This document shows, piece after piece, positions 1 to 64,000 of a stretch of 64,000 nucleotides of DNA. This stretch comes from Pristiophorus japonicus (Eukaryota). The stretch covers positions 51,150,001 through 51,214,000 of the forward strand of contig NC_091999.1 of NCBI RefSeq assembly GCF_044704955.1, in the 5' to 3' direction. How positions within the stretch are numbered: position 1 is the first letter of the stretch; every line of letters starts with the position of its first letter. The notes beneath the pieces are model-generated. The model was not told the origin of the DNA, ran no database searches, and worked only from the letters and a program-made list of their open reading frames with translations. Position numbers and translations under genes: made by a program.

Positions 1-520
1 CATCCACAATCAACCCCTTAAGTATCATCCACCAATCTATCCTTGCAAATTCACGCCTCGTACCTTCAAAGTTACCCTTCTTTAAGTTCTGGACCATGGT
101 CTCTGAATTAACTGTTTCATTCTCCATCCTAATGCAGAATTCCACCATATTATGGTCATTCTTCCCCAAGGGGCCTCGAACAATGAGATTGTTAATTAAT
201 CCTCTCTCATTACACAACACCCGGGTCTAAGATGGCCTCCCCCCTAGTTGGTTCCTCGACATATTGGTCTAGAAAACCATCCCTTATGCACTCCAGGAAA
301 TTCTCCTCTACCGTATTGCTTCCAGTTTGGCTATCCCAATCGACGTGCATATTAAAGTCACCCATTATAACTGCTGCAACTTTATTGCATGCACCCCTAA
401 TTTCCTGTTTGATGCCCTCCCCAACATCACTACTACTGTTTGGAGGTCTGTACACAACCCCCACTAACGTTTTTTGCCCTTTGCTGTTATGCAGCTCTCC
501 CCATAAAGATTCCACATCAT
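1..520 (-). mobile_element. CR1 LINE ORF2 endonuclease fragment
   Basis: VGVVYRPP, MGDFN, QYVEEPTRGEAILD. Confidence 0.9.
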
Positions 521-867
521 GAAACTAACATGAAACTAAAAGTCTAACACATCATTGTTGCGTTTACATCGGATATGGTTTTACATCACACTATTGGATT
601 AATTCGATTATATTATTGGTTATTGTCATGTATATTTATTGCTTTATGTGAAGATATTATAGAATAGTGTCATATATCGCTATTTACTTTAAGTAGAGGC
701 ATTATTGATAATTGTCATGTATCTGTATTGCCTATGTTTAGACGTATTATAGAATATTGTCATTTATCCTTATTGCTTTAATATGAAGGTATTAAAATTC
801 ATCATGCATTCTTTACCTGTAACACAAGTTCGAAAAATGGAAAACAATTAAAAGATTATTTAAAGCT

Positions 868-970
868 CCTGCATTTATATAGCGCCTTTCATGAACAGCA
901 GATGCACCAAAGCGCTTTACAATCAATAAAGTTCTTCTGAAGTACAATCGCTGTTGTAATGTAGGAAATC
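868..970 (-). mobile_element. SINE/L2 3' tail fragment
   Basis: gcatttatatagcgcctttc...aaagcgctttac. Confidence 0.6.
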
Positions 971-1810
971 AATTCAAAGAGATAATAATACACACCAATT
1001 ATGCACAATGCATATGAGATCGGTAGTATTTATAAATAATTTGCAAATGATTGGTCATCAGGAGATCACATGCGTGTTGTGTTTGCTTTTTACACTAGCC
1101 TCAGAAGAAGCAGATTGAAGATTTTCCAGCAGCTTCAGACAGTGGTATTTTTCTAAAGAATGTTTGCACCATATGTTAGGACTACCTCTCTGCGTAAATG
1201 CTATTGATACAGTTGCACTCATTTTGTCCTAAGTTTAACTGTTACCATTTGTTGTGCATGTGTTGATGTCTTATCTCTTCAAACCTTTATTTCATAATAT
1301 TGATTTTCTCTTTTCTAAGCTGGCAATCGAAATTCCTTCTTCACACTCCCCTCTGATAAAAGCTCACTTCTACAGCTTTGCATCTCGCTGTTGTGTGTTT
1401 TAACCTTACAATCTTACAGTACTTTCGTTTAATTACACAAAATACCAACTAAGTTATTTTATTTCATAATCTATACGTGCATCTGCTTATATTCAATAAT
1501 CTGACTATCTCAATTATTAATGTCGAGATGGTCAAGGGTGATTGGCGCTCTAAAATCTGTGCAAAAGTAAGACAGCGCCTACAGAATGGATAGAATTACT
1601 GAAAACCTAATCAGATCCTTTTACAAGATTCGATTTGGGAGAAATAGTTAAAATACCCTCAAACATGCCCACGTTGTGTGTATGTGGAACAATCTTGGAG
1701 CGAGAGGCAATCTGGGAGTTCCGTGTGAAAGCAAAGGTAGTGAGTGCATATGTTTGGTAAAGGTCTGCACCGTGAGATATTGGACAGAATCAATGTTACA
1801 ATCTATGTAA

Positions 1811-2691
1811 TTATGTAAATCATTTAACAAGTAGATTGAGAGGAAAAGTCACCATATTCTTCAACTGTTGTCTGAATTTATTCTGGATAATGGCATAAAT
1901 ACAGGTGTTGGTGTAGGAACTCAAAAGCTTCAGCATAGTTACAAATAACCTGTAATAAACTTTGGCTCATTGAAGTTGAAACCCACGGAATAATTACCTT
2001 TTGTAATTTCAACAAATAATACCTTTGCAACATAGCCATCCATAAAAAGTTAAAACTTCCTGACATGGCGAAGAGTAAAACGATGGAATTTCTGCGGTTC
2101 TCTTTTTCTAGCTCACTCTGAGTATCTTCATTGCCGTGGGCTCGAAGTCTCCTGCGGGCTCTACTGGCCTAGAATGCGTCTAACATTGAGCAGCAAGATC
2201 AGAATCAACGGGAGCCACGGGGCTAGAATGCAGCCACTCCAGTCAAACGCTGTCCATAAAGGAGGCGTATAAAAAAGTAACTTAACGTTGCAGTAACACG
2301 ATATCTTGTTAATTATATATGATGATTTATAGATAAAATCAAAATGGATGTAAAGCACAGCGCACAGACCGTTCAAAAACCACAGCCGCCGTTTTCTCGA
2401 TGCTGTATTTTGTTTTACGATTTTGCAAGAAATGGCTACAAATTGATCGAAAGTGAAAGCGATGTGTAAACCAGGCCGAACTGGCTGCAAATATTAATAC
2501 AGTACTGACATTAAACAGCGGGGTAATGGATAGGAAGCTACCTGGGGAATAAGTAATACTGATCCTATTTCATATTACAGCGATGATAATGACAAGGAGA
2601 TCGGTCAGCCCCATCGACACCAGATACAAAATGATACATCTGGAGAGACCACACCTTCCTTGGGAAGGGATCCCTTTCGTCACAAAATTCG
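1811..2691 (-). pseudogene. GPR139-like pseudogene, exon 2
   Basis: Acceptor ttgcag|CG-AAT at 2691; collinear with the intact paralog (GRCGLSRCI, TDLLVII, AFTFDQFVAI, WTAFDW, TNTCIY). In-frame TGA at 2570-2572 and frameshifts near 2465 and 2165. Confidence 0.88.
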
Positions 2692-2849
2692 CTGCAAGTA
2701 AGAGAAATGGCAGATTAGAATTCCAATATGACTTTGTGTGAATGGTGTCTGAAGGTAGTAGCCTCTTTATTTTACAGAACTAACATAGTGTCCATTGATA
2801 CCGATGCATGGCATATAACCAAGTGGTATAAGTGCGAAAGTAAATTGTG

Positions 2850-3445
2850 AGGAAGACATGAAACATTGCAAAGACCTGCAGTACATAGGTACCTGTGGGG
2901 TCTTTGTGCACGAAAAACAAAGAGTGAGTATGCAGGTGCAGCAAGTAATCAGGAAGGCAAATGGAATGTTGACCTTTATTGCAAGAGGGATAGAACATAA
3001 AGCAGAGAAGTTCTCCAACAACTGTACAGGGTATTGGTGAGGCCACTCCTGGAGTACTGCGTACAGCTTTGGTCTCCGTATTTAAGGAAAGATATACTTG
3101 CATTAGTCGGTGTTCCAAAAAGGATATTTCCACTCATAGGGGAACTTAAACTAGTGGACAGAGATTCAGAATCAAGGCCGACCATTTAAAATTGAGGTGA
3201 GGAGGAATTTCTTCTCTCAGAGTGTTCTAAATCTAAGGAATTCTCGACCCCGGAGAGCTGTGAAGGCTGGGTCATTGAATAGATGTAAGGCGGGCAGAGA
3301 CAGATTTTTGAGCGGAAGTGGTTATGGGGAGCGTGCAGGTACGTCCATGATCACATCAGCCATAATCTCATTAATTGGCGTTGCAGGCTCGAGGGGCCAG
3401 GTAGCTTAATCCTGCTTCTTTTTCACATATTCTTATGTTTTTATG
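2850..3445 (+). mobile_element. CR1 3' fragment
   Basis: KANGMLTFI, RRNFFSQ, ttcttatgt tail. Confidence 0.8.
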
Positions 3446-3720
3446 GAATAATACAGTAACATTTGAAATTACAACTGAAGTTTGTCAAAAGACCTGAGTG
3501 AAAGTAAAATAACGTGAAAAATAATGGGTTAAAAGTGAAGGTAGTTTGTTGCAGTACATGGAACATTGAAGTTAATTGGAAAATAAGAAACTGTGAAATC
3601 ACAATAAATTAAAAAGCAACGGTAAATGATGAAAATATAAAAACAGAAAATGAGCTTTCAACGTCAAGGTAAGCATTAATAATTTAATGAATCATCAATT
3701 CAAAATCAAGCAAATAATTT

Positions 3721-5326
3721 GGCCAGGATTTTGTCTTTGTAAGAATGACGAAACTCTCAGCGTTTGCCTTCATTAACTTATGAAACTACCAGCACATTCT
3801 AGTGTCCAAAGACGCAGATTTAAATGTCGAAATTTGGAAGTTGCTGCAAGTAATACCCTGCCCCTCCATAGGATGCACTGATGAAGCTCTCGAAGAAAGA
3901 AATCTTAAAATCATCGGAATTAACGTGAACTTCCACTTTTACACTCTAATATCGCATCTAAAAAACTGAAAACGTTATGCCTTGTTGAATGCGGCGAACG
4001 GCGGGTTTAAAGGCATAGCAAGTCATAATTACTGTTGAAAACGCTCTCTTGCATTGGATAAATACGTTGTAGACTGTTAGATTTCTGCATTGTGAAAAAA
4101 ATCCGAGATTGTTAAATTAATACAATATATATTTTAAGTTTTTTTAATTTATATTTCAGCTTCATTCTTAATGCCATGAGTATGTCCCAATATCATTTTC
4201 GCTTGCTATTAAATGAGTCAATAGTGAATGATAATCCATGCTTTCTACTTCCTGGGTTGCTGTTTAAAGAATTATTCATTGTCACCGTCTTCTTAGCCTG
4301 CTTGATGACATCACTGTCGCTGCACGCCAGTGATCCCCTATAGGTAACACCAGAATGAAATTAATGTTGGGAAAGGTGCAATCCATGCCACAGTGATCGC
4401 TAGATGATTGTGGGCAGTATTAATTGAGGGCAGCTAACTCCAAAATCCGTACCTCTCCTTTATCCTCTCCTTTTTTTCCATCACTTTCTTTTGCTTTGTG
4501 TCCATGACTTGGCTTTTGATTAACTATTATAACTTACCCTTCCTGGATCAAACTTGGCATGTCTGTGTAAGGATTTCTTTCAGTCTGGTTGGTTAAGGAG
4601 ATACGCAGTTACTGGTCCTCTACACACACTGATCGGCGCTGTTTTGGATTTCTGCAGACCAAAAGGTCCAGTGCAAAAATCCATATAAAGTCTGTGGGCA
4701 AGTGTAAGTACAATGAACGGCTAGCCTTGTTCGTTGAACGCTGTCCACAATTAACCAATCAGATCGAACAATCCGCTGAATCTGAACCAAGAAGTGTAGT
4801 TAGAATAATTACTTCAAAACCAATCATGTAAAGCGAAATAAATTGAAGCAACGAAAGCTAGGATAAAGGGAGAGAGATAAAAGTGAAAGAAATAACAAAT
4901 ATTTATCTTTTACACTTATTGAACATCTCCAACAAAAATTAACAACAGAAGGAACAGGACTCTGCATATGTAAAAGTTATGTTACAGTCCCAGAGAGATA
5001 GCTTGACAGTCATTAATAATTATCTCGCCGTTAAAAATAATTTACATATCAATTGACTTACCCTAAATGATTCTGCGGTGTAAAGTGTGTATCTATCACA
5101 TAACTATTCCTACTTCACGCCGTGTATTTGAAAGCCGAGTCTGTCGGCAAGTCCCGGTTAAAGGATACAGGAAGCTCCTGTAGGAGCCAAGCAACTCGGA
5201 TGGCAACTTTCTGATTTCACCATTTGATTCTGCATGAGTGGACGCCGCAAGTTGATGTCCGATTTACTTTTAATAAGAGTAAGCGCTGATAGCCTCGCCT
5301 TTAATTGTTTTAGCAAAGTCAGGGCC
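3721..5326. mobile_element. Non-autonomous DNA element with long imperfect TIRs (GGCC ends)
   Basis: 3721-3845 is an imperfect reverse complement of about 5200-5326; no transposase ORF. Confidence 0.6.
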
Positions 5327-5706
5327 AAAGCTTTTAAACCTCATTTCAAGGCACTGATCAGAAGTAAGACACAATGTCTCGGATTTTCCTGTAGAAACAA
5401 CGGCAAGGCTATCAGTGCTGTGTTCCATAAACTGGGCGGGTTCAGATACGAGGCTGCAAATCGGTTGTGAAGGAGAATAATCCTGTATCCATTGTGTGCA
5501 TGAGTGTGTATGAGTGTGTGTAAGAGTGTGAATCGGAAGTTAACTAATTGTTTCAAAAAAATAAAAAACAGAAAGCTGGGATACATTATTGTCTCAAAGG
5601 ATACAACTTTAAGGGAGGAATTGGTGCTTAAGACAACGAGACAATTATAACTTAACTCCAACAAGTAAGCGATTTGTATCAATAATAAATTAATACAATA
5701 ACTTAC

Positions 5707-5776
5707 ATGGGACTCCGAGAGCTGCAAGAACGATGTAGTAAATGGTATAAATCAGGCTCTTTTGTGGTGCATGCAT
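5707..5776 (-). pseudogene. GPR139-like pseudogene, exon 1 (MHAPQKSLIYTIYYIVLAALGVP)
   Basis: Same 70-nt length and phase-1 gtaagt donor as exon 1 of the intact paralog. Confidence 0.85.
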
Positions 5777-6449
5777 TTTCTGTGAGCCATTCTCTGTGAC
5801 ACATAAAAAGGTACCTTTGTTTATATCTGGTGTTACTCGTCCGAGAGACGATTTGATCACATCATAAATTTATTTTTGTCAGTTATTTAAACAAACAAAT
5901 TAACAATGATTTTCACGTATGGGAATTGAATACAGTGAATGGAACAAGCAGATGTGAGTCACTTTTACTCGAATGGGTTGGAAGCATTAGACTGGATTCA
6001 AATAGAAATTATACAGGCCTAAAGCGATTTTAAGAGATTCTATGAAAAGCTTGTTGTGGAGTTGCCATGGTGAAACAAAGAGCCAAACATGAAAGGAGGT
6101 CACAGTGACACTGTTACTGTTCAAACCTATTTGGCAGAGGGAGGGAAACAAGGGTGATGTGTCAGAGAGGAGAAACATGTCAAGAATATAACTGGGAGAG
6201 AAACCACGTTAGAATAAAGAGTAGTCTAGAAAAAGGAGGAATCAGACAGAAGTTGCTGTCAGATTCACAGGATAAACGTGGTGAACGCTGACAGTTTCGC
6301 TGCAATTGCAACCGCAAAATACGAGCCATTACGTCTACTGCATTACCCTTTATTTACTTCCTCAAATAAATTAAGCTGATTGGTTAGACATCATCGGACC
6401 TTTTGTATTCCGCAACGATTAATCTTTATGACATCTAGTTTCTAGTTTA

Positions 6450-7060
6450 TAGATGTTTTTCTACTACATCTTTTGGTAAATGTTGAGTAAGTAGCAAGAA
6501 AGATAAAAAACAGATTGTAAGACCTTTTACAAGTATGTAAAAAGGAAGAGATTAGCAAAAGTAAGTGTTGGTTCCTTACAGGCTGGAACAGGTGAAATAA
6601 TGAAATGGCATAGACTTTAAACAAATATTTTATTTCTGCCTTCACAGTAGTAGACACAAAAACATAAAAAAGCAATGGAAAAACAAGGGAATATTAAGAG
6701 TGAGGAACTTAAATTCATTAATATCAGAAGAGAAAAATAACTTGAGAAACCAAAATGACTAAAGGCCTACAAATCCATTCGACCGGATTGCCTACACCCT
6801 AGGGTTCTAAATGGGGTGATTGCAGAGATAGTGGATGCATTGGTTGTCATCTTCCAAACTTTTCTGATAATAGAATGGCCCAGTGGATTGGGAGGTAATA
6901 AATATAACGCCACTATTCAAGAAATGGAGCAAAGATTAAAAAGAAAGGGAACTACAGGCCAGGTAGCCTGAACTCAGTCGTCGGGCACATGCTGGAATAC
7001 ATTACTGAGGAAATGATAAAAGAGTATCATAACTCAAATAAATGTGTGAAACGTGATTTC
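6450..7060 (+). mobile_element. CR1 ORF2 fragment
   Basis: Degenerate PGPD-LHPRVL and GNYRP regions. Confidence 0.7.
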
Positions 7061-7079
7061 CTTGGAGCAGCTGACTCCA

Positions 7080-7665
7080 TCCCTCTGCCCAACTTCTGTC
7101 TGAGACTGAAGCAAACCTTGATATCATATTTTGACCCTGAAATGAGCTTCTGACGACGTGGCCACAGCACTTGCCTCAGCGCATCCGGTGCTGTAGCCCT
7201 CATCCATGTTTTTGTTACCTCTAGATGTGTCTGTTCCAATGCACTCATAGCTGGCCTCCCACATTCTACCCTACATAAACGATAGGTATCTAAAACTTAG
7301 CTGCCCGTTTCCTGCTCACCCATCGCCCCTGGGCTCACTGAGCTACATTGGCTTCTGGTTAAGTAATGCCTTAATTTCAAAATTACCATCCTTATTTTGA
7401 AATCCCTCCATGGCATCGCCTCTCCAATCTCTCTAATTTCTTCCAGCCTCTAATTCTGCCCTCTTGCGCATCCCTGATTATAATCGCACAACCATTGTTG
7501 GCCGTGCCTTCTGTTCCCTGAGCTTCAAGCTCTGGATCTCCCTCCCTAAACCTCTCCGCCTCTCTACCTCCCTTTCCTCCTTCAAGGCGCTCCTTAAAAC
7601 CTACCTCTTTGACCAAGCTTTTGGTACCTGCGCTAATTTCTCCTAATGCGGCTCGGTGTCAAATA
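7080..7665 (+). mobile_element. L2 LINE 3' fragment
   Basis: GRAFCSLSFKLW...SSFKALLKTYLFDQAF. Confidence 0.75.
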
Positions 7666-8339
7666 TTTCAGTAGCAAAATTCACATTCGGGTTTCTGACA
7701 GTTGCCCCTATCAAGAACCAACAAAGATTGGTGGAAAATTAGGTTTAATTTATTAACAAGTTTTATTATTGACATACGCATGCACTGCAGTCAAAAGTTA
7801 GCTGCGGGTGTATAGTTTTGACAGCTTTATTAAAACAAGATTAAAACTTGTAACCTCTACAGGGCATCAAATCCTGCAGTAGGTTGATTGTACAGCCCGC
7901 CCTAATTTATTTATTTGTTAATGGGAATCAAATCGGATGGGGTATATGCTCTCTTGTAAGATCCATGCAAATTTGGGCGAAAGTTACTGGCGCCCAGATT
8001 GAGGCATATACTGGTTCATAGTTCAGCGTGATTGTTAAGTAACTAGGATCCAGGAAATTCCTGCTCGAAATTCAGGAGGAAGCCATGTGAAATACATTTT
8101 AAATGCAAATCTAGCAATTAACTGGTTTATGTTGATGTGGGGCGAGGGCATTATGCGGTCTGGTTGCAAAGTCTAAAACCCACAGTTCCTGGATATAGCT
8201 CCTTGACCTAATCTGCAAGGGGAAACATGATTTCCCAGCTCAATGGAGATCACACGCCTACAATGCGAGATGAATGGGAAAGCAATCTACTGGAATTGAA
8301 CTGTATTGATGCAAAGTCTGGCAAAGAATGCTGAATAGC

Positions 8340-9845
8340 ATAGAACAAAATAAATAGGCGCAGAAGTCGACCATACGGCCCCTTGACCCTGAGCGCCAAT
8401 TAATAAGATCATGGCTGTTCTTCGACCTCATACCCAATTTTCCACCTGATCCCCATATCACATGATTACATTTGCGTCCAAATATCTATCACTCTAAGCA
8501 TTCAATATAATCAACGACTGAACATCCACAGTCCTCTGCGTTACAGAATTCCAAAGAATCGCAACCCTCTGAGCGAAACAAAATCTCCTCATCTCAGTCC
8601 TCAATGGTCGACCCTTGTTCCTGAGATGAAACATCCTATTTCTAGACCATCCAGGCAAGGGAAACACCGTCTGAGCATCTAGCCTATCAAACCCTCTGAG
8701 AATCTTACGTCTTTCAATGAGATCATACTTAATGCCAATACATTGAGATATAATCCAAAACCGGGCAAAACTGTGGCAGTTGGAGTTTAACGTGAGTATG
8801 TTTGAGATCATCCAATTGGACCTAAGAGAGATAGATCAGAGTATTTACTAAAGTGTGAGAAGCTTGGAACTTGAGAGGAACAGAGAGGTTCCCACGTACA
8901 GGAAGCACTACAATTCAGTGGACAGGCACAAAATATATTCAGAAAGGCAAATGGAATATTGGCCATTATCGCAAGTTATTACAAGCGAACTGGAATACAA
9001 AAAGGTTGAAGTACAAGTACATATATAAGACTGTAGGTAAAACACATTTAGTGTATTGTGTTCAATTCTGGACCTCTTTCAATTCCCATTCCAGCACTGT
9101 TACCTCTGGAGTTCCCCAGGAATCTATCCTTGGCAACTCATGCTTCCCATCTCCGTGCTGCCCCTCGGCGATTATATCCGAACACAATATTATAGATTAC
9201 ACATGTATGCTGATGACACCACGCTTTACCTCATCATCTGGTCTCTCGACACCTAAACTCTCTCAGATTTGTCAAACAGCCTGTGCTACATCCAGTACTA
9301 AATATCATTGTCTTTGGTCTCTGGCACAAACCCCGTTCCCTAATTACTGACTCTACCTGGTAACTTTCTGAGCCTGAACGAGACTGATCGTAATCTTGGT
9401 GCCATAATTGAACATTGGATGTGCACCCTACCACATTACTGATCCATCACCACGACCGCCTACTCCGAACTCCATAACTTCGCAAAATCTATCTCTGCCT
9501 CAGCTCAGCTGCTGCTGAAAACATGAGCCATTGCTTTTTGACATCTAGACTTGACTTTGCAATGCACTCCTTGCAGCTTACCTACATTCTACCCCACCGT
9601 AAACTTTAGATCATCCAAGACTCTGCTGTCCATGGCTTAATTCGCTACAAATCCTGCTTACCAATCATCCCTGTGCTCGCTGACCCACGTTGGCTCCTCA
9701 TCTGATAAATGCTCGATTTTATAACATTAATTCTTGTTTTCCAATCCCTCTACGGTCTCGCCTCTCCCGACCTCTGTAGTCTCCTCCAACCGACACTCCT
9801 ACGAGATCTCTGCGCTGCTCCAGTTCTGGCCTCTTGAATATCTCC
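8340..9845. mobile_element. Nested CR1 (-), CR1 (+) and L2 (+) fragments
   Basis: CR1 tail at 8340; GVPQ.SILG and HMYADDT RT motifs at about 9105-9220. Confidence 0.7.
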
Positions 9846-9849
9846 GGTA

Positions 9850-11960
9850 ACTGGGAGGCCAGAGGATTGGGAATTTTTTTTAACAGCAAAGGATGACTAA
9901 AAAAAAAACCCAGAGAGGAAAGATAGATTATGAGAGTAAATTAGCAAGAAATATAAACAAACAGATAGTAAGAGTTTCAACAGGTATAAACAAAGGAGGA
10001 GAGTAGCAAAAGTAAATATTGGTCCCTTACATGATGAGACTGGTGAAAAAATAATGGGGAACAGGGAAGTGGCTAATACTTTGAATACATATTTTGTATC
10101 GGTTTTTATGGTAGAATAAAAACATCGCAATAAAAATAATCAAGGGGGTATAGGGAGGGAGGAACTTTAAACTATCCTTATCACTAAAGTAAAAGCACTC
10201 GGTAAAATATGGCGACTAAAGATGGACAAGTCATCTGGACCTAGTGGCCTGCATCCTAGGATCTTAACAGAAGTTGCTGCGGAGATACTGGATGCATTGG
10301 TTCTAATCTAGTAAAATATCCTGGAGTTTGTAGAGGGCTCGGTGGATTGGAAAACCGCAAATGCAACACCCCTATTTGAAAAGGAGGCAGATAGAAAGCA
10401 GGAAACTATAGACCAGTTAGACTAATATCTGTCGTTGGATAATTGCTGGAGTTCATTATTAAGCAAGCAATAGCCGGACATTTGGAAACCAATAATAAAG
10501 TCAAGCAGAGTCAGCTGTGTTTTATGAAAGGGAAATCATGTTCGACAAATTTTCTGGAGTTGTTTGAGGATATAAAAGGGGGAACCAGTGGATGTGATTT
10601 GTTTGGATTTCCAGAAGGCAGTCTATAAAGTGCCACATAAAGGGTTACTGCACAAGATAAGATTGCACGGGGTTTGGGGAAATATATTACCATGGATAGC
10701 GGACTGGCTACCGAACAGAAAACATAGAGTCTGGAATAATGCAACATTTTCCGGTTGGCAAATGATAAAGACTGCGGTGCAAGTGTCTCAACTATTTACA
10801 ATCTATAATAATTATTTGGATGAAGGGTCCATGTAATGTTGTCAAGTTTGCTAATGATACAATGATGGGTGGGAAAGCAAATTGTGAGGAGGACACAGAA
10901 AATCTGGCAGGAAACATAAAAAAGCAAATTATTATTTAAATGGAGAGTAATTGCGAAATGCTGCAGTACAGAGTGAACTGGGGTCCGTGTGCATGAAACA
11001 TAAAAATTTGGTCTGCAGATACAGCAAATAATTGGGAAGGCAAATGGAATGTTAACCTGTATTGCAAGGTGTAAAGAGTATAAAAGCAGACAAGTCCTAC
11101 AAAAACTGTGTAAAGTATTGGTGAGAACACTCCTAGAGTACTGTGTACGAATTTGATCTCATTATAGAAGCAGGGATATACTTGCATTGGAGGCTATTCA
11201 GTGATGGTTCACTAGGTTGCTTCTTGAGATGAACAGGTTGACTTGTGAAGAAAGGTTGAGCAAGTTGGGCATATACTCCTTGGCGTTTAGAAGAATGAGA
11301 GTTGATCTTATTGAAACATACAAGATACTGAGAGGGCTCGTCACGGTAGATGCAGAGAGGATTTTTCCCCTCGTGGGTTATTCAAGAGCTAGGGGGCATA
11401 GTTTTAAAATAAGGGGTCGCCCATTCAGAGCGGAAATGAGGAGGAATTTTTCTCTCAGTGTGTCTTACATCTCTGGATTTCTCTGCCAAGGAAAGCTGTG
11501 GAGGCTGGGTCAATGAATATTTTTAAGCGGAGATAGGCAGCTTTTTGAGTGATCAGGGTGTAAAGGGTGATGGGGAGCGATCAAGGAAGTGGAATTGATT
11601 CCGTGATCAGATCAGCCATGATCTTAATAAATGGCGGAGCAGGCTCGACGGGCCAAATGGCCTATGCTTGCTCCTATTTCTTGTGTTCTTAATCGCTCAA
11701 CCTTTGACAGCTGTACCTTCAGCTGAAAAGGCATAAGCTTTCTAATTCCCTCCCTAAACATCTACGCCTCTCTGACGCCTTCTCCTTCTTTAACACGCTC
11801 TTTATACGCTACCTCTTTGTCCAAACCTTTGATCACCTGCGCTAATATCTCCTTAAGTGACTCGTTGTCACATTTTGTTCGATAAAGATCCTGTGAAGTG
11901 CCTTGAGATTCTTTACTATGTTAAAGGCGCTGAATAAATGTAATTTATTGTTGTTGTGCA
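9850..11960 (+). mobile_element. Decayed CR1 ORF2 to 3' end, followed by an L2 tail
   Basis: KGKSCSTN, LDFQKA, RARGHSFK; L2 tail aaaggcgct...ttgttgttg. Confidence 0.85.
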
Positions 11961-12947
11961 CCGCGCAAGAGGAATGATATATTAGCCAGAATGACACGAA
12001 GCATTTATTTTTTGGTATCAGCGAATAGCACACGGAAGAGAAACGTGTTGATTTGGTGAATTGCAAACATTCCTTTAAAGCCATAAAGTTCACAGTGTAT
12101 ATTTATACATTGAAGAAGTGCCAGTCAGTGCCTGGTAATCAGTTGGCCCAGTACATCACCATGTTTTCTCTAACACTTACCCTTCACGTTCCTATTTCAC
12201 AGTCTCAGTGTATATATTCTTATCATTTCATTGGAACAGAGGCAGCTGGAATGGATAGGGGAGGTTCATCACATGTAAGACTGAAGAGTTGTTCTTCAAA
12301 TTACAACATGCAGAGATTGCGATGTAAAAGTGCGTGTTGTTTACATTAATCAACGATTAATGCAACAGAACAACATTACGAAAAAGCTGCGACCGAGGTG
12401 TAGTCCCACTTTTGTGTGTAGACACTTTACAGTTTTATTTTTCGGAGATTTCTAGCGAAATATTGTACAAACATTCTTTCAATTTCGCTAGAACTAACGA
12501 TGGAGAATATATTTTCTTATATTTACTGTATCAGTAATGGAGCAATTATTTCTTGCCCGTTTAGGCTAATCCAAGTGAAAACAACGAGGGACATTTTGTA
12601 CATCCAAGTGAGCTGGCAGTGTTATGTTTAAGATTCGGGCCTGTAGCTCTCTCATTAATGGATACAGCTACTTGTGTTTAAAGTGGAGACAGCAAATTTG
12701 GTAAAAAGGAGAACGAAAGAGGGATAATAAAATTATAGCTTATCTCTGCTAGAATCAAAGTAACAGTATTCCATTTTCGGACACAACTCACTCGCTGCAG
12801 TTTCAATCCTTTTCCCTTTCCTGATGCAATGTCCAATCTCAGCTGTACGGACAAAGGACTGCGGCTGAGCGGTGGGCACTAGGAGGATAGAACAACGAAG
12901 CTGTTCTCATCTGGGAGCAGTAATGAACTTGTCTGTCCAACCTATCG

Positions 12948-14178
12948 GGAGGCTCCAAAGGGCGTTGCAGCCAGGGTTGACCAAAAGAGTGTGACATGCA
13001 GGAAGGTACCAAAGATCTTTGCAACCAGGGAGGTTCCAAAGCGCTTTACACCCAGGGAGGTTCCAAAGGGCTTTACACCCAGAGACGTTCCAAAGTGCTT
13101 TACACCTAGAAAGGTTCCAAAGGGCTTTACACCCAGGGAGGTTCAATGGAGCTTTACAGCGAGGGAGGTTCCAAAGTGCTTTACACCCAGAGATGTTCCA
13201 AAGATATTTACACCCAGGGAGTTTCCAAAGATATTTACACACAGGGAGGTTCCAAAGTGTTTCATACCCAGTGAGGTTCCAAAGTGCTTCACACCCAGGG
13301 AGTTTCCAAAGAGATGTATCCCCAGGGAGGGATGTATCCCCAGGGAGGATCGAAAGTGTTTTACACGCAGGGAGCTTCCAAAGAGATTTATACCCAGGGA
13401 GTTTCCAAAGATATTTACACCCAGCAAGGTTCCAAAGTGTTTTACACCCGGAGGTTCCAAAGTGTTTCACAGCCAGGCAAGTTCCAAAGTGTTTTACACC
13501 CAGGGTGGGTCCAAAGTGTTTTCATGCAGAGAGGGTCCAAAGTGTTTTACAACCAGGGAGGTTCCAAAGAACATTGCACCCAGGGAGGTTCCAAAGCGCA
13601 TTACACCCAGGGAGGTTCCAAAGGGCATTACACCCAGGGAGGTTCCAAAGAGCATTACACCCAGGGAGGTTCCAAAGTGTTTTACACCCAGGGAGGTTCC
13701 AAAGTGTTTTACACGCAGGGAGGTTCCAAAGTGTTTTACTCCCAGGGAGGTTCCAAAGTGTTTTACACCTAGGGAGGTTCCAAAGTGTTTTACACCCAGG
13801 GAGGTTCCAAAGAGCATTACACCCGGGATGGGGGGTGGTTCCAAAGTGTTTGACACCCACAGGGAGGTTTCAAAATGTTTTACACCCAAGGAGGTTCGAA
13901 GGCGATTTACACCCAGGGAGGTTCCCTGGAGCTTTACACCCAGTGAGGTTCCAAAGTGTTTTACACCCAGGGAGGTTCCAAATTGTTTTACACCCAGGGA
14001 GTTTCCAAATAGTTTTTCTCCCAGGGAGGTTCCAAAGTATTTCAGACCCAGGGAGGATCCAAAGTTTTTTACACCCAGGAAGGTTCCAAAGTGTTTTACT
14101 CCCAGGGAGGATCCAAGGCGATGTACTCCCAAGAAGGTTCCATGGAGCCTCACACCCAGGGAGGTTCCAAGGTGCTTT
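12948..14178. repeat. 27-bp minisatellite (cccagggaggttccaaagtgttttaca), about 45 copies
   Basis: Visible tandem periodicity; translates as a 9-aa repeat on both strands. Confidence 0.95.
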
Positions 14179-14179
14179 A

Positions 14180-14545
14180 TATTGAAGTGTAGTCATTGTT
14201 GTAATGCAGGGAAACGTGGCAGCGGATTTGCACTCAGCAAAGTTCCACCTACCGAGAAATAAATACAGGCGCAGATAATCATTTTTGGTGATATTTGTTG
14301 AGCGATAAGCATTGGTCAGGGCATCGGCAGAACATTTACTCACTTCTTGAATATAATACACTCAGATCCTTGGCATCCACCTGATAGGGAAGACGGAACC
14401 TCGGTTTAAAGTCTCACTTGAAAGACAGCACCATCTGACAAAGAAGCATTCCATCAGTACTGCACGGGCGGGTCAACCTGTAATGGGACTTGAACCCACA
14501 TTCTTCTAACTGAGGTGCAAGAGGGCTACCACGGCTGAGTGCATC
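14180..14545 (-). mobile_element. SINE, same family
   Basis: Collinear with 28760-29130, including the gggttcaagtccc B-box. Confidence 0.75.
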
Positions 14546-14780
14546 CACCTCAAAAACCAAGCTATTCCTAAAGATACAACTGACTTACTGCACGAAGGTA
14601 AGTGTCAGCATCCATAGGACATGACGGGTCACTTGGAAATAAAATAAATCAGTTTACAACATTAAATTGGGTGATAAAGTGTATGTTTCCACTGTGGAGA
14701 ATAGGAATGACCAGCGGGTTTGGAGAATTGGAACGAAAGACTACAGTGCAGAGCTTAATGGAGGTTGAGTGCTGGAATAG

Positions 14781-15682
14781 CTAGTTTCGTTGTAGAAGTA
14801 ATTTAACAACTAGATTCAATGGATATTTCAGCGCGTTCTTTAACTGCTGTCTGAAGTTACTCTGAGTCACTGTATAAATAAACATGTTAGTGCAGCAGCT
14901 TAGGAGCTGAAGCATGTTTCCACTTTCCTGCAGAACAAATTTGGGGTCATTGAAATAATTATTGTTTTCAATTCGGACATAGAGAAAATTGATAACATAC
15001 GTCAACCACAACAGGATGAAACTTCCCGAGATGGTGAAGAGTAAAATTATGGACTTTCGCCGGCTCTCCATCTCTGGATCACTCTGACTCTCTCCATTGT
15101 TTTGGGCCCGGAGTCTCCTGCGGGCCCTACTGGCCCCTAGAATGTATCTGACGGTCACAGCATTGAGCAGTAACATCAGGAGGAACGGTGCACACGGGGT
15201 TAGAATACGGTCCAGCCAGTCAAACGCTGTCCAAGCGGGTGAAAAATAAAAAGTAAGTTTTATGTTGCAGTACCAGGCCACATTATTAATAGTAAACAAT
15301 GGCTCATACGTGAAGTAGAAAGGGATGTTTTTTAAACAACTCAGGGCACAGACCGCTCCTATCACCACAGCCGCCGTTGTCTCGGTGCAGTATTTTGTTT
15401 TCAGCTTCTGGCAACAAATGGCCACAAATCGATCAAAGGTGAACGCGACCGTTAACCAGACAGAACTGTCTCTTGATGAATAAATGAGCACAGTGCTGAT
15501 GCTGCACGCTGGTGTGGTGGACAGAATGCTATTCCGGAAATAGATACCACCAATTCTATTCAATATCACAGCGGTGATAATCACCAGGAGATCGGTCACC
15601 GCCATGAACACCAGGTACCGAGTGATACACCTGGAGAGACCGCACCTTCCTCGGGACAGGATCACAATCGCCGCGATGTTCG
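14781..15682 (-). CDS. GPR139-like: GPR139-like class A GPCR, exon 2 (TM1 end to TM7 and stop); spliced product 323 aa
   Basis: Open frame with TM2 MAVTDLL, TM3 SVWLTVAFTFDRFVAIC, ECL2 WYC, TM6 FILLWL and TM7 SCCTNMFIY. Acceptor ttttgcag|CG-AAC at 15682 joins exon 1 in phase 1 to give GVP-A-N. Confidence 0.9.
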
Positions 15683-16544
15683 CTGCAAAAAGGAGCAAAA
15701 TGGAAATTACACATCAGACTACCATCATAAGAACATAAGCACATATGAAATAGGAGCAGGAGTAGGCCATTTGCCTCCAACCGCACCCCCCTCCCCCGGG
15801 CCTGCTCCGCCATTTAATAAGATCATGGCTGATTTGATCATGGATCAGCTCCACTTCCTGCCCACCCCCCCGAAACCTTCTTTCACTTATCGCTCAAAAA
15901 TCTGTTTATCTCCGCCTTAATTATCTTCAGTGACCCAGCCTCCATAGCCATTCAAAATCTTAGTTTGACTGGACATGGTTTCTGAGTTCATTACCTGATC
16001 AGTTGATGGAATCCAATCAATTTGCCAGATCAGCAGAGCTTCACTAAATACGGAACAATATGGAATCGCAGGGAAAGCGTTTTGCTCGATAGACGTGAAG
16101 CTATAATCGCCTGAACTCGGCACAAAAAGAGAAGGAGAGCGAAACTGACCATAATAAAGAACAGAAATAAACTAATAGTTAATGAATAATTTATCCCAAC
16201 ATTAAATAGGACAAGCTAAACATAATGTCACCTTGAAAATTGATGGTAGAAAGAGTGCGATCGACTGCTATTTACACCTCAGGAGAATCGTAAAATCCCC
16301 ATATGGAATGACTCCAAATTACGACTGTTGCTATCTGGTTAATGGAGTAGCTATTCTGCTAATGGGCGGTGAAAAAAGGCAATGAGATCATTGACCAGCA
16401 AACTGCACCTTTGTGATATTGGTTGAGGGACAAATGTTGGCCAGGGCACAACTCCCAGCACTCGGTCCAGTTGTTCCTTGAACATTAGACAGTGTCATGG
16501 TATGCAGTATCACTGTAAAGGCGGCATTGCAGAGAACCTGTCAG

Positions 16545-18325
16545 TGACAGCTGGGTTGAGCCTATAAACTGCAGGATAAGTGGTGAGGGAGCGTTGTATG
16601 GGAGCCACTCAGTGAGAGCCAGAGGTGAGTCCATAACCTGTAAGATAGAAGGTGAGGGAGCGTATAGTGTGAGCCACTTCTTGAGAGCTGGGGGTGAGTC
16701 TATAAATTGCGCGATAAGTGGTGAGAGAGTGTTTAATGGGAGCCACTCGGTGAGAGCCGGGGGTGAGTCCATAACCTGTAGGATAGGTGGTGAGGGAGCG
16801 TTTAATGGGAGCCAGTCAGTGAGCGCCGGGTGCGAGTTCATAACCTGAGGGATTGGTGGTGAGGGTGCATTTAATGTGAAGCACTCAGTGAGAGCCGGGG
16901 GTGAGCCTATAAACTGTGGGATAGCTGGTGAGGGAGCGTATAGTGTAATACACTCCATGAGAGCCGAGGTGAGTCTATAAACTGCGGGATAGGTGGTGAG
17001 GGAGCGTTTAATGGGAGTCACTCAATGAGTGCCGGGGGTGAGTCTATAAAATGCGGGACAAGTGGTGAGGGAGCATTTAGTGTGAGCCACTCAGTGAGAG
17101 CTGGTGGTGAGTCTATAACCCATTGGACAGGTGGTGAGGGAGCGTTTAATGGGAACCACTCAGTGAGAGCCGGGGGTGAGCCTATAAAGTGGGGGATAGG
17201 TGGTGAGGGAGCATATAGTGTGAGCCACTCCATGAGAGCTGAGGTGAGTCTATAAACTGCGGGATAGGTGGTGAGGGAGCGTTTAGTCTCAGCCAGTCAG
17301 TGAGAGCTGGGGGTGAGTCTATAACCCATTGGATAGGTGGTGAGGGCACGTTTAATGGGAGCCATTCAGTGACCGCCGGGGGTGAGTTTATAACCTGATG
17401 AATAGCTGGTGAGGGAAGTTTAATGGGAGCCACTCAGTGAGAGCCGTGGTCAGTCTATAATATGCGTGATACGTGTTCAGGGAGCGTTTAACATGAGCCA
17501 CTCTGTGACAGCCGGGGGTGTGTCCATAACCTGTGGGTTCGGTGGTGAGGGAGCGTTTAATGGGAGCTACTCAGTGACAGCCGGGGATGAGTCTATAACC
17601 TACGGGATAGGTGGTGAGGGAGTGTTTAATGCGAACCACTCAGTGAGAACCGGGGTTGAGTCTATAACTTGTGGCATAGGTGGTCAGGGAGCGTATAGAT
17701 TAAGCACTCCTTGAGAGCCGGGGATGAGCCAATAAACTGCGGGATAGGTGGTGAGGGAGTGTATAGTGTAAGCTACTCCTTGAGAGCCGGGGGTGAGCCT
17801 ATAAACTGCGGGATAGGTGGTGAGGGAGCGTTTAATGAGATCCACTTAATGAGAGCTGGGGGTGAGTCCATAACCTGTGGGATAGAAGGTGAGGGAGAGT
17901 ATAGTGTGAGCCACTCAATGAGAGCCGGGGCTGAGTCCATAACTTGTGGGATAGGTAGTGAGGGAGCGTTTAGTGTGAGTCAGTCAGTGAGCGCCGGGTG
18001 TTAGTCCATAACTTGTGGGATAGGTAGTGAGGGAGCGTTTACTGTGAGCCACTCAGTGAGAGCTGGGGGTGAGTCTAAAACTCATTGGATAGGTGGTGAG
18101 GGATCGTTTAATGTGAGTCATTCAGTGACAGCCGGGGGTGAGCTTATAACCTGCGGCATAGTTGGTGAGGGAGCGTTTAATGGGAGCCACTCAGTGAGAG
18201 CCGGGGTCTGTCTAGAACCTGCGTGAAACGTGTTGAGGGAGCGTTTAATGGGAGCCACTAAGAGACAGTCGGGGATGAGCTTATAGCCTGCGGGATAGGT
18301 GGTGACGGAGTGTTTAATGTGAGCC
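16545..18325. repeat. 69-bp minisatellite, about 26 copies, in the GPCR intron
   Basis: Unit ggtggtgagggagcgtttaatgggagccactcagtgagagccgggggtgagtctataaactgcgggata. Confidence 0.93.
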
Positions 18326-19197
18326 ATCCATTCAGAATCGGACATGCAACAAGAAGCAGATTGTAAAAGACACGTTAAATGTTGTGAATCATTTCAGAGG
18401 TGGTGAATGTGGACCGTGCCACCAGGGATGATGAACGGTCGGGTTAAATTTGGATTTTGGCTCCCGGTTTGAAGATGGGATTAGGAGTTACACGGAAACA
18501 TCGTGGAGGAGCAAATGAGCCACTGGTTGACCGGCTCCAGTAAAATGACCAAGGGGTTGCTCCAAACTGAAGTAGGAGGCCGCGGGCCAAGCAGAGAATG
18601 ATACAGCACAGAAGTTAACCATTCGGCCCATCGTGCCTGTGCAGGCTCTTTGACAGAGCTATCCCCTGTTCTCCTCTCGGAACCGTGCTATTTCCACCTT
18701 AGAGTACTTATCGAATTCCCTTTAGAAAGTTACTATTGAATGTGCCTCCACCACCCTTTCAGCATTGCATTCCAGATCACAACAACACGCTACATAAAAA
18801 ATTATTCCTCATCTCACCTCTGTTTTATTTGCCAATCACCTTAAATCTGTGACCTCTGGGTCCCGACCTTTCTGCCACTGTAAACCGTTTCTCATGATTT
18901 AGTTTGTCAAAGCCCTACATGGTTTTGAACACATCGATTAAATCTACCCTTAACCTTCTCTGCTCCAAGGGCCACTAGCCGAGTTTCTCTCGTCTCTGCA
19001 AGTAATTGAAGTCCCTCATCCCGGTCTTTGGACCGGTGCCATGGATAGCAATGGAGGGTTGACTGGAGAGGGCAACGGTCTGGAACATTAGCAAAGAATA
19101 GAAGTAACAAGTGGAGTTGAACAGCATTTAAAAAAGAGAATCCCAGAGTAGCTCATTCCAAGAGCAGGACAAGATTTCACTGAACGATGGCGACAAA

Positions 19198-19615
19198 AAG
19201 AAAGAAAGACTTGCAATTATATTGCACCTTTCACGACCTCACGATGTCTCAAAACGTTTTAAGCCAATTAAGTACTTTTGAAGTGTATTCACTTTCGTAA
19301 TGTAAGAAACGGGACAGCCAATTACCATATTACAAGCTTCCACAAACAGCAATGTGATGATGAACAGATTTTCTTTTTTAGATTTGTTGATTGAGGGTTA
19401 AATATTGCCCAGGAATCCGGCGATAACTCTTCTGCTCTTCTTGCCATGGAAACTTTAACATCTACCTGAGAGAGCAGATGGTGGCTCAGTTTTACGTCTC
19501 ATCTGAAACACAGCACCTCTGACAGTGCCACGCTCTCCCAGCACTGAACTGGAGTGTCAGACTTGATTTTGTGGTGAACCTTCTGGAGTGGACTTCAACC
19601 CATAATCTTCTGATG
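19198..19615 (-). mobile_element. SINE, same family
   Basis: Collinear with 28672-29095. Confidence 0.75.
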
Positions 19616-20499
19616 GTTCTACAGCGTAATTAATAGAAACTGCGAATTTTTCATTCTTAGTTAACGGTTGTCAATAACGCTGAGCTAACACATTATCAGT
19701 AAATGCACTACTTACACTCAGTCACTGATATTTCATTATCAAACCAATCAGTTAAGTGATAGTTTGCTGAAGATAGTTATCAACATGAAGTTACCATTAC
19801 CTAATCTTGTGAGTAATTCCTTGAAGTATTTATTACATTTAGCGAGTAGATTCTTAATTATTAAACGTTTGAAAGTAAGCAATGAAAGCTCTAATGCAAA
19901 CTTACTTTAACGAACACTGTCACGTCTAGAAATAAATCAATTTTTCAGGTCATGTTGTGCAATAAAATCACTAACACTCAATAGTTACTGTCCAGGAAAC
20001 GTGCGCGTCATTTGTACCAAAAAAGTATCAGGCCAGTACACAGATATACATATCTGAATGCATCTTTCGAGTTGCCTCAGTAATTGAATTAAATCAACTT
20101 TAACACAAGGGATAGCCAAGTTATCCGTAGACTCGCACCTCAGAAACTAAAGCCATTATGAATCGTTCTGTACCAAATTAGATAACTGGAAATAAGGCCC
20201 AGCAACATTGCTAATTTATAACAATGCAACATTTACACTCAAAGTGCTATAAAAGAATCTCCATTTACAACCAGTTTGAATTGATTACACCGAGACAGCA
20301 GCAGTAGATGGAAGAAAGTCAGCCCGATTGTGAACGAGATCCCCAGAGCAATGACAGATGAGCATTAAACTGACGCCGAATTCAAAGCAATGGATATAAA
20401 CAGATGAATTTAAATATAATTGTAAAGCACAGAATCGTTTTATTGTGGACCTCGTGTAATCTTTTTGAAGCTCTTTCAGTGACGAAAGATATGCTGGAG

Positions 20500-23135
20500 C
20501 TAACCTGTCCAGTCCCGTCAGAATCTTGTAAGTTTAGATGAGATCCCTTCTCATCCTTCTAAACTGCAATGTATAAAGGCCCAGTTGATCCAGTCTCTCC
20601 TCATATGTCAGTCCCTCCATGCCGGGAATCAGTCTGGTGAACCTTCGCTGTACTCCCTCAATAGCAAGAACGTCCTTCCTCAGGTTAGGAGACGAAAACT
20701 GAAAACAATATTCCAGGTGAGGCCTCACCAAGGCCCCGTACAACTGTAGTAAGACCTCCCTGCTCCAATACAAATCCCCTCGCTATGAAGGCCAACGTAC
20801 CATTTACCTTCTTCACTGCCTGCTGCACCTGCATGCCAACTTTCAACGACTGATGAACCATGACACCAAGGTCTCAGTGCACCTCCCCCTTTCCTAATCT
20901 TCCACCATTCAGATAATATTCTGCCTTCGTGTTTTTGACCACAGATTGGATAACCTCACATTCATCCACATTATACTGCATCTGCCATGCATTTGCTCAT
21001 TCACCTAACCTGTCCAATCACCCTGAAGCCTTTTAGCGTCCTCCTCACAGCTCACACCGTTACGCAGTTTAGTGTCATCTGAAAACTTGGAGATATTACT
21101 CTCAATTACTTCATCTAAATCACAAATGTATATTCTAAAGAGCTGGGGTCCGAGTCATGAGCCCTGCGGCATCCCACAAATCACTGCCTGCAACTCTGAA
21201 AAGGACCCGTTTATCCCGACTCTCTGCTTCCTGTCTGCCAACCAGTTCTCTACCCACGTCAGTACCTGACCCCCAATACCATATGCTTTGATGCTGCACA
21301 CCAATTTCTTGGGTGGGACCTGGTCAAAAGCCTTTTGAAAGTCCAAATACACTACATCCACTGGTTCTCCCTTGTCGACTTTACTAGTTACATCATCAAA
21401 AATTCCAGAAGATTTGTCAAGCATGATTTCCCTTTCATAAATGCATGCTGACTTGGACCGATCCTGTCACTGCTTTTCAAATGCGCTGCTATTTCATCTT
21501 TAATTATTGATTCCAACATTTTGCACACTACTGATCTCAGGCTGACTGGTCTATAATTACCCGTTTTCTCTCTCCCTCATTTTTTAAAAAGTAGTGTTAC
21601 ATTTGCTGCCCTCCAGTCCATAGGAACTGATCCAGCTTCGATAGAATGTTGGAAAATGATCGCCAATGCATCCATTATTTCTATGGCCACTTCCTTAAGT
21701 ATTCTGGGATGCAGACTATCAGGCCCCGGGGATTTATCGGCCTTCAATCCCATCAATTTCCCAAACACAATTTCCCACTTTATAAGGATATCCTTCAGTT
21801 CCTCCTTCTCACCAGGCCCTCGGTCCCCTAATATTTCTGGAAGGTTACTTGTGTCTTCCTTCGGGAGAACAGAACCAATGTATTTGTTTAACTGGTCTGC
21901 CATTTCTTTGTTCCCCATTGTAAATTCACGTGAATCTGAATAAAAGGGACCGACGTTTGTTTTCACTAATCTTTTCCTCTTCACATATTTATACAAGCTT
22001 TTGCAGTCAGTTTTTATGTTCCCAGCAAGGTTCCACTCATACTCTATTTTCCCCCTCCTAAGTAAACCCTTTGTCCTCCTCTGCCGTGTTAGAAAATTCT
22101 CCAAGTCCTCAGGTTTGCTGCTTTTTCTGGCCAATTTATATGCCTCTTCCTTGGACTTAACACTATTCTGAATTTCCCTTGTTAGCTAAGGTTGAGCCAC
22201 CTTCCCCATTTTATTTTTACTCCAGACAGGGATGTACAATTGTTGAAGTTCATCCATGTGATCTTTAAATGTTTGCCACTGCCTATCCGTCAACCTTTTA
22301 TGTATCACTCGCCAGTCTATTCTAGCAAATTCATGTCTCATACTATCAAAGTTACCTTTCCCCAAGTTCAGGACCCTAGTCGCTGAATTAACTGTGTCAC
22401 TCTCCATCTTCATAAAGAATTCCATCATATTATGGTCACTCTTCCCCAAGGGGCGTAGCACAACAAGTTTGTTAATCAGTCCTTTCTCAGTACACATCAC
22501 CCAAACTAGGAAAGCCAGCAAACTAGTTGGTTCCTCGACATATTGCTCTGGACAACCATTCCTAATACACTGCAGGAAATCCTCCTCCACCGTATTGCTA
22601 CCAGTTTGGTTAGCCCAATCAATATGTAGATTAAAGTCGCTCATGATAACTGCTGTACCTTTATTGCATGCATCCCTAATTTCTTGTTTGATGCTGTTCC
22701 CATCCTCATTACTCGTGTTCGTTGGTCTGTACACAACTCCCACTAGCGTTTACTGCCCTTTGCTATTCCGTAGCTCCATCCATACAGATTCCGCATCATC
22801 CAAGCCAATGTCCTTCCTTATTATTGCATTAATTTCCTCTTTAACCAGCAACGGCATCCCACCTCCTTTTCCTTTCTGTCTATTGCTCCTAAATGTTGAA
22901 TATCCCTGGATGTTGAGTTCCCATACTTGGTCACCCTGGAGACATGTCTCTGTGATGCCAATTACATCAGATCCGTTAACTGCTATCTGCGCAGTTAATT
23001 CGTCCACCTTATTCCGAATACTAGTCGCATTGAGGCACAGAGCCTTCAGGCTTGACTTTTTAACACCCTTTGCCCGTTTAGAATGTTGCTGTAATGTGGC
23101 CCCTTTTGCCCTCCACTTTTACTTTTCTTCTTTCT
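20500..23135 (-). mobile_element. CR1 ORF2 (endonuclease + RT), decayed
   Basis: GITETCLQ, VVYRP, SPGPDSLHP, VDVVYLDFQKAFD, RPHLEYC. Confidence 0.92.
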
Positions 23136-23143
23136 ATCTTTTA

Positions 23144-23455
23144 TCAGTATTCAGACATGGTTACAGCCTGATTGTCAGCTCGGTGTTCGGGTAGGTCTGC
23201 CACTGTGTCAGTATTCAGACACAGTTACAGTCTGATTGTCAGCTCTGTGTTCGGGTAGGTCTGTCACTGTGTCAGTATTCAGACACGGTTACAGTCTGAT
23301 TGTCATCGCGGTGTTCGGGTTGTCTCACTGTTTGTCAGTATTTAGAGAAGGTTACAGTCTGATTGTCAGCTCGGTGTTCGGGCAGGTCTGTTCCTGTGTA
23401 TCAGTATTCAGACACAGTTACATTCCGATTGTCAGCTCGGTGTTCAGGTAGGTCT
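23144..23455. repeat. About 64-bp tandem repeat, 5 copies
   Basis: tcagtattcagacac..ttacagtctgattgtcagctcggtgttcgggtaggtctg repeated. Confidence 0.9.
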
Positions 23456-23718
23456 ATTTCACTCTGTGCGGGTGTTCACACCAGTCCATTTTTGAAAATG
23501 CTAACTCACTGTATGAACATAAATGTATAGCCTCCAGGTGGTGCGGGTCTGGCTGGTTGAAAAATTACTTGCAGATGCGGATCATTTAAGAATTTCAATA
23601 AAATACCCTTCCTAATAAAAATAGAAGGTTGGGTTACAGAAAAACATTGAGAACACATTCAGAAAATCCCAGTCCAGACAGTTAAATGATGAGCTCTAGA
23701 ATTACCTTCATATCTCAC

Positions 23719-23788
23719 CTGGAACCCCGATAGCTGCAAGGACAGGATAGTAAATCGCAAATATCTGACCATTTGCTGGTGAATGCAT
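23719..23788 (-). CDS. GPR139-like: GPR139-like GPCR exon 1 (MHSPANGQIFAIYYPVLAAIGVP)
   Basis: 70 nt = 23 codons + 1; ends CCAG|gtgag; phase matches exon 2; YY..L..G.PAN resembles GPR139-family TM1. Intron 15683-23718. Confidence 0.88.
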
Positions 23789-23834
23789 TTTTTGTAAGAG
23801 CCGATCTGCTCGAGATCTTTCCAACGTAAATGGT

Positions 23835-23880
23835 CCCTTATTTATGATTTGTGTTAAACCCCAGAGATACAATTAGATTG
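23835..23880 (-). promoter_or_regulatory. Proximal promoter of the intact GPCR: TATA-like TAAATAA plus adjacent homeodomain (CTAATTG) and O/E-type (CCCCAGAGA on +) sites
   Basis: Motifs at 23838-23844, 23870-23876 and 23859-23867, about 50-90 bp upstream of the ATG. Confidence 0.4.
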
Positions 23881-24034
23881 TTTCACCTTGCATATTAGTT
23901 ACAGTCATCTGAACAAACAATTCGCTTTCACGTTGATGTTTCCTGAAATAGAATATGTTTTCAAGTGTAATGCAGACATCTATTGGAAAATGTCATGCAG
24001 TTCCCATGATGGAACGGAGCCGTGAACACTACAT

Positions 24035-25510
24035 ACATAGAAACATATAAACAAATAAAATAGGTGCAGGAGTAGGCCAATCGGCCCTTCGAGTCTGTAC
24101 CGCCATTCAGTGAGTTCATGGCTGAATATGCAACTTTAGTGCCCCATTCCTGCTTTGTAGCCATACCCCATGATCCCCCTAGTAGTAAGGACAAATCTAA
24201 CTCCTTTTTGAATATATTTAGTGAATTGCCCTCACCAACTTTCTGTGGTCGAGAATTCCACAGGTTCACCACTCTCTGGGTGAATACGTTTCTCCTCATC
24301 TCGGTCCTAAATGGCTTACCCTTTATCCTTAGACTATGACCCCTGGTTCTGGACTTCCCCAACATTGGGAACATTTTTCCTGCATCTAACCTGTCTAAAC
24401 CCATCAACATTTTAAATGTTTCCATGAGATCCCCTCTCATTCTTCTGAACTCCAGTGAATACAAGCCCAGTTGATCCAGTCTTTCTTGATATGTCAGTCC
24501 CGCCATCAGGGAATCAATCTGGTGAACCTTCGCTGCACTCCCTCAATAGCAAGAATGTCCTTCCTCAAATTAGGAGGCCAAAACTGTACACAATACTCGA
24601 GGTGTGGCCTCACCAAGGCATTGTACAAATGTAGTAACACCGCACTGCCCCTGTACTCAAATCCCCTCGCTATGAAGGCCAACATGCCATTTGCTTTCTT
24701 AACCGCCTGCTGTACCTGCATGCCAACCTTCAATGACTGATGTACCATGACATAATCACGTAGAGTTACACAGGGTCTGCAGCACAGAAGGAAATGTGTC
24801 TTCTGTGCAGTTTAGTCCAACTTGTCTATGCGGGAATCATGCTCCAAACGAATCTCATCCTACCCCTCTTCATCGAACCCTAATGGCATATCCTTCTATT
24901 CCTTTATTGGTTATAATCTAGTTTCGCCTTCAATGCATCTATACTATTCATCTCAACCACTCCCTGTGTAGCGAGTTCGACACACTCGCTAGTCTGTGGG
25001 TAAAGACATTTTTCCTGAATTCCCCATTGGATTCATAAGTGAATATATTATATTTATGCCCCCGAGTTTTAGTCCTTCCCCACAAGTGGAAACAACCTCC
25101 CTACATCTATCCTATCAAAGCTTTCATAATCTTAAAGACCTCTACCAGGTCACTTCTCAGCCTTCTATTTACTGCAGAAATAAGCCAGAGCCTGTTCAGC
25201 CTTTCCTTATGAATAGATCCTCCCAGTTCTGGTATCATCCTTCTCATCGCATGAATCATTTTTGCAATTTCGCCTGTGCCTAAATAACCGTTATAATATG
25301 TCGATCAGAACTGTGCACAGTGATCCACGTGTGGTCTAACCACGGTTTGATACAGGTTTAAAATAACTTATCTGCTTGTCAATATATCTCTCCAGAAATG
25401 AACACTAGTGCATTTTCATGGAATTATTAACCTGTGCGTCGACTTTTAATGATCTGTGTATCTGTACCCCCAGATCTTTTTGCCCCACTGCCCAATTTAG
25501 ACTCTTATTC
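24035..25510 (-). mobile_element. Two CR1 3' fragments upstream of the GPCR promoter
   Basis: acatagaaacat tail; RTRGHSLR; RPHLEYCVQFW. Confidence 0.85.
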
Positions 25511-25674
25511 TCATATTCTCACAGTCAGCAAACCACGAAGTAAACTGCATAGATTATAATTGTCCTTTTTATAAATTCTATAGAGAATGAAATAAAAATT
25601 GACACGTGCACTCAGGATCAAGATAAAATGTGAAATCTGATAAGCAAGGTTTAAAAGTGTATACACTATCTTAT

Positions 25675-27505
25675 TATAGATATGGGAAGAGAAAAAGGTT
25701 AGTGAAGACTAATGTAGGTCGCTTCCAGTCAGAATCAGGTGAATTCATAATGGGGAACAAGGAAATAGCAGACCAATTGAACAACTTATTTGGTTCTGTC
25801 TTCACTAAGGAAGACACGAATAACCACTCGAAAATACTAGGAGACCGAGGGTCTAAGCGTGAAGGGTGAACTGAGGGAAATCCTTAATAGTCAGGAAATG
25901 TTGTTAGAGAAATTGAAGGGACTGAAGGCCGATAATCCCCAGGGCCTGATAGTCTGCATCCCAGAGTACTTAAGGAAGTGGTGCTGGAAATAGTAGTTGC
26001 ATTGGTGTTCATTATCCAACATTCCATGGACTCTGGTTCAGTTCCTATCGATTGGAAGGTAGCTAACGTAACCACACTTTTTAAAAAAGGAGGGAGAGAG
26101 AAAACAGGGAATTGTAGACCAGTTAGCCTGACATCGGTGGTGGGGAAAATGCTGGAATCAACTATTAAAGATGAAATAGCAGGGCATTTGGAAAGCAGTG
26201 ACAGGATCGGTCCAAATCAGCGTGGATTTATGAAAGGGAAATCATGCTTGACAAATCTTCTGGAGTTTTATGAGTATGTAACTAATAGAGTGGATAAGGG
26301 AGAACCAGTGGATGTGGTGCATTTGGCCTTTCAAAAGGCTTGTAAACAACGTCCCACACAAGAGATTGGTGTGCAAAATTGAGGCCCAGGGAATTGGGGG
26401 TAATGTATTGACATGGATAGAGAACTGGTTGCCAGACAGGAAGCAAAGAGTGGGAAGAAACGAATCCTTTTTAGAATGGCAGGCAGTGAGTAATGGGGTG
26501 CCGTAGTGTTCAGTGCTGGCACCCCAGCTATTTACAATATACATTAATGATTTAGACGAAGGAATTGAATGTAATATCTCCAAGTTTGCAGATGAAACTA
26601 AGCAGGGTGGCAGTGCGAGCTGCGAGGCGGATGCTAGGAAGCTGCAGGGTGATTAGGACATGTTAGGTGAATGGGCACATGCATGGCAGATGCGGTATAA
26701 TGTGGATAAATATGAGGTTAACCACTTTGGTGGTAAAAACAAGACGGCAGATTATTATCTGAATGGCGACAGATTACTAAAAGGGGAAGTGCAACGGGAC
26801 CTGGGTGTCATGGTACATCAGCCATTGCAGGTAGGCATGCAGGTACAGCAGGCAGTAAAGAAAGCAAATGGCATGCTGGCCTTCTTAGCGAGGCGATTTG
26901 ATTATAGGAGCAGGGAAATCTTACTGCAGTTGTGCAGGGCCTTGGTGAGACCACGCCTTAAGTATTGTGTGCAGTTTTGGTCTCCTAATCTGAGGAAGGA
27001 CATTCTTGCTATTGAGGGAGTGCAGCGAAGGTTCACCAGATTGATTCCAGGGATTGCAGGACTGACATATGAAGAAAGGCTGGATCGACTCGGCTTATAT
27101 TCACTGGAAATTAGAAGAGTAAGAGGGGATCTCTTAGAAACATATACAATTCTGATAGGATTGGACATGTTAGATGCAGGAAGAATGTTCCCGACGTTGG
27201 GGAAGACCAGAACCAGGGGTCACAGTCTAAGCACCGAGATCAAGAGAATATTCTTCACCCAGAGAATTTTGAACCTGTGGAATTCTCTACCACAGAAAGT
27301 TATTCAGGCCAGTTCGTTAGATATATTCAAAATGGAGTTAGATGTGGCCCTTACGTCTAAAGGGATCAAGGGGTATGGAGAGAAAGCAGGAATGGGTTAC
27401 TGAAGTTGCATGATCAGCCGTGATTATATTGAATGGTGCTGCAGACTCAAAGGGCCGAATGGCCTAATCCTGCACCTACTTTCTATGTTTCTATGTTTCT
27501 ATGTT
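25675..27505 (+). mobile_element. CR1 ORF2 RT to 3' end with (tttctatg)n tail
   Basis: RPVSLTSVVGK, GKSCLTNLLEF, FAD motif. Confidence 0.92.
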
Positions 27506-27526
27506 TAATAGTCATTTAATTCTTAT

Positions 27527-29630
27527 GGCCAGAATTTGTGTTGAGTAAGCTTTGGCAAACTAACAACATTTGCCGTTATTGCACCTTTGAAACTACAGCA
27601 ACCACAGGATGTAGCGCATGTGCGTCAAAATACGGAATCGGTGAAATTGTGGACAGTCATTCGCTGCTTCAACATTGGCTGCGCTGTGGAAATCCTCATA
27701 GCTGGAAATCAGTGAAATCAGTGAAATGGATGAAAATTAGAGCTTTCCACTGTAATATCACTGTTAAACACCCCATTAAATATGAAGACTTGTAGGAATA
27801 TGTGTATCTGGTGTTTTAATAGCGTGTCGACTGCTTAATATCCGTTCTGGCCCTGAACAACTAATTTTTATATTTGTGGCGTATCAATTTCGACATTATG
27901 ACAAAAGCTTTACATTTTAATATCTTTATGGGCCAAAAGTCCGATAGGAGGCTTCCTTCGGATGAATGCCACAGATCTGAACTTTTTCTACGAATGTACC
28001 TAGTGACTCCAGAGGCGCCTTAGTTTCCGTTCGAAGGCATAGATTGGATTCTCCTACGGGAAGGGGACTTCCTCACGCGCACAAAAAAGCTGGAAGTCAC
28101 GTGGGCCTGGACTACCAATCATTGCTGAATTCTCATTGATATTGATGGGAAGTCTGTTTCTCCATGTTTCCATTACTATCAATGAGCGTAAAACCTAAAA
28201 TACATGAACACATTATAAATAAAAAAAACCCTCACATATTTACAATTAATTGAAATTAAAATTAGTTAGATGTACTCGAAAAAAAAATATTTGGGGGATT
28301 TTTTTAACGTAATTTTTTAATGTAATAGCGTTTAAAATAAACTGACCTTAATAGACAAGGATTTTTCTGTAGCAATGTGTAATAAACTTAATTTTGATAT
28401 GTTTTTAAACTCTTACGCTGGTAAAGTAGGCTGTGCAGCTGCTTTTACCATGTGTAAAAGTTTCAAGGACGTTCGGTGGGCTGGTGGATAGCCCAATTCC
28501 TCCCATGCCAACATCCTTCCTGTGGGAATGCACGCGAAATCTTGACAGATCGGAAAAGCCGACTTTGCGAGGCCTATCCGGGTCCATACGGATTCTGTAT
28601 GGACCCGGCAAGGCTGGGACTTTACCCCTATTGTTTTAATAAGTTTGCTTATGATGTTTCAGCTTTTTGTTGAAAGAAAGAAAGAAGATTTGCATTTCTA
28701 TTGCCCCTATCACGACCACGATCGTCTCAAAGCACTTTACAGCGAAGGAATGACATTTGGAATGTATTCACGGTTGTAATGTAGGAAACGCAGCAGCCAA
28801 TTTGTGCACAGCAAGCTCCCACAAACTGCGATATAATAATGACCAGATAATCTGTTTTCGTTATGTTGATAAAGGGATAAATATTGGCCAGGACACCGGG
28901 GATAACTTCCCTGCTCTTCTTCGATATATTGCCATGGGATATTTTACATCAACCTGAGAGAGCATACAGTGCCTCTGTTGAATGGATTATCTGAACGACG
29001 GCACCTCCGACAGTGCAGCACTCCCTCAGCACTGCATTTGAGCGTGAGCCTAGATTAACATGCTATAGTCCCTGATGTGTGACTTGAACCTTCTGGTTCA
29101 GAAGCGAGACTTCTACCGACTGAGCTATAGCTGACACTATGCCCATGTAAATGTGTAATGCTTTCTGTAAAATTTTACGAAAATCCGGAAGAAAGCAGCT
29201 TCTCATTTCTTGGTTTCCTGGCTATGAATATTCTGCAACGTGATTGGCTGCTTAGAGAGCTAGTTGACTTCACAAGTGAAGCGCACAAAGTCATTCCGAC
29301 TGCAGAGCACTGAAATCAATTGAAAGTCGATTGAGGCAAACATCTCTCCACAGAGTTCACTGGATTGTGAGATCTCTGGAAGCAGCTTTCTTCGCACTAG
29401 GGGGCGCTGCAGTTGGGTGAGAACCAAAGATCGAGCCGGTGTCGTAACTGGGGGCGTTGCACACCGGCTCACCTCTCCCAGGCGGCACTGCTCTGCTCCG
29501 CCGCAAACCCTGCACCGAATATCCCGGCGGGACACTGGAAACTCACCAGCTGCGCAGAAATGCATCCCTCCGCCATTACTGCCACTCCAGAGTGAAAATA
29601 GAGACGGCAGCAAGCCGAAAATCCTGCCCC
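27527..29630. mobile_element. Composite/nested TIR-element remnants related to 3721-5326, with a SINE inserted
   Basis: Starts ggccagaatttg, similar to 3721; ends aaaatcctgcccc. Confidence 0.45.
28672..29137 (-). mobile_element. Near full-length tRNA-headed SINE with L2-like tail (DeuSINE-like)
   Basis: On the minus strand, A-box tagctcagtcgg and B-box ggttcaagtc at the 5' end; tail ...gcaaatcttctttctttc. Confidence 0.75.
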
Positions 29631-29769
29631 TAATACCTTAAATCCTCTTTCAAATTTCCCTCTGTACCTTTAGAATAGCAGAAATCGTCGCTGTGATCAC
29701 TTGACTATAGAAGCGCAGGTAATATCCCAGACAAACTGCACGAGTCCTGAAACAACAGCAATGTAACTC

Positions 29770-30260
29770 CTGTCTTAAAACCTCCTTAATCCCTACCTCT
29801 TCGACCAAGCTTTTGTTCATCTACCGTAATTTTTTCTTACGTGTCTCGGTGTCAAATTTAGTTATTTTTGTCTCATAACACTCCTGTGAAGCGCTCGTTT
29901 GTCAACGAGCACAGGGATGATGGGTGAACGGGACTTGCTGTGAGTTAGGCTAAGGGCAGCAGAGTTTTGAATGAGCTCAAATTTAAAGAGGGTCAAGGTG
30001 GGAGGACGGCCAGCAGAGCATTCGAATAGTCGAGTCTGTAGGTAATAAAAGACATGGATGATTTCAGCAGCAAATGAGCTGAGGCAGGAGCGGAGACGGT
30101 CGATATTACAGAGATTGAATTCGGCAGTTTTTGTTATGTAGAGGATATGGAGTTTGAAGCTCAATTCGTGATGAAATATGACACCAATGTTGCGAACAGA
30201 CTTGGTGAGGCTTTGACAATTGCCGGGGAGAGAGACGGAATTAGTGGATAGGGCATGGAG
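29770..30260. mobile_element. L2 fragments in both orientations
   Basis: ctacctcttcgaccaagc tail; minus strand LIQNSAA. Confidence 0.6.
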
Positions 30261-30450
30261 TTTGCGACTTAAATATTTGAAGCAAATGAGGACTTGAAAC
30301 TTTCTTGGCCGTTGTTCACCTTCATTCGCCGAGTTTTAATTTGAAGCTGTGAATTAAATCTTGCAACATTTTAGTAATATAGTATTGTGAAGTTGTTTTA
30401 TGACAATGCACCTAACAATGAGAACCACTTTCTGTCTACTCCAATTGAAG

Positions 30451-32165
30451 TTATTCAACAGCAACACAAGGAAACACTCCGGATACAAGCTGAAACACTG
30501 AGAGAGAACACGACCCTAATAAAGGAGAAGTTTGATATTTTCTAGCTGGTAGATCGATACGCTAAGCTAACGGTCATTCCTACTGTTCGAGATCGGATAA
30601 TTGTTGAACATGAACTGCTGGCTAGAGGCCAAGACCATGAAGAGTGGAGAGAGATACATCGTCTGGAAAAAAATTCGAACTGGTCAATTGTTCCAGAGCA
30701 ATACTTCCCAGACAAACTCAAATTCTGCGAGTTCATCAGCAGTGAGCAGAGTACCAGGAATTGGATAGATAAGATTGGTACCAAAAGTTGTCTATGGCTA
30801 GGCCATTGGTAAAATATACTAACACATTAAATTTGTTTTCAATATTAAATTCCGGGATTTGAATTCTATTAGCTATAGCATATACTTGAGGAATCTGATA
30901 CTGGATCTCTATCCTTACTTTGGGAATATTCTGGGAGAGCGCTAGAAGAACCCAGAGAGAGTGCTGTTCATATTCGACGGTTTGGATGAATTCAAGGAGA
31001 GAATTGATTTTGCTGATAGTCGGAGAAATACAGAACCTAAGCACATGTGCAAAATGCTGAAGATTGGTGTGAAGTGTCTGACATTGTGTACAGTTTAATA
31101 CAGCACCAATCTGCTCCCAGGATGTTCAGTGCTCGCGACAAACCGTCCCACTGCATTACATTTATTGAAAAAGGCTGAGATTAGTGTCTGGGCAGAAATC
31201 CTGGGATTTGTTGGTAAAAACAGAAGGATTATTTCAACAGGCATTTTGAAGATCAGGTGGTGGCAGCAGCTATATTCAGAGACGTGGAGGAGAACAACAT
31301 CCTGTACACCATGAGCTGCAACCCTTCCTACTGCTGGATTCTCGGGCTGTCACTGGGACCCTTCTTTACACAAAGAGACAGAAACAGCAGTAAGTTCTCA
31401 AGACAGCCACCCAACTATATTCCTCCTATATTTACAACATTCTGAGATGCCATGGCCGAGAAATTGAAAGTCCCCGTGATGTGTTACTGAAGATCGGTGA
31501 GATGGCCTTGACAGGAGTCTCCGAGAAGAAGATTGTTCAGATATGGAGATTTGATCGAGTATAATCTGCAACCTTCCCAGTTCCTGTCTGGATTCATGAT
31601 GGAACATTTGGAGAAACATAATTCAACGCAGAGCTTGGTGCACACATTCCATCACCTCACCATCCAAGAGTTTGTAGCTGCACACGCACAATTCCTGACT
31701 CAAGTTCCCACGGACATCTGGAAACTCTCCAGTGAAGCCCGCAGCAAGAATGATGGGTGATTTAAGATATCTTTCTGTTTTGCTGCTGGTCTCACTTACC
31801 CAAGAGCAGCTCGGCACCTGGAGGAGTTTCTGGGTCCATTTCTTCATCAAAAATCGGCCAAATGATTGACTGGGTGATGGAGAAGTTTGAAGGAAAGGTT
31901 AAAAACACATGGATTAAAACTCGTAGAAGGGATCTCCTGAACACATTGCACTACGTGTTTGAATCTCAGAATATGGAATTCTCTCGGGGCACAGTCGTAT
32001 ATGTGGAAGCACTTACATTTAATGGATTTCTATTGAGCCCAATTTACTTTATGGTGCTGTCTCATGTCATTGGATTCTTCGATGCAATAAATCACCTCGA
32101 TCGGGTACACTTCAGTAAGAAGGACTCAAGCGTATGGGACCTGAACTGTACAAATGTCAGGTGTT
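30451..32165 (+). pseudogene. NLR (NACHT-LRR) pseudogene, large NACHT exon
   Basis: QQQHKETLR...VDRYAKLTVI...VEHELLARGQDHEEWR; Walker A VPGIG* (Lys codon is TAG at 30766-30768); Walker B LFIFDGLDEF; NPSYCWI; FHHLTIQEFVAA. Several stops (e.g. 30543-30545) and frameshifts. Confidence 0.9.
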
Positions 32166-32249
32166 GACAAAACGTTTTATTTGTCTCGAACCGTTGAGTG
32201 AAGACCCAAGGATTGTGTTGTTGCTCTGTAAAAATCTCGGCTGACAAAC

Positions 32250-32403
32250 CAGTACAGTGCTGAGGGCTCAGTGAGTGCTGCATGGTCGGAGGTGCTGTCT
32301 TTCAGATAAAACGTTAAACTGAGGTCTGCCCTCTAAGATGGACGTAAAAGATCCCATGGCAATATTTTGAAGAAAATCAGGGGAGTTATCGCCGGTGTCC
32401 TTG

Positions 32404-32437
<34 letters not shown>

Positions 32438-32645
32438 ATCAACATAACAAAAGCAGGTTATCAGGACATTATTACATTGCTGTTTGTGGGAGTTTATGGG
32501 AGCTTGCTCTGTGCAAGTTGGCTGCCGCGTTTCATAAATTACAACAGTGACTACACTCCAAAAGTACTTCATTGACTGTAAACGCTTCGAGACGTCCAGT
32601 GATCATGAAATGCGCGATATAAAAGCAAGTGTTCCTTTCTTTCTT
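32250..32645 (+). mobile_element. SINE, same family, 5'-truncated, with internal (TA)n
   Basis: Reverse complement of the copies above; (TA)n at about 32406-32435. Confidence 0.7.
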
Positions 32646-33946
32646 TTTAATGAAGGGAAACCAACAGTTCAGTTAAAACAGAGAGCAGCAGATTCAACTC
32701 AAGTAAAAAAATTATTAGAGGATCGGTTAGTAATTCCCTGAGGACTAAAGAAATTAAAAGGATCCTTGTGCACAAGTAGGGATTTCACATTCTTTACTGG
32801 ATCAATAAATACAGGTCACTGAAATCGCCTGATAATTCAATTGCAATAAATCAGCTATATATCTGTTTTTCGCTCTGCCTAAGAGGCGCCCATTGAGGAG
32901 GTTCCTGACCCATAGGCTGACATTAACTGCAGTAGTTCATGTGTCGTAGCATCGCACCCTTTTCCCGAGGTGTAGGTGCAAGCTGGACTGGACTGTCGAC
33001 CTGCGTAGGAGAGGGAAGCAGAAACACCAAACATTCAGTAACAAAGAGCAAAGCCCAGCTTTTGGGCAGTGAGCTGCCAATGGGCAAGCTGATCTCTCTC
33101 CGCAGGGTGGCAGAACGTTACCGTAACCCATCAATGAACAGGTCTTCACGCTCTCCAATACAAGCACCCTCTCTTCGCCCAGCTGAGAGCACTCGCGCCT
33201 CTGAGTCAGGAGGTCTTGGATTCAGACCCCTAGCTCGGAATCCAGCTTGACCAGGAATTTCCCATAATCTACCCCCTTTGTGTGAATATTTCCCCCAAGC
33301 TCTCGGGCCAGTTCCACTTGAACTAAATGTAGAGCCATTTTAATGGGGATTAAAGTGAGAGGCCCGCCTCCCCTATCAACTAGGAATACACGGACATATG
33401 AAACTGTTAAAAGGACGGGATGACACCTCGTTGTTACATAAAATCCTGTGGGAATGGATTTTACAGGAGCAGTTAGATCCATTTCACAATATAACGCACC
33501 CCGAGATTTTACACAGATTCAGGTAATGCACAGAATATAAACTACAGAGAATGATCGCTTTATCGTTTCATTCAGGAAAATCGCCCCATTCCCATAAAAT
33601 CCCGATTTAAGAAGCAGCAGAAATGAGACAAGTTTCCCGAAACATGATGGGGCTGGTCACTGAGCTCCATGTGGATATTTCTGATCATCAGGGAATGAGC
33701 CCAGACTGAGGGACATTTCAAGCCTTCACACAAGAAGCTCTTTATTGAATTGATGCATTTCCTGGCATGTCTTGAATGTACAGGGAGTTGGACAGAGTGA
33801 GATTCATTGTCAGTGACCGGAAAATCTGGTTCTTAATTTCCTGACATGCTTTCAATACTTTCTGTAATATCCGAGAGAGAGAGAGAATTGTATCAGATTT
33901 GGGTTTGCTTCAATTTGTTTCTCAGACTCTGTCTATTTGTGTTTAG

Positions 33947-34028
33947 ACTCAGTCAGAAAAATCTGGGCGATACAGGAATAAGACTGCTGTCTGACGCTCT
34001 GAGGGAACCGGACTGAAAAATACTCTGT
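33947..34028 (+). pseudogene. NLR pseudogene, short LRR exon (LSQKNLGDTGIRLLSDALREPD*)
   Basis: tttag acceptor, gtgaga donor, RI-type LRR with an internal TGA. Confidence 0.75.
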
Positions 34029-34134
34029 GTGAGATTGTGTTTATAATAGCTGGATGTCTAACACTGTACAATATTACTAGTATAAGTAACAGTGTTATTA
34101 ATAAACACTGAACTTTATTCAGTAAGTTTTAAAA

Positions 34135-35215
34135 TTGAAGTCAATGGGAATCAGGACAAAAGCTCTCCAGTGACTGGTGTCATACCTAGCATAAAGGAAG
34201 ATGGTTGTCGTTATTGAAGAGCAATTATCACAGCCCTTGAACATCCTCGGCTCAACAATCTTTAGCTGCTTCATGAATGAATTTCATGCCATCATAAGGT
34301 CAGAATTGGTGTTGTTCGCTGATGTTTGCACAGTGTTCAGTTCCATTTGCAACTCTTCAGATAATGAAGCTTTCCATGCTCCATGCAGTAAGGCCTGGAT
34401 AACATTCAGGCTTGAGCTGATAAGTGCCAAGTAACATTCGCGCCACACAAATGCCAGGCAATGACCATCTCCAACAATCGAGCGACTAACAACCACACTT
34501 TGACAGTGAACGATATTACCATCGCTGAATCCCCCACCATCAACATCCTGGAGGTCACCATTGACCAGAAATTTAACTGACCCAGCCACATAAATGCTGT
34601 GGCTACAAGAGTAGGTATTCTGAGTATTCTGCGGCGAGTGTCTTGCCTCGTGACTCCCCAATGCCTTTCCACCACCTACAAGGCAGACGTCAGGGGTGTG
34701 ATGGAATAATCTCCACTTGCCTGGATGAGTGCAGCTCCAACAACACTCCAGAAGCTTGACACCAACCAGAACAATGCAGCCCATTTGATTGGCACTCCAT
34801 TCAACACGTCAACAATCCACGCCTTCCACCACTGCTTCTCCGTGGCTGCAGTTTGTACCATCAACAAGTTACTTTGCTGCAACTCGCCAAGGCTTCTTTG
34901 GCAGCACCTCCCAAACCCGCGATCTCTACCACTTGAAAGACAAGGGCAGCAGGCGCCTGGAGACTCAAGCACCTGCACGTTCCCCTCCAAGTGACACACC
35001 ATCCTAACTTGGAATTATATTGCCATTCCTTCAACGTCGCTAGGTCAAAATCCTGGAATTCCCTCCCTAATAGCACTGTGGGAATACCTTCACCATACGG
35101 ACTGCAGCGGTTCAAGAAGGCGGCTCATCACCACCTTCTCAAGGGTAATTAGCGATGGGCAATAAATGCTGGCCTTGCCAGCGATGCCCACATCCCAGGA
35201 ACGAATAAATATAAT
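34135..35215 (+). mobile_element. Non-LTR retrotransposon RT/3' fragment, non-CR1-type tail, in an NLR intron
   Basis: LFADVC; YKA.VR.VME; tail ...gcgatgcccacatcccaggaacgaataaa. Confidence 0.75.
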
Positions 35216-35625
35216 AAATGATTATCAGTAATAGTGTTACTAATAATAATGTACTGTGTTCATTCGTAACACTATTACTGATCCTAATAATGTGCAGTGT
35301 AAAATAATAATACTGATACGAATAATGTACTGAGTTTATTAATATCAGTAGGTATTATTAAACACTGTACTTTAGTATCAGTAATAGTATTAGTACTGTA
35401 GTGTTTATTAATATCCATAACGTTAAAAAATGTACATTAGTATGAGTAATAGTATTATTAAAAAACACTGTATATTATTATTAGTACATATAATAGTGTT
35501 ATTAAACAACACTGTACATTATTATCAGTAATCGTACTATTAATAAACACTGACATTGATTAGCATATGTAATAGTGTTATTAATAAACACTGACATTTA
35601 TTAATATCAGCAATCGTTTTATGAA
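35215..35625. repeat. Degenerate AT-rich tandem repeat in an NLR intron
   Basis: Recurring taataaacactgtac / atcagtaatagt motifs. Confidence 0.7.
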
Positions 35626-35699
35626 AAACACTAAATCCTGTTATCATTTTCTATCTCTCTTTGTCTGTCTCCCTTTTCATCTTTGTTGCTAATCTCCAG

Positions 35700-35867
35700 G
35701 CTGGATGATGTCGGTCTCACAGATTCTTGTGCCGAGGTTCTCACTGATGCTCTGGGTCCAATCCCGTCACTGACGCATCTGAACCTGGAATCAAACTCCT
35801 TCACCGACCTATCTGTCCCCGCTCGCTGCCGGCTCATACTGACTTGCAGGAGTCTGGAGCGGACCTG
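35700..35867 (+). pseudogene. NLR pseudogene, 168-nt LRR exon
   Basis: ctccag|G CTG GAT...; LDDVGLTDSCAEVLTDALGPIPSLTHLNLESNSFTD; ends TG|gtgagt. Confidence 0.85.
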
Positions 35868-36039
35868 GTGAGTGTTTGTATTAACGGTTAATGTAATAAA
35901 TACAATATATATGGGAATCAGTCACTCTTATGGGGAATATTTTTTTGTAATTATTTTTGAAAAATTAAGCCCGGGCTGCCTGTTATTTTCACTGTTCTTC
36001 AGTCTGTTTATTTCCTATTTAGTCTTTAATTTGTTTCAG

Positions 36040-36123
36040 GCTGTGCGGGAATTCGTTCAGTTGAAACTCATAGACATCGGAGGTCGCTGCAGGAATCCAG
36101 ACCCAGACTAAGCGTGAAACTGT
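36040..36123 (+). pseudogene. NLR pseudogene, terminal exon
   Basis: tttcag acceptor; LCGNSFS* then RSLQESRPRLSVKL* (frameshifted LRR cap). Confidence 0.65.
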
Positions 36124-36469
36124 GAAAATTTCAGTTCATAAAGATCACGACTCTCATATGGAAAATTTTGACTGATTTTTCTGCCCCTCCCCTTTAACCG
36201 ACCTCAACAGGTTTAAATCCTGATGGCCCTTTAAGGGTTTTCCGCTCGAGTTGAGCCCATTGTGACGTCGGAGGTCCAGCAACAGGGTCCCGTGACTCAG
36301 CCACCCCGCCCCACAGCACCTGCTTCTGCAGGATAACTGGGGCTGAATGTGCGCCAATGGGGCACCCACGAAATGCACAGACAGGAAGGGCCTAGGATGG
36401 GGCTCAGTCTGAGCTGAGTGGGACATTGACAATTGCAATCGGCATTCCTGGGTGTCCCTCCCAGTTGTA

Positions 36470-36970
36470 AGTGGAGTCTGTAACTAGTCGCCCTGCATAC
36501 AGTGTGCCTTTCTCCCAGTGTGCAGTGCGACGCTGCAACAGATGTCCCTGTGTACAGTGTGCATATCCCGGTGTGGAATCAGGCTTTCTAAGAAGTGTTC
36601 CTCTGTACAGTGTGTGTCTCTCCTAGTGAGGAGTAAGACTCTGTAACAAGTGTTCCTGTGCACATTATGTGCCTCCAAGCGTGGAGTCAGACTCTGTAAC
36701 AAATCTCCCTGCGTACAATGTGTATATCCCGGTGTGGAGTCAGACTTTGTAACAAGTGTCCTGGTGAACAGTATGTGCCCCTCCCAGTGTGGAGTCAGAC
36801 TAGCTAACAAGTGTCCTTGTGTACAGTGTGCCTCTCCCAGTGTTAAGATGGAAGTTGTAACAAGTGTTCCTGTATAAAGTGTGTGTCTCCTCCAGTATAG
36901 AGTCAGACACTAACAAATGTTTCTGTGTACAGTGTGCCTCTCCTAGTATGGAGTCGGACTCTGTAACTAG
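36470..36970. repeat. About 54-bp tandem repeat, about 9 copies
   Basis: gtacagtgtgcctctcccagtgtggagtcagactctgtaacaagtg repeated. Confidence 0.85.
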
Positions 36971-36974
36971 TGAT

Positions 36975-37285
36975 CCAACAACTCTACAAGATCTCTGCAT
37001 CCCTCCAATATTGGCCTCTTGAGCACCTCCTATTTTAATGACTGGACAATTGGTGGCCGTGCCTTCAGCTACCTAGACCCGAAGCTCTGGAATTCCCGCA
37101 CTAAACCTCTCAGCACTTCCTACTTTAAGCAGTTCTTAAAACCTCCCCCTTTGACGATTTGGTCAACTCAGCCAATATCTCCTAATATGTCTCAAAGTAA
37201 AATGTTATCTGATAATCAATCCTGCGAATCTTTTGGAACAGTTCATAACAAAAAAGGCTTTACATAAATGCAAGTTATTGTTGTT
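36975..37285 (+). mobile_element. L2 3' end
   Basis: GGRAFSYLDPKLWNS; ataaatgcaagttattgttgttg tail. Confidence 0.7.
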
Positions 37286-38254
37286 GTCCCTGCACTGTCT
37301 TAATTCAGCACACGCCTGATCTCATTATTTTTATAAAAACTGGCTTCATTGTTTTCAAATATTGAATAAAGATTCCTGGACGCTACATCTCGCCTCCTCC
37401 AAATGGCATTTCAGGTGTGACCGGTCTTTGTATTGAATCGTGTGGGTCTTACTTGGGAAGCTGGATATGCAATATACTCAATAAGGTGAGATTGACTGCG
37501 AGCAAAATAGCTCAGCTGGGACTCAGCAAAATGTCCACCATGAATCTGTCACAACATGGCCACCATGAACCTGCTGCAAAATGGCCGGCATGAAACTTCT
37601 GCAAAATGATCGACATAAACTTGTAGCAATATCATTGTATCATTTAGCATTGTTCATCCCATCATGCCAGTGCCGGTTCTTGGAGAGAGCTGTTAATTAG
37701 ACCCACCCTGAACCCATCGGTCTGCAAATTGTTTCTAAAGTTAAAATTCAATCTGCTTCCACCAACCTTTCAGGCAGTGCATTCGCTGTATGAAAAATTA
37801 AATCTCATCCCACCCTGTTTTAAACAATTATTTTAAACGTTTTCTTTGGTTACCCACCTCCTGCCACTGGAAAAAGATTGCCCCTATTTATTCTATCAAA
37901 ACCTCTCAAATGGCTTCCATGTCCCCACAAATTTGTTCCTTGACCCAAAACACAAATGGCATTTTGAAATTCTAACAAGCCCCAAGGTCCGTACATGGAT
38001 TCATGATTCCGACTCTTGGCCCCTGTTCATCACTGCACCAGGGACGAATTGGACACCTCTACCAAGAGCTGGCGAAGGCTCGATGGATGGGATTACCTCA
38101 TTTTGATCTACTCAGTATCGAAAATGAATACAGTAAACATCCTGAGAAAATTGAATGCTTATACAATGTCTTACCATCTTCAAAGTCTGCAAAAGCATGA
38201 AGGAAGAGGCGAAAGGGAATATACAAAACACAATCTCCAGGGACCAGAGCAGAA

Positions 38255-39430
38255 GGAAGCTTCCACATAAAAGGTTAGTGCACAAGATAAAAGTTCACGA
38301 GGTTGGGGTAAAATATCAGCATGGTTAGAGGATTGTCTAACTAACAGAAAACAGAGTGTCGGCATAAATGGTTCATTCTGTGGTTGGCAACCAGTAGTTA
38401 GTGCGGTGCGACAGGGATCAGCGCTGGGACCCCAGCTATTTACAATCTATATTAACGACTTGGTAGAAGGGACTGAGTGAAACCTCGCCAAGTATGCTGA
38501 TGATACAAAGATGGATGGAAATGCAATGTGTGACGAGGACACCAAAAATCTGCAAAAGGTCATAGAAAGGTTAAGTGAGTGCGCAAACGTTTTGCAGGTG
38601 GAGTATAATTTTGGAAAGTGCGAGGTCGTGCACGTTGGCAGAAAAAATCTAATAACAAGATAATATTTAAATGGAGAAAGATTGCAAAGTGCTGGATTAC
38701 AGTGGGACCTGTGGGTACTTGTGTGTCAAACACAAAAGTATAGTGTGCAGGTACAGCAAGAGATCAGGAAGGCCAATGGTATCTTGGCCGTCATTGCAAA
38801 GGGGATGGAGCATAAAAGCAGGGAAATATTGCTACAGCTATGCAAGGTATTGCTGAAACCACACCTGCAATACTGCGTACAGCTTTGTTTTCCATTTTTA
38901 GGAATGGATATACTTGCTTTGGAGGCAGTGCAGAGAAAGTTCACTGGGTTGATTCTGGTAATGAGGGTACTTATGAGGAAAGATAGAGTAGCTTGGGCCT
39001 CTACTCATTGGAATTCAGAAAAATGAGAGGTGATCTTATTGAAAAGTATCAGATTATGAGGGGGCTTGACAAGGCGGATGCAGAGATGATGTTTCCACTG
39101 ATGGGGGAGACTCAAACTAGAGGGCATGATCTCAGAATAAGATGCCGCCCATTTAAAACAGAGATGAGGAGGAATTTCCTCTCTTCGTGGTTTGTGAATC
39201 CTTGGAATTCGCTGCCTCAGAGAGCTGTGGAAGCTGGGACATTGAATACATTTAAGACAGAAATAGGCACTTTCTTAACCGATAAGGGGATCAGGGTTTA
39301 TGGGGAGCGGGCGTGGAAGCGAAGCTGAGTCCATGATCAGATCAGCCATGATGCTATTGAATGGCAGAACGGGCTCTCAGGGCCCTATGGCCTAATCCTG
39401 TTCCTATTTCTTGTGTTCTTATGTTCTTAA
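38255..39430 (+). mobile_element. CR1 RT to 3' end
   Basis: QGSALGP, YADDTK, KPHLQYC. Confidence 0.88.
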
Positions 39431-42360
39431 ATAACAATGGTCATTGCTGTCCATCAATTAACAATGTTCATTGCTACCCATCAAATAACAATGGTCATTG
39501 CTGACCATCCAATTACAATGTTCATTGCTACACATCAAATAACAATGGTCACTGGTGTCCATGAAATAACAATGGTCACTGGTGTCCATAAGTCACAACG
39601 GTCATTATTGCCCATCAAATTGCAATCGTGGTTGGTGTCCATTGAATCACAATGGCCATTGCTTCCCATCAATAACAATGGTCATTGTTGTCCATGAAAT
39701 AACAATGGTCATTGGAGTCCATAAAATAACAATGGTCATTGGTACCCATCAAATAACAATGGTCATTGGTACCCATCAAGTAACAATGGTCATTGGTGTT
39801 CATCAAATAAGAGTTGTCATTGCTGCCCATCAAATAACAATGGTCATTGGTGCCCATCAAATAACAATGCTCATTGCTACCCATCTAATAACAATGGTCA
39901 TTGCTACCCATCTAATAACAATGGTAACTGGAGTCCATTAAATAAAAATGTTCATTGGTGTCCATCAAATTACAATGGTCACTGGTGTCCATTAAATAAC
40001 ACTAGTCACTGGTGTCCATTAAATAACAATGGTCATTGCTACACATCTAATAATAATGGTAACTGTTGTCCATTAAATAACAATTGTCATTGCTGTCCAT
40101 CAAATAACAATGGCCATTGGCATCAATTAAATAAAAATGGTCATTGGCGTCAATTAAATAACAATGGTCACTGGTGTCCATTAAATAACAATGGTCATTG
40201 CTACCCATCAAATAACAATGGTCATTGGTGCCCATCAAATAACAATGGTCAGTGGTTTCCTTTAAATAACAATGGTTATTGGTGTCCATCAAATAACAAT
40301 GGTCATTGCTGTCCATTAAATAACAGTGGTCAGTGGTTTCCATTAAATAACAATGGTCATTGGTGTCCATCAAATAACAATGGTCACTGGTGTCCATTAA
40401 ATAACAAAGGTCACTGGTGTCCATCAAATATCAATTGTCACTGGTGTCCATCAAATAACAAAGGTCATTGGTGTCCATCAAATATCAATTGTCACTGGTG
40501 TCCATCAAATAACAATGGTCACTGGTGTCCATCATATATCAATGGTCATTGGTGTCCATCAAATATCAATGGTCACTGGTGTCCATCAAATAACAATGGT
40601 CATTGGTGTCCATTAATTAACAATGGCCATTGATGTCCATCAAATAACAATGGTCATTGCTGACCATCCAATTACAATGTTCATTGCTACACATCAAATA
40701 ACAATGGTCACTGGTGTCCATGAAATAACAATGGTCACTGGTGTCCATTAAGTCACAACGGTCATTATTGCCCATCAAATTGCAATCGTGGTTGGTGTCC
40801 ATTGAATCACAATGGCCATTGCTTCCCATCAATAACAATGGTCATTGTTGTCCATGAAATAACAATGGTCATTGGAGTCCATAAAATAACAATGGTCATT
40901 GGTACCCATCAAATAACAATGGTCATTGGTACCCATCAAATAAAAATGGTCATTGGTGTTCATCAAATAAGAGTTGTCATTGCTGCCCATCAAATAACAA
41001 TGGTCATTGGTGCCCATCAAATAACAATGCTCATTGCTACCCATCTAATAACAATGGTCATTGCTACCCATCTAATAACAATGGTAACTGGAGTCCATTA
41101 AATAACAATGGTCATTGGTGTCCATCAAATTACAATGGTCACTGGTGTCCATTAAATAACACAAGTCACTGGTGTCCATTAAATAACAATGGTCATTGCT
41201 ACACATCTAATAATAATGGTAACTGGTGTCCATTAAATAACAATTGTCATTGCTGTCCATCAAATAACAATGGCCATTGGCATCAATTAAATAAAAATGG
41301 TAATTGGCGTCATTAAATAACAATGGTCACTGGTGTCCATTAAATAACAATGGTCATTGCTACCCATCAAATAACAATGGTCATTGGTGCCCATCAAATA
41401 ACAATGGTCAGTGGTTTCCATTAAATAACAATGGTCATTGGTGTCCATCAAATAACAATGGTCATTGCTGTCCATTAAATAACAGTGGTTAGTGGTTTCC
41501 ATTAAATAACAATGGTCATTGGTGTCCATCAAATAACAATGGTCACTGGTGTCCATCAAATATCACTTGTCACTGGTGTCCATCAAATAACAATGGTCAT
41601 TGGTGTCCATCAAATATCAATTGTCACTGGTGTCCATCAAATAACAATGGTCACTGGTGTCCATCATATATCAATGGTCATTGGTGTCCATCAAATATCA
41701 ATGGTCACTGGTGTCCATCAAATAACAATGGTCATTGGTGTCCATTAAATAACAATGGCCATTGATGTCCATCAAATAACAATGGTCATTGGTTTCCATT
41801 AAATATCAATGGCCATTGGTGTCCATCAAATAACAATGGTCACTGGTGTCCATTAAATAACAATGGTTATTGTTACCTATCATATAACAATGGTCATTGC
41901 TACCCATCAAATAACAATGGTCATTGATGTCCATCAAATAACAATAGTCATTGGTGTCCATCAAATAACAATGGTCATTGGTGTCCATTAAATAACAATG
42001 GCCATTGATGTCCATCAAATAACAATGGTCATTGGTTTCCATTAAATATCAATGGCCATTGGTGTCCATCAAATAACAATGGTCACTGGTGTCCATTAAA
42101 TAACAATGGTTATTGTTACCTATCATATAACAATGGTCATTGCTACCCATCAAATAACAATGGTCATTGATGTCCATCAAATAACAATAGTCATTGGTGT
42201 CCATCAAATAACAATGGTCATTGGTGTCCATCAAATAACAATGGTCATTGGTGTCCATCGAATAACAATGGTCATTGGTGTCCATCAAATAACAATGGTC
42301 ATTGGTGTCCATCAAATAACAATGGTCATTGGTGTCCATCAAATAACAATAATCATTGAT
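39430..42360. repeat. 27-bp minisatellite (tccatcaaataacaatggtcattggtg), about 108 copies
   Basis: Tandem periodicity with higher-order duplications. Confidence 0.95.
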
Positions 42361-42636
42361 GCCCTTCGACGCTGACGCTGGGCTGAGCTGTAGTTGTGAA
42401 TTAGGATCTCCGTTCTAGTATCTTCACTTTTTTTGCTGTCCCGCCCTTTTCAACACCGGACCTATCGGCTTTTGGGAGACACCCAGTGTAGAAAACTGAC
42501 AGATGTTATTTATATTTTCCCATTATTGCTATATGCATGTCCATGTAACCGCAAACGCGGTAGTTGTGTATAATAACCTTCTTGTATGTGCAGCGTATAT
42601 CTCCATACAGTCTGGTACTTGTACATGGAATAAAAC

Positions 42637-42724
42637 ATGAACACAGCTCATAATTCACAGAGTGCGTTATGGATCACAACAGTGCCCGTCAATGCAGTAC
42701 TTTTCCTCCTAACCGTTCTACCGG
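42637..42724 (+). CDS. Leader exon of TCR V1 (MNTAHNSQSALWITTVPVNAVLFLLTVLP)
   Basis: Hydrophobic end; phase-1 donor G|gtaggt is compatible with the acceptor at 43603. Confidence 0.6.
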
Positions 42725-43602
42725 GTAGGTATTTCATAAGATTATAATAGTTATTTTGTTTATTAATGAAGCTTTTGTTTATTTTCTAATGTTTATTGTG
42801 TCTACTGTTGACGGCGGAGTCAAATTGATGCGCGGTTCCTCGGGATTTGCCCACCCGTCAGTGAGTGTCCATAGACTATTCCAAATAGCTGCAACATGGC
42901 TTGTTACTGTAAACATGGCAGGTCCGCAGAGGTGCATCTTCTCGCGGGACCGAGACCCTGGCTGCTTAACGCACTTATTCCCGGACACTGAGACCATTGT
43001 TTCCCTGGGATAAAATGTGTGAGGCGGTGTCTGCAGTCGGGAAGCTCACACCTGGTCTGTACACGGAACTGGTCTGCGAACCCGAATGTCCTTCAGCAAG
43101 CCAATTATATTTGTAATTCCAATATTCATTAATATGTTTATAAATTTCAATAATTCTAACCCAACGTATCAGTTCTTATTGGTGAAACACAGGCTATTAC
43201 TCGCTGCCCTAAACACCAAGGGCATCTGTTCTGTGTTATTGATTAAGATGAATATGTATAATGTCTATAATTTCAACTTGAACTATTAACTGACAGAGTG
43301 ATTTCACCATTCGCTAATCGCAGCCATTAACCCAACTGGCACCAGTATGAGCCTGGAGATGGAACTATGATCTCAACCTGCTGGCCCATAAAATCAGTCG
43401 CAGCCTGCGATCAGCTCAATGAGGTGCTAAAGATTTGGACTTTCCCATTCTGTTTCACATTGGCAGTGCAGTTAATATCTGAATCAGCGGGGAGATGTCT
43501 GAATGCGTGTGTCATTGTATATCTGAGTTTGTGTGTTTGCTCTAAGGTACAAAAACACTTTATATCGAAATGTTCTGTTGATAACCTCCTCTTTGTTTGC
43601 AG

Positions 43603-43910
43603 CATCCAGCCGGCAGGGTGAACTTTCCCAAAGGCCTTCAGCAGCAGCAGCGAGTGAAGGAGGTACGGCGGTGTTGCCCTGTAACTACTCCACCACATAC
43701 ACAGCCGCTAACCTATTCTGGTATGTACAGTACTTGGGAAGAGGCCTTCAGTACATGCTCGCCAGACACACTGCTGGGAATGAAGAGAACGCACCAGCCT
43801 TTATAAAGCAGTTTTCTGCCGTACAGGACAGAATGAACAAAAACATCCCTTTGAACATCACACCCACCCAGCTGTCTGACTCCGCCGTGTATTACTGCGC
43901 AGCTATGTAG
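43603..43910 (+). CDS. TRAV: T-cell receptor alpha/delta-type V segment (V1)
   Basis: tttgcag acceptor; EGGTAVLPCNYS, LFWYVQ, LSDSAVYYCAA (C23/W41/C104 present); followed directly by a 23-RSS. Confidence 0.88.
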
Positions 43911-43949
43911 CACGGCGTTACATGAACTCTTGACACTGCTACAAAAACT
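43911..43949 (+). other. 23-RSS of V1
   Basis: CACGGCG + 23 nt + ACAAAAACT. Confidence 0.9.
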
Positions 43950-44856
43950 GCCAGTTCCAGGTCTTGTCTTCGAGAATGGTGCAATTGCTCTATCATTCGA
44001 CTTTGTCAGTTAATAGTTCAATTAAAATAATAGATTTCACATATATTCATCTTGATTAATAATACAGAACAGTTGCCTCATGGTATTTAGGGCAGCGACC
44101 AATAGTCTGTGTTTCTTCACTAATGGGTTAGAGTTATTTCAATTTTTAAACGTATACATTATAATTAGAGTTACAAATATAATTGACCAGCTCAAGAATA
44201 TTCGGGTGCTCATACCGAATCCCTGTACAGACCAAGTGTGAGCTTCCCTGCTGCAGAGTCCACCTAGCTCATTTTCTCCCGGGGAAAAGGCATGCTCAAA
44301 TATTCATGATCTCCAGAAGTAACCGTGATGGACACCAGAATATCCATCCAAACGAACAGTTCCCAGAGCCACCACAAATGGCGCTCCCACAGTTAAGGGC
44401 AATTTAAAGCCTGCTGTACATAAGGAACTTCGGGCAAGGACTTTGGAGTGACTTGGTAACATTCGTGTGCATAGTTACGTGACAAACGTATGGATTAAAG
44501 TGAATGTGGCGCCACTCTTCACTGACTGAGAGAACAGAGGGACAAGAAAGGGAATTACTTCTGATATATACCAAGCGCACGGAGGCACTTCTGCGCTTAT
44601 TTTTTGCAAATTCAAATAGCAACTGCAGCATTTTGCATTAGTTGTTCAGTTTTAGCCTCAGCAAAGGTAGAATATTAGTAACTTTGTTGCGGTTCTTCTT
44701 TTCAAACAATGAATTCGATCGTATTGTAATCACTGTTGAATGAATGTTCCCTTACTGTTAGATTATTACTAATTCTGATGCATTACTCCTTACTAAATCT
44801 AGTAAGGCTTGTCCTCCTGTTGGTTGCATAACATATTGCTCCACAAAAATATCTTG

Positions 44857-47800
44857 AAACATAGAAACATGGAAAATAGATGCAGGAGTAGGCCATTCGG
44901 CCCTTCTAGCCTGCACCGCCATTCAATGAGTTCGTGGCTGAACATTCACCTCAGCACCCCTTGTCTGCTTTCTCTCCATACCCCTTGCTCCCTTTAGCCG
45001 TAAGGGCCTGATCTAACTCCCTCTTGAATATAGCCAATGAACTGGCATCAACAACTCTCTGTGGTAGAGAATTCCACGGGTTAACAACTCGCTGTTGAAC
45101 AAGTTTCTCCTCATCTCAGTACTAAATGGCTTACCCCTTATCCTTTGACTGTGTCCCCTGTTTCTGGACCTCCCCTAAATCGGGAACATTCTTCTTGCAT
45201 CTAACCTGCCGAGTCCCGTCAGAATGTTGTAAGTTTCAGTGAGATCCCCTCTCATCCTTCTAAACTCCAGTGAATACAACTCCCATTACAGTTTTAGTCA
45301 CTTGTATTCCTAATTTCTAATCACAGAGCGCTGATTGCGTTCCCTCGCCTACATTCTCTCTTAGAAAACGTTGTAATAGTATCTGTAATCATAAAGGCTA
45401 ATCAAGGGTCAGGTCCTAACTTGTGAATCCAATGAAATAAAGCAGATCGCTGCGATACCTGCTCCTGGTTTCCTGAGGGAAGTGCAGATTGGCACGTCTT
45501 CTTCTTTGAACCTAAGAGCCGCTGAAGTTTGCCGCGCTGAAGTAGGCCGCCTTCCACCTCAATACTGAAAGATGCCATTCGGCCCACTATGTTTGTGCCA
45601 GGCCTTTGCTACAGCAATCCAAATCTTGTCAAACTAATCCACTGTCTCCATGGTTCTGTATCCTCTGCTAAAAATGCAACCAGCTTACAGATTTCGAAAA
45701 GATAACTACTCCTTGTGGCAGAGGGCTAAAAACCTTTAATAACCAGCTGCATAAATGAAGCTATTTAATTACTATATGCATCACTAAATCTCTTTATATT
45801 GAATTACATAGAATAAACAGCACAGCAATAGACCATTCGGCCCAACGAGTCCAAGTTAGCTTGTCTGCTCCACTCGAGCCTCCCCCCCGTCCTTTCTCAT
45901 CCAACTCGATCAGCTTAATCCACTTTTCCCATCTTCCTCATATGCTTATCTAGCTTCCTCTTTAATAACTATCTGCATCAGTACATCTATTCAATAGCTA
46001 ATTGCCTGAATAATTCTTCTCGATAATATTCTCTGTGTTTAGTGGTCTATACTCTTAGGAGTTTAGAAGAATGAGAGAGCATCTTATTGAAATATACAAG
46101 ACACTGAGGGGAACTGACAGAGTAGGTACTTAAAGGTAATTTCCACTGGCTGGAGAATCGAGAACTCGGGGGCATAGTATAAGGAGGACAAAAAAAAACT
46201 GCAAAAGGACATAGACAGGCTAAGTCAGTGGGCAACAATTTTGCAGATGGAGAATGATGTTGGAAAGAGTGAGGTTATGCACTGTGGCAGAAAAAAATCG
46301 AATAGCAAGTTATTACTTACATGGAGAAAAATTGAAAAATGCTGCAGTGCAGCGGGACTTGGGGGTCCTGGTGAACGAATCACAAAAGGCTAGAATGCAG
46401 GTACAGCAAGTGATCAGAAAGGCTAATGGGGTTTTGGCCTTTATTGCAAAGCGAACGGAGTATAAAAGCAGAGAAATCTTGCTACAGTTATACAGCGTAT
46501 TGATGAGGCCACACCTAGAATACTGCGTACAATTTTGGTTTACATATTTAAGAAAGGATATACTTGCTTTGGAGGCAGTTAGAGAAGGTTCACTAGGTCG
46601 ATTCCCGAGATGAGGGGGTTGACTTATGAGGAAACGTTGAGTAGGTTGCACCTCTACTCATTGGAATTCAGAAGAATGAGAGGTGATCTTATCGAAACGT
46701 ATAAAATTATGAGGGGGCTTGAAAAGATAGATGCAGAGAGGATATTTCCACTAGACTACAACAAGGGGGAATAATCTCAGAATAAGGGGCCGCCCATTTA
46801 AAACTGAGATGAGGAGGATTTTCTTCTCTCAGAGCGTTGTAAATCTGTGGAATTCGCTGCCTCAGTGAGCTGTGGAAGCTGAGTCATTGAATAAATTTAA
46901 GACAGAGATAGAAAGTTTCTTAACCGATAAGGAAACATGGAGTTATGGGGAGCGGACAGGGAAGTGGACCTGAATCCTTGATCGGATTCGCGATGATCTT
47001 ATTAAATGGTGGAGCAGTCTCGAGGGGCCGTATGGCCTACTCCTGCTCCTAGTTGTTACGTTCTCATGTTGATTCCAGGGATAGGGGGACTGTCTTATGA
47101 GGAGGGATTGAGTAAACTAGGCCTGTATTGTTAAGAGTTTAGAAGAATGAGAGGTGATTTAATTCAAACATGCTAAATTCTTACAGGGCTTGACAGGATA
47201 GATACCACGTGAATGTTTCCCCTGGCTGGGGAGTCTCGAACCTGGGGTCACAATGTCAGAATAAGGGGTCGGTCATTTAGGACTGAGATAATGAGAAATT
47301 TCTTTACTCATAAGGTGATGAATCTTTGAATTTCTCTACTGCAGAGGGGTGAGGGGGCTCAGTCGTTGTTTATATTCAAAAAAGAGATCGCTAGATTTTT
47401 GGATATTAACGGAAACAAGGGATATGGGGACAGTGCAGAAAAGTTGAGTTGAGTTAGAAAATCAGCCATAATCTTATTGAAAGAGCAGCAGGCTGAAGGG
47501 GCCTAATTGCTTCCTCCTGCTATTATTTCTTATAGTCTCAGCATAAGGGTCGGCTGTTTAAGACTGAGATGAGGTGGAATTTTTTCACTCAGAGTTTGTG
47601 TATATTTGGAATTCCCTACTTCAAAGCTATGTGGAAGCTGAGAATATTCAAGGATGTGATCGGTAGAATTTTGACACTAGGGGAATGAAGGTATATGGGG
47701 ATTGGGCAGGAATGTAGAGTTGTGGTCGAAGATCAGCCCTGATATTATTGAATGGCCACATGGTCTACTCATATTCCTACTTATTCGATCCTTCTGTTAT
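44857..47800. mobile_element. Cluster of CR1 3' fragments (minus 44857-45280; plus 46040-47800 with three stacked tails)
   Basis: Repeated agaagaatgagaggtgat...ctactcctgctcct units. Confidence 0.8.
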
Positions 47801-48344
47801 TATCTGAATAAATTAATTCTCCTAACCTATTTTCTGATTCATATTAACATTTTTAAATTAATGACCCCTCGTCAATAACTCCCTGAAAGAAAACAAGCAG
47901 TTGTTCTCACTTCATGTTATCAAAACCTTTCATAATGTAATACATATCCATTAAACACTCTTATTTTTCTCTGTCAGCGCGATATTGCCTCAGTATCTTA
48001 AGGCATGATTAAAAAAATTTAAACAGTTCTGAGATTCCTGGAGAAGCTAAAATAATTGCCGATATTCGTCAATATTGGGATTGAGACTGCGTACCGAGCG
48101 CTGTCTTACAGTAGGGAGCGTGTGAGACTCAGCGAGTAGCATGTCCCTGGTCTTATTGCTTAGGCATAGGAAGTTAACGTAAAATGTAAAATTGAGGCAC
48201 ATAAAGATTTCACCTGAAAACATGATCTAATTGTGACCATAAAGTGGACACTCCGGTCTAACATTTTAACTGATACACTACTTTAACAGTGATAGAGTAA
48301 TAAATAGTCTAACAGTGACCTTGTAACTGAGACCCCGGTGTGTC

Positions 48345-50500
48345 ATAAGAATTAGGAGCAGATGTAGGCCATTTGGCCCCTCGAGTCTGTTCTGCCAATC
48401 AATAAGATCATGGCTGATCTTCTACCTCAACTCCACTTTCCTGCACTCTCCTCATATCCCTTGAAGCCTTTAGTAACACAAAATCTATGATCTCAGTCTT
48501 AAATATACTCAAAGACTGAGGCTTCACAGCCATCTCTACTAGAGAATTCCAAAGATTCACCACCCTCTGAAGGAACAAGTTTCTCCTCATCTCAGTCCTA
48601 AATGGCCAACCGCTTATCCTGAGACTGTGACCCCTGGTTCTAGACTCCTCAGCTGGAGGAAGCATCCTCCCTGCATCTACCTTTTCAAGCCCTGCAATAA
48701 TTTTGTATGTTTCAATTAAATAATTTCACACTCTTCTAAACTCTAGAGAATTTAGGCCGAGTCTACTCAATCTTTCCTCATGGGACAATCCCTCTATCCC
48801 AGGAATCAGACTGGTGAACCTTCATTGCATTCCCTCTATTGCACGTATATCCTTCATTAGGTAAGGAGTCCAAAACTATACACCATACTCCAGGTGCGGT
48901 CTCAGCAAAGCCCAGTATAATTGCAGTAAGACATCTTTACTCTGATGCTTAAATCCTATTGTAATAAAGGCCAACAGGCCATTTGCTTTCTTAATTGCTT
49001 TCTCTACCTGCATGCTAACTTTCAATGATTCGTGTCCCAGGACATGCAGGTCTCTCTGAACACCAACATTACCCAATCTCTCATCATTTATTAAATACTC
49101 TGTTTTTCTATTTTTTCTACAAACTGGATAAATTCATATTTCTCCACATTATATTCCATTTGCCATGTTATTACCCACTCATTTAGCCTGTCTATACCCC
49201 CTTGCAGCTTCTTTGCATCCTCCTCATAACTTACATTCCCACGTAGCTTTGTATCATCAGCAAACTTGGATATATTACGTATATTACATTGGATATATTA
49301 CATTTGGTCCCCTCATCCATATCCTTTATATAGATGGTGAATAGCTGGGACCCAAGCACCGATCCTTGCGGCATGCCACTAGTTACAGCCTGCCGACTCG
49401 AAACTGACCGATTTATTCCTACTCTCTGTATTCTGTCCGTTAAACACTCCTCAATTGATGCTAGTATATTACCACCAAACCCATGAGCGAACTGGTCTGT
49501 AGTTCCCCGTTTTCTCTGTCCTTCCTTTTCTAAATAGCAGTGTTACATTAGCTACCTTCCAAACTGTGGGAACCGTTCTAGAATCTATGGAATTTTGGAA
49601 GATGGGAACCAATGCATCTACTATCTCTATAGCCACCTCTTTCAAAATTCTAGGATGTAGGCCATCAGATGCAAAGGATTTATCGGCTTTAGTCCCAATA
49701 ATGTCTGCAGCACTATTTTTTTTACACAGACTAATCTCTTTCAGTTCCTCATTCTCGCTAAACCCTTGGTTCTCCGCTATTTCCGTGAGGTTTTTTATAT
49801 CCTCGTTCATGAAGAGAGACACAAAGTATTTGTTTAATTTCGCTGCCATTTACTTATTCCCTTATTATAATTTATCCTATCTCAGCCTGTAGGGTAACCA
49901 CGTTTACTTTCGCTTATCTTTTCCTTTTTACATACATATAGAAGTTTTTACAATCTGTTTTATGTCTCTTTAGTTTACCCTCGTTTTCTATTTTCCTTTG
50001 GTTAAATCAATTTCTTGGTCCTCCTTTCCTGAATTCTAAAATCCTCACAATCCTCCGGCTTACTACTCTTTTTAGCAACATTATAATCCTTTCCTTTGCT
50101 CTAATACTATCTTTAACTTCTCTTGCAAGCCATGGTTGGATCACTTTTCCTGTGGGGTTTTTGTGCCTTAAAGGAACGTATCCTTGTTGTGAATCCTACA
50201 TTAATTATTTAAAAGAAATCCGTTGCTAATCTACCATCATTCATTAAATGTACTTTCCCAATCTACTTTCATCCACTCTCCTCTCATGCCTACGTGGTTT
50301 GCTTTGTATAGAATTAAGACCTTAGTTTTGGATTTAACTAAATCACTTTCAAACTAAGTAATTTTGTTAATAATATTATGGGCTTTCTTCCCTGGCCACT
50401 TTACCACAAGGTTATTAATTAAGTCGTTCTCATTGCACAATAATAGATCTAAAATAGCCTGTTCCCTAGTTGGTTTCTCAACATTCTGATCACGAAAAAC
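48345..50500 (-). mobile_element. CR1 ORF2, decayed
   Basis: LHPRILKE, KTGNYRPV, RPHLEY, RTRGHSLR. Confidence 0.88.
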
Positions 50501-50749
50501 ATATTGTATAGCGTAAACTTCTCTGTTCTAAGGAGAAAAATCCTGTTATCACCGTCTCTCCAAAAACTGAAGTCCTTCAGCCCTTGTATCATGTTTGTTT
50601 GATATATTTAATACCGTATCTTCGCTCCTGTTTAGGGAGATACTTCCATGATTGATTTGAAGGCTAAGCAGGTTAAGATCTTAATTCCAAGACTAGGGCC
50701 GTGCTGATTTCAGTCAGGTTGATGACTGCACTTAGTGAATGGTGAAATC

Positions 50750-52480
50750 ACGCTATCATAAATATATTTTCCGGTCTTCACGGTAGGAAAGACTAAAAAC
50801 AATAAAAACACCCCAATAGTGGATAATCAAGGAGCTATATAGAGGGAGGAACTGAACACAATCACTATCTCTATCACTAAAGAAGTAGTACTAGGTGAAA
50901 CAATGGGACTAAAGGTGGGCAAGTCCCCTGGACCTGGTGGCTTGCATCCAAGTGTTTTAAAAGAAGTGGCTGCAGATATAGTGGATGCATTAGTTTTAAT
51001 CTACCAAAATTGCTTGGATTTTGGGGAGGTCCCAACGGATAGGAAAACTGCAAATATAACGTCCCTATTAAAGAAAGGAGGCAGGAAGAAAGCAGGAAAT
51101 TATAAACCAGTTAGCTTAACATCTGTTGTTGGGAAATGCTGTCGACCACTATTAGGGAAACAATCGCAGGACTTTTTGAAAAGCATGATTCAATAAAGCA
51201 GAGTCAGCATGGTTTTATTAAAGGGAAATCAGGTTTGACAAATTTGCTGGAGTTCTTTTAGGATGTAACGAGCAGGGTGGATGAGGGGAATCCAGTGGAT
51301 GTGGTGTATTTGGATTTCCAGAATGCATGCGATAAGTTGCCAAATAAAAGGTTACTGCACAAGATTAAAGTTCACAAGTGTGGGGGTAATATATTAGAAT
51401 TGATAGAGGATTGGCTAATTAAAATAAAACAGAGAGTCGGGAAAAATTATTCATATTCCGATAGGCAAACAGTAACTACTGGGGTGTCACAGGGATCGGT
51501 GCTGGGTCGTCAACTATTTACAACATATATTAATGACGTGGATGAAGGGACGTAGTGTAATGTAGCCAAGTTTGCTGATGATAGAAAGATGTGTGGGAAA
51601 GCAAGTTGTGAGGAGGACACAAAAAAATCAGCAAAGTTATATAGACAGGCTACGTGAATTGGCAGCTTGAGTATTATGTAGAAAAACGTGAGTTTATCAA
51701 CTTTGTCATAAAAAATAGAAAAGCAAATTCTAATTTAAATGGAGAAACATTGCAAAGTGCTGCAGTACAGAGGGACCTGGGGGTCCTTGTGCATGAAATA
51801 CAAACAGTTAGTATGCAGGTACAGCAAGTAATCAAGAAGGCAAATTGAATGTTGGCCTTTATTGGCAGGGGGATGGGTTATTAACAGAGAAGACCTGCTA
51901 CAACTATATAAAGTATTGGTGAGGGCACATCTCGAGTACTGTGCACAGTTTTGGTCACCGTAGTTAAGGAAATATATTTTTGCATTGGAGGCTGTTCAGA
52001 GAAGGTTCGCTGTGTTGAGTCTGGAGGTGAGGGGGTTGGCTTATGAAGAAAGGTTGGCCCTATACTCATTGCAGTTCAGAAGAACGAGAAGTGATCTTAT
52101 TGAAATATATAAGATCATAAGGGGGCTCGACAAGGTGGATGCAGGGAGGATATTTCCACTTCCAGGGGAAACTAAAACTGCGAGATATAGTCTCAGAATA
52201 AGAGGTCGCCGATTTAAAACTGAGATGAGACGGAATTTCTTCTCTCAAAGGGTTGTAAATCTATGGTATTTTCTGCCTCAGAGAGATGTGGAGGCTGGTT
52301 CATTGAATATATTTAAGGCGGAAATAGATTTTTGAGTGGTAAGGGAATAAAGCGTTATGAGGAGCGTGCAGGGAAGTGGAACTGACTCCATGATCAGATC
52401 AGCCATGATCTTATTAAAAGGCTGAACAGGCTCGACGGGTCAAATGGCCTATCCCTGCTCCTATTTCTTCTGTTCTTATG
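50750..52480 (+). mobile_element. CR1 ORF2 to 3' end
   Basis: SPGPGGLHP, VDVVYLDFQ, QGSVLG, FADD. Confidence 0.9.
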
Positions 52481-53886
52481 TCTCTCCTTTATTGAATTGA
52501 ATTCTTCCCCTTCCTACAAATATTATCTTGGCTTTCTGTTCCATCCCCCAGTAAGTTCCTTTAATCATACAAGTTATTAAACATTGACACTTTCCTTCAA
52601 CACCCTTAACATTAAGCCTTGTCCCCTAGTCCCATAAACCTGCGACACCCTGAATCCAAATTCTCCACAGTGGCTAAAATCTTAAATATCTTCATCAAAT
52701 CTTCCCTCCAATAGCTTTCACTATTTGCGCTAGAATAATCATCTTAATATCGAAAAATAGATTTAATTATCTGTGTTGCAGCAAAAGCAGCTCGAAATTT
52801 TCACATTTTTCATCCGTACTCTGCCCGTTCCTGGTTAGACCTTAATGAATCTATATATCTATATTCAATATTCTCTCCATAATTAGGTCATCAAACATGA
52901 GCTGAGTGTTTCAAATGTGGCGTCACTAGTGTTGTGCAGTTTCTGGGTCATTTATTATACATCATCATCATCATCACCATCCTAGAATTGCTCTATGCTC
53001 CATTCAGTCCCATTTCTGTCTCGAGTCAGTCGGAGATCAGAAGTTTCAGATGGAACCGGAAGTGCACCTGTATCGACATGCCATAGCTCACACCACAACT
53101 GTCACTGCAGGTTATTGCAGCAGCAAACTCGACCTCAAGAAATGGTTTCAACATAACCTCAACGGTTAAAAACCTGTTAAAGTTGGACGGTTGCTCAGAA
53201 AATATTTATCACGTTGAAAGGTGCGTTTAATTCATTGTATAAATAATTTTGCAGGTAAATACCAAAAAAAAAACGTCCAGGTGAACAGGTGGCAAAATAA
53301 AGATATAACAGAATTATCTAGAGGGGAGATAACGTTATTTAAATATGAGTTGTTTATTTTTCGTGAAAGTCACCCAGGACCCTAAAAATCCTGGTGCATC
53401 GCAGGAACCTAACACCAAGGAAAGCCACAATATTTATTGAAATATACCCTCTAAGTTACTCCTTTCTGCTACACTCAACTATACACCGTTTCTTACAAAG
53501 TAATTTAGTGAACTTTAATGTTTTATTTGTAAATAAACTAATTTGAAATTTCATATTTTGGAGCAGTGTTAGCGATTTCAGCAAGTTCATACTCACACAT
53601 GGAGAACGAATCACGGCAATGTAAATTGATGCCTTAGAACCATTCACTCTTTATTCTGAATAAAATCCCTGTCCTGTTTGGCCTTTGTGTGGTTGCGCTT
53701 TGTTCAGTTGGAATATTCCTTTTGTCATTGGCTGGCGACTGCCGGCCGTGCTTTCCCCAGAGATTCGCGGCACAAGTGGCGGGACACTGGAGCGCGACAA
53801 CCGACCCTCCAAAAGGGTTGTTTCAGCTGCAAATTCGTGCCAGTTTCCAGAGATTACAAATTTAATAAACGCACGGCGAAGCAGCA

Positions 53887-54288
53887 ATGCGGTTAATCGC
53901 TATCTGTGCTGTGTTTGGAGCATTACTTACAGGTAATTATTCTGAGACACGGTTTGGGGTCAAATGTGAATTTAAAAATGGTTTACTTTTTGACGTTGGT
54001 TTGCATTTAATGCAGGTCTGAGCCAGGAAATCTCTGTCAGACAGCAGCTTCCAACAGTGAGTTGGACAGAAGGAATCATTATAATCTATTTCACGACCAT
54101 GAGTGCCAATACGCCGGCAGTGAACCCGAGTTTATTGTTGTCAAGCTTTCAGGCGGTTGCCAAATAAAAGCGGATTTTGCTCAAAGCCGTTTCGCCATTG
54201 TGCTGGACACTGCCAAAGCCATCTTCATTTTAACCACCTTCAAACTGCGGCCTGCTGAAGCCGCCACCTATTACTGCGCGCTGAGTCT
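53887..54288 (+). pseudogene. TRAV: TCR alpha/delta-type V pseudogene (V2): leader 53887-53932, V exon 54016-54288
   Basis: Leader MRLIAICAVFGALLT, 83-nt gt-ag intron. A frameshifting deletion after SWTEG removes C23 and W41; the 3' half reads EPEFIV...KADFAQSRF...AATYYCAL. Confidence 0.85.
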
Positions 54289-54327
54289 CAGAATGGTGGG
54301 AACCAGTCAGACCCACGTACAAAAACT
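54289..54327 (+). other. Defective 23-RSS of V2
   Basis: CAGAATG (CAC broken) + 23 nt + ACAAAAACT. Confidence 0.8.
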
Positions 54328-56149
54328 AGCTGGATGTGTGTGCCCTGGAGATAATCCTTATTTTGGGCTGTGCAGACTGGCAGTGAGAGGAAACAGTGCT
54401 CGGCACACGGTGTGATCTGAGTCTCACAGGGAAAACATATTACAGCGACTCAGAAACATTCTGACTGCAAATCGTCCCAAAACCCCACAAAGTAACCATA
54501 GGTGACCTGGAGATAGGATCGGGTTCGATTTCCTTTTCTGTTTCCGATGTAAACATGGAATTAATATCTCTGTGCGTTATTTCTAGCGAAATGGAAACAG
54601 ATGTGTTAATGCAAGTAAACAGTTTATTTGATATTAATTTCCTTATATTCATTCTTGGCTTTTAACTGTTACACGAGTTATGGTGAGCCAAGTGCAGTGA
54701 ACCATTTAATTTCAAAGCGATTTCCGGCAGAGACAGCCTTTGCTAATAAGGAAGTTCATCAGAGACAAAGTCAGGCTTTCTTTGTTAGATGGCTGCCTTT
54801 AGCACCATCAATCTCTCAGCAGTGAGAGACGCGACATCTCCATAGACATGTTTTCACGGATCGTGAAGCTCCAACTCCGGATTCTGACTCCACCGAGGAC
54901 AGCTGTGTATGAAATGTGGAACGTCCCTATTGGGGCTTCTGTTCTCTGTAATTGCCTCCAGTTACATGAGTTGATTAGCATTTCAGTCAAGGTGAAAGCT
55001 TGGGGAGTGATTCTTGTTAAAACTGAAGTTTATGCCGCTAACTGACGGAGGTGAGACTATGGAACATGTGATACGCAGCAGGTCGGAAATAAAGGATTAA
55101 AAAGGAGTAAAACAGGATAGGTACATAGAATGTGACGAGGCCGGATCAGCCGTTCCCCTGAAGCTCGGGACCAGTAACGGATAAATCTCCTCTCACCTTA
55201 TTACCTTAAATGTTCTCTTAATTATATGTGTATTTTTTAATAATAATAGTTATTTTTGTATACCTAATTCACATTATTGCAAATAAATGCACCTAAGCCC
55301 TTTTTACTTGTGGAAAAAGTTATAAGCTTACAAGTGACACGATCCATTCCCTATCGCTAACAGGAAATATCTCCCACGTCTGTTATGTCTCACAAAAGGC
55401 AACCAGAGTGAACATCTCCCACACTTCATCATTTCATTTCTATTTTAAGCAATGAAAAAGAGTGTGAGGCAATTCAGGTCCAGAAGGCCTCCCACTGATA
55501 GCAGAGCCCGGGATGTCCTTACATTTCAAATAATGGGAGGAAATCTGGGGAGGGGGGCTCATTACAGGCGTGTAATTTCCCCCCGCCACCGCCACAGCCC
55601 GACATATTTTCATCTCTGCTCGCCACCCAGACAATGATTTTTGTCCAGTTGGCGATTGCTAAAATATAACTTCAAATCTCAGCGCCCTCGTGAACCAGAG
55701 AATAATTCAACTCTTCCAGTTCTTAAATATTTGGTTGCAGTAAGGAAGAGAATGGGTTCACATGTCGAGTTAAACATTGTTTAACATCTTAAACTGAAAG
55801 ATAATCGAATTTCAAAGAACATAGAAGATTCAGTCCATTGAATTTCACTGATCCATGAGTTCTCCTCCCCACTATAGAAACCAGCTTCAGAAGCAGCTCT
55901 TTAATTTTCTGTCTTTGCTACCTCCCCCCAGGAATGTTGTCACAAAATATCAATGTTTAAGGAAAGCTCCCTCCAATTGTGGTTTAAACTAATTCCTCGG
56001 ATGCACGAAATGTCGTGAATAAAAATCACTCCACGAGTGAGCATGGACCCACAGAACCGTCCGCAATTCAGCACAATCTCACACCGAATCCCCTCCCTTT
56101 CATGAACACGGAAATGCGGAAAATAATCGAAAACAATGTACTTGCTTTT

Positions 56150-57830
56150 AAAAATCATAGAATGATACAGCACAAAAGTAGGCCATTCAGTCTGTCGTGC
56201 TTTTCCGGATCTCCAATTAAGAGCTGTCCAAGTAATCCCACTCCCCTGCTCTCTCATGTAGCTCTATAATTTGTTTCGCTTCAAGCCTTTATCCAATTCT
56301 CTTTTGAATGTTACTTTTGAATCTGTTTCCACACCCTTTCAGACTGTGCATTCCAGATCACAACAACTCGCTGTTTAAAAAAGGTTTTTTATTTTGCCTC
56401 TGGTTCTTTTGCGAATCACTTAAATCTGTGTGCTATGGTTACTGACCCTTCCGCCACGGGAAAATGTTTCTCCTTATTTGCTCTATCAAAACAATTCATG
56501 ATTTTCAACATTCTATCAAATCTCCTCTTATCCTTTTCTGCTCTAAGGAGAACAAACCCAGTTTCTCCAGTCTCTCCACATAACTGAAGTTCCTCATCAG
56601 TTTCTAGTACAATTCTAGTAAATCTTTTCTGCGCCCCTCTCTAAGGCTTAATTTCTTTCCCAAAGTGCGGTACCCAGAACTGAAAATAATACTCCAGCTG
56701 AGGCCTGGCCATTGCATTATAAGAATTTAGAATAACTTTCTTGCTTTGTACTATATTCATAAGAACGTAAGAAATAAGAAATAGGAGCAGGAGTATGCCA
56801 TACCGCTCCTCCAACCTGCTCAGCCATTCACTGAGATCATGGCTGAATTTCTGCTTCAAACTCACTTCGCTTGATTCCCTTTGCATCCAAGAATCTATCG
56901 ACGTCGTAAGAACATAAGATCATAAGGATTAGGAGCCAGAATGTAGGTTATACGTCCCTTCAAGCTGGCTCTGCCATTCAATAATATCATGGCTGATCAT
57001 TTACCACAATTCCACTTTCCTGCCCCATCTCCACCACCCTTGATTCTGTTAGAGTCCAAGCATCTAACGATCTCAGCCTTGAATATACTCAACGTCCGTG
57101 AGCGTCCAAAAATCTAGCAATCGCTGTCTTGAATATACTCACCGATTGCTCATCCACAACCCTTCTGGGGATGACAATTCCAAAGACTCACAAACCTCTG
57201 AGTGAAGAAATTTCTTCTCTTCTCAGTTCTAATTGACCGACCCCTATCATGGATTTTCCTCTCGGCGAGGACTCCTGACACGTGATTTATAAAGGTTTAG
57301 CATAATTTCCTTGTCTTTGTACTCTAGTCTGGTATTAATAAAGCCAAGGATCAAAATGCTTTTTAATAGTCTTCTCAACTTGTCCTGTCACCTTCAAAGC
57401 TGTATGTACATACACAGCAAGATTGATGCGCACCCCCTTTAAAATTATACCATTTAGTTCATATTGCCTCTCCTCATTCTTCCTACGCAAAGATATCACT
57501 GCGCACTTCTCTGAGTTAAATTTCATCTGCCTTGCGTCTGCCATATCAACAGGATGTATATATCGTCCTGAAGTCTGTGTACTATCATCCTCATTGCTTA
57601 CTACTTATCCGACTTTTATATTATCTGCAAACTTTGAAATTATGGCCGCTGTACCCATTGAAATTATGCCCAATGCTCTCCAGGAAACTCTCAGCTTGCC
57701 GAATGCCGTGCCGTGATTAAAGCCGCTCTTCAAGCTCAGAAACCCTGAGCTCGACTTTGAGAATCTGGAAGCACTTCTTGTACACGCCCAGGGCACATGG
57801 AGCGACCTGCAGTTCCCATGTGGCAAAAAT
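56150..57830 (-). mobile_element. Nested CR1 fragments, including an ORF1 N-terminal remnant at about 57670-57830
   Basis: Several cataaga tails; minus-strand WEL...YKKCFQILKVELRVSELEERL*..GIRQAESFL resembles the CR1 ORF1 zinc-finger/leucine zipper. Confidence 0.7.
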
Positions 57831-58959
57831 ATCGCTGGTAATGGACCTCATTCACCACCTACAACACCACGAATATCACCTAGTCAAATATTAAATATGT
57901 GCCTTATTCCTGTAATTATTGTGTTAACATTTCGACTATAAATAATTTTAACTATATTTATAATTGAAACTTATATCAATGTAATTACACCTTCAGCCTG
58001 TGATGGTGCTGTAGCGCTTCAGTTCTGTGTTTCCCAATTCCACAGCATAGGAGAAAAACGACTCGGCTCCAGTGAACTGCACTTCCTCGCTCCAAAATAA
58101 TACCGGTCTTGCTATTTAACCACAAATAATAATAACAATAATAATTATTATTTTTATTAGATAACATGAGGGAAATTTATATCTGCGCCCCCAGGTCCAC
58201 TAATTCACTGCCCTTTAACCTGTGTCTGGAAGAATACGCTGGCCTTGATTCCACGTGGGAATGTCACTGGAGAGTCACTAGTAATAGCATGGGTATGGAG
58301 GTTACTTCCTGCAAGTGTCACGTCGACTACCGGTAAAAAGACCCCTTCAAAACTCTGTTGATAGCAGCCTAGTCCTGGTAACCAGACATGGGATGGCTGC
58401 CAAAAACCTAATTAAATATAAATCAGCTACCATGTTCAGGAGAACTAAATGCATGATTTGTAAAAGGTACAAAAAATTATTGGTCATATTTCGAGTTACT
58501 GTTGTTTTTCAATATTATACATGAAAAAAGTGGAATAAAAAGAAACCGTAGGGTAGCAATCAAACAAGCCTTAGCAATAGCTGTTGGGATGTTAGCAGAT
58601 CAATGAGCAACTTGTCGATAAAATATCTATTTGTCCATTGGATTTAATGGAAATGTTAGTCTTTTAATTTGATCCGGGTAACACTTCAATTACTCGACCA
58701 ATCCACCTACAATAACATATGGCTTGCATACAATGATATCGTTTATTTTTCCTCGAATGGTGTCACAGTACGAAATGATGAAATTGGACCACGTGGTCAG
58801 TACATGTTGATGTCAAATCAGATCGAGGTTCCACATGTGGTTTTTTTTCTGCATGATAAACCAACGAAGCATTTGAATATTATTGTCCTCGTAATATCTC
58901 TCAGTAATTCCTGCCACAATACTCTGATCGGATTGTTACCGAAGCTGTCAGTGCATAAG

Positions 58960-59014
58960 ATGCAAAGAGTGTTTCAGATGTCTATAATGCTTTATTTTCC
59001 AGTGAGCTTTACAT
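58960..59014 (+). CDS. Candidate leader exon of V3 (MQRVFQMSIMLYFPVSFT)
   Basis: 18 codons + 1, weak donor gtgtga; preceded by CRE-like and RUNX motifs. Confidence 0.35.
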
Positions 59015-59114
59015 GTGTGAGCTAACAGTGACAACTCGTGTAAAGTTACCTTATATTGTGTCCCGAGAGAGGGGTACAGATATTTATTATCATAGTTATT
59101 AATAACTTGGATTG

Positions 59115-60030
59115 TTTGTAGATGACATTAAATTACGAGGGCGAGTAAGTAGTGCAGATGTAAGGAGGACGTTGATAGATTAAATCAGTGGGAAGAACTC
59201 GAGCATATTGAAGCTAATGTGGGCAAATAAGAAGACATCCACTCTAGACCAACAAATGATGAATCGGAGTATTTTCTAAATAGTGTTAAGCTAGTTGCTG
59301 TAGAGGAGCAAAGTGATTTAGGAGTCCAAATACACAAATCATTAAAAACAACTAGACATGTACAAAGAGCAATCAAAGGGGCCAATGTAATCGAGGTCTT
59401 TATCGCGAGGGAGCTGGAATACAAAGGAAGGAAAGTCCCGCTTCTGTTGTATAAACTCTGGTTGTCTGCTTCTGGAGTAACTGCATTCAGTTCTGGGCAC
59501 CGCACCTCAGGAAAGATATACTGGCCTCGGAGCGGGTACAGCGCAGAATCACCAGAATGATACCCTCAAAGCTTCCTTGATAAAGTGCAACATCCACTCC
59601 AACACCTGGGAATACCTGGCCCAAAACCATCCGAAGTGAAGGAAGACCATCCGGGATAGCACTGAGCACCTCGTGTCTCGTCACCGAGAGCATGCAGAAA
59701 TCAACGCAGGCTGCGCAAGGAGCATGTGGCAAACCAGACTCCCAACCCACACTTTCCTTCAACCACTGTCTGTCCCACCTGTGACAGAGAATGTAATTCC
59801 CATATTGAACTGTAGAGTCCCCTGCGAACTCACTTTTAGAGTGGAAGAAAGTCTTCCTCAATTTCGAGGGACTGCCTGTGATGATGATGAATGGGTCGCA
59901 GAATATTAAATTATAAGGACAGGTTACAGAAACGTTTGTTGGATGCTAGTGAGTAAAAACAAATGCGATGTTTTAAATGTTAAGTGTATTCGATCAGTTA
60001 GATATGCAGAAACTATTTCCTCTGATTGGG
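59115..60030 (+). mobile_element. Old CR1 fragment interrupted by an RTE-like 3' end (about 59565-59890, (gat)n tail)
   Basis: CR1 QFWAPHLRKDI; insert has CPTCDR and ends gatgatgatg. Confidence 0.65.
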
Positions 60031-60110
60031 AACTGCTATGTTCCTGACATACCTTTTGGAACTGACTGGTTTTGTCTGCTTTTCTCCATTAATAAGATTG
60101 GTTGTTATAG

Positions 60111-60381
60111 GTAAAGAGGAAATTGTACGAACATTTCCGTCACAGACTCCCAGTGAAGGGAAAACCATATCGATTAACTGTCACACAACCATTTCCTTCT
60201 CTGCGATATTCTGGTGGGTCCAGCATCCAATCCAAAGCACAAAGATGGTGATGTTGGCATCGGAAAATGCTGAACATAAAGGACGATTTACAGCCGTCAG
60301 TCAAAGTTCGGAGAAGCGCAGCTCCCTGACTATCGTGGACTTACATCTGACAGACACAGCGACCTCCTTCTGTGTCGTTCA
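60111..60381 (+). CDS. TRAV: TCR alpha-type V segment (V3), open frame
   Basis: EGKTISINC, IFWWVQ, GRFTA, SSLTI, DTATSFCVV; phase-1 acceptor ttatag|GT (5' boundary approximate). Confidence 0.8.
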
Positions 60382-60420
60382 CACAGTGTGATAATGAGTG
60401 ACAGAGTGTGCACAAAAACC
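60382..60420 (+). other. Consensus 23-RSS of V3
   Basis: CACAGTG + 23 nt + ACAAAAACC. Confidence 0.95.
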
Positions 60421-60779
60421 CGGGGCTGCTTTTAGGATGGAATGTTTAGAAAGAAGATTGAATGGGATAGATTTTCACAACGTGCAATTGTATAAACACG
60501 GCGATAGCAAATCGGCAGCCCGTTTTACATTTGTGCTGATTTGTAGTTCCATTAAAAAATCGCTATCAGCGGTTTACTCTTTAGCACAATCACAGAATGT
60601 ACACAAGTGCGCGTTTATTTCAAGAATATAGCACGCTCCAAAGCGCTTTCAAATTGTTGAATTGCAATCTGAAGAACAATTACGGTTCCCTGCATGCAAG
60701 CACAGCCGATAATTTGCGGCAAGCAAGATCACAACAATAAGAACCGAGATAAATATTAGGTTCGCTTATTTTAAGGGTG

Positions 60780-62340
60780 CAGGTTCAATGGAGTAAATTC
60801 AAAACCAATCGACGGATACAATATTTCAGTGAGTGAGTGGTCAATCTGTGGAGCAGGCTCCCTAGGGAAACGATGGAAGCAGTTCGTGTTGATTCATTCA
60901 AATGCGAATTAGAGAGAATTATTTCACAGAATAAAATGTAGGACACATTATGCGAGTACTTTGAGACAAGACGTCTGGTGAATGTAGTATGCTTGGGAGG
61001 AGCAGGTGACTTTGGTCGATTGGTTGTTAAGTTATCCACCACTGAAATGTTCTTCGCCTAATGTCTATTGTAGAATCATTGATAGAGATTGATTGCTATG
61101 ATTAATCAACAACTGAATTATCGTAGTATACTTTGAGTACCAGGATGGTAGAAGGCCTATTAAATGCACCTTGGTCTTTTTCCATCTAGCGATTCATATA
61201 TTCCTATGTTCCAATGTCCATTAAGCCATAAAGCAGCCTCTTCAATATAAGAACATAAAAACATAGTAAATAGGAGCAGCAGTAGGTCATACGGCCCCTT
61301 CGAGCCTGCTCTGCCAATTAATACGATCATGGCTGAACTAATCATGGACTCAGGTCCACTTCGCTGCCCGCACCCCATAACCTCTTATTCCCTTATCGTT
61401 TAAGAAACAGTCGATTTATGTGTTAAATGTATTCAATGTCCCAGCTTCCACAGCTCTCTGAGGCAGTGAATTCCAGAGATTTACAACTCTCTAAGAGAAG
61501 AAATTTCTCCTCGTCTCAATTATAAATGGGCGGCCCCTTATTCTAATATGATGTCCTCTTGTTCTAATCTCCCCCATCAGTGGAAACATCCTCTCTGCTT
61601 CCAACTTGTCAAGCCCATTCATAACTTTATACGTTTCGATAAGATCACCTCTCACTCTTCTGAATTTCTATGAGTAGAGACCCAACCTATCAAACTTTTC
61701 TCATAAGTCAACCCCCTTATCTCCGGAATCAAACATGTGAACCTTCTCCGAACCACCGACAAAGCAATGTTATCCGTTCGTAAATATGGAAACCAAAATT
61801 ACACGCAGTATTCCCGCCGCGGCCTCACCAATACCCTGTACAGCTGTAGCAAGACTTCCCTGCTTTAAGGCTGCAGGTTGACGGGAGTACATTCAAGCCA
61901 ATACACGGAAACAATATTTCAGTGAGTGAGTGGTCAATCTGTGGGAGAAGCTGCCTATGGAAACAAAGGAAGCATTGGCCTTCCTGATCACTTGCTGTAT
62001 TTCATGCACAAGTACCCCTAGGTCCTGCTGTACTGCAGCACTTTGCAAACTTTCTCCATTTGAATAATAACTTGCTGTTTGATAGTTTTTCTGCCAAAGT
62101 GCATGACCTCACACTTTCCAACATTATACTCCATCTCCCAACTTTTTGCCCACTCACTAAGCCTGTCTATGTCCCTTTGTAGATTTTTTGTGTCCACCTC
62201 ACGCCTTCCTTTACCTCCCATCGTTGTATCGTCACCAAACCTGGCAATGTTACACTCAGTCCCTTCTTCCAAGTCGTTAATTTAGATTGTAAATAGTTGG
62301 GGTCCCAGCACTGATCCATGTGGCACCTGACTAGTTGCTG
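60780..62340. mobile_element. CR1 fragments (+ 60780-61240; - 61250-62340)
   Basis: FGDDT, KCEVMHFG, cataaaaacatag tail. Confidence 0.8.
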
Positions 62341-63288
62341 CATTTATTATACTAGCAGAATATATTACAAACCAAGATTTGAAAGAGACAGTGGAAATAT
62401 TAAAAAGGCGATTATGTACATTTCTAAAGAAAGAAGAGCTACATGAGATATGACGCAAATACAGAAGGTTGAGTTATCATTTCTGCTTTTGAAATATTTT
62501 ATTTTGCAAAATTTAGGTAAATTACAGGACAGTTCAACTATATTATTTTCTGCTGTCAGAAATGAACGTGGCCCATTTTCTATGAAGTGATATTGGGATA
62601 GGCTTTTATTTTACTCTTTGCCAGTTATACATTGCCAGAGTCCATTCAGTTCCGATATGTGTTTCTATCTAGATTCCATATATTAATACAACGACTAGAA
62701 CTTGAATGACAATGCACATGGAAAACTCTTCAGGCTCTTTGTTCTCTCAAAACAACGTTATAATGTCACAGGTTATTTTGGTAGTAATGCACCAGATCGG
62801 TTCTGACCGAACCTTTGGTGTAAAAAAATTCCTATCAGTTAAGAAGTCCGCATCAGTATTTTAATTGCTGTCCTGAACAAAAGGCAAATTCTTCAACTGG
62901 CCATTTATTTTTGTCTTAACTAATCACTGAGGTAATAATGTTCTGCTGGTCATTATTAGGGATCATGTTAACGTAACTGAAAGATGTATATTCGTGGTGT
63001 TTTTTTTGCGAAATTCTGAGAGCACTCTTAAAAATGCATTATGCTTTGGCGAAATCTAACGGAAATCGTAAACCTTGCTGGTAATAGCAACGATATCCTT
63101 CACACATAATAACCAGATGAAACATCTGTGGGTATTTCATGGAAAGCTTAGGCAATGCTTCTGCCCCCACCAATCCATCAAAAGGATTGGAATAGTCCCC
63201 GCGCTCTTTAAACACAACTACCCTTAGTCAGTACACACTAAGCTTACCTAGAGAGCTACTGTTTAAACTAGGAGTCATGTGCGTCCGA

Positions 63289-63730
63289 ATGACGCTTTGC
63301 GGTGACTCCATCCTGTTGACGCAATTATAATGTGAGTATTCAATGCAGTAAATGTTGAACAAGAATATAATATACTTGGATTGTAGCACTCTCTTGCTAT
63401 TGGTCTGTCAGTAATATTGGACATTGAAGACTCTTTAAATAGACTTGCTGGACTTGTTTCCCTTTCAGTGGTCTTCAGTCACAGAATAATTATAGTGAGT
63501 AGGAAGGATTGCCAGTTATCACCAGCACTTGTTTTTTTCACAATAGCTATATATTGGGTAAAATGGGCTAGTGTCGTTATCGAGAAGGGGATCACAGTCA
63601 GAAACCATTCCTATTGGAGGACAATTTGTTGAATCAGTCAAAAAAGAAATAAAGTTGTTTGTTTTGGAAGTGAAGGTTCTGAGAATTGAATAAGTTGCCA
63701 CATACCGATGCAAAGCTTAGAGATGGGTAG
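63289..63730 (+). pseudogene. IgNAR/NAR-TCR-type V pseudogene: leader 63289-63331, V exon from 63469
   Basis: Leader MTLCGDSILLTQL* with phase-1 gtgagt; acceptor tttcag. Reconstructed across frameshifts: VFS...EGLPVITSTCFFHNSYILGKMG*CRYREG/SQSETIPIGGQFVESVKKEIKLFVLEVKVLRIE*VATYRCKA*. Confidence 0.75.
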
Positions 63731-63809
63731 GTAAATCTCAATGAGCAGACAGCGGACTCTGCCGTCGAAAATATATCAACACAGCTGTGGCTGGATTGAT
63801 CCATCCCAA

Positions 63810-64000
63810 AAAATAAGAAATAGGAGCAGGAGTAGGTCATACGGCCCCTCGAGCCTGTTCCAGCATTCAATAAGATCATGGTGGTTTTATGACCTCGACT
63901 TCACTTTCCCGCCCTATCCCCAAAACATTTAACTCACTTAGTGCCCAAAAATCTATCTATCTCTGTCTTGAATATACTCCACGGCTGGGTATTCACAGCT
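63810..64000 (-). mobile_element. CR1 3' tail
   Basis: ataagaaataggagcaggagtagg...cccctcgagcctg. Confidence 0.8.

Follow-up and report, generated by a model that had tools for sequence, protein, structure and literature searches.

A 64,000-nucleotide stretch of the genome of the sawshark Pristiophorus japonicus (NC_091999.1, positions 51,150,001 to 51,214,000; hereafter the window) carries two genes related to the receptor GPR139 and, further along, T-cell receptor (TCR) V genes. The locus raises the question of what kind of receptor family the two genes represent, what such a family might sense, and whether its place near TCR V genes has any meaning.

Two receptor paralogs in the window

On the minus strand lie two paralogous class A GPCR genes of two exons each, the intact gene A and the dead gene B. 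Exon 1 of gene A (23719..23788) is 70 nt long (23 codons plus one nucleotide), encodes a short N-terminus and most of TM1, and ends at a phase-1 GT donor. The following intron of 8,036 nt (15683..23718), which has an AG acceptor, contains LINE-like fragments and 69-bp and 64-bp tandem arrays, and exon 2 (14781..15682) extends from the end of TM1 to the stop codon. The spliced reading frame encodes an intact receptor of 323 aa, and 99 tblastn matches fell on exon 1 when 120 family proteins were used as queries. In gene B, exon 1 (5707..5776) is likewise 70 nt long, open and bounded by a GT donor, and the intron is 3,015 nt. Its exon 2 remnant (1805..2691, the end being near 1805) has a stop at codon 64 and about 10 frameshifts; 10 frameshifting indels were counted against gene A in one pairwise alignment. 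The two exons 2 are 73% identical in DNA (634/867 columns). The dN/dS between the two genes is 0.39, and because of this value gene B is considered to have been coding during part of its history. No significant similarity was found by blastn 5' of the two exons 1.

The shared layout, the phase-1 intron within the GVP-x-N motif in both genes, and the pairing of an intact with a dead copy agree with a sequence-only reading made earlier. The short N-terminus that it pointed out was also confirmed, with Tyr 1.39 at residue 14 in gene A as compared with Y33 in human GPR139. The motifs LLWLT in TM6 and TNMFIY in TM7 read as it had stated, both without Pro; however, human GPR139 (INFFLY) also has no Pro in TM7, and therefore only the loss in TM6 is distinctive.

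Gene A scored 68.4 bits against Pfam 7tm_1 (cut-off 30.5, E 8.6e-19) and has the class A motifs N1.50, D2.50, DR3.50, P5.50 and Y7.53. Its predicted model is a helical bundle (pLDDT 67.9), and the Foldseek matches were GPCR structures. The score against the olfactory receptor (OR) family, Pfam 7tm_4, was 20.1 bits, under the cut-off of 27.

A search of the window by tblastn with the 120 family proteins found no third receptor copy. Weak matches at about 28.9 kb (best E 0.002) and at 34.7-35.0 kb (best E 0.005) were discarded as third copies; the former sits in a repeat that recurs at other window positions.

Relation to GPR139

GPR139 was the best solved-structure match of gene A by sequence (E 1.6e-11), by profile (1.2e-16) and by fold, and is the nearest characterised receptor, which would place gene A in the broad GPR139/GPR142 clade. 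The two proteins are only 22% identical in the structure alignment, whereas the human and zebrafish GPR139 orthologs are given as 70% identical (PMC7318219). Against human GPR139, gene A scored 47.3 bits and amphioxus proteins scored higher, at 100.8 bits. The pocket for Trp/Phe in GPR139 consists of E3x32, F3x33, H5x43, W6x48, R6x51 and N7x38 (PMC5430874). When these residues were mapped by helix numbering and the GPR139 alignment, gene A was found to keep two of the six (W6x48 and N7x38) and to lack E3x32, F3x33, H5x43 and R6x51, and five of the six positions vary among distant paralogs. Pocket conservation therefore lends no support to the amino-acid ligands that had been suggested. GPR139 orthology of gene A was dropped on the low identity, the two retained pocket residues and the multiple copies (46 clusters or more in a single shark species), and on this point the earlier reading was right.

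Gene A shares with GPR139 the two-exon structure (PMC7318219), the G-x-P-A-N motif of TM1, a TM7 without Pro, and W6x48 and N7x38. It differs in the loss of P6.50 and in an N-terminus shorter by 19 residues. The shark family also has a TM3-ECL2 cysteine pair that is not visible in the GPR139 alignment, and unlike GPR139 it is multi-copy with pseudogenes. Both aromatic amino acids and aromatic peptides with an amidated end are described as ligands of the GPR139 clade (PMC8557429). Orphan sets from fishes including coelacanth and gar, the 'GPR210' clades, were placed beside GPR139/GPR142 by Rinne et al. 2019 (PMC6504862); the word 'shark' does not occur in the text of that survey, and its passage on these clades reports no expansion. 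The P0240 group or the sturgeon gene described below may correspond to 'GPR210'.

A large family in sharks and rays

Genes A and B almost certainly belong to a large shark-ray family of two-exon class A GPCRs that is related to GPR139 yet distinct from it, as judged from the sequence comparisons. Database searches gave 2,630 clusters at E<=1e-10 among 4,473 candidates and, at 50% identity, 114 representatives at E<=1e-30, these figures being counts of database clusters and representatives. Among the best 120 matches, 118 came from sharks and rays (15 named species), most were full length (320-330 aa), and 110 carried the automatic label 'probable/putative GPR139'. The horn shark, Heterodontus francisci, contributed at least 46 clusters to these 120, with 67-82% identity, and its family members lie on at least eight different sequences. 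Many of the 50%-identity representatives are fragments or fusions.

Both old groups common to sharks and rays and young species-specific duplicates are present. Sawshark clusters are 92-97% identical to gene A, two of them with eight members each. Together with the cluster number and pseudogene B, these features bear out the proposal of an expanded family with fast turnover, and they are those of a multigene repertoire. In one near-identical sawshark cluster, the database model has a LINE-like start instead of exon 1, a hint of poor transcript support.

A sister gene in amphibians and sturgeon

The nearest named relative outside sharks was found as one 90% cluster per species in 20 amphibian species, and also in sturgeon. 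Examples are P0232 of Pleurodeles waltl, P0276 of Xenopus tropicalis and P0298 of Acipenser ruthenus, all automatically labelled 'probable GPR139'. The shark family and this gene formed one clade with support of 100/99, in a tree composed without the vertebrate GPR139 and GPR142 orthologs. The amphibian gene is about 30% identical to gene A and, like the shark family, the amphibian/sturgeon gene has a short N-terminus, the cysteine pair and the DR motif. It differs from the shark family in the single cluster per species and in a predicted pocket that is nearly invariant. P6.50 is kept in 20/20 sequences of this gene but in only 3/114 close shark paralogs, and a glycosylation sequon is found in its ECL2 in 18/18 sequences. 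By these sequence relationships, the single amphibian gene is the counterpart of dozens of shark copies with varied predicted pockets. The near-invariance of its pocket suggests that the ancestral ligand was one fixed and probably endogenous molecule.

Variability of the predicted pocket

Entropy was compared between 25 predicted pocket positions and 71 other positions of the outer TM region. In the amphibian gene, the pocket was less variable than the outer TM positions (0.08 vs 0.43, p=0.0005). In 47 distant paralog representatives, which carry no species names and several of which look like fused or mispredicted models, the pocket was more variable (2.65 vs 2.05, p=0.004), and the inner TM value was 1.17. 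For 114 close named paralogs, no excess was detected (1.09 vs 1.07, p=0.9). The DR motif was present in 114/114 close paralogs and 46/47 representatives, and both disulfide cysteines in all 114 aligned close paralogs. The N-terminus is very short, with a glycosylation sequon in 1/99. A predicted pocket that is hypervariable across the distant paralogs, combined with a conserved G-protein face, probably represents the pattern of a repertoire for many ligands.

Paralogs of immune and peptide receptor families vary in the pocket as well, so this feature does not point to smell or taste in particular.

Neighbouring genes

A frameshifted gene on the plus strand (about 30500..32300, bounds approximate), which separates the receptors from the V genes, was recognised in six-frame translation; from its motifs we take it to be a NACHT/NLR-like pseudogene. 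Pfam NLRC4_HD2 matched one of its fragments at E=0.16 only. The first TCR-alpha-like V gene, V1 (42637..43949, plus strand), has a leader at 42637-42724 and a V exon at 43603-43910, which ends in TAG directly before a heptamer with two mismatches, a 23-bp spacer and a nonamer. A homolog search with V1, made to see whether the receptors and the V array are linked in other species too, gave four matches out of 28 candidates, and no named shark was represented. V2 (54100..54330, plus strand) is a decayed remnant in which the scan found no recombination signal. The V3 exon (60100..60420, plus strand) is followed by a perfect 23-bp-spacer recombination signal with the heptamer at 60382; its leader was not located.

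The distance of about 19 kb noted earlier is correct (18,849 nt from the start codon of gene A to the first V leader), but the term 'abutting' was too strong because the NLR-like pseudogene and repeats intervene. The particular, OR-like association with the TCR V array that had been proposed finds no support, given this pseudogene and the dispersal of the horn-shark members. That the TCR V genes lie near the receptors is probably incidental.

Expression and chemosensory background

Contigs holding many paralogs with about 80-90% identity were found in three presumed-RNA sequencing runs, all of one study and with the tissue not on record (shares 0.04-0.06). The contigs have loose ends at the exon boundary, which are readable as the exon 1-exon 2 junction. 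The olfactory repertoire of the catshark is given as 34 V2R genes, with 4-9 genes for every further receptor family (PMC10116579), and GPCRs are described as relatively few in cartilaginous fishes (PMC8455134). In a catshark data set of brain and olfactory epithelium, the top 50 specific genes reported include no GPCRs (PMC11979771). This zero is weak counter-evidence, since V2Rs are missing from the list too. In the multi-tissue RNA-seq of the catshark, 21 of 32 V2Rs are enriched in brain and olfactory epithelium.

Possible roles of the family

The likeliest role of the family is, in our tentative view, external chemosensation, to which we give somewhat less than an even chance. In such a chemosensory repertoire, we infer that the small ligands bound in the varied pocket would differ from copy to copy and that signalling would run through the conserved G-protein face. 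From the ancestry of the clade, the ligands might be soluble molecules such as peptides or amino-acid derivatives, and the cells might be olfactory microvillous neurons, taste cells or solitary chemosensory cells. More tentatively still, the sequence data could point to an unrecognised vertebrate chemoreceptor family, in which sharks and rays would have expanded one orphan gene from the GPR139 clade into a repertoire larger than their V2R set, for use in the nose or in chemosensory cells elsewhere.

A role in immune or barrier sensing, in which leukocytes or mucosal epithelia would detect microbial or damage-derived peptides in the manner of the mammalian formyl-peptide and MRGPR receptors, is rather unlikely, although it would show the same diversification of the pocket. 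The NLR-like pseudogene and the TCR-alpha-like V genes nearby are in keeping with it, and so is the presence of many paralogs in all three presumed-RNA runs, as would be expected of a widespread cell type provided that the samples were different tissues. Against it, the family is spread over at least eight horn-shark sequences, and the clade members described in PMC7318219 and PMC8557429 are neural or endocrine. The family is not mentioned in one supplement to a single-nucleus study of nurse shark spleen, but at 4,750 characters this text is too small to weigh. The closeness to GPR139 and the retention of W6x48 and N7x38 would suit internal nutrient or peptide sensors of the gut, pancreas, brain or gonad, as an expanded form of the role of GPR139/GPR142, and the presumed fixed ligand of the amphibian gene points the same way. 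A few endogenous ligands, however, would poorly explain dozens of pocket-divergent copies and pseudogenes, and we regard this reading as improbable.

A mostly neutral drift of copy number in regions rich in repeats, with only a few members functional, seems slightly less probable again. The heavy decay of gene B, the near-identical sawshark clusters with the LINE-like model among them, and the many fragmentary or fused representatives are what drift would produce, but the full length of most of the best 120 matches, the invariant cysteines, the retained DR motif and the groups common to sharks and rays argue against it. True GPR139 orthology of the intact gene, or an origin of the pair by chance local duplication, has a negligible probability: the database label on the best matches speaks for orthology, and the low identity and the higher scores of the amphioxus proteins speak against it.

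In our search of the openly accessible literature, no paper describing this elasmobranch family was found, and its novelty is provisional to that extent. The family was also not found in searches of supplements, and neither 'shark' nor 'cartilaginous' occurs in a 2025 review of GPR139. At least 46 horn-shark members among the close matches alone have stood under a misleading automatic GPR139 name. If the chemosensory repertoire that we favour is expressed in the olfactory rosette, it would explain a keen sense of smell with few known olfactory receptor genes; if the receptors belong to immune or gut tissue, they would still be a large undescribed innovation of elasmobranchs. Through the conserved Xenopus gene, the ancestral ligand can be approached in the laboratory.

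The shark family resembles the OR, TAAR, V1R/ORA, V2R and T2R radiations, and the immune FPR and MRGPR ones, in its birth-and-death clusters, a predicted pocket that varies among the distant paralogs and a conserved cytoplasmic face, but differs from them in its ancestry from a peptide/orphan clade. Its short N-terminus recalls V1R and T2R receptors, in which this region is short and unglycosylated. Nematode Srw receptors, which are chemoreceptors, and similar invertebrate expansions of the FMRFamide/MIP receptor clade are also comparable, although the shark family is probably a separate expansion in vertebrates. Pfam 7TM_GPCR_Srw was found on 17-74% of the members in the look-alike groups of the family, and PF10324 on two close family matches.

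Structure of the two receptor genes

Two minus-strand, two-exon class A receptor genes lie in the window, and their exon coordinates bear out the location given by the sequence-only reading, which had described paralogs of identical architecture, one intact and one dead. In the intact copy, gene A, exon 1 spans 70 nt (23788-23719, minus) and is followed by a GT-AG intron of 8,036 nt and an exon 2 at 15682-14781 (minus); the product is 323 aa long. The dead copy, gene B, also has a 70-nt exon 1 (5776-5707, minus), with an intron of 3,015 nt; its exon 2 carries a stop at codon 64 and, in one alignment, 10 frameshifting indels. No third receptor copy was found within the window. Over exon 2 the two genes are 73% identical (78, 78 and 63% by codon position). 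The dN/dS that the earlier reading had called for was about 0.39, from which we infer that the divergence was partly under selection, ahead of the death of gene B. Outside the exons, the two loci match by just two repeat fragments (blastn).

Five residues of the third extracellular loop (window 14954) are absent from gene A and its 97% identical relatives, and present in gene B and the related database models P0003 and P0004; this in-frame 15-nt deletion marks a young sawshark subgroup. In the database models P0001 and P0002, which share 97% identity with gene A, the usual exon 1 is missing. At its start, P0002 aligns with LINE-like sequence, one such fragment lying within the gene A intron (P0001/P0002 against window 22495-22590 and 225-311), which suggests misannotation.

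Gene A was not found in sequencing runs recorded as RNA. Three runs from one study and one other organism, whose RNA nature is a guess, contained numerous exon 2-like contigs (about 80-90%), as many as 24 at a single position. In two of these runs, loose contig ends at the exon boundary were read as an intronless exon 1-exon 2 junction, in support of the gene model and of relatives being transcribed, tissue aside, with intronless copies as an alternative.

Expansion of the family in elasmobranchs

The proposal of an expanded receptor family was upheld. A homolog search over 4,473 candidates gave 2,630 proteins at E≤1e-10, a total that may take in fragments and non-shark relatives, and the copies are not few, with at least 46 horn-shark clusters on 7 sequences among the best 120 of the 2,630. 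One horn-shark sequence of 59.5 Mb carries 29 of these clusters, and an eighth was found to carry a further member by a separate profile search. Among 50%-identity representatives, 114 matched at E≤1e-30, 226 at 1e-10 and 1,253 at 1e-3. The best 120 of the 2,630 supplied the details: 15 species of sharks and rays account for 118, and no chimaera is represented, so the demonstrated range is elasmobranch. Among them, the sawshark Pristiophorus japonicus provides the closest named relatives (97%; at least 12 clusters, 29 member sequences). A FastTree analysis that left out six long models, and so covered 114 of the 120 together with gene A, recovered groups common to sharks and rays as well as species-specific duplicates.

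These shark-type proteins are already present in public annotations as 'probable GPR139'. Literature searches turned up no publication that describes them as one family, with supplements and subscription papers as possible exceptions, and the catshark receptor papers, in their accessible parts, cover OR, TAAR, V1R and V2R only (PMC10116579; PMC11979771).

Relation to GPR139 and relatives outside sharks

Gene A scored 68.4 bits against Pfam 7tm_1, and its top solved-structure match was human GPR139 by single sequence (E 1.6e-11), by profile (1.2e-16) and by fold (22% identity, from a model of moderate confidence, pLDDT 67.9). However, the true human and zebrafish orthologs are given as 70% identical (PMC7318219, in part), and gene A retains just two, W6x48 and N7x38, of the six GPR139 pocket residues named in the accessible text of a mutagenesis study (PMC5430874). 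Therefore 'probable GPR139' is a nearest-hit label, and the idea that the intact gene is the GPR139 ortholog, considered in the sequence-only reading, is highly improbable. Gene A and GPR139 share the absence of Pro from TM7. All 20 of 20 amphibian sequences retain P6.50, against 3 of the 114 close paralogs and 7 of the 47 distant representatives, and its loss looks derived. Against human GPR139, gene A scored 47 bits, the Xenopus protein 62, P0240 70 and amphioxus 101.

A profile built from three tail hits gave 34 proteins among 8,000 scored candidates, one cluster from each of 20 amphibian species, one sturgeon protein, three elasmobranch proteins, nine amphioxus proteins and one other; none was from an amniote or teleost, an absence not established by a search that missed one of its own seeds. 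In an IQ-TREE tree of 51 proteins without GPR139 and GPR142, the shark-type family grouped with the amphibian/sturgeon gene at 100/99, the P0240 group was sister to both (99/94), and amphioxus came next. A single clade of all shark-type rows, with the amphibian gene outside, received 70/32. The tree and the bit scores are consistent with a jawed-vertebrate lineage of its own, which may be related to the GPR210 sets in the accessible text of Rinne et al. (PMC6504862).

The amphibian and sturgeon orphan receptor (P0232, Pleurodeles waltl; P0276-P0295, including P0276 of Xenopus tropicalis; P0298, Acipenser ruthenus) is conserved, labelled GPR139 yet no ortholog of it, with a near-invariant pocket, and is a deorphanisation target in Xenopus. 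The sister group (P0240, P0252, P0265) lacks W6.48 and P6.50, and possibly corresponds to GPR210 in Rinne 2019.

Pocket variability and possible role

Twenty-five predicted pocket positions, mapped via helix numbering, were compared with 71 other outer-TM positions. Among the 20 amphibian orthologs the pocket was more conserved than the outer TM (entropy 0.08 vs 0.43, p=0.0005). It was more variable (2.65 vs 2.05, p=0.004), with a conserved inner TM region (1.17), among 47 distant representatives, which are near full length, lack species names and are probably mispredicted in some cases. Among the 114 close paralogs the pocket did not differ from the outer TM (1.09 vs 1.07, p=0.9), which was still more variable than the inner TM (0.63). 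In our reading, a one-ligand ancestral receptor would have given rise to subfamilies with different ligands and common signalling.

Invertebrate chemosensory precedents exist in the same receptor clade. A chemosensory repertoire is ranked as the most likely role, tentatively and at somewhat under even odds, from these precedents, the family architecture, the short unglycosylated N-terminus and the clade ligands, which are aromatic amino acids and peptides in the accessible text of PMC8557429. Immune or barrier sensing by the family is a weaker candidate, internal sensing of metabolites or peptides is rather unlikely, and copy-number drift slightly more so.

The TCR V neighbourhood

In mammalian TRA/TRD, olfactory receptor genes lie at the 5' end, an analogy raised for this neighbourhood. 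Three V segments on the plus strand are oriented away from the receptor genes. V1 is TCR-alpha-like, and its leader and exon are open until an in-frame TAG immediately 5' of a two-mismatch heptamer (window 43905-43949, plus), so it would be usable only after junction trimming. V2 is decayed. V3 (60026-60420, plus), whose leader was not located, has a perfect recombination signal, but its final cysteine motif is altered, reading TSFC in place of the YYC usual in V domains.

A frameshifted NACHT/NLR-like pseudogene (about 30500-32300, plus) separates the receptor pair from V1; NLR-related genes are described as expanded in the whale shark (PMC8455134, in part). Long minisatellites occupy 12999-14179 (27-bp units), 16541-18326 (69-bp), 23144-23455 (64-bp), 36477-36972 (53-bp) and 39429-42358 (27-bp, about 109 copies), and the long ORFs within them are repeat artefacts. 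As a whole, the region resembles a mosaic of repeats and multi-copy families. The Xenopus tropicalis ortholog of the amphibian gene sits on a 164.0-Mb sequence, which we take to be chromosome 5, different from the TRA/TRD chromosome.

Follow-up and report, generated by a model that had tools for sequence, protein, structure and literature searches.

A decayed V segment, probably of the NAR lineage, among TCR-alpha-like V segments of Pristiophorus japonicus

What kind of antigen-receptor gene left the broken V segment that lies near the end of a 64,000-nucleotide stretch of Pristiophorus japonicus DNA (contig NC_091999.1, forward strand positions 51,150,001 to 51,214,000)? This whole stretch is referred to below as the window, and all positions are counted from its first letter. 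A first-pass annotation made from the letters alone had proposed that the segment is a dead NAR-type V. V domains of the NAR lineage are single domains without a CDR2 that are used in IgNAR and as the outer domain of NAR-TCR delta chains. In cartilaginous fish, the TCR alpha/delta region has been known since 2006 to contain NAR-type V genes, and pseudogenes are an ordinary component of V arrays. Our analysis indicates that the segment is probably a pseudogene of the NAR V lineage, and most likely one of the NAR-TCR kind.

The relic retains the complete architecture of a germline Ig or TCR V segment, with a leader, a GT-AG intron of 137 nt, an L-part 2 of 11 nt and a V exon, all on the plus strand. 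The leader exon (L-part 1; 63289-63331) is 43 nt long, or 14 codons plus 1 nt, and it begins with an ATG at 63289-63291; another ATG in the same frame lies at 63277. The exon reads MTLCGDSILLTQL up to its fourteenth codon, which is a TAA stop (63328-63330). The leader intron (63332-63468) has a GTGAGT donor (T/GTGAGT), a pyrimidine tract and a CAG acceptor, which reads CCCTTTCAG with its last base at 63468. L-part 2 (63469-63479) reads L-V-F-S when joined to the T of 63331, and its 11 nt are the usual length of this part in Ig and TCR V genes.

The V exon (63469-63717) is read in three frames, which cover 63469-63516, 63518-63589 and 63589-63717. In the first of these lies FR1 (63480-63516; HRIIIVSRKDCQ), approximately four residues shorter than the FR1 of IgNAR and containing a cysteine codon in the a-b loop (TGC, 63510-63512). 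The second frame (63518-63568) opens with ITSTC, which holds the first canonical cysteine codon (TGT, 63530-63532), and continues with the CDR1-like stretch FFHNSYILGKMG. It then meets a TAG stop (63569-63571) at or adjoining the place of the conserved Trp, for which the TGT at 63572-63574 is the alternative. At an AGGGG run (63586-63590) the frame moves from second to third. The third frame is open for 34 codons (63589-63690; GSQSETIPIGGQFVESVKKEIKLFVLEVKVLRIE), comprising the part that matches VNAR residues 42-76, and is closed by a TAA (63691-63693) where the VNAR motif E-D-S-G-T-Y-R-C has its Asp. Beyond this stop the V region ends with VATYRCKA (63694-63717), which includes the second canonical cysteine codon (TGC, 63709-63711), and a TAG follows at 63718. 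The relic keeps both canonical cysteines (TGT 63530 and TGC 63709) as well as the Y-x-C motif in the form Y-R-C.

Most of this layout had been anticipated. A 14-codon-plus-1 leader containing a stop and followed by xVFS, a 137-nt gt-ag intron, a Cys at 63530 and a VATYRCKA end after a stop had all been claimed from the letters, and each can be read at the positions given above. The claim that the V is broken across three frames also stands, with three forward frames confirmed in the reference.

The spacing of conserved positions gives a first indication of the type of V domain. The two canonical cysteines are 179 nt apart, which corresponds to 60 codons when the frameshift is allowed for, compared to 61 in VNAR and to 64 and 72 in neighboring V segments. 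Likewise, 17 codons separate the Trp place from G-Q-F in the relic versus 22 and 29 in the neighbors. With both spacings this short, the domain lacks the CDR2 (C′-C″) stretch, as does a NAR V.

Finer counts agree with VNAR on one side of the domain and leave one residue ambiguous. From the TAG to the first GGA (63616) there are 47 nt, or 16 codons with one base added, which equals the distance from W36 to G52 in VNAR, where the numbering of G52 is taken from the PDB alignment and that of W36 is the general one for VNAR. The earlier proposal that restoring one base in the G run yields the VNAR spacing from Trp to GG is borne out by this count. Its placement of the TAG at the Trp position holds only in part. 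Counting back from the GG motif supports it, whereas counting forward from the first Cys puts the TAG 13 codons away and the TGT at 63572 14 codons away, the latter being the distance from Cys22 to Trp36 in VNAR. Between the first Cys and the GG motif the relic lacks one residue relative to VNAR, and the HMMER alignment places this gap downstream, after G-S-Q. The Trp place may thus be either TAG or TGT; since each of these codons is a single change away from TGG, the ancestral residue is ambiguous.

Sequence matches to known structures point in the same direction. A 39-residue open piece of the relic was searched against 177,635 PDB chain sequences with a threshold of E≤10, and all 17 distinct matches are shark VNAR domains, the best being wobbegong 1VER (E = 0.0015). 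The alignment to 1VER covers residues 42-76 (GS..E..I.IGG..VE.V.K..K.F.L....LR.E). No antibody or TCR V domain, of which the PDB set holds thousands, is among the matches of this piece. Same-size pieces of two intact conventional V segments nearby served as controls. The piece from the V at 60.1 kb matched only TCR alpha chains (E = 0.13), and that from the V at 43.5 kb had no V domain match in the PDB. Moreover, the T-Y-R-C-K-A past the TAA lies in the exact register of VNAR, with 7 residues from the relic Glu to the Cys just as from E76 to C83.

Judged by these comparisons, the match of the 39-residue piece to VNAR is beyond chance. The first-pass annotation had named the outcome that would speak against its proposal, namely that the peptide groups with ordinary TRAV or TRDV genes or has no V-set match. 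The PDB search gave the opposite, with matches to VNAR only. Its proposal of a dead NAR-type V is thus supported by these VNAR-only matches and by controls that found TCR alpha chains or no V domain.

All searches used separate pieces of the relic rather than a joined or spliced read-through model, and several returned nothing. Pfam gave no V-set match for the 39-residue and 21-residue pieces, and a PDB search with the 21-residue piece around the first Cys found nothing. The pieces of the N-terminal half are too short and too decayed to score by themselves, and none gave a significant match; this and the short FR1 weigh against the NAR reading. A phmmer search of a 34-residue piece against 1.8 billion proteins gave no matches, which is expected for so short a query and carries no information on relatives, and a word-index protein search produced no candidates with a 43-residue relic piece or with the V at 60.1 kb. 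Separately, a sub-threshold Pfam match to DUF5698 on an out-of-frame ORF was taken as noise.

Compared to VNAR domains (for example 12A-9, 12Y-1 and 12Y-2 of wobbegong; PDB 1VER, 1VES and 2Z8V), which are its only matches of solved structure, the relic is approximately 45-50% identical over residues 42-76 (IGGxxVExV..K.F.L....LR.E). It has the same ..TYRCKA end and a spacing between cysteines of 60 against 61, and it differs in carrying an extra Cys at position 15.

This extra cysteine, which the first-pass annotation did not mention, bears on the question of which NAR-type gene the relic represents. Around it the relic reads SRKDCQSI, and on the allele with an additional C (see below) it lies seven codons ahead of the first canonical Cys. 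Its place is VNAR position 15, which forms the tip of the a-b turn and is occupied by Gly in the V of IgNAR. The NAR-TcRV of nurse shark and elephant shark has a typical leader and an a-b loop cysteine but does not have the canonical Trp of the WYRK motif, whereas the V-delta that supports it lacks a leader and has a cysteine in CDR1 (PMC1845163). The leader of this description has its counterpart in the relic, whose leader exon is retained but closes with a stop. The relic likewise shares with NAR-TCR V genes the a-b loop cysteine, the short domain without CDR2 and a position among TCR alpha/delta V segments. At the WYRK place it holds TAG or TGT, of ambiguous ancestry. It differs from NAR-TCR V genes in being dead, since it carries three stops and one or two frameshifts and is devoid of a recombination signal sequence (RSS). 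V segments of this kind in the TCR delta locus of cartilaginous fish were reportedly described by Criscitiello et al. in 2006. In recent locus maps, NAR-type V genes of the TCR delta region are drawn (PMC12227049).

The alternative that survives best is that the relic comes from a dead IgNAR minicluster, as its V, instead of being a NAR-TCR V, a reading that we regard as unlikely. Every sequence match is to an IgNAR V, yet no other NAR-type domains have solved structures. The location of the relic is not decisive between the two kinds. Specifically, IgM, IgW and IgNAR clusters show linkage with TCR alpha/delta, TCR-type V exons being interposed between them, and IgNAR clusters share a large antigen-receptor region with TCR alpha/delta (PMC12227049). 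Against an IgNAR origin, the a-b loop Cys at 63510-63512 is a feature described for NAR-TcRV and not for the V of IgNAR (PMC1845163), although the TGC could be a chance product in decaying sequence. Also, the nearest neighbors, which share its strand and lie 3 to 20 kb upstream, are TCR-alpha-like V segments, and neither an Ig C-domain exon nor D or J elements are visible within the approximately 280 bp that can be read downstream. Compared to an IgNAR gene, the relic is a pseudogene in a TCR V array, with no V-D-D-D-J-C minicluster visible. The a-b loop Cys and the locus context, rather than a phylogenetic tree, are the reasons for favoring NAR-TCR over IgNAR.

The DNA downstream of the V exon raises the further question of why the relic lacks the elements required for rearrangement. 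The window ends 283 bp past the V end. Its last 185 bp belong to a repeat, which starts approximately 100 bp beyond the V. Where an RSS is expected (63718-63814, plus strand) there is no pair of heptamer and nonamer and no J-like motif, and the nearest thing to a signal is an isolated CACAGCT at 63780. Indeed, the interval 60400-64000 contains no heptamer/nonamer pair past the perfect RSS at 60382-60420 that belongs to the nearest neighbor. No J-like motif was found in the window, G-x-G-T follows the V end in no frame, and IgNAR-type D, J or C exons are absent from 63718-64000. The interspersed repeat (63815-64000, plus strand) runs to the end of the window and is not part of the gene. A second copy of it lies on the minus strand at about 46830-47052, with the core ..TAGGAGCAGGAGTAGG.CATACGGCCCCTCGAG.. 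and approximately 77% likeness over the aligned part. A search of 62000-64000 with Rfam returned nothing.

One might read these findings as the mark of a NAR-type V that never rearranged or was joined in the germline, so that the missing RSS is original and not a product of decay. The lack of any RSS after the V end, with no trace of a disrupted one, is in keeping with such an origin, as is the fact that the repeat insertion begins only some 100 bp further on. However, a J-like G-x-G-T is present in no frame and therefore the relic is not germline-joined, while the three stops and the frameshifts amount to a general decay that also accounts for a lost RSS. We consider an origin without an RSS very unlikely, and we favor the view that a NAR-TCR V segment lost its signal along with its reading frame.

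The V segments next to the relic are of the conventional kind and share its strand; among single-domain PDB matches, TCR alpha chains are their best. This accords with the earlier description of the relic as lying among conventional TCR V segments. An intact V exon at 43527-43957 (plus strand) matches the Pfam V-set family (E = 2.9e-12) and has TCR-alpha-like PDB matches; it is followed by a weaker 23-bp RSS, in which CACGGCG is the heptamer and ACAAAAACT the nonamer. Like that of the relic, the one leader exon that is plausible for this V (ATG at 43496) stops at a TAA just before the donor. A third conventional V, at 53880-54330 (plus strand), is a pseudogene with a leader-like MRLIAICAVFGALL. 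Its N-terminal half lies in another frame with stops, and the frame is open in its C-terminal half (..SRFAIVLDTAKAIFILTTFKLRPAEAATYYCAL); a ACAAAAACT nonamer is present, together with a degenerate heptamer. The closest neighbor is an open, TCR-alpha-like V exon at 60026-60420 (plus strand; V-set E = 1.2e-7) with a perfect 23-RSS at 60382-60420 (CACAGTG-23-ACAAAAACC). A hydrophobic leader-like stretch (ATG at 60038) continues in frame into this V, with no clear leader intron. Since its CDR1 has no cysteine, this V is unlike the V-delta that supports a NAR V.

Could the relic be simply another member of this conventional array, a TRAV or TRDV pseudogene given a NAR-like appearance by deletion of the C′-C″ region? 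Its position in a conventional V array would fit, and the V at 60.1 kb is itself short, with 64 residues from Cys to Cys. The relic also shares with the TRAV/TRDV-like V segments at 43.5, 54.1 and 60.1 kb their strand and their layout of leader, intron and V exon. But it has no detectable similarity to them in sequence, and tblastn of the relic piece against the V genes of the window gave no match. Its distance from W to G-R/Q-F/Y is 5 to 12 residues shorter than theirs, and the 23-bp RSS is missing. The PDB matches to VNAR, with none to the thousands of TCR and antibody V domains, and the different behavior of the control pieces already contradict this reading, which we consider extremely unlikely.

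Other features of the window are of different kinds. A rhodopsin-family GPCR ORF of 305 codons is present on the minus strand at 14781-15698 (7tm_1, E = 5e-19), with a weak match to olfactory receptors. There is no ATG ahead of its first transmembrane stretch, and it may have its start in an upstream exon or be a truncated gene. A long minisatellite at 12900-14360 yields ORFs in several frames and on both strands, with repeats of approximately nine residues (..PREVPKCFT..). Fragments of retrotransposon ORFs at 21577-22743 (minus strand), 23961-24506 (minus strand) and 26660-27403 (plus strand) comprise an endonuclease/reverse-transcriptase match and LINE-like C-terminal parts.

The relic copy is nonfunctional. 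It has no open frame, being interrupted by a TAA at 63328, a TAG at 63569, a TAA at 63691, a frameshift at 63586-63590 and a 1-bp indel at 63516/63517. This makes three stops with one fixed and one polymorphic frameshift, and no recombination signal. The stretch is present in four DNA sequencing runs, all from one animal. In one of these (X3), contigs span the whole relic, and in them all three stops recur, as does the G-run frameshift. They differ from the reference at three places: position 63301 has G>A, position 63321 has G>C, and one C is added after 63516. The first of these leader variants of the other allele changes Gly to Ser and the second is silent. The extra C places FR1 and the first Cys in one frame, which reads VFSHRIIIVSRKDCQSITSTCFFHNSYILGKMG and then reaches a stop. 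The lesion at 63516/63517 is either still segregating or an error of a low-depth read set, whereas the other four lesions, which are the stops and the G-run frameshift, are solid.

Three differences in 700 bp are compatible with neutral drift. No run recorded as RNA contains the relic stretch, no words of it occur in three further runs of the species, and nothing from two of these (X5 and X6) aligned to it. That assembly errors give a working gene the appearance of a broken one has next to no probability, since the absence of the frameshift at 63516/63517 from the X3 contig, itself perhaps a low-depth read error, is all that speaks for it, while four of the five lesions are equal in both read sets and contradict it, there is no RSS, and the stretch is in no run recorded as RNA.

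If the relic is indeed a NAR-TCR V pseudogene, the course of events can be outlined as follows. The parent gene would have been transcribed from its own leader and its V rearranged to its own D and J, and it would then have been spliced onto a separately rearranged, leaderless supporting V-delta. Its product would have been a delta chain of three domains, with an unpaired antigen-binding outer V atop a gamma/delta receptor. The relic would be a germline V segment that was duplicated and then decayed, losing its RSS and gaining stops and frameshifts. We infer that it originated by birth-and-death duplication inside the V array and now evolves neutrally.

A broader history can also be imagined, for which we see a slim chance. 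NAR cassettes may once have been spread across the whole antigen-receptor region and have left several fossils, the relic among them, and a leader-bearing copy without an RSS might be the remnant of a NAR V transfer between the TCR delta and Ig loci and not an ordinary local duplicate. Such transfer has been proposed (PMC12227049). In the literature since 2019 that mentions NAR-TCR, as searched, we found no catalogue of pseudogene copies.

By itself the relic leaves existing knowledge of NAR-TCR unchanged. For annotation pipelines, it exemplifies a V pseudogene that is missed by ORF-based calling. With regard to the gene family, it suggests that NAR-type V genes in this genome underwent the same birth-and-death turnover as ordinary V segments, and it places NAR-type V copies outside working cassettes. 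A catalogue of such relics, dated by orthologous loci, could help to establish the order in which NAR V genes moved between the TCR delta and Ig loci.
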